The notes under the pieces are model-generated. The model was not told where the DNA came from, did no database searches, and worked only from the letters and a program-made list of their open reading frames with translations. From positions 5,092 through 69,091 of the forward strand of contig JAGRNR010000009.1 in NCBI GenBank assembly GCA_020440645.1: a stretch of DNA of 64,000 nt. Direction: 5' to 3'. This document shows, in pieces, positions 1 through 64,000 of this stretch. The translations under genes and the position numbers were made by a program. The DNA comes from a bacterium (lineage in GTDB: Bacteria > 4484-113 > JAFGCY01). Each line of letters starts with the position of its first letter. Positions within the stretch are counted from its first letter, which is position 1.

Positions 1-1580
1 ACATAGACGAACTGGTGGTACATCGAGGCCGGGGCCACGCCGATGAACTGGCCCTTCAGGCCCTGCGGATGGTGCGGGGCTGAGTAGAGCTGGGTCATGC
101 CTAGCATGCTGCCGCCGGTGCTGCCGATGCTGCCATTGCACCATTCCTGCGTGTTGAGCCAGTCAAATGTGTCAACGCCGTCGCGCGGCTCAAGCATGTC
201 CTCCCCTTCCAGCGGGATGGACAGGTTGCCCTCGCTTTCATAGCGGCCACGCATGTCCTGTGTCACCAGTGCGTAGCCGGCATTGTTCATCTCCTCCGCC
301 AGCGGCAGGTAGACCGAGGGGTCCTTGCCATAGGGTGTGCGGACCAGCATCACCGGCCAGGGCCCGCTGCCGGACTGCGGCAGGTAGACATGCGTTGACA
401 GGCGGACTCCATCCGACATCCGCACCTTGTAGGCCGCAGGGCGCATCTGCTGCACCGGTTCCACATAGACCACGCGGCTCGCCACATTGGCAAGCCCATT
501 GCCGTCAGTCACGCGCACGCTGACCCGCCAGGCCCCACTGCCGCCGAAACTGTGGTCCACCGTCGGCGTTGCTCCGGTGGCAGTCTCAAAACTGCCGTTG
601 CCATCCAGGTCCCAGTCGTAGGCCGCGATCCCGGCCTCCGCACTGCTGCCGGATGCATCGAAGCGCCACTCACCGGGTGCCGCGAGGCTCAGTTCAGACG
701 GCAGCTCGCTCCCGTCCAGCATCACACCCGGCCCACCGGCGGAGACACTGGCAGGATTGCCAGCATCCCCCGCTGTCCCGCTCAGTTCGTCAAAGGGCCG
801 GACGCGGAAGCTGTACTGCCCGGCCTGTGGCACCTGCAGCTCGAAGTAATAGCGCACCGGCCGGTAGGGGTCCGCCACCTGGCTGCCCTCGGGGAAGGCG
901 GCGCTGCGCCAGACCGTGAACGGCATGCTGTCGTCAACCGGGTTTGGCAACTGGCTGAAGCCGGACTCGCCGGGCTGCTGCCATTCAATGACATATGCGC
1001 TGATGCGGGAATGCCAGTTCTCCGCAATCACCTGCACGTCAGCTTCGGAGATGGTCCCGTCCCGGTTGGCATCAACCCGCGCCATCCGCCAGTTGGCAGC
1101 TCCACTGTCCGCCGGCGGGATGTCACGGCCCTGGTCATCCCACCAGTAGCCCTGCGGCCAGCCCTGCTCGCCGTGGTATACCCGCGGGTCACGGTAGTCG
1201 ACGGACTTCGAGTGGTGCGCCTCGAGCGCGTCCAGGTCCGCCTTGTCAACGGTGCCGCTCAGGTCGGCGTCACCGGCCAGCACCTCCGTCCAGGACAGCA
1301 GCAGCGTATAGCCCGAACCGTCAGCGCGGGTCTGCTCCGCCACCATGTCAAACACACTCGCATGCGGGGCCGTCGGCGCGGCATGCTCCACGGACAAGGG
1401 CTCCAGCCCCAGCCTCGAGAACTCCGCATCCAGCCGCGACTCAAGCTCGCGGCGGACATCGGGGGGTGTCGGGTCAGGCGTGTTGCCAACGGGGGCAGCG
1501 CTGCCGCCACCGCAGGAGGCAGTTGCCAGGCACAGCAGTCCCGTGGCCAGCAGGCCAAGTCTGTATTTGTTTGCTTCCAT
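1..1580 (-). CDS. Secreted lipoprotein, partial (runs off the window start): PKD-like and dockerin/EF-hand-like region followed by an S15 X-Pro dipeptidyl-peptidase / CocE-NonD family hydrolase domain
   Basis: Not in the ORF track because it touches the window edge. Manual reverse-strand translation from ATG at 1578-1580 gives MEANKYRLGLLATGLLCLATASCGGG (signal peptide plus lipobox). Downstream are DANRDGTISEADVQ (dockerin/EF-hand-like), WDLDGNGSFE (PKD-like) and the CocE/NonD N-terminal signature YKVRMSDGVRLSTHVYLPQSGSGPWPVMLVRTPYGK. The long plus-strand ORFs at 167-1631 are Arg-rich antisense artefacts. Confidence 0.7.
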   Translation of the reverse strand, partial: MEANKYRLGLLATGLLCLATASCGGGSAAPVGNTPDPTPPDVRRELESRLDAEFSRLGLEPLSVEHAAPTAPHASVFDMVAEQTRADGSGYTLLLSWTEVLAGDADLSGTVDKADLDALEAHHSKSVDYRDPRVYHGEQGWPQGYWWDDQGRDIPPADSGAANWRMARVDANRDGTISEADVQVIAENWHSRISAYVIEWQQPGESGFSQLPNPVDDSMPFTVWRSAAFPEGSQVADPYRPVRYYFELQVPQAGQYSFRVRPFDELSGTAGDAGNPASVSAGGPGVMLDGSELPSELSLAAPGEWRFDASGSSAEAGIAAYDWDLDGNGSFETATGATPTVDHSFGGSGAWRVSVRVTDGNGLANVASRVVYVEPVQQMRPAAYKVRMSDGVRLSTHVYLPQSGSGPWPVMLVRTPYGKDPSVYLPLAEEMNNAGYALVTQDMRGRYESEGNLSIPLEGEDMLEPRDGVDTFDWLNTQEWCNGSIGSTGGSMLGMTQLYSAPHHPQGLKGQFIGVAPASMYHQFVY

Positions 1581-1627
1581 TCCGCTCGTCCAGCCTTCCG
1601 ATCTATTCCGCCTGCCGGCGGGCCATC

Positions 1628-3922
1628 CTAGTCATCCATGCCCAGCAGCTTCACGGTCTCCCGCGGGCCGGGCACATTGAGCCCTGTTTCCAGCAGCACG
1701 GCGATGCAGTCAACACTGCCCCCGCGCAACGCCCGGGCCAGCAGCTCCTGCTGCCGCTCCGGCGAAAGCTCCGTTCCTTCCTGCCCGGCCAGTGCGGCCA
1801 GCAGGTCACTGCGGTCAAGGTCGATGCAGCAGGCCATCGCGCCCAGCAGCGCATCCGGCGTTGACAATTCAGCCACCTGCGCGACCAGCTCGCGCTCAAC
1901 CCCGGGCCAGCACACGATCGTGCCCAGCAGGTCCGGCAGCATGTCGTCCCGGCCGGTCCAGGCGTCCGACAGCCCCGGATGCTCCGGGTTGTAGATCGCC
2001 AGCAGCACCTTCAGCACCGCCTGGTTCTGGCGGGAGCGCTCGGCATCCGGCATGAGCTCCGTGCCGGCAGCCCGTCCCTGGGTGGCGAAGTAGTCCAGCC
2101 CGCGGCCGGGGTCGGCCCCGAGCTGCAGCAGGTAGCGTACGTTGTCAATCCGGCCGGCACTGCAGGCGCTCACAAGCGCCGTCATCCCGGCGGAGCTGCG
2201 GCGCTCGACCGGCGTGCCGTAATCCAGCAGGGCCTGCAGGAAGCGGCGGTCCTCCAGCTTGGCGGCTTCCATCAGCGCCTGGTCCTGGGCCTCCTCCAGC
2301 CAGTGCTGGTCATGGGGCAGCACGCTGAACAGGAATTCCAGCAGGTCGAGGTTCTGGCGCTTGACGGCCACCGTCAGCGAACTGTCAACGGTCAGGTTCT
2401 CACTGATCAGCAGTTCCTGGTCAAAGAATGCCTTGCCTAGCTCGCTGTCCATTCCAAGCATTACAAGTGCCTGCATCAGCGGGGCCCGCCCGCTGGCAAT
2501 CACCGCCTTGAGCGCAGCCTTGTTGCCAGCCTGCCCGGCCAGCAGCATGCCCTTCTCCAGTTCGCGGTTGGCCTGCTCTTCAGTCAGTCCGAGCTTCGCC
2601 ACCGCATCATTGAATTCGGCGACTCGGCCGAGGGCCACGAGTGCCACCGGCTGCGGGGACTGCGCCTTCGCCAGCCAGGCCGTTGCCAGTTCATCACGGC
2701 CGTTGAGGATCGCGATGTGCAGCGCACTGCGGGACAGGAAGTTCTCATGCAGCGGGTCAATCCCGAGCTGGCTGAGCTCCTGCAGTTCCTTGTCACTGAG
2801 CAGGCCGTTGAGCAGCAGCAGGTTCAGTGCATTGTTGCCATCGCCGTCAGTGGCATTCAGGTCGAGACCCATGCGCCTCAGCATCTGGAAGTAGCGCAGG
2901 TCGTCAATTGCGGTGCAGACCGCGTATTCCTCGCCGGTCAGCTGGTCCAGTTCCTTCAGGCGCTCATCCAGCAGGCCCTTCAGCGCGCCTTCGCGTTGCA
3001 GCTTCTCCAGCAATTCAGTTGTGGTCATCGCAAGTGCACGGCGCGACAGTTCCAGCCGGGCGGCCCCGAGCAGCGGGGCTCGCATCTCCAGGCTGCGGCG
3101 CTGGCCACGGTAGGCCCGGCAGATGGAGACCAGTGGCTGGCGCGATCCGGCCGCGGCATAACGTGCCACATCGAAGCCATTGCTGCTGAGCAGCTTGAGC
3201 TTCGCCGCGTCCGACAGGCAGGCCCCGAGCAGTTCATCTCCGGCGGAGCTGTAGTCCCAGTGTGTGCCCGCTTCCAGCAGGCGACTGAGCTGCTCCGTAC
3301 TGGCGACCGGCACGATCCGGCTTATGAATGCAGTCCATTCCGCCGGGTCCGTGCTGGGCTTGCCCACTTCGAGCAGGCGGCCGAGCAGCTCAGGGTCAAT
3401 TCCTCCCGGCCGCTGCAGCATTTCGCCGGCCACGCCACTGCCGAGTAGCGCTCCACGCCCGGCCAGCAGTGCAGCCATGCCGTCGTTCCCGCTGTGCAGA
3501 GCACTGACCAGCAAGCGGTCCAGCCGCAGCTGTTCGAGGGTGCGGGGATAGGAATCAAGCAGCGTCTCCACCGCGTCCGCATTGTCCAGGACGACGGCGA
3601 GGCTAAGCAGGTCGGCCCCGAGCAGTTCAGTATCCGCAGTTACCGTTCCATTCAGGCAGTCCTCACGGAATGCCGGCGACCAGGCAAGGAAACCATCGAG
3701 CATGCTGCGCTCAGATGCGTCCAGATCCAGGCTTCCGGCACTGCCTATTTGCGCCTGCAGTACGTATGAGAGTCCATTGCCCCTGTCCGCGAGGTCGAGC
3801 TGGCCGATATGGGCCACTTCGGACTGGGACTCGCTGTACTGCGCTGCCAGGGAATTGCCGGCAGCAATAATTACCATGACGCAGGAAAGCAGTAACATGC
3901 GCAAAATCGCATGTCTTTGCAT
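1628..3922 (-). CDS. Large secreted ankyrin-repeat protein (about 764 aa)
   Basis: ORF 1628..4021; the likely start is the internal Met giving MQRHAILRMLLLSCVMVIIAAGNSLAAQ (signal peptide). Many ankyrin-like repeats, for example ALHIAILNGRDELATAWL and GMTALVSACSAGRIDNVRYLLQLGADP. Confidence 0.65.
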   Translation of the reverse strand: MQRHAILRMLLLSCVMVIIAAGNSLAAQYSESQSEVAHIGQLDLADRGNGLSYVLQAQIGSAGSLDLDASERSMLDGFLAWSPAFREDCLNGTVTADTELLGADLLSLAVVLDNADAVETLLDSYPRTLEQLRLDRLLVSALHSGNDGMAALLAGRGALLGSGVAGEMLQRPGGIDPELLGRLLEVGKPSTDPAEWTAFISRIVPVASTEQLSRLLEAGTHWDYSSAGDELLGACLSDAAKLKLLSSNGFDVARYAAAGSRQPLVSICRAYRGQRRSLEMRAPLLGAARLELSRRALAMTTTELLEKLQREGALKGLLDERLKELDQLTGEEYAVCTAIDDLRYFQMLRRMGLDLNATDGDGNNALNLLLLNGLLSDKELQELSQLGIDPLHENFLSRSALHIAILNGRDELATAWLAKAQSPQPVALVALGRVAEFNDAVAKLGLTEEQANRELEKGMLLAGQAGNKAALKAVIASGRAPLMQALVMLGMDSELGKAFFDQELLISENLTVDSSLTVAVKRQNLDLLEFLFSVLPHDQHWLEEAQDQALMEAAKLEDRRFLQALLDYGTPVERRSSAGMTALVSACSAGRIDNVRYLLQLGADPGRGLDYFATQGRAAGTELMPDAERSRQNQAVLKVLLAIYNPEHPGLSDAWTGRDDMLPDLLGTIVCWPGVERELVAQVAELSTPDALLGAMACCIDLDRSDLLAALAGQEGTELSPERQQELLARALRGGSVDCIAVLLETGLNVPGPRETVKLLGMDD

Positions 3923-4170
3923 CACATCAGCATTATTACCGGAAATTCTAGGGATGAAACCTAATGCGCATTTACACCCGCCATGGATGTTGATTTTCCC
4001 AACATTTAACTTCTGCCCCATCGCAAACCCGGAATTAACCGGTCTGATGAGAATGTAATGTGTCGAGCGCTGGTATGGTCTATTGGACCGTGTAACTCCC
4101 TTCCGGAGCTTTATCGCTAACAGGCATGCAATATGCCGTGGTGCTGATGCAACCTGCTCGTCAGGCTTGA

Positions 4171-4911
4171 ATGAAAATGCTTAGCTATTCCAGGGCCCAA
4201 TGGTACGTGGATCTGATGGATCCAATGGCGGAAGCCCTCAACCAGCTTGATGTGGATCGATTCAATGAATTGCGCGCCCGTGCACTTGCAATCATCTCCA
4301 CTGAGGAAATGGACCGTGACATGGCCGATGCCATCGACATTGTCGTTTCCTACCTGGGTTTCCTGCGCCATGTGGCGTTCCGTGAGAATGGTGAGGCTGA
4401 ACGGGATTACCCGCAGGCTCGTGAAAGGCTGCTGCGCCGGACCCACGGCCCGGAAAGCGACCTGACCCGCCGGCGCTATTACCTGCAGTTGCGCATCATC
4501 GCGGACAACATGAAGCTCGAGCCGCTGCAGATCAATGAGTTCCGCAGCCTGTTCTCAGACCTGGACTTCCATGAGATGCATACCGAGCAATGGTATTTCG
4601 CATCGAATTTCGCCTTCCGGCACAAGGACCTCGAAACCATCTCGCGGGCCTACGAACAGTTCCTGCTGTATCGCGACGAGCACGACAATGAGCTGTTCCA
4701 GTGGGTGCGCCTGAGCGTGATGTACCGCCTGCTCAGGCAGGAGGTCCAGCCGCGGCACATTGAAAAGCTGCTGCTGAGCATCCGCACCTCGGCGAATGCG
4801 CGCGAGGTGCGCTCGCTGCTGCTGCCTGAGATCGAGCGCCAGCAGTTGATGACCCCCGAGCTAGAAGCGCTGCTGGAGCGGACCCAGGACCAGCTGGACA
4901 TGTCCCGCTGA
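4171..4911 (+). CDS. Hypothetical cytoplasmic protein (246 aa)
   Basis: Protein-like composition (mixed acidic, basic and hydrophobic residues, unlike the surrounding Arg/Pro-rich artefact ORFs). Divergent from the ankyrin gene. No recognisable motif. Confidence 0.5.
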   Translation: MKMLSYSRAQWYVDLMDPMAEALNQLDVDRFNELRARALAIISTEEMDRDMADAIDIVVSYLGFLRHVAFRENGEAERDYPQARERLLRRTHGPESDLTRRRYYLQLRIIADNMKLEPLQINEFRSLFSDLDFHEMHTEQWYFASNFAFRHKDLETISRAYEQFLLYRDEHDNELFQWVRLSVMYRLLRQEVQPRHIEKLLLSIRTSANAREVRSLLLPEIERQQLMTPELEALLERTQDQLDMSR

Positions 4912-5020
4912 TTTCCCACAGCCCAGCGTGCTTTGAAACAATCATGCCTGACTGGGATATGATTAATGAGAGGCAGGGACGGACCGCAGATCCCCTGCCG
5001 GCGGGCCGGTCTGGGTAGGC

Positions 5021-6244
5021 ATGATCATCTTCGAAGTCATTCGCATGGCACTGCGCGGTGTGCGCGCCAATCTGCTGCGTTCAATGCTCACCACACTCGG
5101 CATCGCCGTCGGCGTGGGCTGCGTCGTGACGCTGATCGCCTACAGCGCTGGCAACACCAAGCAGCTGCTTGACCAGTTCAGCGGCTTCGGCACCAAGTCG
5201 ATGACCGTCTCGCTGGACAACTTCAACGGCAGCACCGCCATGCGGCTTGACCTCGAAGATGCCGCGGCCCTGCGCCGGGAGATCCCGGTGCTCGAAGTGG
5301 CGGCTGCGGTGATGTTCTTCAGCAATGTCGACCTCGACCTCAACGGCGCGGTCAAGACCGGCGTCACCCTCACCGCCGTCGAACCGCAGTATTTCAAGGC
5401 CCGCACCTTCGAGCTCTCCAGCGGGCACTACTTCAACCAGAATGACAACCTCTCACTGGCTCCGCTGGCGGTGATCGGTGCCAACGTGAAGGACGAGCTG
5501 TTCATGAACCTCGACCCGGTCGGACAGCAGCTGCTGATCCAGGGCAAGCCCTTCACCGTGATCGGCGTGATGGCACGGCGTGACGAGGGCCGCCACGGCG
5601 GCAGCAATGACGAGGTGCTGATCCCGCCCCATACCGCAATCGTCGAGTTCCCGACGATGGACCCGATGGTCAACATTGACATCGAGGTCAAGGACGAGAA
5701 GTACCTTGAGTTCGCGAAGACCCGCGTGACCGAAGTGCTCGAGGGCCGCCACCCGGAAATCGTGCTCGCCAAGAACGAGCGCTGGAGCCCGCTCAACGTC
5801 TGGATGTTCAACGACTGGCTGAAGCGCCGCACAGCCGCTGCCAACTCGATGTCGCGCTTCCTGCTGGTGATCGGCCTGCTGTGCCTGACCATCGGCGCCG
5901 TCGGTGTGATGAACATCATGCTCGTGGCGGTCGAGGAGCGCACGCTGGAGATCGGCCTGCGCAAGGCGCTCGGTGCCACCCGGGCGGGGATCATCGGCCA
6001 GTTCCTGAGTGAGGCGCTGATCGTCTGCCTCAGCGGCGGGGCGATCGGGCTCGGCGTTGCCATCGTGGCCTGCGCCAAGATGGCGGCGATGCCCGAGGAT
6101 GCCAACGTACCCGATCCGCTGCTCACGCAGAACCTGATGATCGGCTCGATCCTCGTTTCACTGGTGATCGCACTGGCGGCCGGCACCTGGCCCGCCGTGC
6201 TCGCATCCTCCACGGACCCGATCGAGTCCCTGTCCTACGAGTAA
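5021..6244 (+). CDS. ABC transporter permease, MacB/FtsX (DUF214) type
   Basis: N-terminal MALRGVRANLLRSMLTTLGIAVGVGCVV matches the MacB/LolC permease N-terminus. It has a single N-terminal TM, a large periplasmic domain and three C-terminal TMs carrying the FtsX-like motif (IGLRKALGATR). Confidence 0.85.
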   Translation: MIIFEVIRMALRGVRANLLRSMLTTLGIAVGVGCVVTLIAYSAGNTKQLLDQFSGFGTKSMTVSLDNFNGSTAMRLDLEDAAALRREIPVLEVAAAVMFFSNVDLDLNGAVKTGVTLTAVEPQYFKARTFELSSGHYFNQNDNLSLAPLAVIGANVKDELFMNLDPVGQQLLIQGKPFTVIGVMARRDEGRHGGSNDEVLIPPHTAIVEFPTMDPMVNIDIEVKDEKYLEFAKTRVTEVLEGRHPEIVLAKNERWSPLNVWMFNDWLKRRTAAANSMSRFLLVIGLLCLTIGAVGVMNIMLVAVEERTLEIGLRKALGATRAGIIGQFLSEALIVCLSGGAIGLGVAIVACAKMAAMPEDANVPDPLLTQNLMIGSILVSLVIALAAGTWPAVLASSTDPIESLSYE

Positions 6245-6247
6245 GCC

Positions 6248-7495
6248 ATGTCCACCATCGAGATCATGCTGGCCTGCGTCAAGTCCATCTCCGCGAGGTG
6301 GAACCGCAGCCTGCTGACCGTGCTCGGCGTGGTGGTCGGGGTCGGCACCGTGGTGCTGCTGCTGGCATACGGTGCCGGGCAGAAGGCCGAGCTGCTGGCA
6401 CGCTATGAGGACTGGGGCGCCAATGAGATCCGCGTCAACATCCGCGGGCGCTGGGGCCGTGGCAACTGGATGTCCGAGCGCGAACGCCTGACACCCGGCG
6501 ACCTGGACGCCATCCTGAAGGACTGCGGTGCGGTCTCGCGCGCCGAGCCCTCCGTTGACACCGAAACCACCGTCCGCCTTGGCTCATATGAGCTGGAGGA
6601 GGTCGAGGTGCTCGGTGTCGGCCCTGACTACTTCGACATCCTTGGCGAGGAACTGGTCACCGGCGAAGCCTTCGGCGCCGAGGAGAACGTGCTGCGCGAG
6701 AGGGTCTGCATCATCAACACCACGATGCAGAAGGAGCTGTTCTTCGGCGCCCCGGCGCTCGGGCAGTTCATTGACATTGCCGGCCGGCGCTTCCGCATCG
6801 TCGGCACGATTGACTACGAGGAGGGCCGCCGCGCTGAGCCGACGGCCTTCATGCCCTACCTGACCTTCACGGACCGCACCTTCATCAACCAGCGCGGGCT
6901 CGGTGAGATCGTTGCCAGCGCCGTCAGCAGCAAGCATGTGAAGCTGGCGGCCCAGCAGATCGAGGAGCTGATGTACCTGCGCCACCCGCGCATCGAGAAG
7001 CCGGATGAAAGCGAGATCCGTGGCTGGTGGGACAAGCCGATCCGCGTGATGTACTCCGAGGAGCTGCGCAGCCAGCGAGAGGCCACCGCCGACAGTTTCG
7101 GCCAGTTCCTCGCGGTGATCGGCTTCCTCTCGCTGCTGATCGGCGGCGTCGGTGTGATGAACATCATGCTCGTGACGGTGCACCAGCGCACCGCGGAGAT
7201 CGGCCTGCGCAAGGCGCTCGGGGCCAAGCGCGAGGACATCCTGCGCCAGTTCCTCGCTGAAGCGGTGCTGATCAGCTTCAGCGGCGGGCTGATCGGGCTC
7301 GGGGCCGCCTGGATGGGCGCGAAGATCCTTGCCAACATGCCGGAGGATGCCCAGGTGCCGGACCCGGTGATCTCACCGCTGATCATCTTCATCGCCTTTG
7401 CGGTGACAGTCGGCACCGGCGTGTTCTTCGGCTACTACCCGGCCTGGCAGGCCTCACGCCTCGACCCGATCGAGGCCCTGCGCAGCAGCCGCTGA
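6248..7495 (+). CDS. ABC transporter permease, MacB/FtsX type (second tandem copy)
   Basis: Same architecture as the upstream permease (RWNRSLLTVLGVVVGVGTVV ... IGLRKALGAKR). It starts 4 nt after the upstream stop. No ATPase gene is adjacent. Confidence 0.85.
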   Translation: MSTIEIMLACVKSISARWNRSLLTVLGVVVGVGTVVLLLAYGAGQKAELLARYEDWGANEIRVNIRGRWGRGNWMSERERLTPGDLDAILKDCGAVSRAEPSVDTETTVRLGSYELEEVEVLGVGPDYFDILGEELVTGEAFGAEENVLRERVCIINTTMQKELFFGAPALGQFIDIAGRRFRIVGTIDYEEGRRAEPTAFMPYLTFTDRTFINQRGLGEIVASAVSSKHVKLAAQQIEELMYLRHPRIEKPDESEIRGWWDKPIRVMYSEELRSQREATADSFGQFLAVIGFLSLLIGGVGVMNIMLVTVHQRTAEIGLRKALGAKREDILRQFLAEAVLISFSGGLIGLGAAWMGAKILANMPEDAQVPDPVISPLIIFIAFAVTVGTGVFFGYYPAWQASRLDPIEALRSSR

Positions 7496-7511
7496 ATACC
7501 ACCCTGCTTGC

Positions 7512-8879
7512 CTAGCCGTCCCCGCTGTCCATTCCCGCCTCATTCTCTCCGCGGCTGGCCTGCTCCGGCGCACTGGGCCGCCTGAGCGGCTGGGGCAGGT
7601 CGGAGGATCCACCACGGCGTAGCTCCTGCGGGATGTCGGACGGTCCGTCCATCTTGTGCAGGTACAGCGACTGGCTCGGGAAGGCGAAGTCAACGCCGAT
7701 CTCGGCAAACAGGTCCATGATGCGCAGCATCAGGTCCTCGCGGATGATCAGGTAGTCCGCCCAGACAGCCGTATTGGCAAAGCAGTACACGAGGATATCC
7801 AGCGAGCTGGCACCGAAGTCGGTGAAGTGCACCAGATGGAAGCGCTGGTCGATGCCGCTGTGCTTTTCGATGATGTCGCGAATGCCATCCACGGCCTTGC
7901 GCAGCCTGGTGGCATCCGCGTCATAGGTGATGCCGATCGTCAGGTTGATGCGGCGCATGTCGCGCACGCTGAAGTTCTGGATGTTCTCGTTGGTGACGAT
8001 CTTGTTCGGCACGCTGACAACGGTCTTGTCAAAGCAGCGGATGCGCGTGGAGCGGATGCCGATCTCCTCCACGTCGCCCTCCACGCCGGCCATCTTGATC
8101 CAGTCCCCGCGCTTGAACGGGCGGTCCATGAAGATCATGAAGCTGCCGAAGATGTTGGCAACGGTGTCCTGCGCGGCGAAGGCCAGCGCCAGGCCGCCGA
8201 TGCCGACACCGGCCAGCACTGCGGTGATGTCCCCGCCCCAGCTCTGCACGCAGGTCAGGATCACCAGCAGGATGATCAGCACCTTGGCGGTGTCGCGGAT
8301 CATCGGGATGAACTGCCCGTCCAGTACGCTCGTGCTGTCCGGCCGCTCCTTCTGGCTCAGCCAGCTCAGCGCGACCTCGACGACGCGGAACAGGATCATG
8401 CCGACGTTGACGATCAGCCAGGTTGTCAGCAGCGACCACACGATCGCATTCGCGCGGCCGGGCAGGTCGATGAAGGCGAAGGCCAGGAACAGGCCCCAGA
8501 TCATCACGAAGGTGCCGATCTGCTTGCGCAGTGCGGCCAGGACCCGGTCGTCATACTTCGTCTCGGTACGTTCAACGATCGGCTTCAGGTAGCGGTCCAT
8601 CACCTTCTTCGCGATCTGGCTGATGAACAGTGCCAGCAGCAGGAAGAATGCCGCGGCCAGCAGCCCGAAGGCGTTGAGGCCGAAGACGGTGGTGTTGTTG
8701 AGCTGCCTGTAGGTGCTGGTCACGTTGGCGCCCAGCACGCGTTCTATCAGTTCGTTGGTCTTCTGGCGGGTTTCCTGGCGAGCGCTGTCCGAATCCGGCA
8801 CCAGCAGCGGTATCTGTGCCTGGCCCTCCTGCGAGTCCGCCTGTGCGTTGTCAGTGCTCTGCTGGAGAAGTAGGAGCAT
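7512..8879 (-). CDS. mscS: Mechanosensitive ion channel, MscS family (about 455 aa)
   Basis: ORF 7512..9119. The start is more likely the internal ATG giving MLLLLQQS (TATAAT-like sequence 7 nt upstream), which avoids overlap with divergent deoC. Contains the MscS core (GDWIKMAGVEGDVEEIGIRSTRIRCFDKTVVSVPN) preceded by TM helices. Confidence 0.8.
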   Translation of the reverse strand: MLLLLQQSTDNAQADSQEGQAQIPLLVPDSDSARQETRQKTNELIERVLGANVTSTYRQLNNTTVFGLNAFGLLAAAFFLLLALFISQIAKKVMDRYLKPIVERTETKYDDRVLAALRKQIGTFVMIWGLFLAFAFIDLPGRANAIVWSLLTTWLIVNVGMILFRVVEVALSWLSQKERPDSTSVLDGQFIPMIRDTAKVLIILLVILTCVQSWGGDITAVLAGVGIGGLALAFAAQDTVANIFGSFMIFMDRPFKRGDWIKMAGVEGDVEEIGIRSTRIRCFDKTVVSVPNKIVTNENIQNFSVRDMRRINLTIGITYDADATRLRKAVDGIRDIIEKHSGIDQRFHLVHFTDFGASSLDILVYCFANTAVWADYLIIREDLMLRIMDLFAEIGVDFAFPSQSLYLHKMDGPSDIPQELRRGGSSDLPQPLRRPSAPEQASRGENEAGMDSGDG

Positions 8880-8940
8880 GCGGCCATTATACAGTCGGTA
8901 TTTCTGGCAGCGCTGCTGCGGCAGGCCATACAATGTCAAC

Positions 8941-9612
8941 ATGTTCATGCGACCGCCCGCTGATGCTGCATTGCACACGAGGCTTGACCAGGCATTCCTC
9001 AAGGCCGACCCGGCTGCCACGGTGGAGGCCCTGCGTGCCCAGGTGGAATTGGCAACACGCCTGCAGCTGCGCAGCCTGTGCGTGCCGCCGCTGCTGGCCG
9101 GCACGGTGAAGAAGCACAACCCGCAGCTCAGGGTATCGACCGTGGTGGCCTATCCGCTCGGGCTGGAAAGCGCCAGCTGCAAGTACTTCTCGATCGAGGA
9201 ACTGATGGAGCAGGGCATTGACGAGTTCGACGTCGTGCTGGACCTGTTCGCGCTCGTGAATGGCAACATGGCGAAGCTGGCGGCCGAGGCCGGCAAGCTC
9301 GGCACGCTCTGCCGCCGCCAGCAGCGGATGCTGAAGGTGATCATCGAAACCCCGATCCTCAATGAGGCTCGCATCACTGAAGTGGTACACGTGCTGCGCG
9401 ATGCCCCGGTGGACTGCGTCAAGACCAGCACCGGCTACGGCCGCGATGCCACGAAAGTCGAACATGTGGAGCTGATCCGCCGGGAACTGGGCGACGACAG
9501 GCTCGTGAAATGCAGCGGCGGAGTGCGCAGCAGGGAGGATGCCCTGCGGATGGTGGATGCCGGTGCGGACATCATCGGCACCAGCAGCGCCGAGGCGATC
9601 CTCGCTTCCTAG
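8941..9612 (+). CDS. deoC: Deoxyribose-phosphate aldolase
   Basis: ORF 8713..9612 contains the DeoC fold from MFMRPPAD onward (223 aa, the typical DeoC size). Motifs: VVAYPLG, KVIIETPIL, DCVKTSTGYG and GGVRSREDALRMVDAGADIIGTSS. Confidence 0.85.
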   Translation: MFMRPPADAALHTRLDQAFLKADPAATVEALRAQVELATRLQLRSLCVPPLLAGTVKKHNPQLRVSTVVAYPLGLESASCKYFSIEELMEQGIDEFDVVLDLFALVNGNMAKLAAEAGKLGTLCRRQQRMLKVIIETPILNEARITEVVHVLRDAPVDCVKTSTGYGRDATKVEHVELIRRELGDDRLVKCSGGVRSREDALRMVDAGADIIGTSSAEAILAS

Positions 9613-10070
9613 ACCCCGATCTCCTCGCGGTCCATGCCGACCTGCTCCATCAGCGGGAATGCCATCCAGTACAGCAGGCAGGTGAATACGGCAGCGACGC
9701 TGCTCATCACCCCGGCCGGCCAGCGGTGGAAGTCATTGCTGAAGGTGAAGTACAGCCACATCCCGCCCAGGATCAGGCAGACAACGCCGGCGATTGCGAG
9801 GAAGCGGCTCGTGCCGCTGCTTTCCAGCGTGAACTGCCAGCGTTCATGGTCGCTCGTATCCATGTCCCAGTAGACCACGCCCAGCAGCAGCTGGTAGATT
9901 CCGCCGAGCACCAGCGCCCAGCTGCACATGTAGCTGAAGCCGATGATGCCGTGGTTGAAGCCCTTGAAGATCACCACCGTGTCGGCGGCGTCAATCCAGG
10001 GCAGGCGCGGCCCATTGACCAGCACGAATGCCGTGCAGACTATCGCAGCTATCAGGTAGAGGCTTCGCAT
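9609..10070 (-). CDS. Hypothetical integral membrane protein (153 aa, about 4 TM)
   Basis: Clean hydrophobic-helix pattern. 4-nt tail-to-tail overlap with deoC. Confidence 0.55.
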   Translation of the reverse strand: MRSLYLIAAIVCTAFVLVNGPRLPWIDAADTVVIFKGFNHGIIGFSYMCSWALVLGGIYQLLLGVVYWDMDTSDHERWQFTLESSGTSRFLAIAGVVCLILGGMWLYFTFSNDFHRWPAGVMSSVAAVFTCLLYWMAFPLMEQVGMDREEIGV

Positions 10071-10116
10071 CCCGTTTGATTCTATCCCGGAATCCGCTTG
10101 AATTCCGTGACACTAT

Positions 10117-11265
10117 TCAGACATTGTCCATGCCCACGGTGTTCCCGCCGCCCGGTCCAAGCGCATCCAGCCAGTCACAGAAAGCCTCCAGCTCCTGCAC
10201 GCTGATCTCATGGCCCCCATCAAAGCTGAAGCGGGTCACGGGGCAGCCCTGTTCCTCGAGGAAGTCCGCCAGCATCTCGCTTTCAGCCGGCTTCACGGCG
10301 CTGTCGCGCAGGCCATGCCCCGAGAACACCGGAAAATCGAGTTCGCGGCGCGGCAGTTCGTCATTCACCGCGAGCGTGGTGCTGAAGCAGGCCAGCGCGT
10401 CATACTGCCCGCTGCGGGTCAGGGCGCAGTAGCTCGCCAGCATCCCGCCCTGGCTGAAGCCGGCCAGCACCACAGGGCCGATGCGGAAATGCTCTCGCAT
10501 CCTGGCAACCACATTGCCGACGTACTCCGCATTCTGTTCGAGGTACTGCAGGCGCAGCTCATCGCTGAGGCTGCCCGGCCACCAGATGCGCGAGTCCTGG
10601 TGGTCGCTGAACACCGGGTAGGCCGCCGCCGGGGCCGCCATGATGTAGTCCCTGTGCGGCATCTGCTGGCGCCAGGCAGCGATGTTCTCCGGCGTACCGG
10701 TTGCCCCGTGCAGCATCACCACGAGCGTGTATTCGCGCTCGCTGTCAAAGTCTTCCGGCAGGAAGTAGCGCACGCTGCCCATGCTGCCCATCGGCACTAG
10801 CAGCGTCTCACCCATCTGCTCGCGGTAGCGCAGCTCACGGCTGCGCAGCACCTCGGCCGCCATCCGGAAGCTGTAGTCCTCGCGCACGTTGTCAAAGCGC
10901 GGGTCGTCAATCCGGGCACTGATGTTGCGCAGCCCGGCCTCCTGTGCGAGGCGCAGTGCATCCGATGCCAGGCTGGCCCGCCCGAGCTGGCCATAGCAGC
11001 CAGCCAGGCGCAGCAGCACCTCGAAATTCGAGGCATCGGACTGCAGGGCCGCGATGTAGCAGGCCGCAGCCTGTTCCAGTTCGCCCTGGTTCTCATGCTG
11101 CAGGCCCATCAGCACATAACTGGCCCGGTCGTTGTCCAGTACGGTGAGCGCATCCCCGGCCAGCGGGTCAATCTCATCCGGGCTCAGGTATTCCCACTGC
11201 GCGTGTGCCACCGACAGTGACAGCAGTGCGGCAAGCAGGGCCAGCATGGCAATCCGGTGGATCAT
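10117..11265 (-). CDS. Secreted TPR-repeat protein fused to an alpha/beta-hydrolase (phospholipase/carboxylesterase family) domain
   Basis: Start chosen at the internal Met of MKMIHRIAMLALLAALLSLSVAHAQ (signal peptide; GGAGG upstream). TPR-like N-terminal half. C-terminal half has HGATGTPENIAAW and the GxSxG nucleophile elbow GFSQGGMLAS. Confidence 0.7.
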   Translation of the reverse strand: MIHRIAMLALLAALLSLSVAHAQWEYLSPDEIDPLAGDALTVLDNDRASYVLMGLQHENQGELEQAAACYIAALQSDASNFEVLLRLAGCYGQLGRASLASDALRLAQEAGLRNISARIDDPRFDNVREDYSFRMAAEVLRSRELRYREQMGETLLVPMGSMGSVRYFLPEDFDSEREYTLVVMLHGATGTPENIAAWRQQMPHRDYIMAAPAAAYPVFSDHQDSRIWWPGSLSDELRLQYLEQNAEYVGNVVARMREHFRIGPVVLAGFSQGGMLASYCALTRSGQYDALACFSTTLAVNDELPRRELDFPVFSGHGLRDSAVKPAESEMLADFLEEQGCPVTRFSFDGGHEISVQELEAFCDWLDALGPGGGNTVGMDNV

Positions 11266-11311
11266 CTTCATTTCCTCCACTCCCCCCTGGAGCATTATGA
11301 CAGCCGCAGCT

Positions 11312-12352
11312 TCAGTGGCGTGACCCGAGCTCTGACAGGATCTGCTTCAGGTCCGCCAGGCAACGCTGCTGCCCCGCCGGGCTGCGTCCGTCCACCTTGC
11401 GCACCAGGTCAAACCACGAGTAGGCCAGCACGTTGTCAGCCCCGGCATTGAAGCCGGCCTGCACCATCGCGCGCATCTGCTCGAGCGTCGGGAAGCTGGC
11501 GGAATTGCTGCCCTTGCCGTACATCCGCCAGTCGAAGCTCTGGAACACGAGGATCAGCGGCTGCGATGGCTTGCGCAGCTCATTGGCGCGGCGCACCAGT
11601 GCGTCCACCTCGTAGCTGATCGCCTCGATGCTGTGGCCATCATCCAGCCAATGCGCACCGACGGGGTAGCAGTCCACCATCACCCAGTCGCAGCAGTCGC
11701 GGATCATGCTGCGCATGCTCTGCTCGAACTGCTCATCATGCTGGAGGTAGTCCGGGGTGCCGTGCGGATAGTTGCGGCTATCAAAGCGCCGGTTCATCTC
11801 ATGGCGGTCCGGCAGCTGGTTCCAGACGCAGATCTGCGGCCGGTCGGGGTCGATGCGGCGGATGCTCTGGTACAGGTCGCGCATCTGCCCAAGCGACAGG
11901 CTGTATTTCTCCGTGCCGTCCACCCCGCTGAGCATCGGCAGGATCTCATCATGCACATACCAGGCCCCGATCTGCTCCTCGTTGCGCAGGGCCTCGACCT
12001 CAGCCAGCGCCCTGGCAACCTGTACGGAGGATGTGCGCGGGGTAGCACCTTCGAGGGCATTGAACAGGCTGTAGCCGATGCTGATCCCCTCGCGCCTGGC
12101 AATCGCCATGTAGGCATCGAAGTTGTCACGGTCGGCCGGGCCTTCCGGCCACTGCAGCGCGTAGTCAATCACGAAATTGACACCGCTGTCGGACAGCTCG
12201 CTGAACTGCTCGTTCACCTGAAGCAGGTTCCAGCAGCCCATCGAGATGTAACAGCCCACGAGCCGGTTGGGGTCTGGTGTGCTGTTGGCAGCCAGCGCCC
12301 TGCCACCGTTCAGGCAGGCGATCAGGATCAGGCTGGCCATCAGGGTCCTCAT
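11312..12352 (-). CDS. Secreted hypothetical protein (346 aa), possibly glycosyl-hydrolase-like
   Basis: Signal peptide MRTLMASLILIACLNGGRALAANS. Operon member, with a 4-nt overlap with the upstream deacetylase gene. Function not assignable from sequence alone. Confidence 0.55.
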   Translation of the reverse strand: MRTLMASLILIACLNGGRALAANSTPDPNRLVGCYISMGCWNLLQVNEQFSELSDSGVNFVIDYALQWPEGPADRDNFDAYMAIARREGISIGYSLFNALEGATPRTSSVQVARALAEVEALRNEEQIGAWYVHDEILPMLSGVDGTEKYSLSLGQMRDLYQSIRRIDPDRPQICVWNQLPDRHEMNRRFDSRNYPHGTPDYLQHDEQFEQSMRSMIRDCCDWVMVDCYPVGAHWLDDGHSIEAISYEVDALVRRANELRKPSQPLILVFQSFDWRMYGKGSNSASFPTLEQMRAMVQAGFNAGADNVLAYSWFDLVRKVDGRSPAGQQRCLADLKQILSELGSRH

Positions 12353-13452
12353 TGCTTTTGGTTGAGCTTGCGCATCACGACTTCAGTGGTGCCGGTCGGG
12401 ATGTTGGCAATCAGCATGTCGCCGCTGCGGCGCACAGAGCTGACCGGCTTGCCGTCGGCCAGCACCTCGGCCTGCTCCCAGTCAGCCGGGACGGCGCACT
12501 GCACGGAGATCACGTCCCAGTAGTTCTGGTAGTCCGGCAGCTGGCTGATCTTCGCAATCATGTAGTCCTTATCGAAATCAAGCAGTTCCAAGGTGAACTG
12601 CCGGCTCTCCAGCATGTAGCGGGCCACATTCCTGATCGGGGCCACCCAGACACGGTCCCCGAAAGATGCGAGGTACTCGTAATGTTCGACGAAGTCGTTG
12701 TAGGGGCGCGGACTCCAGCCCACACCGGGCTCGCCCGCCTCACCGATGCCGTGGCACTGCTCGATCATCCAGCCCTGCTTGCTGATGGCAAGGTCCGTCG
12801 TGCTGTTCCACATCCACATTGGCAGGATGTCCTGGTTGGCCCAGCTGTAGAGGTGCATCAGCGGCGGGTTGGCGGAGCAGTTGCGCTGGGCGATGTCCTC
12901 CCTCTCCTGCGGGCCACTGCGGGCGAACATGTATCCGAACTCAGCAGCGGTGTGGAAATTGCCGTAGTGGTACTGCTCATAGGGGTAGATCAGGGTATCC
13001 ACCTGGTCCAGGCCCTCGATGTTATCGAGCAGGAACCGGTGGCAGGTGCCGATCTCATCGCGCACCACTTCCTCGCTGCTTTCCGCCATGTTGAGGTGCG
13101 TCTTCGAATGGTTGGCGATCTCATGCCCATCGTCGAAGGCTTGCTGCAGCTGTTCCTTCCAGCCCTTGCGCTTGACGATGGTGGTGGAGACGATGCCGAG
13201 CGTGACCTTCCAGCCGTACTTGTCCCACAGCGGCATGCCCCGCTCCCAGTGGTCCAGCGAGCCGTCGTCGAAGGTCAGGCTGACCGCACCCTCCGCGCCG
13301 TTGTACCAGCGGCAGATTTCCGGCTTCGGGCGCCATCGCTCATCAGTCTGGGGCACCTGGTCCTTCTGCGGGATCACGATGATGTCTCCCTGGGCCAGCG
13401 CAGTGCCGCCCAGCAGCAGCATCAGCAGTAAAAGGGATAGTGTCTGTCTCAT
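12349..13452 (-). CDS. Polysaccharide deacetylase (NodB homology, CE4 family), secreted
   Basis: Signal peptide MRQTLSLLLLMLLLGGTALAQG. NodB motifs VSLTFDDGSLDHW and DDGHEIANHSKTH. Confidence 0.8.
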   Translation of the reverse strand: MRQTLSLLLLMLLLGGTALAQGDIIVIPQKDQVPQTDERWRPKPEICRWYNGAEGAVSLTFDDGSLDHWERGMPLWDKYGWKVTLGIVSTTIVKRKGWKEQLQQAFDDGHEIANHSKTHLNMAESSEEVVRDEIGTCHRFLLDNIEGLDQVDTLIYPYEQYHYGNFHTAAEFGYMFARSGPQEREDIAQRNCSANPPLMHLYSWANQDILPMWMWNSTTDLAISKQGWMIEQCHGIGEAGEPGVGWSPRPYNDFVEHYEYLASFGDRVWVAPIRNVARYMLESRQFTLELLDFDKDYMIAKISQLPDYQNYWDVISVQCAVPADWEQAEVLADGKPVSSVRRSGDMLIANIPTGTTEVVMRKLNQKQ

Positions 13453-13530
13453 AGGCGTTGTCGGCTGGAGATTCTACCCGCGGACAGCCGTCCGCGCTTC
13501 AAATATGGATGGACTCGAAGCTAATTCCGT

Positions 13531-15027
13531 TCAGCGGAAGGGGTAAACAGGCACCTTGATCGGTGAGATCAGGTCGGCTTCCTTGCGCAGGATATTCGTC
13601 ACCACCGGGTAGGAACTGTGCCAGAACGGGAAACCGGTCGAACCCTGCACCTCTCGGCCGTAGAAGCTGCGGTTGATCTGCAGCGTAAGCTTGGTGTCCG
13701 CCGGGCCCATTGCCTTGCCGAACTCGGTCATCTCGCCTGCCATGTAGTAACTGTTGTAGTGGGTTTCCTTGCGCACGATGGCCGGGATTACCAGCGGCAG
13801 GTCGTGTCGGCGCATCTTGTCCTTGCCACTGTCGGTCAGCTTGAATTCGAAGTCCGCGAGGATCTGGACGGAAGGATCCGGACGAACGGTCACCACATCA
13901 AACCAGTAGGTGAAGGTGCTCGGGCGGCTGCCCTGCATCACGTCCATTTCCATGTAGTCGGTACGGGGCACGAACAACATGCCGCCCGGTGCCACGTCAT
14001 CCGCGTCCGTCAGCACGAAGAATTCGTCCTCGCCATCCTTGCACAGCAGGTAACCGGAGCCGGTCAGGTCCCAGTCCTTTCCATGCTTTTGCTTGTACAG
14101 CTCAAACAGCCACCAGGGCACATCAGTGACATCGCCGAAGTCCACGAAGTAACGACCGATCCAGTGGGTCCAGTCCACCCCGAAGATCTCTTCAAGCCGG
14201 TCCCGCAGTTCCTCATCCGTCGGGGATGCCAGGGTATTGAATTCAGCACAGATCGTGCGCCCACCCTGGTCGAGGAAGCCCTCGATTGCGGTGATCTCCT
14301 CAGGTTTCATGCCTCCGTAGATCTTCGGTGAGTAGATCGTATGTGCGATGTTATCGCCCCAATAGTCGCTGCGGAACTGCCAGTAGTCAGCGCTGTAGAC
14401 GCCATAGCTGTCACAGATGTAAAGCAGGTCACGGTCCGCAAGATCGGCGGAGTCGATGTAATCAAATCGCCAATGTACATCATTCTTGAGGCGGGCATCC
14501 TCCGCGGGATTGCTGCTGCTTGGCACCGGCCCGACGAAGTTCGGGTTGAATTCCTGCGAGAACATCGCGTTTTCCTGCTCAGGGGGCGCAAGGATCCTGT
14601 CATCCGGCGGCGGGTAGAAGCCGGTGTAGTCCAGGTCCTCCGCATAGAAGCGGTTGTCGGTCTGCTTGGTCGGGTCGACGAACTTGTTATTGGTCAGCAG
14701 CCAGAACAGGCCGCGGTGTTCGCGGTAGTCCTGGAACGGCACCGTCTTGTCCACGATCATCATCTTGAGCGGGATGTCCGGCGTACGCTCCCAGAACAGG
14801 TGCGGAATCAGCACGCAAAGGTAGATGATCAGCGCCAGGATCAGGATCGTGTGCAGGCGCCGGCTCGTGATGAAGGCCACAAGAAAGGGCTTCTTGCGCG
14901 GCTTGCCGATGCCTTCAGCTTCGCGCCGGTGGCGGGCCTTGCGGTCCGGCGGCGGCACGAGCGTGGCAGTGGCCGTTCCACCCGGCTGCTGCTCCTCCTG
15001 GTTGTCTCCCTTAATCAGGTCACTCAT
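13531..15027 (-). CDS. Hypothetical membrane-anchored protein (498 aa), conserved operon partner of the GT2 synthase
   Basis: Single TM (LHTILILALIIYLCVLIPHLFW) after a basic N-terminus, then a large extracytoplasmic domain. Lies between the GT2 and CE4 genes in the same orientation. Confidence 0.6.
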   Translation of the reverse strand: MSDLIKGDNQEEQQPGGTATATLVPPPDRKARHRREAEGIGKPRKKPFLVAFITSRRLHTILILALIIYLCVLIPHLFWERTPDIPLKMMIVDKTVPFQDYREHRGLFWLLTNNKFVDPTKQTDNRFYAEDLDYTGFYPPPDDRILAPPEQENAMFSQEFNPNFVGPVPSSSNPAEDARLKNDVHWRFDYIDSADLADRDLLYICDSYGVYSADYWQFRSDYWGDNIAHTIYSPKIYGGMKPEEITAIEGFLDQGGRTICAEFNTLASPTDEELRDRLEEIFGVDWTHWIGRYFVDFGDVTDVPWWLFELYKQKHGKDWDLTGSGYLLCKDGEDEFFVLTDADDVAPGGMLFVPRTDYMEMDVMQGSRPSTFTYWFDVVTVRPDPSVQILADFEFKLTDSGKDKMRRHDLPLVIPAIVRKETHYNSYYMAGEMTEFGKAMGPADTKLTLQINRSFYGREVQGSTGFPFWHSSYPVVTNILRKEADLISPIKVPVYPFR

Positions 15028-15050
15028 ATCCAGTCACTTGCTCCCGTGGA

Positions 15051-16490
15051 TCAGGATCCTGCGGTACGGAATCCACCGCGCCGGATCGCACCCCACAGCT
15101 TGCGGAAGCCGCCGAGGTACTCAAGCATGGCCTGCAGGCGCCAGATCGCATTGATCTGGCGGAAGCCGAAGTTGTACAGGAAGCCGCCCCAGAGCAGCTT
15201 GAACAGGTCGGATGTCCGCTGGTAGCGGTGGAAGCTGAGCTCCTCCACGAGCACCGTGATCACGGTGAACATGAAGCCCAGTGACATGCTCAGCAGGATG
15301 AACATCAGCATCCATTCCAGCGAGAGCACACCGGCCCACCAGAAGATCACGATCAGCACGTAGCCGAACAGCTCGACGATGCAGCCCAGCATCTCGAATA
15401 TAAGGTAATAGGGCATGCCGAACATGCCCAGTGCGCCGAAGCGCGGGTTGAACATCATTTCGCCGTTGTAGCGCAGGCTGTCCACCAGGCCCTTCTGCCA
15501 GCGGCGGCGCTGGCCGGCGAGGCTCTTCATGTCCTCCGGCACCTCGGTCCAGCAGACCGGGTCCGGGTTGAAGAACATCTTGAATTCCTGCCGCTTCTTC
15601 TTGAAGATGCGGTTGAGGCGCACCACCAGCTCCATGTCCTCGCCGATGGTGTCCTCGCGATAGCCGCCGACCTCGATCACGGACTCCTTGTGGAACATCC
15701 CGAAGGCACCGGAGATCAGCAGCACCACACCCATCTGGGCGAAGGCGATGCGGCTGGAGAGGAATGTCATCAGGTACTCGACCGTCTGGGCCAGTGCCAG
15801 CCAGTTGGTGGCGATGTTCACTTCCTTGACGCGGCCGTAGTCCACCACGCAGTTGTTCGCCACGCGGATCACACCGCCGACGGCGATCATCGTGTCCGGA
15901 TGCTCAATGAAGGGACGCATCGTCTTCAGCAGGGCGTCGGAGTCGAGGATCGAATCCGCGTCCAGCGTACAGAAGTAGGGGTACTGGCTGACGTTGATGC
16001 CCACGTTGAGCGCACTGCTCTTGCCGCCGTTGGGCTTGTCCACCACCACGAGGTTAGGGTGCATGCGGCTTTCGTAGATCGCCTTGACCGGCTCGGTCTC
16101 GATCTTGCGCTGGTAGATCTTGCTCACCGGCACGAGGTCGAAGGCCTCAATCAGCACCTGCATGGTGTTGTCCTTCGAGCCGTCGTTGACCACGATCACC
16201 TCGAACTGCGGGTAATGCAGGGTCAGGAGCGAGCGCACCGACTCCATGATCACCTTCTCCTCGTTGTAGGCGGGACAGAGGATGCTCACGGGCTTGGTCA
16301 GCGATGTCTTGAACAGGGCGTGCAGGTCCACCACATTCACATAGTGGCGGTAGCGGCCGAGGTTCATGATGCCGATCAGGAAGAATGCAATATACGAAAT
16401 GATCAGGCCGAGGGTGTACAGGATGAAGAACCCCGAGAGCCAGAGGATAACGATGATCGCATAGCTGTTATCAAGGTCATAGCCAAACAT
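15051..16490 (-). CDS. Processive family-2 glycosyltransferase (PgaC/IcaA/cellulose-synthase-like)
   Basis: GT2 motifs: VVNDGSKDNT, TLDADS, GEDMEL and the processive-synthase QRRRW (QxxRW). Multiple TM helices at both ends. Confidence 0.85.
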   Translation of the reverse strand: MFGYDLDNSYAIIVILWLSGFFILYTLGLIISYIAFFLIGIMNLGRYRHYVNVVDLHALFKTSLTKPVSILCPAYNEEKVIMESVRSLLTLHYPQFEVIVVNDGSKDNTMQVLIEAFDLVPVSKIYQRKIETEPVKAIYESRMHPNLVVVDKPNGGKSSALNVGINVSQYPYFCTLDADSILDSDALLKTMRPFIEHPDTMIAVGGVIRVANNCVVDYGRVKEVNIATNWLALAQTVEYLMTFLSSRIAFAQMGVVLLISGAFGMFHKESVIEVGGYREDTIGEDMELVVRLNRIFKKKRQEFKMFFNPDPVCWTEVPEDMKSLAGQRRRWQKGLVDSLRYNGEMMFNPRFGALGMFGMPYYLIFEMLGCIVELFGYVLIVIFWWAGVLSLEWMLMFILLSMSLGFMFTVITVLVEELSFHRYQRTSDLFKLLWGGFLYNFGFRQINAIWRLQAMLEYLGGFRKLWGAIRRGGFRTAGS

Positions 16491-17629
16491 CAGTTATCAC
16501 CCTCCGTGTCACGGCTTCCCGGCAGCTCCCGCTCCCGGCTCGGGGTGGCGGCGGATTCAAGCTGCTCTTCCCCGAAGAAGCGGCTGAGGTTACCGTTGGA
16601 CCGCTCGAGCTGGTAATTGGCCACATCCCTGGCGAAGTCATCATCATCACGCCGGGCCTGGTGCAGGATCTCACCACCTCTGCGTCCATAGGCCGCCAGT
16701 GACTGGGCTGCGTTGCGGCGTACCCAGTAGCTCGGGTCGGACAGCGCATCCCGCAGGATCGGCAGGCCGTCCTTGACCTGCATGGTGCCCAGTGCCTTGA
16801 CGGCCTGGGCCCGGATCTCCCAGGAACGGTCCTTGGAAAGCCGCAGGAACTCGGGGATGCTGCGCGGGGAGGCGATCTTGCCCATCGACTTGATGGTGCG
16901 GATCACCTTTTCCTTATGGGAAGAGCGCAGCACCTCATGCAGCTGGTCCACCAGCCGGTATTCCTGCAGGTCGCCGACAAGGTCAATCGCCATCAGCTTG
17001 GACTCAAGGGCGAAATCCTGGTGCTCCAGCATCTGCTTGAGGGGGACAATGGCCTGGCCGCGCATCTTCTGCACAATTTCCACCAGGCGGGTGGTTTCCA
17101 TCAGTTCGGGCCGGTTGAGGATGCTCAATAGAGCGGTGCCGGCCTCGGGCGTACCAATCATTCCCATGCTGCGCGCGGCGGTGAAGCGTACTTCCATCCG
17201 CTTGTCGCGCAGGTTGTTTGACAGGATCGGCACCGTTTCCTTGAGTCCGTAGATGCCAAGCTGCATCGCGGCGATGTCACGGATGCGCCAGTCCCAGTTA
17301 TTGAGACGGCGGGCGGTGCGGTTGAGCAGTTTCAGGCGGTCAGCGAGGGTCAGGAGCTTCTTGCGCTCCGAGCCTGTCAGCTGGCGCAGCATCCCGAGGA
17401 TCATCTCCTCAGCGAGGTCGACGTGGTTGCCGATGCTGGAGATCATTTCCTCAATGGAGCTGTCACCGCTGAGGTAACGGGCGAACACGGGCAGGAGCTC
17501 GGCGCGGCGGTTGCTGGCCCATGTGTTGTGGCTGGCCGACATCATCCGCTGAACGACGATGATCAGGAACAGCAGCGCTGAGTTGAGGAAAATTCCCGCA
17601 ACCAGATATTGCACGCTGTCAGCAAACAT
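16490..17629 (-). CDS. HEAT-repeat (PBS-lyase HEAT-like) protein with N-terminal TM segment
   Basis: Repeats of the form EVRFTAARSMGMIG, EIRAQAVKALGTM and WVRRNAAQSLAAYG. 1-nt overlap with the GT2 start. Confidence 0.7.
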   Translation of the reverse strand: MFADSVQYLVAGIFLNSALLFLIIVVQRMMSASHNTWASNRRAELLPVFARYLSGDSSIEEMISSIGNHVDLAEEMILGMLRQLTGSERKKLLTLADRLKLLNRTARRLNNWDWRIRDIAAMQLGIYGLKETVPILSNNLRDKRMEVRFTAARSMGMIGTPEAGTALLSILNRPELMETTRLVEIVQKMRGQAIVPLKQMLEHQDFALESKLMAIDLVGDLQEYRLVDQLHEVLRSSHKEKVIRTIKSMGKIASPRSIPEFLRLSKDRSWEIRAQAVKALGTMQVKDGLPILRDALSDPSYWVRRNAAQSLAAYGRRGGEILHQARRDDDDFARDVANYQLERSNGNLSRFFGEEQLESAATPSRERELPGSRDTEGDN

Positions 17630-17697
17630 TGGTTAACCCCGCTCCGATCCTTTCTTTTTCCGGGCGATGCCCCGCCCGTCACTCCAACATTAGTACG

Positions 17698-18111
17698 TCA
17701 GCCTGCCTGTGCAGTACCTCTGACATGCTTCAGGGCGTTGTACAGTCTCGCAATCAGCACGTTGATGCTGAACGGGATGGTGACGTAGTCGACGCATCCC
17801 AGCCGGAACGCATTGAGAATGTCATCCTCATCCTCCCGGGCGCTGATCACGATCATCGCCCCGGGTTCGTTGACCTTCTCACGCTGCTGGATCTCCCTCA
17901 TCACCTGAAATCCATCCAATTTCTGGATGAGGATATCTATCAACAACAGGTCAAAGGTTTCCCGCTCCATCTGGTCGAGCGCTTCAATGCCGTCAACGGC
18001 CCGACTGACCCTGAAGCCCTGCCGTTCCAGCTTGTATGACAGAATGCCAAACAGACTGTCATCCTCGAGTACGACAAGGATCTTCGGGTTGGAGACTGGG
18101 GTAGAATCCAT
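17698..18111 (-). CDS. Single-domain response regulator (CheY-like receiver, about 137 aa)
   Basis: ORF 17698..18171. Start is more likely MDSTPVSNPKILVVLEDD. The receiver Asp context is DLLLIDILIQKLDGF, and the conserved Lys lies in VDYVTIPF. Confidence 0.75.
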   Translation of the reverse strand: MDSTPVSNPKILVVLEDDSLFGILSYKLERQGFRVSRAVDGIEALDQMERETFDLLLIDILIQKLDGFQVMREIQQREKVNEPGAMIVISAREDEDDILNAFRLGCVDYVTIPFSINVLIARLYNALKHVRGTAQAG

Positions 18112-18171
18112 TCCCAAAATCACCTTTCGATAGTATGTGCCCTGATTTGAGCGACTGATTCTACCACACAC

Positions 18172-18243
18172 ATATTTATATGTGAAACGATTTGATTGTA
18201 CATAATGTAATCTTAGTTTAACTAAAGTTTAATAATAGACAAT
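18172..18243. promoter_or_regulatory. AT-rich divergent promoter region between the REC-regulator/EPS operon (minus strand) and the glycoside-hydrolase-like gene (plus strand)
   Basis: A strongly AT-rich stretch (tatgtgaaacgatttgattgtacataatgtaatcttagtttaactaaagtttaataatagacaat) in an otherwise ~65% GC genome. Near-palindromic elements include tgtacataatgtaat. Confidence 0.45.
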
Positions 18244-20775
18244 ATGAACAGTCAGTTTTCCCTGACTGTCAACACTAAGTGCAAGCACCTTGTTAATACA
18301 TGGTTTATCATTCTGGCAATACTCTGCTGCGCGGAGGAGCACGTGTCTCACACAACCCGGAACTTGAAACTTGTCGCAATTGCGTTGACAATTTGCATGC
18401 TTGCTGCGACTGAATCTCAGGCAGCACCTGATGTGCCAACACGTGCCGGCGAGAACTTCCTCGAGATCCGCCAGCCGGATGGAAGCTACAAACCGATCTT
18501 CGTGAAGGGTATGAGCCTGTCTGCGGCACTTCCCGGCAAGCACCCCAGTGAATTCCCACACGACGAGCAACTCTTCCGGGACTGGCTGAAGAAACTGGCG
18601 GACATGAACTGCAATGTGATCCGCCTTTATACAATTCTGCCGCCCGAAGTCTATCGCGCCCTGCGCTACCACAACACCACCTATCCGGACCAGACCATCT
18701 GGCTGATCCAGGGCTGCTGGGTCACTCCGCCGACGGACCCCGACTACGATTTCTGGGGCCAGAAGTTCAACGATGAAGTTGAGCTGAACTCGCGCCATGC
18801 AGTAGACCTGGTCTATGGAAATGCGAACTTTGATGACAGGCCGGGCTGGACGGGCGGCCGCTATGACGCGGATGTGTCCCCCTGGCTGCTGGCCTGGCTG
18901 TGGGGCCGCGAGTGGGAACCCGATGACATCGAGCGCTTCCACGAGCTGACCAACCGCCGCGAGTACAAGGGCCGCTACATCAGCGCGATCGATAAGCAGC
19001 CGATTGACTGCTGGCTGGCCAAGATGTGCGATTACGCCGTTTCCTACGAAATGGACCAGTACAACAAGCAGCACCCGATCACCTACAGCTCATGGCCGGT
19101 GACTGACCCGATGGAGCATGTCAGCGAGAGCAAGCTGTCCGTCAACTCGGCCGAGAATGAGGGCCGCGTGGACATCTTCAGCAGTGACACGATCCAGATG
19201 ACCGTGAAGGACTTCACCGTCTCGCCGGACTTCAAGGCCGGTGTGTATGCCTCATACCATATTTATCCTTACTGGCCCGACTTCTTCGACAATGAGGTCG
19301 AGTACAGCCTGTGCAAGGACCGCTTCGGGGTCAGCAACTACTACGGTTACCTGACCCACCTGAAGGAGCATTACGGCACGATGCCGCTGCTGGTTGCCGA
19401 GTATGGCCTGCCCAATGGTCCGATGCCGGCGCACAAGCAGAAGCAGGGCCTGCACCACGGCGGCCACTCCGAGGAGGAAGTGATTGACGGCATGGAACGG
19501 CTGACCTATGACATCTGGGACAGCGGCTGCGCCGGTGCGATCGTGTTCGCCTGGATCGATGAGTGGTTCAAGAAGACCTGGATCTGGGCTGATTTCTATG
19601 ACCCCTGGGATGACCGCCGGCTTTGGTACAACCAGTATGACCCGGAGGAGAACTACGGCATGATCGCCCTGCTGCCCGGCGAGGGTGGCCCGAACAACAC
19701 GCTCAGCGGCAATGACGCTGAGTGGGAGGATGTCAGCGTCCTGCCCGGCGATTCGGTGGCCGTCGCTGACAACGCCCCGGTGATCACGAGCGTCAAGGCG
19801 ATGCATGATGAAGGCTGGTTCCACCTGCGCATCCGGCTGGACAACTTTGATGACTGGGACTTCGACAAGACGGAGCTGAGCATCGGTTACGACATCCTCG
19901 ACAGGCTGGGTGGCAACTTCGCCTGGCCCGGCCCGCTGAAGTTCCTCAGTGACAGCGGCCTGGAGACCGTAGTGCAGATCAAGAGCGGCCAGGCCTACAT
20001 GTACCAGACCGAGACCTGGCGCTTCTGGCGACCCTTCAATGATGAGGTGTCCAAGTCCATCTCGCTCGGTGAGGCCAAGCCGCACTACCTGCAGATGGAG
20101 GAGAACCGCTGGAGCTGGTTCGAGCCCTGGGTGGAAACCAACATCTACCGGCTCGGGCGTGACGGGACCTTCTTCCCGTCCCAGTCCTTCAAGCTCAACC
20201 CGCTGCCGCGCGGCACCCTGATCGAGGGCCAGCCGCGATACACCCAGCAGGCAATCTGGAACTCCGACCCCGATAGCAAGGTAGTGGAGATCCGCATGCC
20301 CTGGATCCTGCTCGGTTTCGTCGGCCCGCACCAGCGTCGCGTGTTGCAAAGCGATATCGACGAGCCCTCGAAGAATTCAAGTGTGGTGACTGATGGCATC
20401 GGCGTGGGACTGGCGATGTCCAGCGCGCGCGGTGATGCGCTTGCGGTCTGGCCCGGCATGGATGTCTATGACGCGGACGACCCAAACAGCATCCTCAGCT
20501 CACAGTTCGACGGCTGGAACCGCATCCTGACCAGCAAGAGCGGGATCTACACCTGGGACGAGTGGGGCGTGGAGGATATCCGGTACCACGGACGCATCAA
20601 GCCGATCTATTACGCGATGCGTGACCTGTTCGGAAGCATTGAACAGGTGCGACCACTTTGGAAGGATGGGCCGCAGCGCCAGCCGGTTCCGGATGGCACG
20701 GAGATGCCGGAGACGCCTCCGCTGGCTGAGCCCCTCAAGATCGACCACGCGGCGATCCTGCGCCAGCAGAACTGA
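18244..20775 (+). CDS. Large secreted glycoside-hydrolase-like protein (TIM-barrel type, family not assignable)
   Basis: 843-aa ORF. A possible alternative TTG start near 18364 would give MKLVAIALTICMLAATESQAAP (signal peptide). It has a candidate catalytic-Glu context LLVAEYGLP and is rich in Trp and aromatic residues, as is typical of carbohydrate-active enzymes. Divergent from the EPS operon across an AT-rich spacer. Confidence 0.6.
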   Translation: MNSQFSLTVNTKCKHLVNTWFIILAILCCAEEHVSHTTRNLKLVAIALTICMLAATESQAAPDVPTRAGENFLEIRQPDGSYKPIFVKGMSLSAALPGKHPSEFPHDEQLFRDWLKKLADMNCNVIRLYTILPPEVYRALRYHNTTYPDQTIWLIQGCWVTPPTDPDYDFWGQKFNDEVELNSRHAVDLVYGNANFDDRPGWTGGRYDADVSPWLLAWLWGREWEPDDIERFHELTNRREYKGRYISAIDKQPIDCWLAKMCDYAVSYEMDQYNKQHPITYSSWPVTDPMEHVSESKLSVNSAENEGRVDIFSSDTIQMTVKDFTVSPDFKAGVYASYHIYPYWPDFFDNEVEYSLCKDRFGVSNYYGYLTHLKEHYGTMPLLVAEYGLPNGPMPAHKQKQGLHHGGHSEEEVIDGMERLTYDIWDSGCAGAIVFAWIDEWFKKTWIWADFYDPWDDRRLWYNQYDPEENYGMIALLPGEGGPNNTLSGNDAEWEDVSVLPGDSVAVADNAPVITSVKAMHDEGWFHLRIRLDNFDDWDFDKTELSIGYDILDRLGGNFAWPGPLKFLSDSGLETVVQIKSGQAYMYQTETWRFWRPFNDEVSKSISLGEAKPHYLQMEENRWSWFEPWVETNIYRLGRDGTFFPSQSFKLNPLPRGTLIEGQPRYTQQAIWNSDPDSKVVEIRMPWILLGFVGPHQRRVLQSDIDEPSKNSSVVTDGIGVGLAMSSARGDALAVWPGMDVYDADDPNSILSSQFDGWNRILTSKSGIYTWDEWGVEDIRYHGRIKPIYYAMRDLFGSIEQVRPLWKDGPQRQPVPDGTEMPETPPLAEPLKIDHAAILRQQN

Positions 20776-20801
20776 CCGTTGTCAATTCCAGGTTAAGCAA
20801 T

Positions 20802-20821
20802 GTGCCGGAGCAATCCGGCAC
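20802..20821 (+). terminator. Stem-loop (7-bp GC-rich stem, 6-nt loop) 27 nt after the glycoside-hydrolase-like gene stop; no U-tract
   Basis: GTGCCGG-AGCAAT-CCGGCAC perfect inverted repeat directly downstream of the 20775 stop. It lacks a T-run, so intrinsic-terminator function is uncertain. Confidence 0.3.
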
Positions 20822-21051
20822 GGGAATGCGCGCACGGCCGGCGCCGGTCAAATCCGCATCTAATCAGAGCAAGTGGCGCCAGTTGCTGAAGAACACGTAC
20901 CAGCAGCCGTTAAATATCCCAGCAACCACGACCGCGATCAGGATGTAGAGCAGGGTATCCCTGGCTATCCGCATCCGATCAGTATAGTCCATCGGGCAGC
21001 TCGAGCCGGCTGCCGGAAGGTGTCGTGGAATCCACGGGATGGCTCACGGCA

Positions 21052-21825
21052 ATGGATATTGCAAGCCTTGTAGGAGTGCTGATCTGCTTCGGCGGAGTGT
21101 TTGCAGGCTTCTCGATCGAGGGCGGGTCACCGACGCAGCTGATGGCTATCAGCGCTGCATGCATCGTGTTCGGCGGAGCCGGCGGGGCCACGATGGTGGC
21201 CTTCCCGCTGTCTACCTCGATCAACCTCTGGAAGGTGATCATGCAGTGCTTCATGCGCCCCAAGGTCGACCCGATCCCGGTGATCAAGAAGTTTGTCGAG
21301 TTCTCCGAGAAGGTGCGCCGCGAGGGCCTGCTTGTGCTGGAAGAGGATGCCAACAACGAAAGCGACCCCTTCCTGCGCAACGGCCTGCAGCTGGTGATCG
21401 ATGGCAATGACACCGAACTCGTGAAGGACATCCTGCATACGGACATCAAGTTCGTGGAGGAGCGCCACCACGTCGGCCAGGCCTACCTGCAGACGATGGC
21501 GGGCTTCACGCCGACCTTCGGGATCGTGGGCACCGTGATGGGCCTCGTGCTGGTGCTGTCAAACCTCTCCGACCCCGGCAGCCTCGGCCCGATGGTGGCG
21601 GCGGCATTCATCGCCACGCTCTATGGGGTGGGCAGTGCCAACGCCCTTTTCCTGCCATGGGCCTCCAAGCTGAAGATTGCCAGCAAGGAGGAGGTGCTCG
21701 TGCGCGAGATCATGGTGGAGGGCATCCTCTCGATCCAGGCCGGTGACAACCCGCGCATCGTGCAGGAGAAGCTCGCGGCATTCCTGCCGCCCAAGGAGCG
21801 TTCCCACGTCAAGCAGGAAGGCTGA
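21052..21825 (+). CDS. motA: Flagellar motor stator protein MotA/PomA
   Basis: ORF 21025..21825. The MotA N-terminus is MDIASLVGVLICFGGVFAGF. The C-terminal TM3-4 region with the conserved plug/loop is GFTPTFGIVGTVMGLV ... ATLYGVGSANALFLP. Confidence 0.85.
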   Translation: MDIASLVGVLICFGGVFAGFSIEGGSPTQLMAISAACIVFGGAGGATMVAFPLSTSINLWKVIMQCFMRPKVDPIPVIKKFVEFSEKVRREGLLVLEEDANNESDPFLRNGLQLVIDGNDTELVKDILHTDIKFVEERHHVGQAYLQTMAGFTPTFGIVGTVMGLVLVLSNLSDPGSLGPMVAAAFIATLYGVGSANALFLPWASKLKIASKEEVLVREIMVEGILSIQAGDNPRIVQEKLAAFLPPKERSHVKQEG

Positions 21826-21851
21826 CGGGGAAGCCCCGCGAGGAGTGATAC

Positions 21852-22784
21852 GTGTACATACCACAGGCACCACAAGGCAATGAAGGCGGCGATGAGCGCT
21901 GGCTGATCAGCTATGCTGACATGATCACGCTGCTCACCGTCGTGTTCATCATCCTGTTCTCGATGTCCAACATCGAGATGGAGAAGTTCAAGGCCCTCGC
22001 CGAGAGCATGACGGACGGCATGGGTGCCAACCGCAAGAGCACCACACTTGACCCCGAGCAGAGCATCGGGGAGGACGCCAGCACGACACCGATTGACATC
22101 GGCACGATCAGTGGCGGCGAGTCGCCCTCGATCCTGTTCCCCGAGCACCAGACCCCGATCCAGATCTTCCGCTTCCGCCGCATCATGGAGGGCGAGAACG
22201 GGGATGAGGGACTGCTGGAGAAGCTGCGCGACATCCTTGACAACGAAGCCCGCCGGGAAGGCGAGCAGATCATGCAGGAATTCGGGCACGACGAACGCGT
22301 CAGCATGCGCTTCACGGAACGCGGCATCGTGCTGACCTTCCTTGACGACCAGCTGATGTTCGACAGCGGCAGCGCCGACATGAAGCCGGGATTCCGTAAT
22401 GTGCTGGCAGCCCTCGGCTCGGAGCTGAACCGCCTGCCGAACTCGGTCGAGGTGCTGGGCCACACGGATGACCGGCCGATTGCCAGTGCCCGCTACCCCA
22501 GCAACTGGGAACTGTCAGCCGCACGCGCGGCAAGCGTTGCCAGGCTACTGATCGCCAATGGATTCCCGCGGGACAAGGTCAGCGTGGCCGGCTATGCCGA
22601 CACCCATCCGCTGGCGGGCAACGACAGCGTGCATGGGCGGGCCGCCAACCGCCGGGTGGAAATCGTGATCCTGCGGGGCTATAACGAACCGGCCGCGGAT
22701 GACACGGAGGAACCGGCCCAGCCGCTAGTCGGGCCACAGCCCAGCCCGGGCATGCCGGTGCACAGCCTGGGGGCGGGACACTGA
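21852..22784 (+). CDS. motB: Flagellar motor protein MotB (OmpA-like peptidoglycan-binding domain)
   Basis: GTG start with AGGAG 7 nt upstream. N-terminus ERWLISYADMITLLTVVFIIL (MotB plug/TM). C-terminal OmpA-like domain (VEVLGHTDDRPI ... NWELSAARAASVARLL ... NRRVEIVIL). Confidence 0.85.
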   Translation: MYIPQAPQGNEGGDERWLISYADMITLLTVVFIILFSMSNIEMEKFKALAESMTDGMGANRKSTTLDPEQSIGEDASTTPIDIGTISGGESPSILFPEHQTPIQIFRFRRIMEGENGDEGLLEKLRDILDNEARREGEQIMQEFGHDERVSMRFTERGIVLTFLDDQLMFDSGSADMKPGFRNVLAALGSELNRLPNSVEVLGHTDDRPIASARYPSNWELSAARAASVARLLIANGFPRDKVSVAGYADTHPLAGNDSVHGRAANRRVEIVILRGYNEPAADDTEEPAQPLVGPQPSPGMPVHSLGAGH

Positions 22785-22785
22785 G

Positions 22786-23097
22786 ATGGAGGATGCATGG
22801 TACAGCAGGAACTGGTTCAGGCTGGTAGTCCTGCTGCTGCCGGTCTGCCTGGTCGTGCTGCTGGCCTGGGGCTGCCCAGGCGGGGAAGGCACCGGGTTTG
22901 GCCAGAATTTCATGGACGTTGCCAGTACCGGGCACAGCACGATTGACGACTACCGCTACGTGGCGGACAGCAGCCGGCACCTGTACTGGCCTAACACGCC
23001 GAAGTACCGCAACCGGATCAGGAGAGAGGACCGCGTGTACATCCTTGACTATGACACGCTCAAGGAGTTCCACGGCTACAAGCCGGGAGAGAAATAG
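22786..23097 (+). CDS. Small hypothetical membrane protein (103 aa) in the mot cluster
   Basis: Starts 2 nt after the motB stop. One TM segment (WFRLVVLLLPVCLVVLLAWG). Confidence 0.45.
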   Translation: MEDAWYSRNWFRLVVLLLPVCLVVLLAWGCPGGEGTGFGQNFMDVASTGHSTIDDYRYVADSSRHLYWPNTPKYRNRIRREDRVYILDYDTLKEFHGYKPGEK

Positions 23098-23165
23098 GAC
23101 ACAAGTTCGAAAACTGCAGGTTATAGATACTGTTGAGTTGAACCCCCGAAGAGAGGGATTTTTAT

Positions 23166-24071
23166 ATGGCTGACAATCAGGCAATTGACGTTGATGAGGT
23201 GCAGGAAAGCAAGCCTGCCAAGAAGGTCCGCAAGGCTGCGGGCGGAGGCGCAAAGCCGCCGCTGATGATGATCGTCTCACTGGCGGTCGCGGTGGCAGCC
23301 ATCGCCTTCAGCGCACTGCTGTTCATGCAGCTAAACGGGCTGAAGGCAAAGCTGGAGGACAGCGGCACACTGGCAGTGCCCGGCGAGGAGGATGCGATGC
23401 ACGCCGACGACGGGCATGGAGAGCACGGGGATTCCCCCGACAACTTCGTGATCCCGGCGGAGGGCGTGCTGTACGAGCTCGGCGAGTTCAAGACCAACAC
23501 CGCTGACAACGAGTTCGTGCAGATGAACGTGATCCTCGAGATTGACAGCCTCTACGACCGCCATGAATGGGAGGTCTACGAGGCGATGATGGAGAAGTAC
23601 GACAGCGGCGTGCAGCTCTACCGCAACTACCAACTCGGCCTTGACGAGGAGGGCAACCCGAAGGACGGGGGCAAGGGCGGACATGCCGCCCTGCCACCGG
23701 AGGATGTCCAGCAGTTGGACCCGGCGCCGGCCGATGGCCCGGTGGAGGTTGTCACTGCAGCGGCGGGCAGCACGGACGGGGTGGAGGTGGTGCCGGCGAT
23801 GCACGGCGCCCCGAAGGAGGCCCCGCCGCCGGAGATGCCGGAGCTGCCGGAGAAGCCGCGCTCGATCATGGAGATCCGCCTGATGGAGAATGAATCGCGC
23901 ATCCGTGACATGATCATCGACGAGATCGCGCGCACGGTGTCCGACGACTTCATCCGCCCGAGCGGCAAGGACCTGTTCAAGGACAACATCCGCATCAAGA
24001 TCAATGACATCATCGGCGAGCAGTACGGCCGGGTGACCGAGGTGCTGCTGCCCAACATCGTCAGTTCATAG
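23166..24071 (+). CDS. fliL: Flagellar basal-body-associated protein FliL-like
   Basis: Single N-terminal TM (PPLMMIVSLAVAVAAIAFSALLF). FliL-type core segments EFKTNTADNEFVQMNVILEID and C-terminal IRDMIIDEIARTVS ... RVTEVLLPNIVSS. It carries an unusual acidic, Pro/Ala-rich insertion. RBS GAGAGGGA upstream. Confidence 0.6.
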   Translation: MADNQAIDVDEVQESKPAKKVRKAAGGGAKPPLMMIVSLAVAVAAIAFSALLFMQLNGLKAKLEDSGTLAVPGEEDAMHADDGHGEHGDSPDNFVIPAEGVLYELGEFKTNTADNEFVQMNVILEIDSLYDRHEWEVYEAMMEKYDSGVQLYRNYQLGLDEEGNPKDGGKGGHAALPPEDVQQLDPAPADGPVEVVTAAAGSTDGVEVVPAMHGAPKEAPPPEMPELPEKPRSIMEIRLMENESRIRDMIIDEIARTVSDDFIRPSGKDLFKDNIRIKINDIIGEQYGRVTEVLLPNIVSS

Positions 24072-24082
24072 GAGGGCCTGCG

Positions 24083-25750
24083 ATGAGGGGAAGGAGCCTG
24101 TGGGCTGCACTGGCGGCCCTCGCGCTTGCGCTGGCCGGTTGCGGCGGCGGTGCACGCTACATACAGTTCAGTCCGCAGGAGCAGACCGTCACCAGGCTGC
24201 AGAGTGACGGTGGGCGGATCACGGCGATCATCCAGCCGGGCACCCTGGCTGACGACGTGGAGATCGCGCTGCGTGACCGCAGCGAGGGCGACCGCGGACT
24301 GCCCGGAGTGGAGGGCCGCAGCCTGGCAATCTCCTTCGAGATCAGCGGCAGCATGCCGGCCCCGCCGGTAGAGACAGCTGATGATGGCAGTGCAGCGGTT
24401 TCCGCGGTACAGGGACGCTTCATCCCGGTCGAGCTGAGTGGCAGCATTGAGATCGAACTGGCGCTGGCCAGCGCCTGGCCGCTGGCAACGCCGCTCGATG
24501 TGCAGTCGTGGAATGAGTCCAGCCAGCGCTACGAGGAGGCCGGCCTGTCCGCCAGCCTGGCGGAAGGCGGCCTGAGCCTGAGCTTCAGCATCACGAACTT
24601 CGGGCGCTATGCACTGTACGGCCCGCTGCCGGTGGAGTATCCGCTGGCGGCACCACCGGCACCACGGTTATCTGCCGCATCCACGCAGCTGCGCGGCCTC
24701 GAATGGGACAGCGTGCCTGGTGCGGCGGGCTTCAACCTGTACCGCAGTGCGGCCGGAGAGGAATCCTTCAGCAAGCTCAATGAGGAACTGCTGCAGGCCG
24801 GCAGCCATACGGACATCCTGCCTACAGCCGGTGGATATGAGTACGCACTCAGCGTGCTGCGTGACAACGGCATCGAAAGTGAGTTGTCAGCCGTGCTGGC
24901 CAGTCCGGCGGTGGACTTCGACCTGCTGCGCGAGTTCATGAGCCCGCAACTTGATGCACCGGGCAGCCTGCTGTTTGATGCTGCCAACCGGCGCCTGCTG
25001 GTCTGCGACGAAGCGGATCCGGCCCTGTTGGCCTTCGATGAGGAGGGCCACCTGCTGCGCCGCATAGACAAACTGGGCAGTGCCGCAATGCGTGAGCCGG
25101 CAGCGCTGGCAATCGACCCCGGCACCGGCGAGGTGTACCTCTGTGACAATGGCTACAGCCAGGTGTTCCGGCTCAACAGCCAGCTTGACTTCCGCTCCAA
25201 GTTCGGCGCGGGTGGCAATAGCCCGGCCGAGTTCGATGTACTGAGTGGCATCTGCTGCGATGGCGAACGGATCGTGACTCTGGACAGCGGACGCAACCTG
25301 CTTTCGACTTTCACCCCGCTTGGCGTCTACCTGGACGCGCCATTGGATCCGCTGGATGCACAGCTTGCGTTGGCCGGGGCATCCGGCATCCTGCTCATGC
25401 CCGATGGCGGCATGGTGCTGGCCGATACTGGCAATGACCGTGTGCTGCTGCTCGACAGTGAGTTCGCCGCTTCCGCCGAACTGGCCCGCCCTGCCGGCAA
25501 CGGAACACTCACTGCGCCACGCGCTGTGGTGGCTGATGTATTCGGCCGCCTGTTCGTCAGCGAACCTTCGATGGGACGGGTGAGCGTGTTTGACAGCAGC
25601 GGGGAGTACAGCTTCCAGTTCGGCAGCGATGGCCTGCTCAATGTGGAGTTCGGTGCCGCAGGTCCGACGGGGCTGGCCTATGACCCGGCGACGGGCTACC
25701 TGTATGTCAGCGACCCCTCGGCTGGGCGGATCGCGGTGTTCGCCAGCTAG
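24083..25750 (+). CDS. NHL-repeat beta-propeller lipoprotein
   Basis: Lipobox LALALAGCGGG. Repeated NHL-type strands: LLVCDEADPALLAFDEEG, YLCDNGYSQVFRLNS, VLADTGNDRVLLLDSE, LFVSEPSMGRVSVFDSSG and LYVSDPSAGRIAVF. Confidence 0.75.
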   Translation: MRGRSLWAALAALALALAGCGGGARYIQFSPQEQTVTRLQSDGGRITAIIQPGTLADDVEIALRDRSEGDRGLPGVEGRSLAISFEISGSMPAPPVETADDGSAAVSAVQGRFIPVELSGSIEIELALASAWPLATPLDVQSWNESSQRYEEAGLSASLAEGGLSLSFSITNFGRYALYGPLPVEYPLAAPPAPRLSAASTQLRGLEWDSVPGAAGFNLYRSAAGEESFSKLNEELLQAGSHTDILPTAGGYEYALSVLRDNGIESELSAVLASPAVDFDLLREFMSPQLDAPGSLLFDAANRRLLVCDEADPALLAFDEEGHLLRRIDKLGSAAMREPAALAIDPGTGEVYLCDNGYSQVFRLNSQLDFRSKFGAGGNSPAEFDVLSGICCDGERIVTLDSGRNLLSTFTPLGVYLDAPLDPLDAQLALAGASGILLMPDGGMVLADTGNDRVLLLDSEFAASAELARPAGNGTLTAPRAVVADVFGRLFVSEPSMGRVSVFDSSGEYSFQFGSDGLLNVEFGAAGPTGLAYDPATGYLYVSDPSAGRIAVFAS

Positions 25751-27348
25751 AGCCGGCAGTCCAGCAGCAGCACGGTGATGTTGTCTGGCCCGCCGGCTGC
25801 ATTGGCGGCGTCCACCAGCGCCTGGGCCGTGACAGCCAGGCTGGCCTGCGCATTGGCGGCCAGCACGGCGGCGATCTCAGAGTCGCGCAGCGCATCACTC
25901 AGCCCGTCACTGCAGATGAGCAGGCGTTCGCAGGGGCCGGGGCGGAAGCTGTAGACATCGGCCTGGATCTCCAGCCCGTCGCCACCGAGGCAGCGAGTGA
26001 TCACGTTCTTGCGCGGATGGTCGAAGGCCTCATCCTCGCTCACGCTGCCGTTGTCAACCAGCTCCTGCACGAAGCTGTGGTCACGGGTGATGCGCTTCAG
26101 CGACTGCGCCGTGACCAGGTAGCAGCGGCTGTCCCCGACATTGAACACCGCCGAGCTGGCGGTCGTGTCACTGCTGAGCGTGCTGCCGGAGCCGAGCATC
26201 ACGAAGCCGCACAAGGTGGTGCCCATCCCGGCCAGCGCGGCATCGATCGCCGAGCGCTCGATCAGGGCACGGTTGATGCCGGGGATGATCGTGGCCAGCT
26301 GCATTGGCAGCACGCCGGTGTCCTGCGTCCTGGTGCTGGGTGCCGTCAGCGCGGCCTGCAGCTGCTGGCGCAGCATGGCCAGCGCAAGCGAACTGGCGAT
26401 CTCCCCGCTTTCATGACCCCCCATCCCGTCGGCCACGGCGGCGATGCTCAGCGAACTGCCGATTGCACTGTGCTGGCGCATGTCCAGCATCAGCCAGGCG
26501 TCTTCATTGTGCTGGCGCCGCATGCCGTTGTCAGTGGTGGCATGGCCCTCGAGCCTGATCCGGTGCAGGCAGCGCTGGATCTCGCTTGCCAGCATGCCGA
26601 GGCTCAGGCCAGCATTATTCTGCAGGCCGTCCAGCAGCCTGTCCAGTTCAGTCGCGATGTTTGCGGCGGGCAGCAGTTTCGGTGCCGCCAGCAGGCTGTC
26701 AACGAGCGGCCTGAGCAGGGTGACGATCTCCGAGGCGTCCGTCGGCTCTCCGGGCTGCAGTTCGCCAAAGCCCGTGAAGCGCAGTTGCCAGCCTGCCGGA
26801 GCGGTGTCCAGCCTGCGGCAGAAGCCCAGCGCATCCGCATTCAGCCGCCAGCCAAGTCCGCCGGCCTCGCAGCGCGCGAAACCTGTCGCCAGGTCATGCA
26901 TTGCATTCAGGATGTCAAGTACGCGCACGCGCAGCTGGCCGGACTCGATGCCCGCGGAGAATTCGCGGAAGCCCAGGTCCACCGGCTCGAGCGCGGCACT
27001 GAGTACAGCCGTGTCGTCAGCCAGCAGGTCACGCAGGCCGAACATTGCACCGCCCTCCAGCAGGATGCCGGGCAGTGCGTCAGCGACTGCACCGCCCTGC
27101 TCCAGCACCAGCTTGAGGAATCCGTCGGCAGCGTCCCCGGTTCCGATGCTGACGCGCTCCAGGCGCATGCCGTCCCAGCGCTGGATGGTCTCGCTCTCCT
27201 CGCGGTAGCTTGCGACATTGATCAGCGGGTCCGTCGGGTCGTCATCGGCAGGCATGGACGGAGCGGCAGCCGCGGCATCATGTGCAGCGGCCTGCTGGGC
27301 CGGCTCCTCATCTTCCCTGCGCCTGAACGGGTTCCACGACATCTGCAT
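25747..27348 (-). CDS. PP2C-family Ser/Thr protein phosphatase with an N-terminal domain of unknown function (about 280 aa)
   Basis: C-terminal PP2C motifs RRQHNEDAW, VADGMGGHESGEIAS, NVGDSRCY, CSDGLSD and GGPDNITV. Tail-to-tail 4-nt overlap with the NHL gene. Confidence 0.75.
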   Translation of the reverse strand: MQMSWNPFRRREDEEPAQQAAAHDAAAAAPSMPADDDPTDPLINVASYREESETIQRWDGMRLERVSIGTGDAADGFLKLVLEQGGAVADALPGILLEGGAMFGLRDLLADDTAVLSAALEPVDLGFREFSAGIESGQLRVRVLDILNAMHDLATGFARCEAGGLGWRLNADALGFCRRLDTAPAGWQLRFTGFGELQPGEPTDASEIVTLLRPLVDSLLAAPKLLPAANIATELDRLLDGLQNNAGLSLGMLASEIQRCLHRIRLEGHATTDNGMRRQHNEDAWLMLDMRQHSAIGSSLSIAAVADGMGGHESGEIASSLALAMLRQQLQAALTAPSTRTQDTGVLPMQLATIIPGINRALIERSAIDAALAGMGTTLCGFVMLGSGSTLSSDTTASSAVFNVGDSRCYLVTAQSLKRITRDHSFVQELVDNGSVSEDEAFDHPRKNVITRCLGGDGLEIQADVYSFRPGPCERLLICSDGLSDALRDSEIAAVLAANAQASLAVTAQALVDAANAAGGPDNITVLLLDCRL

Positions 27349-27395
27349 TCTGCTCCGGGCCGCTAGCGGCCAGCCACACGGAGTATACTTCCCGC

Positions 27396-28061
27396 GTGCC
27401 CCTATATTACTTGACAGTGCTGGCGCTCGCCGGGTTCCTGAGTGGATCCCTGCCCTTCGGCTGGCTTGTGGCGCGGCTCGGGGGCATGGACATCCGCAAG
27501 CATGGCAGCGGCAACATCGGCATGACCAATGTCTGGCGCGTGATGGGCTGGAAAGCGGGCCTGACTGTGCTGCTGCTGGACGTGGCCAAGGGCCTGCTGC
27601 CCGTGCTGCTGGCCGGGCGCCTGATGGACACCGTCAACCCACCGGGGCTGACGATCAGTGGCCGCGCCTGGCTGCTGCTGATCACCGGGCTGGCCGCGAT
27701 CCTCGGGCATACATTCACGCCCTGGCTGAAGTTCAGGGGCGGCAAGGGTGTCGCCACCAGCCTCGGTGTGCTGATCGCGCTCTACCAGTTATGGGTGTTG
27801 GCGCCGCTTGGCGTATTCCTGCTGGCGCTGGCAATCACGCGCATGGTGAGTGTCGGCAGCATCCTCGCCGCACTGAGTGTGGGCATCCTTGCGGTGGCCG
27901 TGCCGGCACTCAGGCCCTACATGGCGTTTGGCATCCCAGTGGCTCTGCTCGTGATCTGGACGCACCGCAGCAACATCCGCCGCATCCTCGACGGCACGGA
28001 AAGCCGCGTCGGCAGCGGGAAGAAAAAGCCCGCAGCGGAGTCAACCCAGGCGGATCAGTAG
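27396..28061 (+). CDS. plsY: Glycerol-3-phosphate acyltransferase PlsY
   Basis: Motifs SLPFGWLVARL, HGSGNIGMTNVWRV and GGKGVATSLGV. About 220 aa with multiple TM helices. Confidence 0.85.
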   Translation: MPLYYLTVLALAGFLSGSLPFGWLVARLGGMDIRKHGSGNIGMTNVWRVMGWKAGLTVLLLDVAKGLLPVLLAGRLMDTVNPPGLTISGRAWLLLITGLAAILGHTFTPWLKFRGGKGVATSLGVLIALYQLWVLAPLGVFLLALAITRMVSVGSILAALSVGILAVAVPALRPYMAFGIPVALLVIWTHRSNIRRILDGTESRVGSGKKKPAAESTQADQ

Positions 28062-29755
28062 ATCCCGGCGGAGTGGATCGAATCCAGCATTGCCGAATAG
28101 CCCGCTGACATATGCATCAGCCAGTTCGGATAGATGCCGAGGAAGATGATCGCAGCGCCGAGTGGCAACAGCACGATGGCCTCACGCAGCGGCACACGGC
28201 CCTTCGCCGACTCCGGTGCATCCCCCGGCAGCGTGCGCTGCAGCAGGCTGATCATGTACACCGCGCTCGTCAGCACGCCGATCACCGCCAGGGCCGAGAG
28301 GATCTGCAAAAGCAGGCTGCCGTCGATGCTGCCAACCAGCACCGTCTGCCAGCCCGGCCCGTTCTCGAACGCGCCCATTAAGCTGTACAGCTCGCCCCAG
28401 AAGCCGGCCAGCGCCGGGAAGCCCATGCCGGCGAAGGCCGCCAGCGAAAGCATGCCCGCCAGGAGCGGGGCCGCGCTGCCCAGCCCAGCGATCTCATGCA
28501 CGTTGCGTGTGCCGTAGCGCCGCTCGATGCTGTCCGCCAGCAGGAACAGCGTGGTGATGATCACGCCGTGGCCCACCATGTGGTAGATCGCGCCGGTCGT
28601 TGCCAGCGGGTTCATTGCGCTGCAGCCGAGGATGATGAAGCCCATGTGGCTGATCGAGCTGTAGGCGATCATGCGCTTGATGTCGGTCTGTACCAGCGTG
28701 ACAGCCGCGCCCCAGACGATGCCGATCACCGCCAGCGTGGCAACCACCGGGCCGATCGCGTAACCCTGGTCCGGCAGCGCCCAGTACAGCACGCGCAGGA
28801 ATGCGTATGTCCCGCTCTTGAGCATCACCGCCGCGAGGATCACCGACATTTCCGCCGGGGCCTGGGTATGGGCCGGCGGCAGCCAGGTGTGCAGCGGGAA
28901 CAGCGGTGCCTTGACGGCGAAGGCCACGAGGAAGCCGAGGAAGATCCACATCCTCAGCCAGGGCACGACATCCGTATAGCCCTCGTTCAGCAGGAAGGTT
29001 GCCAGGTTCGGGATCTGGAAGCTGTAAACGCCGGCGCTGATCACCTTGCAGATGATGAGCGACATCAGCATGAACACCGAGCCGGCCATGGTGTACACGA
29101 AGAAGCGGATCGCGGCGCGCGCCGCCTTCTCGCGGTCCTTGCCCCAGCCGCCGATCAGCACGTACATCGGGATCAGCATCCATTCCCAGAACAGGTAGAG
29201 CAGCACGAAGTCCAGCGCCACGAAGGAGCCGATCAGGCCGACCTGCATGAACAGGGTCAGCGCGAGGAATTCCTTCACCCGCTCCGTGCGGTACCAGCCC
29301 CAGATGATGATCAGTGGCAACAGCGCACAGGTCATCAGCACCAGTGGCAATGACAGGCCGTCGATGCCGACGTCGTAGTGCACGCTGAAGCTGCGGCTCT
29401 CGCCGATCTTGATCGCCATCCATTCGATGTCCTGGCGGTACTGGAAGCCCGGGAACTCCGCCTGGAAGGGCGTGTACTGCCCGAGCGGCTTCAGGTCCTG
29501 CACGTTCTGCGAAGTGTCCGTGTATCCGGCGTAGGGCCGCCAGCTGGTTGCACTTTCGGGCAGCCCGGTCAGCAGCAGCACCGCAAACAGCAGGCTGAGC
29601 AGCGAGAACACCAGGGCCACGATCTTGATTGGCAGGATCTTCTTCTTCGGGATCAGGCAGACCAGCAGGCAGCCGACCAGCGGGGCCAGCATCATCTGGG
29701 TGATGGGGTTGCTGATCCACGAGATGAAGCCTATGAAACTCTGCGTCTGGTCCAA
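28055..29755 (-). CDS. nuoM: Complex I antiporter-like subunit of the NuoM/NuoN family (only one copy present in the operon)
   Basis: 566 aa. Motifs WEWMLIPMYVLIGGWGKDREKAARAAIRFFVYTMAGSVFML and PLHTWLPPAHTQAPAEMSVILAAVMLKSGTYAFLR, typical of NuoL/M/N and MrpD-type subunits. Directly follows nuoL. Confidence 0.8.
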   Translation of the reverse strand: MDQTQSFIGFISWISNPITQMMLAPLVGCLLVCLIPKKKILPIKIVALVFSLLSLLFAVLLLTGLPESATSWRPYAGYTDTSQNVQDLKPLGQYTPFQAEFPGFQYRQDIEWMAIKIGESRSFSVHYDVGIDGLSLPLVLMTCALLPLIIIWGWYRTERVKEFLALTLFMQVGLIGSFVALDFVLLYLFWEWMLIPMYVLIGGWGKDREKAARAAIRFFVYTMAGSVFMLMSLIICKVISAGVYSFQIPNLATFLLNEGYTDVVPWLRMWIFLGFLVAFAVKAPLFPLHTWLPPAHTQAPAEMSVILAAVMLKSGTYAFLRVLYWALPDQGYAIGPVVATLAVIGIVWGAAVTLVQTDIKRMIAYSSISHMGFIILGCSAMNPLATTGAIYHMVGHGVIITTLFLLADSIERRYGTRNVHEIAGLGSAAPLLAGMLSLAAFAGMGFPALAGFWGELYSLMGAFENGPGWQTVLVGSIDGSLLLQILSALAVIGVLTSAVYMISLLQRTLPGDAPESAKGRVPLREAIVLLPLGAAIIFLGIYPNWLMHMSAGYSAMLDSIHSAGIY

Positions 29756-31918
29756 CTACTCGTACCTCCCGAGGAAGCTCTGAATGATGCGCCGCAGTGT
29801 CTCGTTGAGCGGGAAGGAGACGACAATGCACATCAGCACGGCACCCAACAGCAGCACGAACATGTAGTTCTGGATCTGCCCGTTCTGCCAGTAGCGGCCG
29901 TGCAGCCGCTTGATGATCCACCAGATCTCGCAGCACCACCAGCGGATGCCGTCGACGAAGTGCAGGTCAAGCCAGGCACTGGCATTGGCCAGCCCACGGC
30001 CGCCGCGCCCGATGCGCGTTGACAGCCAGTCGATCAGGCGGATGTCTGAAATGCCTGCAAGAATTGCGAGGAACTCGCCGAAGCCGCCCACCAGTCCCGT
30101 GAAGAAGGGCTTCAAGTACAGCCCCTCGCGGAAGAATCCGGTCACGCCTGTCAAGAGCGGGGTCGGGCTGGCCAGCCCGCGCTCCGAGGCGGAGACGAAT
30201 CCAAGCACTGCGCCGGCCAGCACCAGCACGACCGAGAGGCCGGCGGCCAGTGGTTCGAAGTTGCCTGCCCATTGCAGGTCGTGCAGCCGGCCCTCGAAAT
30301 AGGCGCGGTAGGATGGCCAGAAGGCGGCGATGCCGATGCTGCCGATGAGCGCCAGCAGGATGGAAATCACAGTCGGTCCGGCCCAGCCATTGCCTGCGGA
30401 CGCTTGCTCCGCCAGGCCATTGGCAGCCTCCTTGCCGGGGGAAGGCATCAGCCCGCTCAGCAGGCGCGCACAGTAGGCTGCGGTAAAGGGAATCGATGCG
30501 ATCAGCAGCAGCGCTCCGGCCTGCCAGTAACCCGGCATGGCGGGCATTGTGCTTGCCAGTGCGTTGCCACCGTAGTCCTGTCCGGCGCGGGACAGCAGCG
30601 CGGAGAGGATCTGGTCCTTGCCGAAGTAGCCCGCCAGCCCGATCACACCGGCCAGGCTCAGGCCGGCCGGCAGCAGGGCCAGCCAGAACAGCTGTCCGCT
30701 GGCGGGGGACTGCCTAAGGTCGTCAAAACTCGGTTCGTCGTCATTATGTGTTGCCTGGGCCTCATGCCAGCGCGCCACCACAATGCCGACCGCAAGGAAC
30801 AGCGCGGCCTTGAACCAGGCATGTGCCAGCAGCTGGAATCGCGCGGCCTCCATCGCCAGCGCCCCGCTGCCCATCACGCACAGCCCAAGCTGGCTGACCG
30901 TGCTCCAGGCCAGCAGCTTCTTCGGCTGCTGCTGGCAACAGGCCACGATCGAGCCCATGAGCATCGTCAGGCCGCCGAGCATCACCGCCCAGGCCAGCGG
31001 GGCCACGTACCAGCCGGGGTTGCCACTGTCCGCCTGCACCGGCACGACAGTTCGCCCGAACAGCAGGTCACTGGCCAACAGCGGCCCGGCCGCCACCAGA
31101 GTTGCACTGTGCAGCAGGGCACTGACCGGGGCCGGGGCCACCATCGCATCCGGCAGCCAGAATGACAGCGGCAGGAGTGCTGCCTTGCCGAGCACGGCCA
31201 GCAGGACTAATAGTCCGGCCACGATCATCCAGTTCACGGCGGACAGCTGGTCCGGTACATGCTGTGCCACCCAGCCGATGCTGACCTGGCTGAGCTGCAC
31301 CATGTGCACACCGAAGCGGCCGAAGCCGAACATGAAGATGAAGATCGCGAACAGCAGCCCGAAGTCCGTGGCGCGCGTCGTCCAGAAGGCCTGGCGCGCT
31401 GCCCGGTTGGCCTCCGGCGTGCCCTTGTGGCGGATCAGCAGGTAGCCGGCGAGGCCCATCATTTCCCAGGCGATGTACAGCAGGATCAAAGTGTCACTGA
31501 CGAGGAACAGCAGCATTGAGCCGCAGAAGAATGTCAGCAGCGCATGGAATTGCGCGGCCTTCGGGTCAGCGCGCCGCTCGCGGATTGCATACAGCAACAC
31601 CGCCACGCCGATCAGGCAGGTTGTCAGGATGAACAGCACCTGCGTGTAGTCCGCGCGCAGGGCCAGCGGGATCGGCGGGAAGGCGCGGATCTCCGTGGTG
31701 TAGCCGCTGATCCAGTTGACCATCCATACCGCGCGGCCGGTCTCGGCATCCAGTCCCGCATTGACGGCGAGCGCCATCCCGGCACTGGCCACAAGCGACA
31801 GCACGCCGAGCAGGGCCGTGACGACGGCCGGCACACGGCGCATGAGCAGGCCCGCCCCCGCCGCCAGCAGCGGCAGAAGCGCGATCAGCGGCAGCAGTCC
31901 CTGCATCTCAGGCACCAC
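29756..31918 (-). CDS. nuoL: Complex I subunit NuoL-like (MrpA-type antiporter-like subunit, 720 aa)
   Basis: Motifs LLYIAWEMMGLAGYLLIRH, LPDAMVAPAPVSALLHSATLVAAG and a long C-terminal extension. Confidence 0.85.
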   Translation of the reverse strand: MVPEMQGLLPLIALLPLLAAGAGLLMRRVPAVVTALLGVLSLVASAGMALAVNAGLDAETGRAVWMVNWISGYTTEIRAFPPIPLALRADYTQVLFILTTCLIGVAVLLYAIRERRADPKAAQFHALLTFFCGSMLLFLVSDTLILLYIAWEMMGLAGYLLIRHKGTPEANRAARQAFWTTRATDFGLLFAIFIFMFGFGRFGVHMVQLSQVSIGWVAQHVPDQLSAVNWMIVAGLLVLLAVLGKAALLPLSFWLPDAMVAPAPVSALLHSATLVAAGPLLASDLLFGRTVVPVQADSGNPGWYVAPLAWAVMLGGLTMLMGSIVACCQQQPKKLLAWSTVSQLGLCVMGSGALAMEAARFQLLAHAWFKAALFLAVGIVVARWHEAQATHNDDEPSFDDLRQSPASGQLFWLALLPAGLSLAGVIGLAGYFGKDQILSALLSRAGQDYGGNALASTMPAMPGYWQAGALLLIASIPFTAAYCARLLSGLMPSPGKEAANGLAEQASAGNGWAGPTVISILLALIGSIGIAAFWPSYRAYFEGRLHDLQWAGNFEPLAAGLSVVLVLAGAVLGFVSASERGLASPTPLLTGVTGFFREGLYLKPFFTGLVGGFGEFLAILAGISDIRLIDWLSTRIGRGGRGLANASAWLDLHFVDGIRWWCCEIWWIIKRLHGRYWQNGQIQNYMFVLLLGAVLMCIVVSFPLNETLRRIIQSFLGRYE

Positions 31919-31953
31919 CCACCTCCTGCTGTGTCGTCGTCATCTGCAAGTCG

Positions 31954-32439
31954 TCAATCCTTCATCAGGTTGGCATCATCAAGCATGATGCTCTTCTTCA
32001 TGCGGTAGAAGGCGATGATGATCGCCAGCCCGACCGCAGCCTCAGCCGCAGCAACGATGATCACGAATATCGAGAACACCTGGCCCATGTTCGTCATCAC
32101 GGATTCCTCCGCGGTGAACGAGGCCAGGGTGGATTTCGGTCCGTAGTAGAAGTTGAACGCGCTCATGTTGATGTTGACGGCGTTGAGCATCAGCTCCAGC
32201 GCCAGCAGCATCCCGATCGCATTGCGCCGCGCGATCACGCCGTACAGCCCGAGGCAGAAGATGAACGCGCTGAGCACGAAGTACTGGTGGTAGTCCACGT
32301 TGGTGAACCACACCATCGGCGTGTCGCCACTTGAGGCGAACCACTGGCGCGAGGCGAACTCGATCGCCTGGATGATCGGCGCCAGGCCCTCGCTCGCCAG
32401 CGAGCCACCCTCGGACTGTTGCAGCAGCAGCAGTAACAT
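31954..32439 (-). CDS. nuoK: Complex I subunit NuoK, with a possible N-terminal extension of about 40 aa
   Basis: ORF 31954..32652. The internal ATG at 32437-32439 overlaps the nuoJ stop (ATGA coupling). NuoK core: YFVLSAFIFCLGLYGVIARRNAIGMLLALELMLNAVNINM ... AEAAVGLAIIIAFYR. Confidence 0.75.
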   Translation of the reverse strand: MLLLLLQQSEGGSLASEGLAPIIQAIEFASRQWFASSGDTPMVWFTNVDYHQYFVLSAFIFCLGLYGVIARRNAIGMLLALELMLNAVNINMSAFNFYYGPKSTLASFTAEESVMTNMGQVFSIFVIIVAAAEAAVGLAIIIAFYRMKKSIMLDDANLMKD

Positions 32440-33485
32440 CAGTCCTTCCTCACCAGGATGATCGCGCCGAGCATCGCCATGAGCAGGAGCACGCTGGCCA
32501 CTTCGAAGGGAAGTGTGTACGTTGCCATCAGCGACCAGCCGATGGCCTGGGTATTGCTTGTCAGTACTGCCGCACTGGGCGGGAACTCGGTGTTCTGCGG
32601 GAACTGCATGAACATCCCGACGAGCGCCATGAAGCCGAACAGCATCGTGCACAAAAGCGCGGCCCAGGGGCTCAGGTCAGTGTTCTGCCTGAGCTCGGTG
32701 CCGATGATGTTCTGGCTGACCATGATGCCGAACAGGAACAGCACCATGATGCCGCCGATGTAGATGATCACCTGCACCATCGCGAGGAACTCAGCGTTGA
32801 GCAGGATGAAGTAGCCGGCCACGCCGAACAGCGAAAGGATCAGCATCAGCGCGGAGTGGAACACGTTGCGCATCGTTACGCAACCGATGCCGCCGCCGAC
32901 CACGCCCGCCGTGAACAGCCAGAAGAAGAAGTTCAGCAGCCTGAGCGCGGGCACGCTGAGTGCCAGCATGCCCCAGAAGAAGGCGATGAAGCCAACGACT
33001 GTGAGGATTGCCAGCAGGCGCCGGTGGTCATGGAAGCGGTGCAGCGAAAGCTGCACGCAGGCGATCGTGCCGCCGACCAGCCCGAGGATCAGCATATTTG
33101 AAAGGTTGACAACCAGCGGCTGGAACAGCAGGGAGCTGATCACGAACACCGCCAGGCCAGCGCTGGCTGCCACCCGCAGCAGTCCGGCCTCCGCCGGCAG
33201 GCGGTTGAACAGCATCAGGTTCAGCAGGTAGAAGCCGGCGAGCATGCTGGCGCCCACCAGGATGCGTGCGTCCAGCTGCAAGGCCGCGGACCAGTCCAGT
33301 TTTCCACCCAGCGCTGCCAGCGGGGCGGCCAGCAGCGCCACAAGCACCGCGATCCCGGCCGTTGCCAGCAGCTGGCGGAAGATGCCGTCCAGCCGGTTGA
33401 CGAGCAGTCCGGCGGCCGCCAGCAACGCGGCCAGCAGGGCCACATTGCGCAGCAGCATAAGGGCGGCGGGCAGGCTGGTTTCCAT
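32439..33485 (-). CDS. nuoJ: Complex I subunit NuoJ with an N-terminal multi-TM extension of about 190 aa
   Basis: The C-terminal half matches NuoJ (FHSALMLILSLFGVAGYFILLNAEFLAMVQVIIYIGGIMVLFLFGIMV ... EVASVLLLMAMLGAIIL). The N-terminal half is additional hydrophobic helices. Confidence 0.75.
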   Translation of the reverse strand: METSLPAALMLLRNVALLAALLAAAGLLVNRLDGIFRQLLATAGIAVLVALLAAPLAALGGKLDWSAALQLDARILVGASMLAGFYLLNLMLFNRLPAEAGLLRVAASAGLAVFVISSLLFQPLVVNLSNMLILGLVGGTIACVQLSLHRFHDHRRLLAILTVVGFIAFFWGMLALSVPALRLLNFFFWLFTAGVVGGGIGCVTMRNVFHSALMLILSLFGVAGYFILLNAEFLAMVQVIIYIGGIMVLFLFGIMVSQNIIGTELRQNTDLSPWAALLCTMLFGFMALVGMFMQFPQNTEFPPSAAVLTSNTQAIGWSLMATYTLPFEVASVLLLMAMLGAIILVRKD

Positions 33486-34480
33486 CAGGAACTCACCTCC
33501 CCGCGTGGCCGCCTGAGCGGCAGCACCAGCGCCTCGCGATTGGCAACCGGCATCGCCCAGCGCTCCTCGAACACGACGAGCGGGGTGCCGTCCGCGCGCT
33601 TCAGTTCGCCCAGCGCGGGATCATGGTCATAGCGTCCGAGGTCAACGAACAGCACCGTCGGCTGCCCGGGGGCCTGCGCGATTGCACCGCTGCCATCGGC
33701 GGCGATGATGCGCAGCGCTTCCTCCTCAGTCAGTGAGTCGACATTCAAGAGCGGCACGCCGCGGTAGGCCGCCGGCAGCTTCGGCCGGCTGCGCGGATAG
33801 TCCTCGGTGAAGGGCTCGCTCGAAGCCATCCGGGCGGTCTCGCGGAAGCCGGTCAGCACGGAGGTGCCGTAGCGGTGCACGCGGTTGCTGAAGAACCAGA
33901 ATTGGCTGAAGCCGGTTGCAAGGTAGCTCAGGTTGAGCACGAACACCAGGAACCAGAACAGCGCCCAGAGCATGAAGTAGCCGAGCTGGAACTTGAACAC
34001 GGGGAGGCTGCCGGTCTCGCGCCAGATGGCGAAGCCCTCGCCGCTGAGCAGAAGCGTCAGGTTCGGCGTGTCGGCAATGCCCTTCACGCTCATCTTCGGG
34101 TGGATGCGGTCCAGCGGGTCGAATTCCACGATGAAGAAGAACAGGATGATCACGAACAGCAGCAGACGCCAGAGCGTGAAGTCGCGCACCATCCAGCGGC
34201 TGTACTTCACAAGCGCGCCGGATGCCCACCAGAAGAAGCCGAGAATCGCCGGCAGGGCCAGCAGCAGGCCGCTAGCAGTGAACCACATCAGAGAGTACTG
34301 CTCGGAGGGCTGCTTGGAGGCATAGTCGTCAAACAGCGCGCCGTATTTCGTGTAGACGAACACCAACGTGAACCAGGACACGGCGATGAAGCCATAGAAC
34401 TTGAACCAGTCCATCGCGGTGTAGCCGAACCAGCGCTTCGGCAGCGGATGGTGGATTGTCAGGTCATGCCCGTCAGGCAT
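33485..34480 (-). CDS. Hypothetical membrane protein embedded in the nuo-like operon (about 331 aa: 4-5 TM plus a C-terminal soluble domain)
   Basis: ORF 33485..34561. Likely start MPDGHD. Its stop overlaps the nuoJ start (ATGA). No Cys motifs and no match to any known complex I subunit. Confidence 0.55.
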   Translation of the reverse strand: MPDGHDLTIHHPLPKRWFGYTAMDWFKFYGFIAVSWFTLVFVYTKYGALFDDYASKQPSEQYSLMWFTASGLLLALPAILGFFWWASGALVKYSRWMVRDFTLWRLLLFVIILFFFIVEFDPLDRIHPKMSVKGIADTPNLTLLLSGEGFAIWRETGSLPVFKFQLGYFMLWALFWFLVFVLNLSYLATGFSQFWFFSNRVHRYGTSVLTGFRETARMASSEPFTEDYPRSRPKLPAAYRGVPLLNVDSLTEEEALRIIAADGSGAIAQAPGQPTVLFVDLGRYDHDPALGELKRADGTPLVVFEERWAMPVANREALVLPLRRPRGEVSS

Positions 34481-34943
34481 GCTGCACCTCCTCCACCGTT
34501 TCCGGCTCGTTGGCAGCACTGCCGCCCGCTCCTGCTGCGGCGATGTTGCGCAGCTGGGCATGGTGCCCGGGCGCCGTCACCACGAACCAGTAGAGGAAGC
34601 CGGGCAGCAACAGCAGCACCGGCCGCAGTGTGAACTGCAGTTCGTACTGCAGCCACAGCGAATACAGGCAGCCGCAGGCCGCGAAGCTCCACAGCAGGGA
34701 AGCGATGCCGGGCCGCCGCCTGAACCAGGGGTTGATCCAGGCCGCATTGCGCGCCGGCGTCAGCGGCAGCACCGCCAGCAGCAGGCCGATTGCCAGCAGG
34801 GCCAGCGGGCCGAACCACTGCGTTGTCAGCACGGGTGCCACTCCAAGCACGATGCGCAGGTACAGGCCCCAGGCCCCGGCGGCCACGAGCAGCAGCTCTC
34901 CGAGGAGATGCAGCAGGTTCTGGCTGGTTGACAGCATCCTCAT
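34473..34943 (-). CDS. Hypothetical membrane protein embedded in the nuo-like operon (about 156 aa, 3-4 TM)
   Basis: ORF 34473..35042. Likely start MRMLSTSQNLL immediately after the nuoH stop. Overlaps the downstream gene by about 8 nt. Confidence 0.5.
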   Translation of the reverse strand: MRMLSTSQNLLHLLGELLLVAAGAWGLYLRIVLGVAPVLTTQWFGPLALLAIGLLLAVLPLTPARNAAWINPWFRRRPGIASLLWSFAACGCLYSLWLQYELQFTLRPVLLLLPGFLYWFVVTAPGHHAQLRNIAAAGAGGSAANEPETVEEVQHA

Positions 34944-36715
34944 CCGGTCCAGCTCACCTCCCGGCGGGGCTGCGGATGTCGGCGCTGCACGAACAGGATG
35001 CGCCAGGCCATCAGGAGGATGAACAGGCCGAAGAACAGGCACAGCACGTTGTAGCCCCAGAAGAAGGCCTTCTCGGGGACTGTCATCACCGCCAGTGCTT
35101 CAGCTGTTGTCAGCGTCTGGTACTGGGTGACGCGCTGCAGGGCGGTCACGTCGACATCGGAGACGGCCAGCTGGTTCGCGCTGAACCAGGGATGGCGGTT
35201 GACGACGCCGAGCGCGGTGGCCGCCATCACGACCACGCTGGCCGGCAGCAGGAACTTCCAGGAGAAGAACATGATCTGGTCCACGCGGATGCGCGGCATC
35301 GTGGAGCGCGCCCATATGAAGAAGAAGCACACGGCGTAGGTCTTCAGCAGGAACCAGAACAGGCTCGTCAGCCACAATCCGTCGGGGCCGAGGAACATCG
35401 GGCCCTTCCAGCCGCCGAAGAAGCAGACGGTCATGATCGCGCTGACGATGAACACGTTGGAGTACTCGGCGACATAGAACAGCGCGAAGCGCATCCCGCT
35501 GTACTCCACCAGGTAGCCGCCCAAGAGCTCGTTCTGCGCTTCCGGCAGGTCAAAGGGCGGGCGGTTGGTCTCGGCAAGGCTGACAACGAGGTAGATGATG
35601 AAGGCCGGGAACAGCGGCAGGATGCCCCAGGTCATCGTCTGGCGCTGCACGATCTCCGTCAGGTTCAGCGAACCGGCAAAGATGGCAACGCACAGCAGGC
35701 TCATCAGCATCGGGATTTCGTAGGTCAGCAGCATCGCGGCCTCGCGCATCGCGCCGACCAGTGCATATTTGTTGTTGGAGGCGTAGCCGGACATGATCAC
35801 GGCCACGAGGAACATCGCAAAGTCGGCGATGATCAGGAGCAGGCCGACATTCAGGTCCTGGATCATGTAGTAGATGATCTGCCCGTCGACAGCCGCCACG
35901 CCGAACGGGATCACCACCCAGCTCAGGAGCGCCGGCAGGTAGACGAGGATCGGCGCGATCAGGTACAGCAGCTTGTCAGCGCTGAGCGGAACGGTGTCTT
36001 CCTTGAAGAAGATCTTGATCGTGTCGTAGAAGCCCTGGCGCCAGTAGTAGCGCAGCATGTAGCTCATGTAGAGCACGAAGGCGACCACGGTGCACAGCAC
36101 GGTGAGCTGCGGCAAAAACGGGATGTGCGCCTTCGGGATGAAGCCCAGCAGGAGAGCGACGAGCATGCCACCGCAGGACGCGAGGGATGGCCAGGCCAGC
36201 AGTGACAGCAGCGTTGCCAGGAAGCGCCAGACGGAGGTCTGCGCGGCCTGCATCCGGCCGAGCGCTGGCAGGATCATCAAGCGGTTGATCAGCCCCATCA
36301 TGCCCACGGCGAAGAACAGGATGATCCAGCCGCCGAACTGTTGCCAGCCGGCGGTGCCGCCGGTCCAGTAGTTGATGCCGTACAGCAGCGCGGGCAGGCC
36401 GATCAGCACGCCGATCTGCAGGAAGATCCGCCGGAAGCGCTGCGGGGTGACCTCGCCGTACTCCTGCGGGCCGCGGCGGCCCTGCATGCGCGCCATCAGG
36501 CGGCGTTCCCAGACCTGCAGGCCGATGGTGATCATCAGCTCCAGGAGGAAGATCAGCAGGAGCGCCGTCACCAACATGATGCCGTTGGCAACCTCCGGGC
36601 TGAAGCGCAGGCCGGGCAGCGGCTCGGTGTTGAGCCAGGCGCGCATCGCCTCCCAGACGGTGCGGGCCTCGTCCATGTCGTAGCGCTGCTGCAGGATTGC
36701 CAGCATCGGGAGCAT
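34940..36715 (-). CDS. nuoH: Complex I subunit NuoH with N- and C-terminal extensions (about 591 aa)
   Basis: ORF 34940..36793. The likely ATG overlaps the nuoD TGA stop by 1 nt (ATGA). NuoH core motifs: IKIFFKEDTVPLSADKLLYLIAPIL, ADFAMFLVAVIMSGYASNNKYALVGAMR and AETNRPPFDLPEAQNELLGGYLVEYSGMRFALFYVAEY. About 200 extra N-terminal residues (4-5 TM) and about 100 extra C-terminal residues. Confidence 0.8.
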   Translation of the reverse strand: MLPMLAILQQRYDMDEARTVWEAMRAWLNTEPLPGLRFSPEVANGIMLVTALLLIFLLELMITIGLQVWERRLMARMQGRRGPQEYGEVTPQRFRRIFLQIGVLIGLPALLYGINYWTGGTAGWQQFGGWIILFFAVGMMGLINRLMILPALGRMQAAQTSVWRFLATLLSLLAWPSLASCGGMLVALLLGFIPKAHIPFLPQLTVLCTVVAFVLYMSYMLRYYWRQGFYDTIKIFFKEDTVPLSADKLLYLIAPILVYLPALLSWVVIPFGVAAVDGQIIYYMIQDLNVGLLLIIADFAMFLVAVIMSGYASNNKYALVGAMREAAMLLTYEIPMLMSLLCVAIFAGSLNLTEIVQRQTMTWGILPLFPAFIIYLVVSLAETNRPPFDLPEAQNELLGGYLVEYSGMRFALFYVAEYSNVFIVSAIMTVCFFGGWKGPMFLGPDGLWLTSLFWFLLKTYAVCFFFIWARSTMPRIRVDQIMFFSWKFLLPASVVVMAATALGVVNRHPWFSANQLAVSDVDVTALQRVTQYQTLTTAEALAVMTVPEKAFFWGYNVLCLFFGLFILLMAWRILFVQRRHPQPRREVSWTG

Positions 36716-37866
36716 CACTTGTCGACCTCCCCGATCATGATGTCGAGGCTGCCGTAGATCACGAACAGGTCCGCCAGCAGGTAGCCGCGGCACAGCTCGT
36801 CCAGCAGGAACAGGTGGTACAGGCTCGGCGCACGCAGGTGCATGCGGCTCGGGCGGTTGCTGCCGTCGCTGACGAGTGTCAGGCCGAGCTCGCCGCGCGG
36901 GCTCTCGACCGCCGTGTAGACCTCGCCGCGTGAGACCTGCATCGCAGCGAAGTCTGGGCTGACATCCGCCGCCCGCAGCTCGCCGTTGTCAATGTAAGCC
37001 AGGCAGTGCTCAATGATGCGCAGGCTCTCGCGCATCTCGACGAAGCGCACGCGGTAGCGGTCCAGCACATCGCCATACTCGCCGGTCGGCACATGCAGCT
37101 CCAGCTCGCCGTACATCGCATAGGGCTGGTCGCGGCGCAGGTCATGCGCGATCCCGCTGCCGCGCAGCACGGGCCCGGTGGCACCGTGCTCGAAGGCGAA
37201 CTCGGGCTCGAGCGTGCCGATCAGCTCGCTGCGGTTGACCCAGATCGCGTTGTCAGAGAAGAAGTCCTCGTATTCATCCAGCCGGCCCTGGAACCACAGG
37301 CAGAATGCCCGCACATGGCCGCTGAAGTCCTCCGGCGGGGCAGTGCGCACGCCGCCGGGCACGATCCAGCCGTGGTGGTGGCGGTGCCCGCTGAGCATCT
37401 CCAGCAGGTCGAGCAGCATCTCGCGCTCGCGCAGCGAGATGAAGATCGGGGTGTAGGCGCCGGCCTCCAGGCCGAGGTTGCCAAACCAGAACAGGTGGTT
37501 GCCGATCCGGCTCAGCTCCAGCACAAGGGTGCGCAGCCACTGCGCACGGGCCGGAACCGTGATCCCCTCGATGCGCTCGATGGCGTCCGCCACCAGCCAG
37601 TCCGCATTGCTGCCGGCCAGCCACTCGCAGCGGGACAACAGCCCCGCCGCCTGGGCGTAGTTGCGCTGGGTCACCAGCTGCTCCACGCCGCGGTGCATGA
37701 AGCCGACCTCCGGCGTGATGCGCTCGATCAGCTCGCCGTCCGCCTGTACCCGCAGTTCCAGCGGGCTCGGCAGGCTCGGATGCTGCGGGCCGACGGAGTA
37801 GACCAGCTTCTCGGTCAGCAGCGGGTCGCGGCGGATCTCGACACGGCGATCAGAGCTGCGCGTCAT
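36715..37866 (-). CDS. nuoD: Complex I 49-kDa subunit NuoD-like (no [NiFe] cysteine motifs)
   Basis: Motifs VGPQHPS, EVGFMHRGVEQL, RIGNHLFWFG and C-terminal SLDIMIGEVDK. ATG at 37866 (the track starts at the TTG three nt upstream). Overlaps nuoC by about 20 nt. Confidence 0.85.
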   Translation of the reverse strand: MTRSSDRRVEIRRDPLLTEKLVYSVGPQHPSLPSPLELRVQADGELIERITPEVGFMHRGVEQLVTQRNYAQAAGLLSRCEWLAGSNADWLVADAIERIEGITVPARAQWLRTLVLELSRIGNHLFWFGNLGLEAGAYTPIFISLREREMLLDLLEMLSGHRHHHGWIVPGGVRTAPPEDFSGHVRAFCLWFQGRLDEYEDFFSDNAIWVNRSELIGTLEPEFAFEHGATGPVLRGSGIAHDLRRDQPYAMYGELELHVPTGEYGDVLDRYRVRFVEMRESLRIIEHCLAYIDNGELRAADVSPDFAAMQVSRGEVYTAVESPRGELGLTLVSDGSNRPSRMHLRAPSLYHLFLLDELCRGYLLADLFVIYGSLDIMIGEVDK

Positions 37867-38434
37867 CAAGCACCTCCCGCATCGCCGCGTCCGCGCGCTG
37901 TTTCAGCACGTTTTCAGCGTAGTTCTCATGTGAGGCAGCCCTGAACTCCCGCCTGAGCGGGAAGCCCTGCAGCTGCGGGTCGAGGATCAGGCCAATGAGG
38001 TTAGGGTTGCCGGCGAAGGGGATGCCGAAGAACTCGAAGATCTCGCGCTCCATCAGCTCCGTGGCCCGCCAGATCAGGCTCAGGCTGGGGTGCACGCTCT
38101 GCCCGGCATAGGCCGGCGCGGCCTCGCTGTCCTCCCCGCCCGGATCCGTTGCCGGGGGATTGCCCTCCAGCAGGGTGAATTTCCATTTCAGTGTGAGGCT
38201 GACGTCATGCCGCCTGCCGTGCCTGAGCGTCAGGTAGAGGTGGAAGTCCGGCCCGCCGAGGTGGTTGGCGGTCATGTTCAGCGCACGGATGAAGCCGATG
38301 TTCTTCAGCTGGCGGCAGACCAGCGGCAGCTGGCCGCTGTCCGTCAGGATCGCCCAGCCGCGGGCGGGGTCCAGCAGCAGCACATCACCGCAGTCCTCAC
38401 GGATCTGACCGGCAAGCTCATCAGGGAGCACCAA
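37850..38434 (-). CDS. nuoC: Complex I 30-kDa subunit NuoC
   Basis: NuoC signature SLSLIWRATELMEREIFEFFGIPFAGNPNLIGLIL. First gene of the operon, downstream of an AT-rich spacer. Confidence 0.85.
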   Translation of the reverse strand: MVLPDELAGQIREDCGDVLLLDPARGWAILTDSGQLPLVCRQLKNIGFIRALNMTANHLGGPDFHLYLTLRHGRRHDVSLTLKWKFTLLEGNPPATDPGGEDSEAAPAYAGQSVHPSLSLIWRATELMEREIFEFFGIPFAGNPNLIGLILDPQLQGFPLRREFRAASHENYAENVLKQRADAAMREVLDDAQL

Positions 38435-38749
38435 GTCCTCCCCATCCTGGCTGGATTACGGCAATCGGCATACAGGTATAAACGATCAAAAGCCCCACAG
38501 CGTTACCTTATACATACAAAATGCAAAGGCTTTTGTAATTCTAGCCGATGGGGCAGCGCTGATCACCGCCTGCAGGCAATTGGTTGAAGGGCGTGTGGGT
38601 CTGCCAGCCCAATTGTTAACAGCGGGAAAATCAAAGTAAAGTCCCGATTCAATTAGTTGATTCATTATCTTGCGAGCCTGGATAATTTCTATAATTCAAA
38701 TCGTCAGACCCAGTCTGTACCGGTTGAATTCAAGATTCCAGGTCAAGGC
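38435..38749. promoter_or_regulatory. AT-rich divergent promoter region between nuoC (minus strand) and the small-membrane-protein/histidine-kinase pair (plus strand)
   Basis: AT-rich sequence with TATAAT-like hexamers (ggataatttctataattcaaatcg; caattgttaacagcgggaaaatcaaagtaaag), in contrast to the flanking GC-rich coding sequence. Confidence 0.4.
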
Positions 38750-39025
38750 ATGCCACAGCAGCATGAATTAATTACTGCAATCCTCGGACTTGGCGTGTTG
38801 TTGCTGATGATCGTGCAACGCCGCCAGCTGCGGCTCATCCCTGACTACCGCTGGCTGTTCCTCTCCTACTGCCTGATCCTGCTGGCCTGGCTGCTGACCA
38901 TTGCGGAAGATTACTGGCTGCCGGTCTACATGAACCTGCTGGAGCATATCTGTTACCTGGCCAGCGCAGCGCTGGTCGCCTGGTGGACACAGAAGTTCCT
39001 CAGAAGGGAAGCGCCACAGCAATGA
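38750..39025 (+). CDS. Small hypothetical membrane protein (about 91 aa) translationally coupled to the histidine kinase gene
   Basis: ORF 38657..39025. Likely start MPQQHELITAILGLGVLLLM. Its TGA stop overlaps the kinase ATG (ATGA). Confidence 0.45.
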   Translation: MPQQHELITAILGLGVLLLMIVQRRQLRLIPDYRWLFLSYCLILLAWLLTIAEDYWLPVYMNLLEHICYLASAALVAWWTQKFLRREAPQQ

Positions 39026-40836
39026 GCATGCTGCTGACGGTGTTTGACCTGCTGAGCCTGCTGGCCGTGCTGTCTGCACTGTGGCTGGCGGCAGCCAGGC
39101 GGATTGCCGGCCTGCGGCGTGACTACCTGTGGTGCCTGATCATCCTGCTGGTGGTGCTGGGTCTCAACTTCCTCAGCAACCTGCTGGACAACAGCGGGCT
39201 GAGCCCCTGGCTGGAGCGCTTCGAGGACTACCCCGGACTGCTGCAGCCGGTGTTCTGGGGCATCCTCCTGATGAGCCTGGTGCAGGACCGCGCCCTGCGC
39301 CGCACCGAGCTCTCTGAACAGCGGCTGCGCGGCCTGCTGGACGCGATGCGTGACGGGGTTGCCACTATTGACCCGGGTGGCGTGTTCCGCTTTGCCAACC
39401 CGGCGGCCGCGGAAATCCTCGGGGTTGCCCACGGCAGCCTTAGCGGCCGCAGTCTGGACGAGTTCTGGCTGGCTACCGAATCGCATACTTGCCGGATGCT
39501 GCCACATTCCCCGGGCCAGGATTACAGCGCCTACGAATGCGGCATCCGCCATGGCAGCGGCGACAGCCTCGTGCTGCTGCTGCAGGTCTCGCCGATCCCG
39601 GGCCAGCCCCGCCAGCGCCTGCTGTTCATGCATGATGTGACCCCGCTGCGCCGGGCCGAGCACAGCCTGCAGCAGGCCCAGGCCCAGCTCGGACAGGCCC
39701 AGCGGCTGGAGGCGATCGGCACGCTGGCCAGCGGCATCGCCCATGACTTCAACAACATCCTGTTCGCGATTTCCGGCAACAGCCAGATCGCGCTGGATAC
39801 TGAGGGACTGACCGTCGATGCGCGGGAGAGCCTGCGCGAGATCGACACCGCCAGCCGCCGCGCCTCCGACCTGGTGGCGCAGATCCTCAACTTCAGCCGC
39901 AGCGAGAAGAGCCGGACACGGGACCTGTTGCCACTTCCGGTTGTCAAGGAAGTGCTGCGCCTGCTGCGCTCCACCGTGCCGCCGCAGGTCAGCATCCAGC
40001 TCAGCCATGACGAATCGACGTGCCGGATCCATGCCGACCCGACCGACCTGCACCAGCTGCTGATGAACCTCTGCACCAATGCGATCCAGGAGATGGCGGT
40101 GGAGGGCGGGACGCTGCGGGTCCGGTTGGAGTGCAGCAATCCACCGCCGACACTGGCCGAGCGGGGAATGCTGCAGCCTAAACCACACCTGATGCTCAAG
40201 GTCAGTGACACGGGGGGCGGTATTCCACCGGATGCGCTGCCGCACATCTTCGAGCCCTTCTTCACGACCAAGCCAAGCGGTGAGGGCACCGGTCTAGGGC
40301 TGTTCGTTGTCAGCGGGATCGTCAAGCGCCTGCAGGGACAGATCGAGATTGACAGCGAACCGGGCCATGGCAGCAGCTTCACGGTCTGGCTGCCGCTGTC
40401 CAGCGGGGCCGCTGATGCCGACGATGCCGGGCCGGGGCAGGCCACCGGCCGCGGCCGGGGCCGGCTGCTGGTGGTTGACGACGAGCCGGCGGTCAACCGG
40501 GTGCTGGCGCTGATGCTCGGCCAGCTCGGCTACAAGGTGACAACCTATAGCGACAGCTACCGCGCGCTCAGTGAGTTCCAGACCAACCCGGAGCAGTACG
40601 ACCTGCTGCTGTGCGACATCTCGATGCCGGGCCTGCGCGGCGATGAACTGGTGAAGCGGATACGCTCCGTTCGCCCAGGCCTGCCGGTGGTGCTGTGCTC
40701 CGGCAATCCGGATGTTCTGCCTCCGGGCAGTGCAACTGAACTGGGTGTGCATGCAGTGCTTAAGAAACCGGTTGACAAGCCACAGCTGGCGGATTGCATC
40801 GCCGAGGCACTTGGCAGTAACCGTGCACAGGCCTGA
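39022..40836 (+). CDS. Hybrid sensor histidine kinase (TM sensor, PAS, HisKA, HATPase_c and C-terminal receiver domains)
   Basis: ORF 38983..40836. H-box IGTLASGIAHDFNNIL. HATPase G-boxes DTGGGIP and GEGTGLGL. REC domain LLVVDDEPAVNRVL ... DLLLCDISMPG ... K. PAS-like segment before the H-box. Confidence 0.8.
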   Translation: MSMLLTVFDLLSLLAVLSALWLAAARRIAGLRRDYLWCLIILLVVLGLNFLSNLLDNSGLSPWLERFEDYPGLLQPVFWGILLMSLVQDRALRRTELSEQRLRGLLDAMRDGVATIDPGGVFRFANPAAAEILGVAHGSLSGRSLDEFWLATESHTCRMLPHSPGQDYSAYECGIRHGSGDSLVLLLQVSPIPGQPRQRLLFMHDVTPLRRAEHSLQQAQAQLGQAQRLEAIGTLASGIAHDFNNILFAISGNSQIALDTEGLTVDARESLREIDTASRRASDLVAQILNFSRSEKSRTRDLLPLPVVKEVLRLLRSTVPPQVSIQLSHDESTCRIHADPTDLHQLLMNLCTNAIQEMAVEGGTLRVRLECSNPPPTLAERGMLQPKPHLMLKVSDTGGGIPPDALPHIFEPFFTTKPSGEGTGLGLFVVSGIVKRLQGQIEIDSEPGHGSSFTVWLPLSSGAADADDAGPGQATGRGRGRLLVVDDEPAVNRVLALMLGQLGYKVTTYSDSYRALSEFQTNPEQYDLLLCDISMPGLRGDELVKRIRSVRPGLPVVLCSGNPDVLPPGSATELGVHAVLKKPVDKPQLADCIAEALGSNRAQA

Positions 40837-40884
40837 CGGGCGGGCGCGTCAGTGCTTTGTGATATACATGGGGAGGAGGCAGGC

Positions 40885-41250
40885 ATGGCGAAGAAGAAGT
40901 TCGAGGATGTGGACCCGCAGGTGCTGGCGGCCTACATGAAGATGATCGGGGGCGTTGAAGGGGTCGAGGCCAAGGGGGCCGCCGCGCCGTACACCTCCCT
41001 GAATGGCAATATGTACTCCAGTATCTCGAAGTTCAACGAGATCGGCCTGCGGCTGGCGAAGGATGAGCGCGAGGCCTTCCTCGAGAAGTACGACACCCGG
41101 CTCTACCACTCCATCCCCGGATATGTGCAGCGGGAGTATGTCACCGTGCCGCCTGCACTGTTTGGCAACACACGCACTCTGCGCAGCTGGTTCCGGAAGT
41201 CCTACGACTACGTCTCATCACTGCCGGCGAAGCCCACGAAGAAGAAGTAG
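40885..41250 (+). CDS. Hypothetical protein (about 121 aa)
   Basis: ORF 40852..41250. Likely start MAKKKF, preceded by GGAGGAGG. Lys-rich termini. No assignable motif. Confidence 0.5.
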   Translation: MAKKKFEDVDPQVLAAYMKMIGGVEGVEAKGAAAPYTSLNGNMYSSISKFNEIGLRLAKDEREAFLEKYDTRLYHSIPGYVQREYVTVPPALFGNTRTLRSWFRKSYDYVSSLPAKPTKKK

Positions 41251-41320
41251 CGGGAAGGATTTCGGCGCTCGCTTGTCGGCAGTAGCGGGCGCGCTTGGCG
41301 ACGCCATGGAGTGATTGCCG

Positions 41321-41471
41321 CGAAGCAATGAGTGATGGTGTGTTGGTCTGCAGACCAACAGGGCCCTGTGGCTCTCAAGAGCCACACTCCGCCGCGTGCG
41401 CGCAGCCACGCGGAAAGCCCCTCTGCAATGAGCAATGCGGAGCAAGCAATGAGCCCGACGACACTCATTGC
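41321..41471. other. Cluster of four consecutive hairpins/palindromes with a thrice-repeated GCAATGAG motif in a 490-bp convergent intergenic spacer (candidate structured RNA or repeat element)
   Basis: TTGGTCTGCAGACCAA (perfect 16-bp palindrome, 41343-41358). GTGGCTCT-ca-AGAGCCAC (41368-41385). CGCGTG-cgcgcagc-CACGCG (41393-41412). GCAATGAG-cccgacgaca-CTCATTGC (41445-41470). GCAATGAG also occurs at 41325 and 41425. Confidence 0.35.
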
Positions 41472-41741
41472 CAGACTCTGCGGCTCTGCGTTCACCAATA
41501 TCGCTCCACCCCAGCCGCATTGCCAACCAAGTGCAGGCTAGCCTCAGCCCAGTCAAACTGGAGAATTGTCAACACAGAGCCACCGAGCGCACAGAGTTTT
41601 CTGATCAGCTCCAGTCCCCGCATTTCCCTGACTTCGCTGCATCCCCTCCCAATCGCGGCTGGGCCGCGCCGGTTCTTCCGGTAACCCTGACCCTTGTTCT
41701 TCAGGTTGACTGATTCACTGGGAAATCCGAGACGAGCCAGT

Positions 41742-42539
41742 CTATGAATACAGAAGATCCTCAAAATCCTCCGTCAGCTCTCCATGGAAAGTAGGGTAGT
41801 CAACCCTCCGGACATTGCGCCGCCATGGTCGCGGCCCCAGCTCGCTGCTTGTAAGCAGCTTGAGGTGAAGCGGATCGACATCTGTTGCCAGGCTGCATTC
41901 CGATCCGATGATCCCGTCTTTGTCCATGAAGTCCGTGTTTGGCCAGATATTGAAACTGCGACCGGATGACGTCCGGATCGAAGTCGGATTGAAGCCCATG
42001 GCAATCTCCATGGCATTGTAGCTTTCCCTGCGGATATCCAGCGGCAGGGCAAACCTTGACTGCTCAACATGCGCTGCATCCGACAATGCAGACTCTCCCT
42101 TTTGCCATTCGGGAAGGGGCATCGAGGCACTCAGGATGACAAAGGCCTTCTCTTGCCAGACGCCCGCATGATCCCTGACACAGCATGGGAACATCAGCCA
42201 CTTCATCCGCCGTTGAAACGCCGCGAATCCCACGCTGCCAATGTTCAGCAGCAGTTCCGCAAGCACTTTCGCCGGTTTCTCCATACCGGCATCCCAGGAC
42301 CTGGCCTTATCCAGGCAGCCTGCCGGAATTCTGAGCAGAAATCCCGATGCATGATCGAGATACCAGTCGGCATTGCATCTGGTGCAGATGTGCAGGATTC
42401 CGCGTTGCCAGCTTTCCCTGCGGATGATGAGCTTGTGCAGTTTGAAGTATGGGGTTTCCTCCCGGACACTTGCAGGAGGATCAGGATCCCAGGGGAGTGA
42501 TTCCCTGACCTGACAAGGGCAGCTGGCCTTGATACTCAT
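41742..42539 (-). CDS. Hypothetical protein (265 aa) with an N-terminal Cys cluster (CPC...CTRC), co-oriented downstream of nuoA-nuoB
   Basis: Protein-like composition, 20 nt downstream of the nuoB stop. The four Cys in SCPCQ...HICTRC suggest a small zinc-ribbon. Not a ferredoxin-type CxxCxxCxxxCP motif. Confidence 0.5.
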   Translation of the reverse strand: MSIKASCPCQVRESLPWDPDPPASVREETPYFKLHKLIIRRESWQRGILHICTRCNADWYLDHASGFLLRIPAGCLDKARSWDAGMEKPAKVLAELLLNIGSVGFAAFQRRMKWLMFPCCVRDHAGVWQEKAFVILSASMPLPEWQKGESALSDAAHVEQSRFALPLDIRRESYNAMEIAMGFNPTSIRTSSGRSFNIWPNTDFMDKDGIIGSECSLATDVDPLHLKLLTSSELGPRPWRRNVRRVDYPTFHGELTEDFEDLLYS

Positions 42540-42558
42540 GGTTCATGGTAATGCGATC

Positions 42559-43011
42559 CTACCGCCACGCAAACCGCTCATCCAGCGCACCCGAGAGGAT
42601 GCGCTCCCGGAGCGCGATGATGCCGTCGATCAGCTGCTCGGGCCGCGGCGGGTCGCCCGGCACATAGATGTCCACTGGTACGATGCGGTCCACTCCCCCG
42701 TCCACCGCATAGCTGCCGTCGAAGGGCGCGCCGCTGATCGCCCCCGCGCCAAACGCCATCACGAAGGCCGGGTCGGCCATCGAGGCATGCAGCCGGCGGA
42801 TCACCGGGGCCATCTTGTTGTTGACGACGCCGGCCACGATCAAAAGGTCCACCTGGCGCGGGCTGGGGCGCATCACCTCAGAGCCGAAGCGCGCGATGTC
42901 ATAGCGCGGCGAGATCGCGCTGAACAGTTCCAGCGTGGCGTAGTCCAGTCCGAGCATCAGCGGCCACAGGGAATGGGCACTGGCCTCGCGGATGAGGTCC
43001 TTCAGACCCAT
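42559..43011 (-). CDS. nuoB: Complex I 20-kDa subunit NuoB-like, with all four N2 cluster cysteine ligands replaced
   Basis: Clear NuoB scaffold (SLWPLMLGLDYATLELFSAISPRYDIARFGSEVMRPSPRQVDLLIVAGVVNNKMAPVIRRL ... RIVPVDIYVPGDPPRPEQL). The canonical CC, C (GACATSG) and C (PGCPP) positions read DY, G (GAGAISG) and D (PGDPP). Confidence 0.8.
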   Translation of the reverse strand: MGLKDLIREASAHSLWPLMLGLDYATLELFSAISPRYDIARFGSEVMRPSPRQVDLLIVAGVVNNKMAPVIRRLHASMADPAFVMAFGAGAISGAPFDGSYAVDGGVDRIVPVDIYVPGDPPRPEQLIDGIIALRERILSGALDERFAWR

Positions 43012-43400
43012 TCCAGCGCTCCCTTGCGGTAGGCATAGGCCCAGCCGACGAGCAGGATGCCGAGGAACACGAACATCTCGCCCAGTGAGGCGGCCCCGAT
43101 CGGCGTGAAGGTGATGTCGTCATTGCCGAACACCAGCAGCCGGAAAGCGGTGGCCCAGGGGAAGATGAACATGATGTCCACGTCGAACATGAGGAACACG
43201 ATCGCGAGGATGTAGAAGCGGATGTTGAAGCGCACCAGCGCATCGCCGGTGGCCTGCGCGCCGGATTCATAGCTCAGGCGCTTGAGGAAGTTCGGCCGCC
43301 GCGGACGCCACAGGTTCAGGAAAGCGAATGCCAGCCCGATCAGCACCGCCCCGCCCAGCAGGAAGAGTGCCACCCAGTTGTACTGTCCAACGGTGTTCAT
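43002..43400 (-). CDS. nuoA: Complex I subunit NuoA
   Basis: 132 aa, three TM. The NuoA motif is FDVDIMFIFPWA. Overlaps nuoB by 10 nt. Confidence 0.85.
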   Translation of the reverse strand: MNTVGQYNWVALFLLGGAVLIGLAFAFLNLWRPRRPNFLKRLSYESGAQATGDALVRFNIRFYILAIVFLMFDVDIMFIFPWATAFRLLVFGNDDITFTPIGAASLGEMFVFLGILLVGWAYAYRKGALEWV

Positions 43401-43453
43401 GTCTCACTTGCGGCAGCAGGCCGCTCCCTGATTATAGGCCAGAGCGGGCAGGC

Positions 43454-45553
43454 CTAGTTCACGGTGATGAACTTGTAGGCGATGCCCGTTTCCCCGAGCG
43501 AATCCGTCACCCGCACGGCAAGTGTGTAGAATCCGGGTGAGTTGAGGGTAGTGTTGATCGTGCTGTTCTCGAAGGTGGCTTCGAAGAAGCCGTCACCGTC
43601 CAGGTCATAGTCATAGATAACCGACAGCCCGTCCTCATCGTCCGAGCTCAGGCTGGCATCCAGCATTACCAGCACCGGTGCAAACCCAGTGTCCGGTGAT
43701 CCAGTCAGCACGGCGTTGGGCGGATGGTTCTCCAGACAGGTCAGCTTGTAGGCGCCCGGGCCGGTCTCGATGGCGGAACCGGGCACGAACACCTTCAGGT
43801 AGTAGCGCCCGGCGGCCGGCAGGCTGAAGTTGATGTATTCACGGTCCACGTTGTCAATCGATTCAATCAACGGAACGACCAGGTCTGACTCATGGTACAG
43901 AGCCAGTGAAAGGTCGACCGTCGCCGAACTGAAGTCCACCCAGAAGCTGGCGGTGGTGGCCCGGTCGGCATCGATCGCGTACCAGTCCTCGGTGTCGCTG
44001 CCGCCGACGCTAGCACTCCAGTCGCGGATATGCTTCGCGTAGTTGAGGAAACCGCCGAGGCTGTCCGCCTCCGTCTCGGCATTGTTGGGCTCAGTCTCCT
44101 GCGGGTCCACCCCGTTTGACACGATCACCTTCAGGCTGGCGGTGGCCTCCCGCTCACCACTGTCGGTGATGCGCACCGTTGGCGTGAATTCGCCGGGCAG
44201 CGTGTAGGTGATGTCACCACCGGGGTTCAGGCCGAGGTCATAGTCAAACGTGCCGTCACCCTCGAAGTCCCATTCGTACTTGACGATGTCATTGTCGGGG
44301 TCCACGAGGCCGCTGGTGTCGATGTAACGGATGATTCCGTTCTGCAGGCAGTAGTAGTCGATGCTCAGTTCAGCAGTGGGCGGGTTCTCACCGCTGATCG
44401 GCGTGATCGTGACATCCGTCGTGGCCGTGGCACTTTCCCCGAAGAAATCGATCACCATCACCCCGACGGTGAAGGTGCCGGCCTCGATGAATTCGCGGTA
44501 GGCGAAGGGGACCGGGGTCTGCAGCTCATGGAACCCGTCGTCGTCAAGGTCCCAGCGGTAATTGACGATGCCGCCATCCGGGTCCATGCTGTTGAAGGCG
44601 TCAAAGTTGATGGCCTGGGGCAGCGGACCGCCGTTCGGCAAGGCCACGATGTCCGCGATCGGTGGCAGGTTGCCCGGTTCACCGGTCACATTGATCGTGG
44701 CGGTGGCTTCGCCGGTGCCACCTTCGTTATCAACCACGCGCAGGGTGCAGGTGAAGGTGCCGACATGGTCGTAGTCGTGGCTGGGGGTCGGCCCGAGGTC
44801 ACCGGGTGTGAAGTAGATTGGGTCCTCGAATGACCAGTGGTACTCGGCGATCGTGCCATCCAGGTCGGAGCTGGCGGAGCCGTCAAACCCTGTGGTGAAG
44901 AAGTACTGGCCGCTGTCCTGGGCCACGGTGAAGCTGGCGGTCGGGGCGAAGTTGCCACCGAGCCGCACACGGGTCAGCTCGAAGCTGCCGCTGCCGGTCA
45001 GCAACACGCAGCAGTAGATCGCGTCGAAGTTCGAGAAATAGCCGTCCAGCGAGCCGAAGTCGAAGTGGTCATCGTCATTGCCAAGCTGCCATTTCCAGCG
45101 GCCGCTGCCGTAATCCGTGATGCCGACGTAGTACTCGCCGGAGTCCGGGCGCACGCCCCACTGCAGGTCGACCTGAGCCTCCCTTGCGAATCCCGGCAGG
45201 TGGTAACCGTAGATGCCCCAGCTCACATCCAGCTTCGGCGGGTTGGCGGCGGGGTCCCAGTCCGGGGCCATCAGCAGGCTGTCCCCGAACACGATCGCAT
45301 TCTCGCGGCTGCCGGGCGTGATGATCTCCGCACCCTTGCGGATGTAGTCCGCCGGTGTATCACTGAAGCTGCGCCCAACGGCGGGCAGCTCGGCCGGGGC
45401 TGGAAGCTGGGCAAGCAGGTCCTGCGGCAGTTCAACCGGACCGGACTGGCGCTCAGGCGTGGCAGCCTTTTCCTGCAGGTTGGCAGCGCCGGATGAACAG
45501 GCTGCCAGGCAGAATAGGCAGCCTGCCAGCAGAAGGGCAAATGAAGCACGCAT
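43454..45553 (-). CDS. Surface lipoprotein, paralog 1 of 4: novel N-terminal domain, PKD-like repeats, pre-peptidase C-terminal (PPC)-like domain
   Basis: Lipobox LLLAGCLFCLAACSSG. PKD-like blocks (YHWSFEDP ... NYRWDLDDDGFHE ... KYEWDFEGDGTFD). PPC-like block ETEPNNAETEAD ... DTEDWYAID ... YYLKVF. GAGGA RBS. Confidence 0.75.
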   Translation of the reverse strand: MRASFALLLAGCLFCLAACSSGAANLQEKAATPERQSGPVELPQDLLAQLPAPAELPAVGRSFSDTPADYIRKGAEIITPGSRENAIVFGDSLLMAPDWDPAANPPKLDVSWGIYGYHLPGFAREAQVDLQWGVRPDSGEYYVGITDYGSGRWKWQLGNDDDHFDFGSLDGYFSNFDAIYCCVLLTGSGSFELTRVRLGGNFAPTASFTVAQDSGQYFFTTGFDGSASSDLDGTIAEYHWSFEDPIYFTPGDLGPTPSHDYDHVGTFTCTLRVVDNEGGTGEATATINVTGEPGNLPPIADIVALPNGGPLPQAINFDAFNSMDPDGGIVNYRWDLDDDGFHELQTPVPFAYREFIEAGTFTVGVMVIDFFGESATATTDVTITPISGENPPTAELSIDYYCLQNGIIRYIDTSGLVDPDNDIVKYEWDFEGDGTFDYDLGLNPGGDITYTLPGEFTPTVRITDSGEREATASLKVIVSNGVDPQETEPNNAETEADSLGGFLNYAKHIRDWSASVGGSDTEDWYAIDADRATTASFWVDFSSATVDLSLALYHESDLVVPLIESIDNVDREYINFSLPAAGRYYLKVFVPGSAIETGPGAYKLTCLENHPPNAVLTGSPDTGFAPVLVMLDASLSSDDEDGLSVIYDYDLDGDGFFEATFENSTINTTLNSPGFYTLAVRVTDSLGETGIAYKFITVN

Positions 45554-45600
45554 CTTTATTCCTCACTGCGCCCGGATACTCTCCAGCAAGCTGGAGGGGC

Positions 45601-45618
45601 AGCACAGAATTCTAACTG
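45601..45618 (-). promoter_or_regulatory. Putative promoter element (TAGAAT -10-like box within GTTAGAATTCTGTGC) upstream of lipoprotein paralog 1
   Basis: Minus-strand sequence cagTTAGAATTCTGTGCtg about 55 nt upstream of the ATG. Near-identical to the element upstream of paralog 3 and similar to that upstream of paralog 2. Confidence 0.35.
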
Positions 45619-45675
45619 AAAGAATCACCAAACTGAGCTTCGCGGCAAGCAGGTCCCAGCTACCCCTGGCACGGT

Positions 45676-47790
45676 TCAAATGGGTAAGGCAGTTACTATG
45701 ACGAAGTCTGTATCCGCGAGGCCCCACTCATCGATTACGCGCACGCTGACGACGATTGCACCGGGTACTGTGATCTGCGTGTCATAGGTGGGCTGGAACT
45801 GGCCGGTCACTTCAAAGATCCCGTCACCGTCGACATCAAACTGGTATTCAGTGATGTAGCCCATCTCAACTGTGCTGGCAGATGCATCCAGCGAAATGTC
45901 AAATGGAACCGACCCAACGAGCGGATCAGCGGACAAAGCGGCGTGCGGGCCGTCATAGTTGCGGCAGCGGAATGTGTAGTCACCGGGGCCCTTCGCCAGT
46001 GCTGAGGGATCTATGCTCACACGGATCAGGTACTGGCCGGCGGAGGGCAGCACGAACTTGAGGATTTCACTATCCAAGATGCCGTGTGCGCTGGCCAATG
46101 GGTTGTCGGTGTCGCCGGCGGAATACAGGTCCAGGCGCATGTCTATCTCGCTGCGGAGGAAATCCGCGACGAACGCCACTGGACCGCTGCGGTCGGATTC
46201 GAAGGAGTACCAGTCCGCGCTGTCGCCGCCGCCCTCATCCAGTGAGCCCTTCCAGTTGCAGATCCCCTTGGAGTAGTTCATGAAGCCGGTGAACTCCTCG
46301 GCCTCGCCCGGGGTACCGTTGGGTTCAGTTTCAGCCAAGCCGGAATTCGGCCCGATCCGCAGCGGTATGCTGGCAACGTCTGTCCGGCCGCCGCTGTCCG
46401 TCACGCGGAATGTCGCGTTGAAAGTCTGCCCTGTCTGGGCATAGGTCGCAACGAATTCCTCACCGGGGGCGAAAGAATAATCGAATATGCCATCACCCTC
46501 CAGGTCCGTCTCGAACGAGACGATGTCATTGTCGGGGTCGCTGCTCTCGCTCCAGTCTATCCTGAAGGCACCCGGTGAGTTGAAGCTGTAGTCGGACTTG
46601 ACGACGATGGTCGGCGGCTCAGTACCATCAACCGGGTCAATCACCACCGTGGTTGAGGCGGTGCTAAAGCTGCCCTGGTTGTCAATCGCCATCACGGACA
46701 CCTCATAGCTGCCGGGTACGGCGAAGAACCACTTCTGCACGGCACTGCCAAAAACCTCGAAATGCCCGTCTCCGTCGAAGTCGAAACGGTAGCCGGCTAT
46801 CGAGCCGTCCGTGTCGCTGCTGCCGCTGCAGTCGAAGTTGATCCACTGCGGGACCGGTCCACCGCTGGTGTCAGGCACGATCGAGGCAAGCGGTGCAGCG
46901 TTGCCATCCACCAGGGCGACCGAAATCGGGATGCTGAGCTCGGCGGTGGCTCCCTCATTGTCCGTCAGGCGCAGTGTGCAGGTGTACTCGCCCGCGTGGT
47001 CGTAAGTCCAGAAAACCACCGGGGCCGGGTACCGGAAATCCGTGTAGACCGGATCCTCCATTGACCATTCGTAGCCTGCAATGCTGCCGTCCGGATCGTG
47101 GCAACCCGAGGCGTCGAACTGGACCTCCAGAGAGCCTGTTCCACTGGTCTGGTTCGGGATCAGGCTGGCCACGGGCGGCAGGTTCTCCCCCAGACGCAGC
47201 CGGCTGAGATTGAAGTTGCCCTTGTCCGCGACCAGGATGGTGAAATAGATGTCGCCATTCCCGGAGAAGTAGCCGTCAAGGCTACCGAAATCAATGATGT
47301 CCTGATCCGTGCCCTGGAACCATTGCCAGCGATTGCTGCTGAAGTCGCTGACACCGATGTAGTGGCGCGCTCCGTCCGGCCTGGGGCCTTCCCACAGTAC
47401 CTGCAGTTCCGGCTGGCGCTGGAAATCAGTGATGTTGAAACCTTAAATCGCCCAGCTCAGCTCACGTGTCGGCGGCTCGGCCACGGGCTCGTAATCAGCA
47501 ACCATCACAAGCATGTTCCCGACAATGCTCGCATTGGCGAATGCATCAGGCTGATAAGTCTGATATCCATCCCGCAGGAAGTCCTCCGGGACATTGCTGG
47601 CGCTGCGCTGCTGCTGAGGCAGGCTGTCCAGTCCCGGCAGCCCGTCAGCCAGCGAGGGACTGAGCTGTACAGCCTCAGCCTGCGCGGAAACGGGCAGGTC
47701 AGCCGCCTGCTCCGGATGGGCCGGCTGGCTGCTGCATGAAGCCGCGAGCAGCAGGCAGCCTGCGCACGCGATGGCGAGAAGAGCTTTCAT
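45676..47790 (-). pseudogene. Surface lipoprotein, paralog 2 of 4, interrupted by a single in-frame TAA at 47443-47445
   Basis: ORFs 47443..47790 (signal/lipobox MKALLAIACAGCLLLAASCSS) and 45676..47172 lie in the same frame. The stretch 47173..47442 translates without stops (GFNITDFQRQPELQVLWEG...). The TAA replaces the Tyr of the SWGIYG(F/Y) block conserved in the other three paralogs. Confidence 0.6.
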
Positions 47791-47835
47791 CTTTATTCCT
47801 TGAACCTGCCTGGTTCCTTATGGCAGTGCAGGAGG

Positions 47836-47849
47836 CTGGGAAAATTCTA
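47836..47849 (-). promoter_or_regulatory. Putative promoter element (GTAGAATTTTCC) upstream of lipoprotein paralog 2
   Basis: Minus-strand agTAGAATtttccc about 55 nt upstream of the ATG. The shared spacing and the shared AGGAATAAAGATG RBS/start context with paralog 1. Confidence 0.3.
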
Positions 47850-47903
47850 CTCGATCAGTCTCAATCATTGACTTTCCCAGTAAAGCAATCCGCCAGCGAT
47901 CAT

Positions 47904-49997
47904 TCAGGGGGCGATGCCCGTCACTGTCACCGTGGCGATTGACTCCATTCCCAGCATGTCCTGTACCTTGACGCCGAGCTCCTGCGGTCCTTCCCAGCTG
48001 ACGGTGCCAGTACCGAGCCATCCGCCGGGCTCGCTCTCGAAGATCCCGTCGCCATCCATGTCAAAGAAGTAGATCAGGCCCTCCAGGTAACGGTCATAGC
48101 TGCGGCCCGCGTTGAGCACAACCTCGGTCCCCGTCTCCACTACCGTTGCGGAGGCCGTGACAAAAGCCACCGGCTTGGAGGGGTCCCAGAAGTCCAGCTT
48201 GTAGCCGCTGTCCTGCCCGGCCTCGCCTGCCTGCTTCGTGAACACGCGCAGGAAGTAGTCCCCCGGCGCCGTAATGAGAACGGACATAAACTCGTTGTCG
48301 GTATCCGAGTAGCTGAAGAACAGCGGGTTCACCAGGTCAAGAGGGCTGTACATCTCAATGTCCATGTCCATGAAACTGTGCGTGAAGATCAGGTTGAACC
48401 ACAGCTGGCCGTTGTGCGCGGCATGGATCACATACCAGTCCTCGGTATCCTCAGCGAACTTGAGCTGGCCGGGAAAGTCGCGCACCCGCACACACTCGTT
48501 GCCAAAACTGCCCAGGCTGATCGCCGTCTCCGGGCTGTCATTCGGTTCTACCTCCGGCTGGCCGGAGAATGGCGTGACCATCACTGGACAGGTTGCCGTG
48601 TCACTGCGTCCGCCGCTGTCAGTGACCCTCACGGCGACGTTGAACACGCCGCCATCCTGGGAATAGGTCACGTTATTCACGGGATCGAGCCCTGAATCAA
48701 CGTCGAACGTGCCGTCACCCTCGAAGTCCCATTCGTACTTCACGATGTCATTGTCAGGGTCATAGGATCCCTGTGCGGTGAAGTACCGTGCACCCGCAGT
48801 GTTGTCATACCAGTAGACGGCCTCCAGCTTTGCCACCGGAGGCTCCGTGCCCTCCACGGGCAGCACCTCGATCTGCATCGTGGCCGTGTCGACGGCACCG
48901 AACTCATCAATCACCATCACGCTGGGGTTGTAGGTGCCGGCTGCGATGTACAGAGCCTTGAACACCGGGCTGCCAAAAGTGAACTGCTCGAAGTACCCGT
49001 CCTCGTCAATGTCCCAGCGGAATGTCATGAAACCGTTCTCCGGATCCGTGCTGTCCTGTGCATTGAGCGTGACGGAAAGCGGAACCAGGCCGGATACCAC
49101 ATCAGATTCAGAGTAGATATCGGCCACAGGCGGGTCATTGCCAGGCACGGCGGTGACGCTGATCGGAATGACAAATTCCGTCATTCCGCCTTCGAGGTCA
49201 TGCGCCCTGCCTATGCAGTCGTACTCGCCGACATGGTCATACTCCCAGTACAGGAACGGACCGGCGGGCTCGAAGATCGGCCCACCCTCGGCGGACCATT
49301 CAAAGAAGGTCAGAGTGCCATCCGGATCGTAGCTGGCTGAGGCATCGATGTTGACCGTCAGCTTGCCCTGGCCGCTGTCGTTGTCAATCGTGTAGTCGAT
49401 CACGGGCGGGAAGTTGCCGCCGAGGCGCAGCCTGCTGAAGGTGAACTGGCCCTCCGTTGCCAGCAGCACCACCACATACAGGTCGCCGTTGGCAGAGAAA
49501 TAGTCAGCCAGCCCCGGGAAGTCCACGGTCCCGTCCGCCGTACCCTGGCGCCACTGCCAGTGTCCGCTGGAGTAATCACTGACCCCGATGTAGATGCCGG
49601 AGCTGGCGGGCGCAGTGCCATTCCACTTTGCCTGGATCTCCGTGCCGCGCTGGTAGTCTGCGATGTTGAAACCGTAGATCCCCCAGCTCAGTCCATGCAT
49701 CGGCGGGTCGCCCTGCGGATCATAGGTCGGGCTCATCGAGAGCTTGTCACCGGTCACCTCGGCATTCATCTTCGCCGATACCTTGTAGATGTCGGCTCCC
49801 GTGCGGATGCAGGCTTCCGGCGTATTGCTGGTACTGCGCTGCATGGCAGGCAGGGCAGAAATGGCCGGCAGCTGCGATTCAAGCTGCGGCAGGACAGCGT
49901 CGCCTGCCGGTTGGTTTACCTGGCCGCCACTTCCGCTGGAGCAGGCTGCCAGCAGCAGCATCGCTCCGGCCAGCAGGCCACTGAGCTGTCTGAACAT
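47904..49997 (-). CDS. Surface lipoprotein, paralog 3 of 4 (697 aa)
   Basis: Lipobox LLLAACSSGSGG. Same N-terminal domain (TPEACIRTGADIY ... LSWGIYGFNIADYQRG ... YIGVSDYSSGHWQWRQG ... RLRLGGNFPP), then PKD-like and PPC-like blocks (EVEPNDSPETAI ... EDWYVI ... YFLRVF). Confidence 0.75.
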   Translation of the reverse strand: MFRQLSGLLAGAMLLLAACSSGSGGQVNQPAGDAVLPQLESQLPAISALPAMQRSTSNTPEACIRTGADIYKVSAKMNAEVTGDKLSMSPTYDPQGDPPMHGLSWGIYGFNIADYQRGTEIQAKWNGTAPASSGIYIGVSDYSSGHWQWRQGTADGTVDFPGLADYFSANGDLYVVVLLATEGQFTFSRLRLGGNFPPVIDYTIDNDSGQGKLTVNIDASASYDPDGTLTFFEWSAEGGPIFEPAGPFLYWEYDHVGEYDCIGRAHDLEGGMTEFVIPISVTAVPGNDPPVADIYSESDVVSGLVPLSVTLNAQDSTDPENGFMTFRWDIDEDGYFEQFTFGSPVFKALYIAAGTYNPSVMVIDEFGAVDTATMQIEVLPVEGTEPPVAKLEAVYWYDNTAGARYFTAQGSYDPDNDIVKYEWDFEGDGTFDVDSGLDPVNNVTYSQDGGVFNVAVRVTDSGGRSDTATCPVMVTPFSGQPEVEPNDSPETAISLGSFGNECVRVRDFPGQLKFAEDTEDWYVIHAAHNGQLWFNLIFTHSFMDMDIEMYSPLDLVNPLFFSYSDTDNEFMSVLITAPGDYFLRVFTKQAGEAGQDSGYKLDFWDPSKPVAFVTASATVVETGTEVVLNAGRSYDRYLEGLIYFFDMDGDGIFESEPGGWLGTGTVSWEGPQELGVKVQDMLGMESIATVTVTGIAP

Positions 49998-50030
49998 GCG
50001 CTTGTCCTCGCACTTTACCGGGTTCCGTCC

Positions 50031-50046
50031 GCACAGATTCTAACCC
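50031..50046 (-). promoter_or_regulatory. Putative promoter element (GTTAGAATCTGTGC) upstream of lipoprotein paralog 3
   Basis: Minus-strand gggTTAGAATCTGTGCgga about 50 nt upstream of the ATG. Confidence 0.35.
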
Positions 50047-50091
50047 AGGACAAACCAGGACAAGCAGTTGCATCGCAGTCCGGCCTGCAGC

Positions 50092-52914
50092 CTAGGCTTC
50101 CGGCAGGACCTCCATCATGTAGTCCTGCTCGAGCTTCGGGTTCGAGCTGGCCCACACGTAGGCATTGATGTAGTAGGTACCGGGCGCGGTGAAGTTGTAC
50201 GTGATCGACTCGTTGTCAGTGGTGCTTGTCGATGAGCCGATCTGGGACGTGCCGTCGGTGTCATACAGCTTCAGGTCGAGGTCGGACAGCGCATCGGTGA
50301 AGTACATGTTGATCACATAGCTGCCCGGTGTCACGATCTGGATCTTCATCCAGTCCGACTCGTCGCCATCCAGCGGCCCGTCCGGCCCGAGGTTGCCGAA
50401 CCAGCCGGTGAAGTCCGTGCCGGGGAACATGTTGCCGGTCAGGTAGTCGTCATTGTCCTCAACCTCGTCGTAGGTCAGGCTGACCGAGATATCCACCGAG
50501 TCGGTGCCACTGGCACCGTACTGGTCCGTCACGCGCACCATCGCGCTGACTGTGCCGGCCGAGTAGTAGGTATGGGTCACGAAGGGGTCGGTGGTGGTCT
50601 CGTCCCAGGTGCCGTCTCCGTTGTAGTCCCACTCGAACTTCGTCAGGTCATGCCCGTCCGGGTCGGTGCTGCCGCTGGCATCGAAGTCCACCACAAGCGG
50701 GGCCTCGCCACTCAGCGGGCTGGCGGTCAGGACCACATTCGGGTTGCCGTTGATCGAGTTGACGTTTACGGTCTTCGTCACCTTGCCACCCTGGTCGTCG
50801 GTCACGCGCACCTTGACCGCCACCGTGCCGGAAACCGTCATGTCGCCCATGAAGACTGAGGTCGTGCCGGTGTCCTGCTCGAAGCTGCCGTTGCCATCGA
50901 CGTCCCACTCGTACTTGGTGATCGTGCCGTCCGGGTCGTAGCTGCCCGTCGCATCCAGCGTGACCGGGAAGGGCACGTTGCCACTGAGCGGGCTGACGTT
51001 GAAGGTGACCACCGGCAGGCGGTTCACGCTGGCATCGAAGGTGTAGTCCGCCGGACCGCGGTCAGTCGCGCTGGCGTAGATGTAGATCCGGATGAAGTAG
51101 GTGCCGGTCTTGTCAGCCGGGATCGAGTAGCTGATCGACTCCGTGTTGCCCGTGCCGGTGGAGGATGCCACCGAGGTGCTCAGGTCGGATTCATGGAACA
51201 GGCGGATGTCAATGTCAGCCTCGGCATCGATGAAGGCCAGGTTCAGCTGCACCTCCAGTGGCTCGGGTGCCGCGAACACAAGCCAGTCCTCCTCGCTGCC
51301 GTCATAGCCGCCCACTCCGAGGTTGCCACGCCAGCCCTGGATGCCCTTCGCATAGCCGCCATAGCCCGGCAGCTGGTCAGCGGAAGCGCTGTCGTCATTC
51401 GCCTCGGTCTCGTGGTAGTTGCCGGCGCTGTCAACGATGAGCGTGGCCTGGAAGGTGTCATTCAGGCCGCCGCTGTCGGTCACGCGCAGGACCGGGGTGT
51501 AGGTGCCGATGCCGGGGTAGGTATGCTGGGCAGTGGCCGTGCCGCCGTTGTCAAGCTCGTAGGTTCCGTCACCGTCCCAGTCGAACTCGTACTTGACGAT
51601 GTCGTCGTCCGGGTCAGTAGAGACGGAGGCGTCGAAGTTGAACACGCCGTCATCGGTGCGGAAGCCGTAGTCCACCAGCATCAGTGCGTCCGGCGGGCTC
51701 TGCACCCCGACCTCCATCACCTCGATCAGCAGGTTGTCAGTCGCCGTGCTGCCGAGGTCGTCAGTCACGCGAAGCTTGATGTCGTAGCTGCCTGGATCGT
51801 TGAACGTTGTCGATGTGCTGTCGACCACGCCGGTGTCCTTCTCGAAGCTGCCGTTGCCGTCGAGGTCCCATTCGTACTTGACGATCGTGCCGTCCGGGTC
51901 GGAGCTGCCTGTGCCGTTGAACAGCACGGTGAGCGGTGCGGAACCGGTGGTCTTGTTGGCGCCGAGCACCGCCGTCGGCGGGTCGTTGTCAATGACAGGG
52001 GTGACGCTGACAACGGTCTCCGCGATGCGCTGGGCGCCCTCATTGTCAGTCAGCTGCACGCGCACGAGGAAGTTGCCTGTCTGGTTGTAGACATGCTGCG
52101 TGGTCTGGTCGGTACCGGGGGCACCGAAGCCGTCACCGGTGAAGTCCCATTCGAAGCTTGTGATGTCGCCGTCGATGTCATAGCTCGCACTGGCGTCGAA
52201 GTTGACGGTCAGCGGCACGGTGCCGCTGGTCGTGTCAGCCTGCAGGTCCGCCACCGGTGCGATGTTGTCACCGAGGCGCAGCTGGCCGAGGCTGTAGCTG
52301 CCCTGCCCGGTCAGCACCACGGCGATGTACAGGGTGTCCGTCGGGGAGAAGAAGTCCGCCAGGTTGCCGAAGTCCATCGCCGTGCCGGCGGCCGGTCCCT
52401 GGAACCACTGCCAGCGGCCGGCATCGAAGTTGCTGATGCCGATGAAGTAGTTGCCGGCGGGCGGCGTGGTGCCATCCCACCACAGCTGCAGGGTGCCGGG
52501 GCTGACATAGCCGGTCAGGCCGAAGCCGTAGACCGCCCAGGCCAGGTCGCTGGTGGGCGGGTTGGCGGTGCGCACCCAGTCCGGCGTCATCACGAGGAAA
52601 TCCCCGTCCACACTGGAGAAGGACTTCATTTCCGGCGTGATCAGCTGCGAACCAAAGCGGATGAAGTCCTCCGGCGCATTGCTCGAGCTGCGCTCGACGG
52701 CCGGCAGGTCTGAAAGGTCCGGCACCCCGTCCATGGCCACGGTGATCTCCGGCGCGGGCTTGGCATGTTCGATGCTGTATTCGAGGACCGGCTGTTCCTC
52801 ATTGAACTCGAACTTCTCGCGCTTGAAGAGTACCTGGTCTCCGCCCGACCCGCCTCCGCAGGAGGTGAGCAGGATTGAGACGGCGATGGCCCAGACATAT
52901 AGTGCATTTCTCAT
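50092..52914 (-). CDS. Surface lipoprotein, paralog 4 of 4 (940 aa, extra PKD-like repeats)
   Basis: Lipobox ILLTSCGGGSGG. Conserved N-terminal domain (SNAPEDFIRFGSQLI ... LAWAVYGFGLTGY ... YFIGISNFDAGRWQWFQGP ... QLRLGDNIAP). Five to six PKD-like blocks (TSFEWDFTGDG, VKYEWDLDGNGSFE, VKYEFDWDGDGTYE, TKYEWDVDGNGSFE, TKFEWDYNGDGTWD) and a PPC-like block. Confidence 0.75.
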   Translation of the reverse strand: MRNALYVWAIAVSILLTSCGGGSGGDQVLFKREKFEFNEEQPVLEYSIEHAKPAPEITVAMDGVPDLSDLPAVERSSSNAPEDFIRFGSQLITPEMKSFSSVDGDFLVMTPDWVRTANPPTSDLAWAVYGFGLTGYVSPGTLQLWWDGTTPPAGNYFIGISNFDAGRWQWFQGPAAGTAMDFGNLADFFSPTDTLYIAVVLTGQGSYSLGQLRLGDNIAPVADLQADTTSGTVPLTVNFDASASYDIDGDITSFEWDFTGDGFGAPGTDQTTQHVYNQTGNFLVRVQLTDNEGAQRIAETVVSVTPVIDNDPPTAVLGANKTTGSAPLTVLFNGTGSSDPDGTIVKYEWDLDGNGSFEKDTGVVDSTSTTFNDPGSYDIKLRVTDDLGSTATDNLLIEVMEVGVQSPPDALMLVDYGFRTDDGVFNFDASVSTDPDDDIVKYEFDWDGDGTYELDNGGTATAQHTYPGIGTYTPVLRVTDSGGLNDTFQATLIVDSAGNYHETEANDDSASADQLPGYGGYAKGIQGWRGNLGVGGYDGSEEDWLVFAAPEPLEVQLNLAFIDAEADIDIRLFHESDLSTSVASSTGTGNTESISYSIPADKTGTYFIRIYIYASATDRGPADYTFDASVNRLPVVTFNVSPLSGNVPFPVTLDATGSYDPDGTITKYEWDVDGNGSFEQDTGTTSVFMGDMTVSGTVAVKVRVTDDQGGKVTKTVNVNSINGNPNVVLTASPLSGEAPLVVDFDASGSTDPDGHDLTKFEWDYNGDGTWDETTTDPFVTHTYYSAGTVSAMVRVTDQYGASGTDSVDISVSLTYDEVEDNDDYLTGNMFPGTDFTGWFGNLGPDGPLDGDESDWMKIQIVTPGSYVINMYFTDALSDLDLKLYDTDGTSQIGSSTSTTDNESITYNFTAPGTYYINAYVWASSNPKLEQDYMMEVLPEA

Positions 52915-53076
52915 GAGGAATTCCTCTGGTTTCAGCGTGGAATACGGGTAAACATGCTGATTTTACCGGATTTTATGGTGACACATGTGAAAGATTAATT
53001 GTGTACCGCCGGTCGGTTTCATCTCAATTTGAAGTACCCTTGAAATTGTGGAAGAATTGTAAGAGGGCAGGCAAGC

Positions 53077-56000
53077 ATGCCTGTCCGGCTGGCTGGACAA
53101 GCAATGAAACGAAGCATCTTCACTCCTATGATCCTGTTTGTGCTGCTGATTGGCGCATGCGCCTCACAGCAGCAGCTCAGTGCTGAACCGGGTGCAGGCG
53201 GCACTACGGTGTTCGATAACGACGCAGGCAGCCCGGGCCTCGTGGATGACCCCGGCATGCTGGCCCTGCCCGGTGAGCCGGGCAACCTGGCCGGACTGCG
53301 CAATGTCGCGGACCCGGAGGCTGAGCTGGAACTGCCGCGGCGCACGGCGCGGGCCGGGCAGGACTTTGCCGCCAACCGCCTGGTGGTGGTCTGGGAGAAC
53401 CAGCCGGACCCGGCGGTGCAGCAGCAGTACATGGGCGGCGGCCCGCAGGCGGACCTCAGGCGGGCGACGGACAACCATCCGCTGGTGGACCACCCCTTCT
53501 ACCGCCGTGTCAGCCACAACTTCGCCCAGCACTACGGCCTCAGTGAGTTCGGCCGGGTGTTCTACAAGGATGTCAACTTCACTGCATATGAAGTGCCCGG
53601 CCTGACGGATGTCAGCCAGCTGGACGCGCTGATGCAGAAGCTGCTCAGCGAGAACCGGGGCCTCGTGCGCGAGGTGAACTACGACTTCTACGTGGACATC
53701 AGCCAGACGGTGGAAACTGAGCCGGTGCCGCTTGATCAGGAGCGCATCCAGCAGGTCATCCAGTCCTCTCCGGCTGCACCACAGCGCATGCGTGAGCAGA
53801 ACCGCAGCACGAGCGCTGCCCCGAATGACCCGATGCACCTGAACCTGAGCGGCAGCGACGGCGGCACCTGGGCAAACTGGCGCATCGGTGCGGTCGACGG
53901 CCAGGCCTGGGACAGCGGGGTGGGCAGCCATGACGTGGTGGTGGCGGTGGTGGACACCGGTGTGCGCTACACGCATGAGGACCTCGCTGACAACGCGATC
54001 GAGCCCGCCGCGGAATTCCCGTACAACGAACCGGGCATCCTGACGGACGTGATCAACAAGGACAACGACCCGTTTGACGACCACGGCCACGGCACCTACT
54101 GCTCCGGCATCGTCGGCGCCGTTGGCAACAACGGGCTCGGGCTGGCCGGTGCCAACCAGCAGGTCAGCATCCTGCCGGTCAAGGTGCTCAGCGGCGGCGG
54201 CAGCGGCAGCGAGACCCAGGTGGCGGAAGGCATGCTGCTGGCGGACTACCTCGGGGCGGACATCATCAGCATGTCGCTCGGCGGGGATTTCCCGGACCGC
54301 ATCATGCAGCTGGCCGCCAAGCAGTGCGACAGTGACGGAGTGCTGGTGGTGGTGGCCGCCGGCAACAACAACTGGGGCGGGCTGTTCTACCCGGCCTACT
54401 ACCCGGAATGCCTCGGGGTCGGTGCGACCACACTTGTCAACGACTCCAATGACCAGGACTTCAGCCAGGTGGACGGCGAGATCCCGACGGCTGACCGGTA
54501 CGACGCGCGCGCCAACTTCTCCAACTACGGCAGCTGGGTGGACATCGCTGCCCCCGGCGTGCAGGTGCGCTCGACATCAAACGGCTCGGACACTTCATAC
54601 GGCGCAAGTGGTGCCGGCACCAGCTTCGCCTGTCCCTACGTGGCCGGCTGCGCAGCGCTGCTGTGGGCGCATATGGGGCCGGACAAAAGCAACCATGAGG
54701 TGCGCGGCATGCTGCAGGGCAGTGCCACCGTGATGGACCACCTCAACAACGGTGCCAACCCGCGCGGCTTCATTGACAACGACACCAACGGCACGGTGCG
54801 CTTCGTGAACGTCTGGGAGGCGATCAAGCTGTACGATGCCGGGCCCTATGAAGCGCCGGCTGTCAGCTGGACCAGCCCGCTGGAGGGAGCGAGCGTCAGC
54901 GGCCTGACCGACCTGCAGCTGGAGATCACGGGCGGCAGCGGCAACATCCTAAAGGTGTCCTTTGAGACCCCGACGCGGCACCTCGGCACGGTGACCGAGG
55001 AGACTGGCGGCTTCTGGCAACTGAGCTGGGACAGCGCGTTTGAGTTCAACGGCGGGCAGACCATCACGGCGACGGTGACGGACGACGTCGGGCACATCAT
55101 CAGCCTGCCGCTGCATGTCAACTGTGACAATGCGCACATCGTGCCGGAGTGGCAGGAGGGCTTCGACGGCCTGGCGGATGACACGCTGCCGGCGGGCTGG
55201 TCCGTGCTGGATGGCAACGCCGGTACCAACAACACCATCTGGGGCGCTGACAACTCAGATGGTGGCGATGCCTCCCCTTCGATGCACTCCAGCGGCAGCA
55301 CGGGGAACTACGCCCCCAACAGCAATGACTGGCTGTATGCGCCGGTGATCGACCTGACAGGCGTTGCCAGCGCCTCGCTCGAGTTCAACTACCTGCACCG
55401 GATGGCCAATGACGGCGGTTTCCTGTTCATCACGGCGGATGACGAGACCTACGCCGGCGACGGATTCTTCGGCGGTGGCAACCCGGACTGGGACAGCTAC
55501 AGCTTTGACCTGACGCCGTTTTGCGGCGCGGAAGTGCGCATCTTCTGGGTGATCGACTGCAATGGCGGCAACCAGGCCGGCGGGATGTGGATTGACGACG
55601 TGCACATCACCGTGCCGGAGGGCACGCCGCCGACCGTCAGCATAGACAGCCCGCTGGCCAATGCCAGCGTGGACGGCATCGTGGACGTGCAGCTGACCCT
55701 GAGCGATGATACGGTGGCGGTCGAACTGATCGGCCTGCCGGTCAGTGCCCCGCCGCTGCTGTTTGACAGCATCCCGGACAACGACCCCGAGAACCCGACG
55801 AAGACATTCACGGCCACATGGGACAGCCGCCAGACCGGCACCGGAAATGTGCTGCTGCGCGCGCGGGCCTATGATGATGAAAGTGACAACGGCGGGCTGG
55901 ATGACCTGGCGGCCGAGGACAGCGTGGTGCTGGACGTGACAAACCCCGTGGCCGGCCCCGGCTGGCTGGAGGACTTCGAGGATGTGGTGGACCTCGGCGG

Positions 56001-56775
56001 GACTGACAACGGCCAGCCGGATGGTGCGTGGTTCCGTATCGGCGCTGACCCGGTGCGCTGGCGTACGGGCCTGCAGGCCCCCTGGCGCGGCCTGGGCCAC
56101 GCCTACTTCGGCCCTGATGGCGGCGGAGACTATGGCAACGATGAACTGGGCTGGCTGTACAGTCCGCTGATTGATCTGGCTGCTGCGGCCCGCCCGCGGA
56201 TCCGCCTGCAGCACAGCCTCGACGTGGACGCTGCCAATGCCGACCGTGCAGTGGTCTACATGGTGCGTTATAACGGCAGTGAGGTGCTGGAAGCCAACCT
56301 GTTTGAACAGCGCAATGACACTGCTGGTTACCAGCCGCTGCTGTTCAACCTTGACGGGATGTCCCAGCAGCCCTTCCGCCTGCTGTTCCTGTTCGACTCC
56401 GATGGCAACAGCCAGGCCGGCAGCGGCTGGAGCCTGGATGACATAGAGGTAATGGATGCTGATCCCTTCCTGCTAGGCCTGACTCAGCCGCGCGGCTATC
56501 CCGGCCAGACGGTGGTGCTCAATGGCAGCAACTTTGGGGTGCTGCAGGAGGACAGCTTCGTCAGCTTCCGCAGTGAGGGTGGCGGCAGCACGCTTGCAAC
56601 AGTCAGCTCATGGAGCAATACGGAAATCAGCGTGGTCGTGCCGCCGGATGCTGATAGTGGCGATGTGTTCGTGACCGTGCTGGGCTTTGAAAGCAATGCG
56701 CGCCACTTCAGCCGGCTGCTGGACCCGACTGAGCTGACCGGCATCGGACAGTTCAGCCTGTCTGACGGCATCTGA
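53077..56775 (+). CDS. Subtilisin-like serine protease (peptidase S8) with a very long C-terminal extension (1232 aa), lipoprotein/secreted
   Basis: Probable start is the internal MKRSIFTPMILFVLLIGACASQ (near 53104). Catalytic triad contexts VVAVVDTGVRYTHEDL (Asp), DDHGHGTYCSGIVGA (His) and GTSFACPYVAGCAALL (Ser). About 800 aa of beta-rich C-terminal domains, ending in an IPT/TIG-like segment. Confidence 0.85.
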   Translation: MPVRLAGQAMKRSIFTPMILFVLLIGACASQQQLSAEPGAGGTTVFDNDAGSPGLVDDPGMLALPGEPGNLAGLRNVADPEAELELPRRTARAGQDFAANRLVVVWENQPDPAVQQQYMGGGPQADLRRATDNHPLVDHPFYRRVSHNFAQHYGLSEFGRVFYKDVNFTAYEVPGLTDVSQLDALMQKLLSENRGLVREVNYDFYVDISQTVETEPVPLDQERIQQVIQSSPAAPQRMREQNRSTSAAPNDPMHLNLSGSDGGTWANWRIGAVDGQAWDSGVGSHDVVVAVVDTGVRYTHEDLADNAIEPAAEFPYNEPGILTDVINKDNDPFDDHGHGTYCSGIVGAVGNNGLGLAGANQQVSILPVKVLSGGGSGSETQVAEGMLLADYLGADIISMSLGGDFPDRIMQLAAKQCDSDGVLVVVAAGNNNWGGLFYPAYYPECLGVGATTLVNDSNDQDFSQVDGEIPTADRYDARANFSNYGSWVDIAAPGVQVRSTSNGSDTSYGASGAGTSFACPYVAGCAALLWAHMGPDKSNHEVRGMLQGSATVMDHLNNGANPRGFIDNDTNGTVRFVNVWEAIKLYDAGPYEAPAVSWTSPLEGASVSGLTDLQLEITGGSGNILKVSFETPTRHLGTVTEETGGFWQLSWDSAFEFNGGQTITATVTDDVGHIISLPLHVNCDNAHIVPEWQEGFDGLADDTLPAGWSVLDGNAGTNNTIWGADNSDGGDASPSMHSSGSTGNYAPNSNDWLYAPVIDLTGVASASLEFNYLHRMANDGGFLFITADDETYAGDGFFGGGNPDWDSYSFDLTPFCGAEVRIFWVIDCNGGNQAGGMWIDDVHITVPEGTPPTVSIDSPLANASVDGIVDVQLTLSDDTVAVELIGLPVSAPPLLFDSIPDNDPENPTKTFTATWDSRQTGTGNVLLRARAYDDESDNGGLDDLAAEDSVVLDVTNPVAGPGWLEDFEDVVDLGGTDNGQPDGAWFRIGADPVRWRTGLQAPWRGLGHAYFGPDGGGDYGNDELGWLYSPLIDLAAAARPRIRLQHSLDVDAANADRAVVYMVRYNGSEVLEANLFEQRNDTAGYQPLLFNLDGMSQQPFRLLFLFDSDGNSQAGSGWSLDDIEVMDADPFLLGLTQPRGYPGQTVVLNGSNFGVLQEDSFVSFRSEGGGSTLATVSSWSNTEISVVVPPDADSGDVFVTVLGFESNARHFSRLLDPTELTGIGQFSLSDGI

Positions 56776-57900
56776 TCACAGGCTGTCCGGGCCGAATGGG
56801 ACTACAGCATCGCCGTCAATCCAGTGCAGGCCATGCTCGCCGGTGCCCACCCAGGTCCGGCCCGCCTTGTCACGCTGGACCGTCATGGTGAATGCGCCAT
56901 TGCAGATCGGATACTTGTGCACCTTGCCGGCGGCGTACTGCCAGACTCCATCAGTGCCGCAGGCCAGCCACATCGTTCCGTCCGGATCCTGTGTGACTGA
57001 GGCAAAGTAACTGAAGTTGTCAGCATTGTCAGTGCCTGCATCCGGCAGGCCCGGCAGCTTGCTGTAGGCAAGCTGGCTGAATCCAGCTTCCAGCCTGGCT
57101 TCAGCGGAGAACTCAAAGCGCTGCCGCGTGTTACAGATCCAGAAGGCGCCATCCCGGTCCTCGAAGATGGAGCGCAGGCCGAAGTTTCCGCCAGCCGGGG
57201 TGTTCACCAGTTCGTCCTCGTACAGCCAGCTGAACTCCCGGCCATCCCAGCGGCAGGCTCCAAGCGAAGCCGTCCCGAACCAGACATTGCCAGCTCGGTC
57301 CCTGTAAATGGTGTAGACACCGGCCGGGTCATAGCCGAGGTTCGGGTTGCGCCTGCGGTAATCCTCCAGTCCGGGAGCCGGCGGCAGATGCAGGCTTATC
57401 AAGCTGTCGCCATCAAACAGGCAGGGATTGTTCCTCGCAGGGTCCAGGATCAGCCAGACCTGCTTGGGCCCTGGTTTGAGGGTGCCCCAGTCCTGGCCGT
57501 AGTCAACAGGTTCAAGCAGCGAGAAGTTCTGTCCATCGAAGCGTGAAAGGCCCCTAGTGGTGGTGATCAGCAGGCCGCCGGAGCCGTCGCCAGTGATGCC
57601 CCGCACATTGTTGCCAGCCAGGCCGTCGGCTTCCGTGTAGTTCGTGATTTCCTGCCCGGCGATCCGGAACAGGCCGCTTTCCGTGCAGCCCAGCCAGTAA
57701 ACGCCATCCGGGTCCTGGTGGATGCACCAGGCGCCCGATCCCACTTCATTGACAATCCGGCCCGGCTGGGAAACGCCTTCGCTGGCAACAGCCGGACTGG
57801 CCAGCGGGCGCTGAGCCCGGGCCAGCAGGTAAACGGATAAGACCAGCAGCAGTGGCAGGACGAGGCCAGCAATGCGCCAGGCTTGGGGTTTATTGGACAT
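56776..57900 (-). CDS. Membrane-anchored beta-propeller protein with two-component-regulator-propeller-like (Y_Y_Y/Reg_prop) repeats and no kinase domain
   Basis: ORF 56776..58209. Likely start MSNKPQAWRIAGLVLPLLLVLSVYLL (or MPIQT, 16 codons upstream). Repeats such as DGVYWLGCTESGLFRI, GNVWFGTASLGACRWDG, DGAFWICNTRQRFEF, DGTMWLACGTDGVWQY and GRTWVGTGEHGLHWIDG. Convergent and abutting the S8 gene. Confidence 0.55.
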   Translation of the reverse strand: MSNKPQAWRIAGLVLPLLLVLSVYLLARAQRPLASPAVASEGVSQPGRIVNEVGSGAWCIHQDPDGVYWLGCTESGLFRIAGQEITNYTEADGLAGNNVRGITGDGSGGLLITTTRGLSRFDGQNFSLLEPVDYGQDWGTLKPGPKQVWLILDPARNNPCLFDGDSLISLHLPPAPGLEDYRRRNPNLGYDPAGVYTIYRDRAGNVWFGTASLGACRWDGREFSWLYEDELVNTPAGGNFGLRSIFEDRDGAFWICNTRQRFEFSAEARLEAGFSQLAYSKLPGLPDAGTDNADNFSYFASVTQDPDGTMWLACGTDGVWQYAAGKVHKYPICNGAFTMTVQRDKAGRTWVGTGEHGLHWIDGDAVVPFGPDSL

Positions 57901-57977
57901 CACAGCGGATTGTATGCGCTGCTGGGTGATCAAGGTCTGGATTGGCATCCCAGTCTGGGCTGAAGTAGAATCTATGC

Positions 57978-60308
57978 ATGGGACAGAAACTTCTGAGCTG
58001 GCTTGCGCGGTGCAGCGCGCTAGCCCTTCTGCTCGCTGGCTGCAGCAATGACAGCGGCAATGCATGGAAACAGAGCGCACAGAATACTGCGAATGCCAGG
58101 CCACCCGTGGCGGGAGAGATCCGTTACCAGCCGCGCAGCATGGTTGAGATCGCCAGTCTGCTGGATGAGCTGCCTGTCCAGGACATGACTGAGGAGCAGC
58201 AGGATGCACTGGCCTTCATCCGCGCCACCGATGCAGATGACGTTGATGGGATCAGGCAGCTGCTTGCGGATGGCCGGGATGCCGCCGCGCAGGTTGGCGA
58301 TGTGACGGCGCTGCACTTCGCCGTACGCAATGGCAATAGCCGGATCATCAAACTGCTGCTGGATGCGGATGACAACCGCGACTACGGACTGCCCGGCGGT
58401 GACGAGCTGACGATGGAACTGGCCTGCCGGGGCATGGATGACAAGGTGCTGGCGGTACTTGTCGAGAATGGCCTGCAGATCAGTTATACGAATTCAGATG
58501 ACTGGAGAATCCAGGACCTGGATTATTCGTCCAACCCGCAGATGCTGGATTATCTGCTTGCAGACAGGCCTGAGGACTACGTCTTTGCCGAGATGATCAG
58601 GAAGGCCTGCTTCAGCTCCAACCCTGATTATCTGCGTCACATGCTGGTCCGCTTTGGCGACATCCGGAAGGAGCCGTTCATGTTTGACGATGCATTGCAC
58701 AACACAGAAATGATGCAGGTGATGATTGACAAGGGCCTTACGATTGAACTTCGGGAATCCAGCATGAAGTATGAGGACGATAAGAATCCACGAAACGTAG
58801 TGGGTAGCTTAGCGCTCAGTGAAGCATTGACGTCAATCATTTCTCCAGGGAAGTACCCCCGCGCCATCCCGGAGATTCCTGCACGCTCCTCAAGTGTTGC
58901 TGAGATACTGCAATTCCTGCATGCTAACGGTGCTCAGTTCGATGCAGCCGGTGAGAAGCATCAGCCCTGGGTCAACCAGATTCTAATGACACCAGACTTG
59001 GAAATCATGCTGTCAATGAAAGACCTTGGCTACGACATCATCGCCTGGGCGAAGCAGGATGACGGCTTTAGTGAATCTCTGGCCTACTTCTGCGGTGCCG
59101 TTGAATATGGGGAGCGGCATCCGGAACTGAGTGCTGCGGAAGTACTTGACCAGCTGCAGTCCCTGGGCATCGACATCAGGCAGGAAAGCATCGCCCTACA
59201 TCTGATGTTGACTTCCATGGAAGCCGGCAATGAGGAAATCATGGCTGAGCTGTTGAGCCGCGGTGTGCCTGTCAGTCTGGCCATGGCTGCTGCGATGGGC
59301 GACGTGGATTCTGTTGGCAAACTGTATGCAGCGGCCGGGGATACCGAGAGAACGAATGCGGCTGGCTACGCTGCCCGGTTTGGGCATTCTGATGTGTTCG
59401 AGCTGCTTGTCAGCCTAGGCGCGGAGATTGAATTGGCTGACATGCTGAGGATGGACAGGGCGGACCTGCTGGAGTCCGAGCTGGAATCCGGCCGGGATCC
59501 TGACGACCTGCTGGATGAGAGTCTGGCCGGGATCCCTCCACTGATGATGATCACGGATGAACCAGTATATGCAACAGCATTGCAGCAAGCCTGCGCCTCA
59601 AATGATGCATCTGTTGTCAGACTGTTGATTGAACATGGTGCCGCAGTGCAGCGGGACACTGAAAGCGGCACACTGCTGCCATTGCTTATGCGGATATGCA
59701 TGAAAGAGGATTCCGCTGCCGCGCTGGAAGTTCTACTTGATGATGGCATTCTCTCTTCGGCGGAAAGTTACGGCAAGGCCATCGACCATGCCTTCCTGTC
59801 CGGCAGTTTCGCCTGTGCAGCGCTGCTGATGGATCTTGCCCCGGCGGACTGGCAGGACTGGTCATTGTCCGATCCCGCTCGCAGCTATGCTGACAACTTC
59901 CCGGTAGCGGATGCAGGGCAGATCGATATACTCAAGGGCCTTGCAGCGGATGGCGGGCAGATGGACACGGTCAACCTCGGATTGCTGACGGAACTCAGCC
60001 AGTTAGCTGCCAACCATGATGCGTACAATGTCTATGGAGAGGCCCAGCCTGTCGCCAACATTCAGAATGTGCGCCTGTGGCTGGAAGCAGGGGCGGATCC
60101 TAATGCAAATGATGGCCCATCCAGCCCGCTGAATGACAGCAGCAATGGCGTAATGGAGCTTGCCGTGCGCAGTGGCAATGCGGAGCTGCTAAGCCTGCTT
60201 GTCGAATATGGCGGCTCTATGCCTCCCGCCAGCGAACTGGCGCCTTTGCTGCTGAAGGATTACCTACTCGGTGAGATCAGGCTGAGCTACGGTTCCCTGC
60301 AGTACTGA
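57978..60308 (+). CDS. Large ankyrin-repeat lipoprotein (776 aa)
   Basis: Lipobox ALALLLAGCSNDSG. Ankyrin-like repeats (TALHFAVRNGNSRIIKLLLDA, AAGYAARFGHSDVFELLVSLGAEI, ALQQACASNDASVVRLLIEHGAAV, MELAVRSGNAELLSLLVEYGG). TAGAAT immediately upstream of the start. Confidence 0.7.
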   Translation: MGQKLLSWLARCSALALLLAGCSNDSGNAWKQSAQNTANARPPVAGEIRYQPRSMVEIASLLDELPVQDMTEEQQDALAFIRATDADDVDGIRQLLADGRDAAAQVGDVTALHFAVRNGNSRIIKLLLDADDNRDYGLPGGDELTMELACRGMDDKVLAVLVENGLQISYTNSDDWRIQDLDYSSNPQMLDYLLADRPEDYVFAEMIRKACFSSNPDYLRHMLVRFGDIRKEPFMFDDALHNTEMMQVMIDKGLTIELRESSMKYEDDKNPRNVVGSLALSEALTSIISPGKYPRAIPEIPARSSSVAEILQFLHANGAQFDAAGEKHQPWVNQILMTPDLEIMLSMKDLGYDIIAWAKQDDGFSESLAYFCGAVEYGERHPELSAAEVLDQLQSLGIDIRQESIALHLMLTSMEAGNEEIMAELLSRGVPVSLAMAAAMGDVDSVGKLYAAAGDTERTNAAGYAARFGHSDVFELLVSLGAEIELADMLRMDRADLLESELESGRDPDDLLDESLAGIPPLMMITDEPVYATALQQACASNDASVVRLLIEHGAAVQRDTESGTLLPLLMRICMKEDSAAALEVLLDDGILSSAESYGKAIDHAFLSGSFACAALLMDLAPADWQDWSLSDPARSYADNFPVADAGQIDILKGLAADGGQMDTVNLGLLTELSQLAANHDAYNVYGEAQPVANIQNVRLWLEAGADPNANDGPSSPLNDSSNGVMELAVRSGNAELLSLLVEYGGSMPPASELAPLLLKDYLLGEIRLSYGSLQY

Positions 60309-60317
60309 GCCTTTCGC

Positions 60318-60530
60318 CTAGTCTTCCTTCGCCGCTTCCAGCTTGCGCAGGCGGATGTCCATTTCCGCGATCTGCTCGCGCATCTGCAGCAGCAGGTCGG
60401 CGGCGTTCGAGATGCCCTCGCCGAGTTTCTGGCAGTAGTCCTTGATGCGTTCGATGTCGGCGCGCTGGCCCTCGAGGCTGTCCTCGCCGAGCTCGACGCC
60501 GTCCGGGTCCTTGTGGTCCTGTTCGCTCAT
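60318..60530 (-). CDS. Small hypothetical coiled-coil protein (70 aa)
   Basis: Acidic, protein-like composition (MSEQDHKDPDGVELGEDSLEGQRADIERIKDYCQKLGEG ...). In-frame ATG. No motif. Confidence 0.4.
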   Translation of the reverse strand: MSEQDHKDPDGVELGEDSLEGQRADIERIKDYCQKLGEGISNAADLLLQMREQIAEMDIRLRKLEAAKED

Positions 60531-60603
60531 ATGTGCTCCAGTGGCCGCCCGCCGCAGCGCGCACGACGGGCGGAGGGATAGGTTAGCAGACGCCCCGCCG
60601 GAC

Positions 60604-62457
60604 CTAGCCGCGGCCCTTCAGCTCAGCGCTGAGCGTGAGCTCTGCCCCGTCGCGCACCACCACGAGCTCCACCACATCGCCGGGCTTGTGCTCCTCCAGC
60701 GCGTAGGTGAAGTCGTAGATGTTGCGGATCACGGCGTCGCCAAGCTTCACCAGCCGGTCACCGGCCTGCAGGCCGGCCTCGCTTGCCGGGCTGTTCTGGC
60801 GAACTCCGGCCAGCAGCACACCGTCGCCACCGAGGTAGCTGTAATCCGGGATCGTGCCGAGGCTGACCTTGTAGCCGCGCCCGGTGTCCACCTCGCCGGA
60901 GCCCTGGCGGTTGATCTGCGGTGAGAGGTCCTCGGTGAAGGTCAGCTTGCCGTCCAGCGCGTTGAGTTCGTCAATCACGCCGCTGACAATCCCGACCACC
61001 TGCAGCGCCCCCTCGTAGTTCAGCAGGTCAGCGGTGTCCGCCGGGGTGTGGTACTGCTCGTGCAGGCCGGAGAAGAAATTCAGCACCGGCAGCTGCTTGG
61101 TGTAGAAGGCGGTGTAGTCACTGCCGCCCACGCCGTCGTCAAAGCGCTTGACTTCAAGCCCGCTGGCAGCGGAGGCACTGTCGAGGATGCCGGCCCATTC
61201 CTCCGCACTGCCCAGCCCCTGCACGGTGATCACCTGGTCCTTCACGCGGCCGATCATGTCCATGTTGAGCATCGCCACGCAGTTGTCGAGCGGCACCGTG
61301 GCATTGCGCACGTAGTGCAGCGAGCCGAGGATGCCGAGCTCCTCACCACTGAAGCAGATGAACAGGATGCTGCGGCGGCTGCCATGCTCGGAGAAGTGCC
61401 GCGCCAGTTCGAGCACGCCGGCGGTGCCGCTGGCGTTGTCATCCGCGCCGTGGTGGATCCGGTCATGCCAGTCCAGCGCGTTGAGTTCCTCAGGTGTGAG
61501 AGAGGTACGGGCCTCGCCATGGCCGAGGTGGTCATAATGCGCGCCGACCACGATGTACTCATCGGGCAGCTCGCTGCCGCGCAACAGGCCGACCACGTTG
61601 TCAGTCTTGCTGAAGGTGCGCTCGAGGTCAGTGTTGAGTTCCACCGTCAGGTAGCTCATGTCCAGGGTCTGCGGCATTAGCTCCGTATCCATTGTGTCCT
61701 GCATCTTCCCCAGGTCACCTTCCCAGAATGTCATCAGCTCCTGCAGGCGCCCGGCCTTGAGCTGCACCACCGGGATCGGCGCCTCGCCGTACACATCGCC
61801 GCTGCCAAGTTCCATCAGCGGGTCGCCCGGCTCCGCCAACCTATCATTCGGGCCGCTGACGACCACCAGCGCCGCGACCCCGTGGCGGTAGGCATTCTGC
61901 GCCTTGTAGCGCAGGTCGCCGTAATGTGACATCCGCCTGCCGGCAAACATCGCCTCGTCATCGGTCTGTGGCTCATGGCGCAGCACGGCGACGATCTTGC
62001 CCTTCACATCGAGGCCTTCGTAGTCGTCATAGCCGAAGTCCTCGGCGGTGATGCCGTAGCCTACGAAGATGATGCCGCTCGCGACCTGGCCGTCCGGGCA
62101 GAAGTGCAGCGGGGTCCAGTCCTTGCCGAGCTCCCATGCGGTGTTCTGGCCATGCGCGCCCCACTGGGCGGAGTTGCCATCCCCGAGCACCACGCCGCTG
62201 GTGAAGTCGAAGGGCTGCATGAAGCTGCCGTCAACACCGGCCGGTTCCAGCCCGCAGTCGATGAAGATGTCGGCGATGTAATGCGCCGCCTTTTCACCCC
62301 CGGGCGTGCCGCTCATGCGCCCTTCCAGCTCGTCGCTGGAGAGGTATTCGACTGCCTCGCGGTAGCGCAGCTCGTCGAAGGCGGCGGATGCACGGATGCT
62401 CGCCGCAAGCAGCAGCATCGTACACAGCAGGGTCAGCGCATTGAATGAAACTCGCAT
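60604..62457 (-). CDS. M28-family zinc aminopeptidase with PA domain and C-terminal PDZ domain, secreted
   Basis: ORF 60604..62484. Likely start MRVSFNALTLLCTMLLLAASIRASAA. M28 metal-ligand contexts GAHYDHLGHG, HHGADDNASGTAGVLELARHF and FSGEELGILGSLHYV. C-terminal PDZ-like GVLLAGVRQNSPASEAGLQAGDRLVKLGD. Confidence 0.8.
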   Translation of the reverse strand: MRVSFNALTLLCTMLLLAASIRASAAFDELRYREAVEYLSSDELEGRMSGTPGGEKAAHYIADIFIDCGLEPAGVDGSFMQPFDFTSGVVLGDGNSAQWGAHGQNTAWELGKDWTPLHFCPDGQVASGIIFVGYGITAEDFGYDDYEGLDVKGKIVAVLRHEPQTDDEAMFAGRRMSHYGDLRYKAQNAYRHGVAALVVVSGPNDRLAEPGDPLMELGSGDVYGEAPIPVVQLKAGRLQELMTFWEGDLGKMQDTMDTELMPQTLDMSYLTVELNTDLERTFSKTDNVVGLLRGSELPDEYIVVGAHYDHLGHGEARTSLTPEELNALDWHDRIHHGADDNASGTAGVLELARHFSEHGSRRSILFICFSGEELGILGSLHYVRNATVPLDNCVAMLNMDMIGRVKDQVITVQGLGSAEEWAGILDSASAASGLEVKRFDDGVGGSDYTAFYTKQLPVLNFFSGLHEQYHTPADTADLLNYEGALQVVGIVSGVIDELNALDGKLTFTEDLSPQINRQGSGEVDTGRGYKVSLGTIPDYSYLGGDGVLLAGVRQNSPASEAGLQAGDRLVKLGDAVIRNIYDFTYALEEHKPGDVVELVVVRDGAELTLSAELKGRG

Positions 62458-62564
62458 AGCCATACCTCGGACCAGTTGGTCCACGGCTGCGATTATACAA
62501 TGCGCGCAAAGGCGGAAGGCCGATTCTGACTGAATGAATCGCTTATTCGTGAATCAATGGACGA

Positions 62565-62861
62565 TCACGCGACGGCTTCGCGGCCATCCGGCTGGAAGGC
62601 CCGCACCCCGGCCACACGCTCCAGGATGTTGCGGCAGAAGCATTCCACGAGCCAGTCCTCGCCCAGCTCGACATCCGCCTGCGACACCGTGAGCTGCGTG
62701 GATACGCGCGTCCAGCCGAGGTCTATCATCCAGCCGATGCGAAACTCCCCGCGCCGGCCATTGAAGGCCGCCCCGAGGCATTCGATGCGCTGGACCTCGA
62801 CGATTTCCTCAGTCATTACGGCACTTGTCTTTTGTGCCAGTTCCTCGAAAATTCCCAGCAT
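62565..62861 (-). CDS. Hypothetical small protein (98 aa)
   Basis: Better composition than the overlapping Ser/Arg-rich plus-strand ORF. No motif recognised. Weakly supported. Confidence 0.35.
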   Translation of the reverse strand: MLGIFEELAQKTSAVMTEEIVEVQRIECLGAAFNGRRGEFRIGWMIDLGWTRVSTQLTVSQADVELGEDWLVECFCRNILERVAGVRAFQPDGREAVA

Positions 62862-62948
62862 GCCAGCAGACTAGCACTGCCGGAGCTGACCGTTAATACT
62901 GTTCACCGGGGATTGGCCGGGATTTGGCAATAGTTCAACCCGGCGCGC

Positions 62949-63620
62949 TCAGGGACGCGGCTTGTCAACCGGCTGTCCACGGTCCGGGCCGGGATCGGCC
63001 TTCTGCTCGCGCGCTTCTGCTGCCGCAGTGGCCGCCATTTCCGCCTTGCCCAGCGGCTCAAGCGGCACTTTCGGGCTGTCAATCGTCAGACCGGTGCGCG
63101 CCTCGAAGGAAGCTTCATCCAGCCAGCGCAGCTGCCAGTCCACGGCGCCATTGAACTCCGGGGGCAGCGCCGGCGGGCCGCCGACGAACAGGATGCTCGT
63201 GATGCGGTCCTCGCTGCGCAGCGAGGCGTGGAAATCCTCCGGGCTTTCCTGCCCGGCGATATGCAGGCTGCCCTCCAGCTTGAGGCGCTCGCCGATATGC
63301 GTCATCTGCAGGAACAGGTTGCCATGCCCGGTCTGCTTCGCATTGGTGTGCACGATCCAGCCGCGGGACTCGAAGCCGTCCGTCGGGTCCATCGGCACGC
63401 TGACCAGGTGCCTGCCGTCCACATGCGGCAGGAGCAGGCCGAAGCCGGTGGTCATCTCACTGTCGTCGACGTATTCCTCGACGATGAACAGCTGGCTGCC
63501 GACCAGCTTGCCGTCCTCATCGAGGCCGGCCAGCTCGAAGTAGCCCTGCTCGGGGTACTCGCAGGAACACAGCCCGCACAGCAGCATCAGAATCGCAGTT
63601 GAAAGGATGAAAGCCCGCAC
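62949..63620 (-). CDS. Hypothetical lipoprotein (223 aa)
   Basis: Signal peptide plus lipobox MRAFILSTAILMLLCGLCSC. Pro/Ala-rich basic C-terminus. Confidence 0.55.
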   Translation of the reverse strand: MRAFILSTAILMLLCGLCSCEYPEQGYFELAGLDEDGKLVGSQLFIVEEYVDDSEMTTGFGLLLPHVDGRHLVSVPMDPTDGFESRGWIVHTNAKQTGHGNLFLQMTHIGERLKLEGSLHIAGQESPEDFHASLRSEDRITSILFVGGPPALPPEFNGAVDWQLRWLDEASFEARTGLTIDSPKVPLEPLGKAEMAATAAAEAREQKADPGPDRGQPVDKPRP

Positions 63621-63673
63621 AGCGCGATTGTAACTCAGCGCCGACGGGCTTTCGGTTTTCGGTCAGTTTTTGC

Positions 63674-64000
63674 CTAGTTGTCGATCACCTTGCGTACATG
63701 CTCGACCCAGTACTTGGTGGGCAGGATGTCGCCGGTGTCCTCCAGGGCATACAGGTCAATCTTCAGCAGGTCGCCGGCGAGGATGTCATCCGGGTTGAGC
63801 TTGCCTTCGGTGTCATTGATCTTGTCCCGGAACTCAAAGGGCGTGAACTCGGTGAAGTAGACCACCACGTCATTGGGCAGCGGCTTCTCGGTCTCACCGA
63901 CTTCCACAATCGCATTCGTGAGGAAGATCAGGCCGTTTTGGCTGTCGAAACCGGTCACCGTACCCTCGATCTCGATCTCGGGGCGGCTTTCGTAGGCATC
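63674..64000 (-). CDS. Hypothetical acidic protein, partial (the reading frame continues past the window end)
   Basis: ORF 63674..63958 begins at an internal GTG. The same frame stays open to position 64000 (..DAYESRPEIEIEGTVTGFDSQNGLIF..), so the true start lies outside the window. Confidence 0.5.
   Translation of the reverse strand, partial: DAYESRPEIEIEGTVTGFDSQNGLIFLTNAIVEVGETEKPLPNDVVVYFTEFTPFEFRDKINDTEGKLNPDDILAGDLLKIDLYALEDTGDILPTKYWVEHVRKVIDN

Follow-up and report, generated by a model that had tools for sequence, protein, structure and literature searches.

A NuoB homologue without ligands for the N2 iron-sulfur cluster, encoded in an eleven-gene complex I-like operon

The DNA analysed is a stretch of 64,000 nucleotides (the window) from contig JAGRNR010000009.1 of the bacterial assembly GCA_020440645.1. 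Its minus strand carries an operon of 11 genes in the order nuoA-B-C-D-H-X-I'-J-K-L-M, which are as follows.

nuoA: 43002..43400, minus strand, 132 aa; Pfam PF00507 (9.8e-28)
nuoB': 42559..43011, minus strand, 150 aa, starting with ATG and uninterrupted by stop codons
nuoC: 37850..38434, minus strand, 194 aa; Pfam PF00329 (1e-15), syntenic in all operons of the family
nuoD': 36715..37869, minus strand, 384 aa; NCBIfam NF004739 (386 > 360)
nuoH: 34940..36715, minus strand, 591 aa with the ATG at 36715 as start (longest ORF from 36793); PF00146 (3.2e-97)
X: 34473..34943, minus strand, a small membrane protein of 156 aa, of no known family
nuoI': 33485..34480, minus strand, 331 aa with 0 Cys; annotated as "hypothetical protein" and without a Pfam match
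nuoJ: 32439..33485, minus strand, 348 aa; Pfam PF00499 (4.5e-38), residues 199-344 only
nuoK: 31954..32439, minus strand, about 161 aa with the ATG at 32439 as start (longest ORF from 32652); PF00420 (4.4e-25)
nuoL: 29756..31918, minus strand, 720 aa; Pfam PF00361
nuoM, the final gene of the operon: 28055..29755, minus strand, 566 aa; TIGR01972 (450.6 > 263.8)

All 11 ORFs are intact in the window. Genes nuoA and nuoB' overlap by 10 nt, and stop and start codons overlap at D/H, H/X, X/I', I'/J and J/K. The start of nuoK was inferred from the protein lengths in the family and from inspection of start codons, and the best PDB matches of the nuoM product are all NuoM/ND4. In the window nuoC-M begin 4 kb downstream of nuoB'; in five related operons (L005, L081, L082, L092 and L098) nuoB' and nuoC-M are contiguous and the order A-B-C-D-H-X-I'-J-K-L-M is kept. 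L106 and L107 also keep the operon order, with additional small genes, and in L105 a toxin-antitoxin pair occupies the slot of X. Only two genes of the operon, nuoL and nuoM, belong to PF00361, and the gene following nuoM lies on the opposite strand. Genes of NuoE, NuoF, NuoG and NuoN were found neither in the 64-kb window nor beside the related operons, the genome beyond the window not being covered. A scan for promoters and terminators gave weak consensus matches only, which were left unused.

The product of nuoB' matches Pfam PF01058 (Oxidored_q6; 1.8e-19, 70.2 against a cut-off of 27 bits) and exceeds the NCBIfam cut-offs for NuoB (NF005012, 162.8 > 116; TIGR01957, 154 > 142.7). Its closest solved structure is Nqo6 of T. 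thermophilus (2fug_6, E 5.9e-38). The AF2 model was matched by Foldseek to NuoB/PSST chains with a probability of 1.0 and a TM of about 0.5; the confidence of the model is moderate (pLDDT 69.6) and is poorest near the loops that once held the ligands, with low values for residues 29-50 and 91-97. The family matches and the NuoB fold of the model agree with a preliminary description of this locus, made from the DNA alone, according to which the protein had not been misidentified.

In the HMMER alignment of NuoB' to Nqo6, GLACCAIEM is replaced by GLDYATLEL, GACASSG by GAGAISG and PGCPPRPE by PGDPPRPE. The ligands of the N2 [4Fe-4S] cluster, which are Cys45, 46, 111 and 140 in T. thermophilus Nqo6, correspond to Tyr24, Ala25, Gly90 and Asp120. 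The preliminary description had claimed the loss of all four Cys, and this claim is borne out by the alignment, which reveals no Cys ligands at shifted positions, as well as by the Cys count of NuoB', which is zero. No compensating Cys or His is present either: the only two His (H13 and H75) are not kept across the family. The replacements themselves had been read correctly for the two single Cys (now Gly and Asp), while the reading of CC as DY was one residue out of register, since Ala44-Cys45-Cys46 of Nqo6 aligns with Asp23-Tyr24-Ala25, so that CC is replaced by YA and the preceding Ala by Asp. The ORF at 42559-43011 is thus confirmed as a NuoB/PSST homologue without any ligand of the N2 cluster. 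Asp23, Tyr24 and Asp120 would occupy the cluster site, the geometry of which was not examined, and the carboxylates of Asp23 and Asp120 may mimic the negative charge of the lost cluster.

The same ligand replacements, with the pattern Y-[ATCGS]-G-D, are carried by 48 protein clusters of 61-97% identity. Asp23 and Asp120 are invariant throughout this family, and the conservation of Tyr24 and Gly90 is at least 90%. The four N2 Cys are invariant in canonical relatives (72/72 in a first search) and were present in 115 of the 118 proteins of a second search, so their loss in NuoB' is far beyond chance. The 48 clusters form one clade in a neighbour-joining tree, in which the operon L108 is sister to the family; the NuoB of L108 also contains no Cys, with replacements that differ from those of the family (Glu/Asp/Gly/Ser).

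The dN/dS of NuoB' is 0.05-0.15 (0.024/0.526 and 0.045/0.289 against close relatives), which indicates that the gene is under purifying selection, and neither frameshifts nor other signs of decay were detected. The cofactor-free state recurs in independent assemblies from NCBI, ENA, JGI and Logan. A sequencing error, which had already been considered very unlikely, and a pseudogene are both excluded by the 48 like clusters, the dN/dS and the intact ORF. Not counted as members of the family are P0199 and P0201, which are orphan NuoB-like genes with no nuo operon around them, and L099-L103, which are fused proteins of hydrogenase type. A sequence with the pattern CC..G..D on a 503-bp contig (P0044) looks chimeric, with a canonical N-terminus and a C-terminus of the family, and was therefore left out as an evolutionary intermediate.

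Other redox sites of the complex are lost as well. NuoD' was compared by PDB alignment and with seven family and seven canonical sequences, as well as three more members. Its counterpart of AAHGV is SLPSP, the quinone His being Pro, Ala or Thr in the family; DRLDY is replaced by SRCEW, with Trp for the quinone Tyr, and ALDVGA by GLEAGA, with Glu for Asp. All three residues are replaced in 10/10 family operons. The quinone headgroup ligands are His38 and Tyr87 in T. thermophilus Nqo4.

NuoI' consists of an N-terminal membrane domain of four long helices, the N-terminal motif of NuoI (SVLTGFRETAR..FTEDYP..LPAAYRGVPLL) and a ferredoxin-like C-terminal domain in which both CxxCxxCxxxCP motifs are lost. 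All eight Cys of clusters N6a and N6b are missing, and 16 of 43 members of the NuoI' family contain no Cys at all. Searches of NuoI' against Pfam, NCBIfam and PDB sequences gave no match, and its alignment to NuoI by hhalign (E 1.9e-6) is limited to the 46-column N-terminal motif; the fold is NuoI/HycF-like. When 1.84 billion representatives were searched with a profile, canonical NuoI was not reached; membrane-fused forms of NuoI with intact cluster motifs were recovered, and this settles the homology of NuoI' to NuoI. The motif of its periplasmic loop, DPLDxIHPxMSxKG, is nearly invariant.

The losses demonstrate that the complex is unable to pass electrons to quinone, no functional or metal-content data being available, and it is therefore not an NADH:quinone oxidoreductase. 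The earlier statement that electron transfer dependent on N2 is impossible is reinforced by the purifying selection on the 48 clusters and by the loss of the NuoI' and NuoD' sites.

It might be supposed that the complex is still redox-active, with Asp23, Tyr24, Asp120 and residues of NuoD' binding another metal centre or a Cys-free cluster and with a different acceptor. Asp and Tyr are possible iron ligands in other proteins, and the conservation of the replacement residues described above would be in line with such a role. However, of the four ligand positions one is occupied by Gly and a second varies (A/T/C/G/S), which leaves at most three oxygen ligands in NuoB', and the different residues of L108 at the same positions mean that there is no common ligand set. 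The input module is missing, the quinone His and Tyr are lost, and NuoI' without its eight Cys provides no electron wire to the NuoB' site, all of which makes continued redox activity improbable.

The subunits of the membrane arm present the opposite picture. NuoA keeps YESG and has FDVD where the canonical motif is FD-x-E, and its motifs are conserved at all family loci. The core motifs of NuoH are conserved, as judged by alignment to M. smegmatis NuoH, including the TM5-6 loop (ETNRPPFDLPEAxNEL..EYS), which together with the NuoA loop represents the retained coupling loops; NuoH carries in addition an insertion of ~140 aa in the TM1-TM2 loop and a C-terminal extension. NuoJ has an N-terminal membrane extension of ~190 aa and a conserved TM3 motif, IIYIGG. 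Both membrane Glu of NuoK (LELMLN and AAAEAAVG) are kept at 9/9 family loci. In NuoL and NuoM, the residues of which were checked column by column at nine family loci, the conserved set comprises Glu of TM5, Asp, Lys of TM7, His of TM8, His/Lys of TM11 and Lys of TM12 in the former, and Glu of TM5, Lys of TM7, Lys of TM8, His of TM11 and Glu of TM12 in the latter. Thus the functional Lys, Glu, His and Asp of L, M, K, J, A and H are all conserved family-wide, and they are invariant although the identity of NuoL and NuoM between lineages is only 43-55%. On the evidence of this conservation, the ion-translocating machinery (the antiporter-like subunits L and M and the E-channel subunits H, A, J and K) is intact and under purifying selection. 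The identity between the window and L081 is 67% for NuoB', 69% for NuoD' and 44% for NuoL. NuoB' and NuoD' are thus among the better-conserved subunits, which exceeds what is expected of a passive cap and hints at an active role that cannot yet be named.

Three further operons (L110, L112 and L113) have the ten-gene order A-B-C-D-H-I-J-K-L-M with a membrane-fused NuoI, and retain all four Cys of NuoB, both cluster motifs of NuoI and the His and Tyr of NuoD. They resemble the operon of the window in the membrane-anchored NuoI with a DPxDxI loop, in the two antiporter-like subunits and in a neighbourhood of NHL-repeat, FliL or other flagellar genes (L110 and the window have downstream NHL-repeat and FliL genes in common), but X and the NuoJ extension are missing from them. 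No description of complexes of this type was found in the literature searched. Neither these redox-competent sister operons nor the 11-gene complex as a unit had figured in the preliminary description.

The NuoI of L108 preserves remnants of the cluster motifs, and this operon is intermediate between the redox-competent and the redox-dead operons. X has no match in Pfam or NCBIfam. It has a counterpart between nuoH and nuoI' in six other redox-dead operons, and is absent from L105, L108 and the redox-competent sisters; the X homologues of the five operons with contiguous nuoB' and nuoC-M match each other (tblastn, 1e-18 to 1e-39), the X of the window matches them only weakly (E 0.31), and L106 and L107 have a gene of similar size in this slot. 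All four redox-dead operons with a visible end (the window and L105-L107) terminate with nuoM, without NuoN or NuoEFG, and the same last gene is found in 7/7 operons when L108, L110 and L112 are included.

The intact sites of L110, L112 and L113 and the intermediate state of L108 indicate that a redox-competent ten-subunit complex turned redox-dead and then gained membrane parts. The ancestor would have possessed a membrane-anchored NuoI and two antiporter-like subunits, with NuoN missing, and X, the NuoJ extension and the NuoH insertion would have been acquired after the loss of the cofactors. This gain of parts is hard to reconcile with the idea that the operon is degenerating, that it reflects faulty sequencing or assembly, or that its genes are functionless paralogues of a canonical complex I located elsewhere. 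A disappearing pseudoenzyme would indeed be expected to lose its catalytic ligands, and the genome outside the window was not inspected; nevertheless, the 11 intact ORFs with overlapping start and stop codons, the same state in the four independent sources of assemblies, the low dN/dS and the invariance of the membrane-arm residues already contradict this explanation, which is hardly credible.

A related suggestion is that the products are exchange or assembly variants, which take the place of subunits in a canonical complex I encoded elsewhere and so regulate it or switch it off. Subunit isoforms are indeed swapped in cyanobacterial NDH-1 (NdhD/NdhF variants). Here, however, the eleven subunits are encoded together as one full set with translational coupling, this set is conserved as a unit, and the membrane extensions specific to the family fit each other, not a canonical partner, so that such a role seems very improbable. 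The presence of a canonical complex I, NuoN, NuoEFG or a partner enzyme elsewhere in the genome cannot be excluded.

With all redox sites lost and the proton-channel residues kept, the complex cannot move electrons and is probably a purely ion-driven membrane machine. The ORF encodes the NuoB (PSST) component of a membrane complex that derives from complex I and comprises the products of 11 genes (A, B', C, D', H, X, I', J, K, L and M). The sites of N2 in NuoB', of N6a/N6b in NuoI' and of the quinone His/Tyr in NuoD' have all been erased, and NuoE/F/G are not co-encoded with this complex. It is inferred to perform redox-independent ion translocation, most likely in the form of an Mrp-like secondary cation/proton antiporter; the cofactor-free B'-C-D'-I' cap would persist above the former quinone cavity and the E-channel, with a structural or gating role. 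We are highly confident that the complex is redox-dead and functional, even in the absence of functional, expression or metal-content data. The best overall explanation is a redox-erased complex I derivative that acts as a redox-independent ion translocator (probability about 0.55). The antiporter mechanism specifically is only tentative, resting only on the pattern of conservation and loss, and no counterparts of MrpB/E/F/G were identified by Pfam/NCBIfam for X or the other operon products. The chances are about even that the operon encodes a naturally cofactor-free complex I, in which an uncultured lineage has reverted a redox-driven pump to a redox-independent machine, with the quinone-module subunits kept as pseudoenzymes and a complete coupling and proton-channel apparatus.

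Another explanation could be that the complex is an energy-coupling module, in which proton flow via NuoL/NuoM drives a conformational change in the remodelled quinone cavity and the new membrane domains. With the participation of X, the membrane domain of NuoI' and the additions of NuoH and NuoJ, it would then move or convert a substrate that is not a small cation, for instance a lipid-like molecule that enters through the former quinone tunnel, or carry out a vectorial reaction comparable to the CO2 hydration of DAB/Cup; alternatively, it might act as a sensor of the proton-motive force. The conservation of NuoB' and NuoD' beyond the need of a passive cap speaks for this possibility, as do the retained coupling loops of NuoH TM5-6 and NuoA, the Trp for Tyr in NuoD' of 10/10 members, which could stack on a ligand, the nearly invariant NuoI' loop, the ~15-18 new membrane helices acquired following redox loss, and the precedent of DAB (10.1101/476713). 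On the other hand, no gene of an enzyme or a substrate-binding protein is conserved beside the operon, the neighbours varying in every lineage, and no carbonic-anhydrase-like or other catalytic domain was detected in X or NuoI' by Pfam/NCBIfam. The proposal is also too unspecific to be tested on sequences, and we consider it unlikely, the redox-independent ion translocator remaining the preferred reading.

In the full-text literature searched, no account was found of a relative of complex I devoid of iron-sulfur ligands. How quinone chemistry of the peripheral arm drives proton pumping 100-200 Å away is the central open question for complex I, and the family is a natural experiment on it, in which the pumping and coupling residues are selected and the redox sites deleted, and for which competent and intermediate relatives are available for comparison. 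It bears on the role of the NuoB/C/D/I cap without electron flow and on whether secondary transport is possible with the E-channel and the antiporter-like subunits. If the complex is active, the coupling machinery could be driven or gated by an input other than quinone, such as an ion gradient or an unknown ligand of the cavity. The change of an oxidoreductase into a transporter would be the reverse of the usual Mrp-to-complex-I story, and the series from L110 via L108 to the window, if true, would record it stepwise. A practical consequence follows from the NCBIfam names NuoB, NuoD and NuoM, through which metabolic reconstructions of UBP7-type and related MAGs will credit them with an impossible NADH dehydrogenase.

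Among known systems, complex I (NDH-1; Nuo, Nqo), above all in its forms without NuoEFG, is close to the complex of the window, which has homologues of A, B, C, D, H, I, J, K, L and M in the canonical order. NuoB, NuoD and NuoM pass the NCBIfam Nuo cut-offs, the proton-channel residues are intact, and complex I chains are the best solved relatives of the subunits. In contrast to complex I, the ligands of N2, N6a and N6b, the quinone His/Tyr, NuoN and NuoEFG are missing, the operon has two antiporter-like subunits, not three (L, M, N), and the four-helix membrane domain of NuoI, X, the NuoH insertion and the NuoJ extension are added.

The complex of the window, the group 4 hydrogenase relatives (MBH, MBX/MBS and FHL) and Ehr have in common a module made up of homologues of NuoB, D, H and L. 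The E-values favour complex I over the hydrogenases by 14-40 orders of magnitude, NuoB' matching Nqo6 at 5.9e-38 against 2.8e-23 for MbhJ and 8.8e-22 for HycG, and NuoD' matching the Drosophila complex I 49-kDa subunit at 2.6e-84 against 4e-44 for MbhL; unlike in these relatives, the gene order of the window is Nuo-like (nuoA-B-C-D-H). In the fused NuoI-NuoB-like proteins of the hydrogenase-type loci L099-L103, three of the four proximal-cluster Cys are replaced and PGDPPRPE is present. Some small subunits of Ehr may also be without cluster ligands. The large subunits of Ehr have lost their catalytic metal ligands too, and Ehr complexes are still presumed to be redox enzymes in the literature searched (PMC6349859, PMC10284858).

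In DAB, a PF00361 subunit couples an ion gradient to a non-respiratory task without any redox subunits (10.1101/476713). It differs from the complex of the window in being a two-protein system with a carbonic-anhydrase-like partner, no such protein being encoded in the window according to Pfam/NCBIfam. The cyanobacterial NDH-1MS/Cup complexes likewise use PF00361 subunits of complex I type to link an ion gradient to a task outside respiration, but they retain a redox-active NDH-1 core. Mrp is redox-independent and contains two antiporter-like PF00361 subunits (MrpA and MrpD) together with NuoK-like and NuoJ-like elements. The complex of the window shares with it the two PF00361 subunits, NuoL/NuoM being like MrpA/MrpD, and the absence of redox ligands, and the NCBIfam models of MrpA/MrpD give secondary matches to NuoL/NuoM. 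However, the proteins of the window stand nearer to Nuo than to Mrp: the two PF00361 proteins are orthologues of NuoL and NuoM, and NuoM reaches 450 bits with TIGR01972 and 180 with the MrpD model. Mrp has MrpB/E/F/G and no homologues of NuoB, C, D, H and I, whereas the window has the NuoB/C/D/I cap. The resemblance to Mrp would be a convergent reversion and not membership. DAB and Mrp are both precedents for a redox-independent use of PF00361 subunits.

The gene nuoB' encodes a protein of 150 aa, with an ATG start and no internal stop codon:

42559-43011, minus strand: nuoB', homologue of the complex I subunit NuoB

The protein matches PF01058 (Pfam, 1.8e-19) and scores above the cut-offs of the NCBIfam models NF005012 and TIGR01957. 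Its closest solved structure is Nqo6 of T. thermophilus (E 5.9e-38), followed by about 40 more complex I chains, while the hydrogenase small subunits MbhJ and HycG gave weaker matches (1e-23 to 1e-22). In the HMMER alignment with Nqo6, GLACCAIEM is replaced by GLDYATLEL, GACASSG by GAGAISG and PGCPPRPE by PGDPPRPE, and no cysteine occurs anywhere in NuoB', in agreement with the preliminary description of a NuoB homologue devoid of all four ligands of the N2 [4Fe-4S] cluster. The tandem CC had been read there as DY, which is one position off: Ala-Cys-Cys corresponds to Asp23-Tyr24-Ala25, so that CC became Tyr-Ala and the preceding Ala became Asp. All 72 canonical relatives in a first search have the four cysteines, as do 115 of 118 proteins in a second, and therefore their absence from NuoB' is not chance variation.

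A search of 5.8 billion proteins yielded 48 clusters (P0001-P0048) with 61-97% identity to NuoB', all without the N2 ligands; every match below 60% identity had all four cysteines. The ligand positions of the 48 clusters are occupied by Tyr (His once), by Ala, Thr, Cys, Gly or Ser, by Gly (Asn twice) and by Asp. Asp23 and Asp120 are invariant, Tyr24 and Gly90 are conserved in at least 90%, and a neighbour-joining tree recovers the family as monophyletic. The dN/dS of nuoB' is 0.024/0.526 and 0.045/0.289 against two close relatives (L002 and L003, respectively), and the sequences lacking these cysteines come from independent assemblies (NCBI, ENA, JGI and Logan). Shared replacements, low dN/dS and independent assemblies rule out a sequencing error, already judged very unlikely before, as well as a pseudogene; decay or artefact as a general explanation is scarcely credible. 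One 503-bp metagenome contig (P0044) combines a canonical N-terminal half containing CC with a C-terminal half of the family type (GSGAISGAPF, PGDPPRPE); at this length, a genuine intermediate cannot be told from a chimera produced by assembly.

The nuoB' gene overlaps nuoA and is followed on the same strand, beyond a 4-kb island, by nuoC, nuoD', nuoH, a gene for a small membrane protein (X), nuoI', nuoJ, nuoK, nuoL and nuoM, with start/stop codon overlaps at D/H, H/X, X/I', I'/J and J/K. The island comprises the following:

38657-42539: island between nuoA-B and nuoC-M, 4 kb
38657-39025, plus strand: small membrane protein
38983-40836, plus strand: PAS hybrid histidine kinase/response regulator
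40852-41250, plus strand: TfoX_N-like protein
41742-42539, minus strand: 265-aa protein without family

Parts of the island also occur in the close relative L004, and it is missing from diverged operons. Since the order A-B-C-D-H-X-I'-J-K-L-M is uninterrupted in five of these (L005, L081, L082, L092 and L098), the island is a lineage-specific insertion. Two further relatives (L106 and L107) retain the gene order with extra small genes. In L105, a nucleotidyltransferase/HepT toxin-antitoxin pair (9391-10004) occupies the exact slot of X between nuoH and nuoI', and an extra 178-aa membrane protein is encoded between nuoD and nuoH in L105 and L106. Neither NuoE/F/G nor NuoN was found in the 64-kb window, and nuoM is the last gene in all four redox-dead operons visible to their end. 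Just beyond nuoM of the window lie a MotB/FliL/NHL-repeat cluster (21852-25750, plus strand) and a PP2C phosphatase gene (25747-27348, minus strand).

Two other subunits have lost their redox sites:

36715-37869, minus strand: nuoD', homologue of nuoD
33485-34480, minus strand: nuoI', homologue of nuoI

NuoI' (331 aa) belongs to no Pfam family. A domain of four long helices precedes the stretch SVLTGFRETAR..FTEDYP..LPAAYRGVPLL, which matches the canonical NuoI N-terminal motif LxGLxVTxxHFF..VTxQYPEE..P..YRGxPxL (hhalign probability 89.6%, E 1.9e-6), and by sequence comparison the protein is identified as a NuoI homologue. Both CxxCxxCxxxCP motifs are missing; the window protein is entirely free of cysteine, and so are 16 of the 43 family members. 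In the family alignment, a loop between membrane helices 3 and 4 (residues ~119-135, (F)DPLDxIHPxMSxKG) is nearly invariant; it is predicted to be periplasmic and may bind an ion or a metal. In NuoD', the quinone-headgroup His of the β1-β2 loop (AAHGV to SLPSP) and Tyr (DRLDY to SRCEW, giving Trp) are replaced and the partner Asp is changed to Glu, in 10 of 10 members of the redox-dead family.

The membrane arm has retained its charged residues throughout the family: Glu (TM5), Asp and Lys (TM7), His (TM8), His/Lys (TM11) and Lys (TM12) in NuoL; Glu, Lys, Lys, His and Glu in NuoM; both Glu in NuoK; the IIYIGG motif of NuoJ; the FDVD motif of NuoA; and ER, Q..D..K, KE, SNNKY, YE, ETNRPPFDLPEAxNEL, EYS and PRIRxDQ in NuoH. 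Every known proton-carrying residue of the arm is conserved. Identity of NuoL and NuoM among family lineages is only 43-55%, and yet these residues are kept, so their conservation reflects selection. Newly gained membrane parts are X, an extension at the N-terminus of NuoJ that measures ~190 aa in the window, a ~140-aa insertion in the TM1-TM2 loop of NuoH and a C-terminal extension of NuoH.

When 1.84 billion representatives were searched with a NuoI' profile, no more than 27 proteins were recovered. Five of them (P0174, P0178, P0181, P0182 and P0185) combine the NuoI'-type membrane domain, including the DPxDxI core of the loop, with a bona fide NuoI in which both cluster motifs are intact; three of these forms could be placed in loci. 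P0183 has only remnants of the motifs: "ACP" is left of the first, and CxxCxxC (CYFCGLC) of the second. The operons are:

L110, 5993-15869: redox-competent, NuoI is P0178
L112, 3470-13775: redox-competent, NuoI is P0181
L113, 5808-15933: redox-competent, NuoI is P0174
L108, 6045-15753: intermediate, NuoI is P0183

The redox-competent operons have ten genes (A-B-C-D-H-I-J-K-L-M); they encode no more than two antiporter-like subunits, lack NuoN and NuoEFG, and retain the four NuoB cysteines and the NuoD His and Tyr. This type seems to be a complex I variant of its own, hitherto undescribed, with an unknown electron donor. Downstream NHL-repeat and FliL genes are common to L110 and the window, and flagellar genes adjoin the L110 and L112 operons. 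NuoB of L108, the only protein cluster of its type that was found, is sister to the 48-member family in the tree and has no cysteine, with Glu-Asp, Gly and Ser at the ligand positions as against Tyr-Ala, Gly and Asp in the family; its NuoD has Trp for His and Ile for Tyr. The simplest reading is an origin in three steps. The starting point would be a redox-competent complex of ten subunits, among them a NuoI anchored in the membrane and two antiporter-like proteins; N2 would be lost first together with the quinone site, the NuoI clusters would follow, and evolution under selection would then continue with the addition of new membrane elements.

The initial observation is therefore confirmed. 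Its interpretation, that NuoB' cannot pass electrons to quinone, is supported and extended: with no ligands for the three Fe-S clusters of the quinone module (N2, N6a and N6b) or for the quinone headgroup, and no electron-input module encoded with it, the complex cannot be a quinone reductase. Residual redox activity would have to proceed via non-cysteine ligands and is improbable; a swap-in regulatory isoform is slightly more improbable still. A redox-dead but functional complex, the function being inferred, has a probability of about 0.9. Selection is evident, by inference, only on the proton/ion pathways and the loops coupling them to the former quinone cavity, so ion gradients alone are the most likely driving force of the complex. 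The model that is best defined, though tentative and held at somewhat less than even odds, is a Mrp-like cation/proton antiporter, in which the B'-C-D'-I' cap would stay as a structural or gating lid; speculatively, Asp23 and Asp120 may stand in for the cluster's net negative charge and Tyr24 for its bulk. The main rival, that proton flow is used for some other transport process or reaction, located in the remodelled cavity and the new membrane domains, is considered less likely; in its favour are the strong conservation of NuoB' and NuoD', the Trp that is invariant in NuoD', and the conserved NuoI' loop.

NuoB', NuoD' and NuoM (28055-29755, minus strand) score above curated NCBIfam cut-offs and so will be annotated by pipelines as ordinary NADH-quinone oxidoreductase subunits; NuoI' and X are left unnamed. 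Metabolic reconstructions would then falsely infer a working complex I. The complex is also of great interest with regard to coupling in complex I and to the evolution of transporters from oxidoreductases. Directly upstream of nuoA begins an array of four consecutive large paralogues (43454-52914, minus strand; 699, 498, 697 and 940 aa); lipoprotein-like N-termini occur in the three that are full length, and the 498-aa ORF starts inside the conserved region. The only one scanned (43454-45553) contains PKD and pre-peptidase C-terminal (PPC) domains, the others being similar by eye. Large ankyrin-repeat proteins are encoded at 1628-4021 (minus strand) and 57978-60308 (plus strand) of this bacterial genome.

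A relative of Ehr or group-4 hydrogenases was ruled out, as both solved-structure E-values and gene order are Nuo-like. Fused NuoI-NuoB-like (HycF-HycG-like) proteins occur in hydrogenase-type loci:

L099, 734-1801
L100, 3293-4327
L101, 1811-2656
L102, 9290-10357
L103, 691-1959

Both ferredoxin motifs are intact in these fusions, three of four proximal-cluster cysteines of the NuoB part are replaced, and PGDPPRPE is present as in NuoB'. Small-subunit ligands have here been lost independently and in part, possibly in complexes of the Ehr type. Orphan NuoB-like genes (L114, 5203-5685; L115, 512-994; P0199, also P0201) with Tyr/His-Cys-Gly-Asp at the ligand positions are flanked by a ROK-family gene and adenylosuccinate synthetase and have no nuo genes in their vicinity. 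Mrp likewise contains two antiporter-like subunits, together with elements resembling NuoK and NuoJ. The window complex possibly works similarly, but its subunits are Nuo orthologues and MrpB/E/F/G have no detected counterpart in it, which rules out Mrp itself. An analogous loss of catalytic ligands is known for Ehr large subunits (PMC6349859, PMC10284858), and for a PF00361 subunit functioning without any redox partner, DAB provides a precedent (10.1101/476713). No complex I relative devoid of all cofactor ligands was described in the literature searched, coverage of which was incomplete. Complex I is defined by its Fe-S chain, quinone ligands, N-module and three antiporter-like subunits, and the window complex, as encoded there, lacks all four; it is complex I by descent, though unlike complex I in its working, and represents a cofactor-free derivative whose path from redox-competent relatives can be traced.
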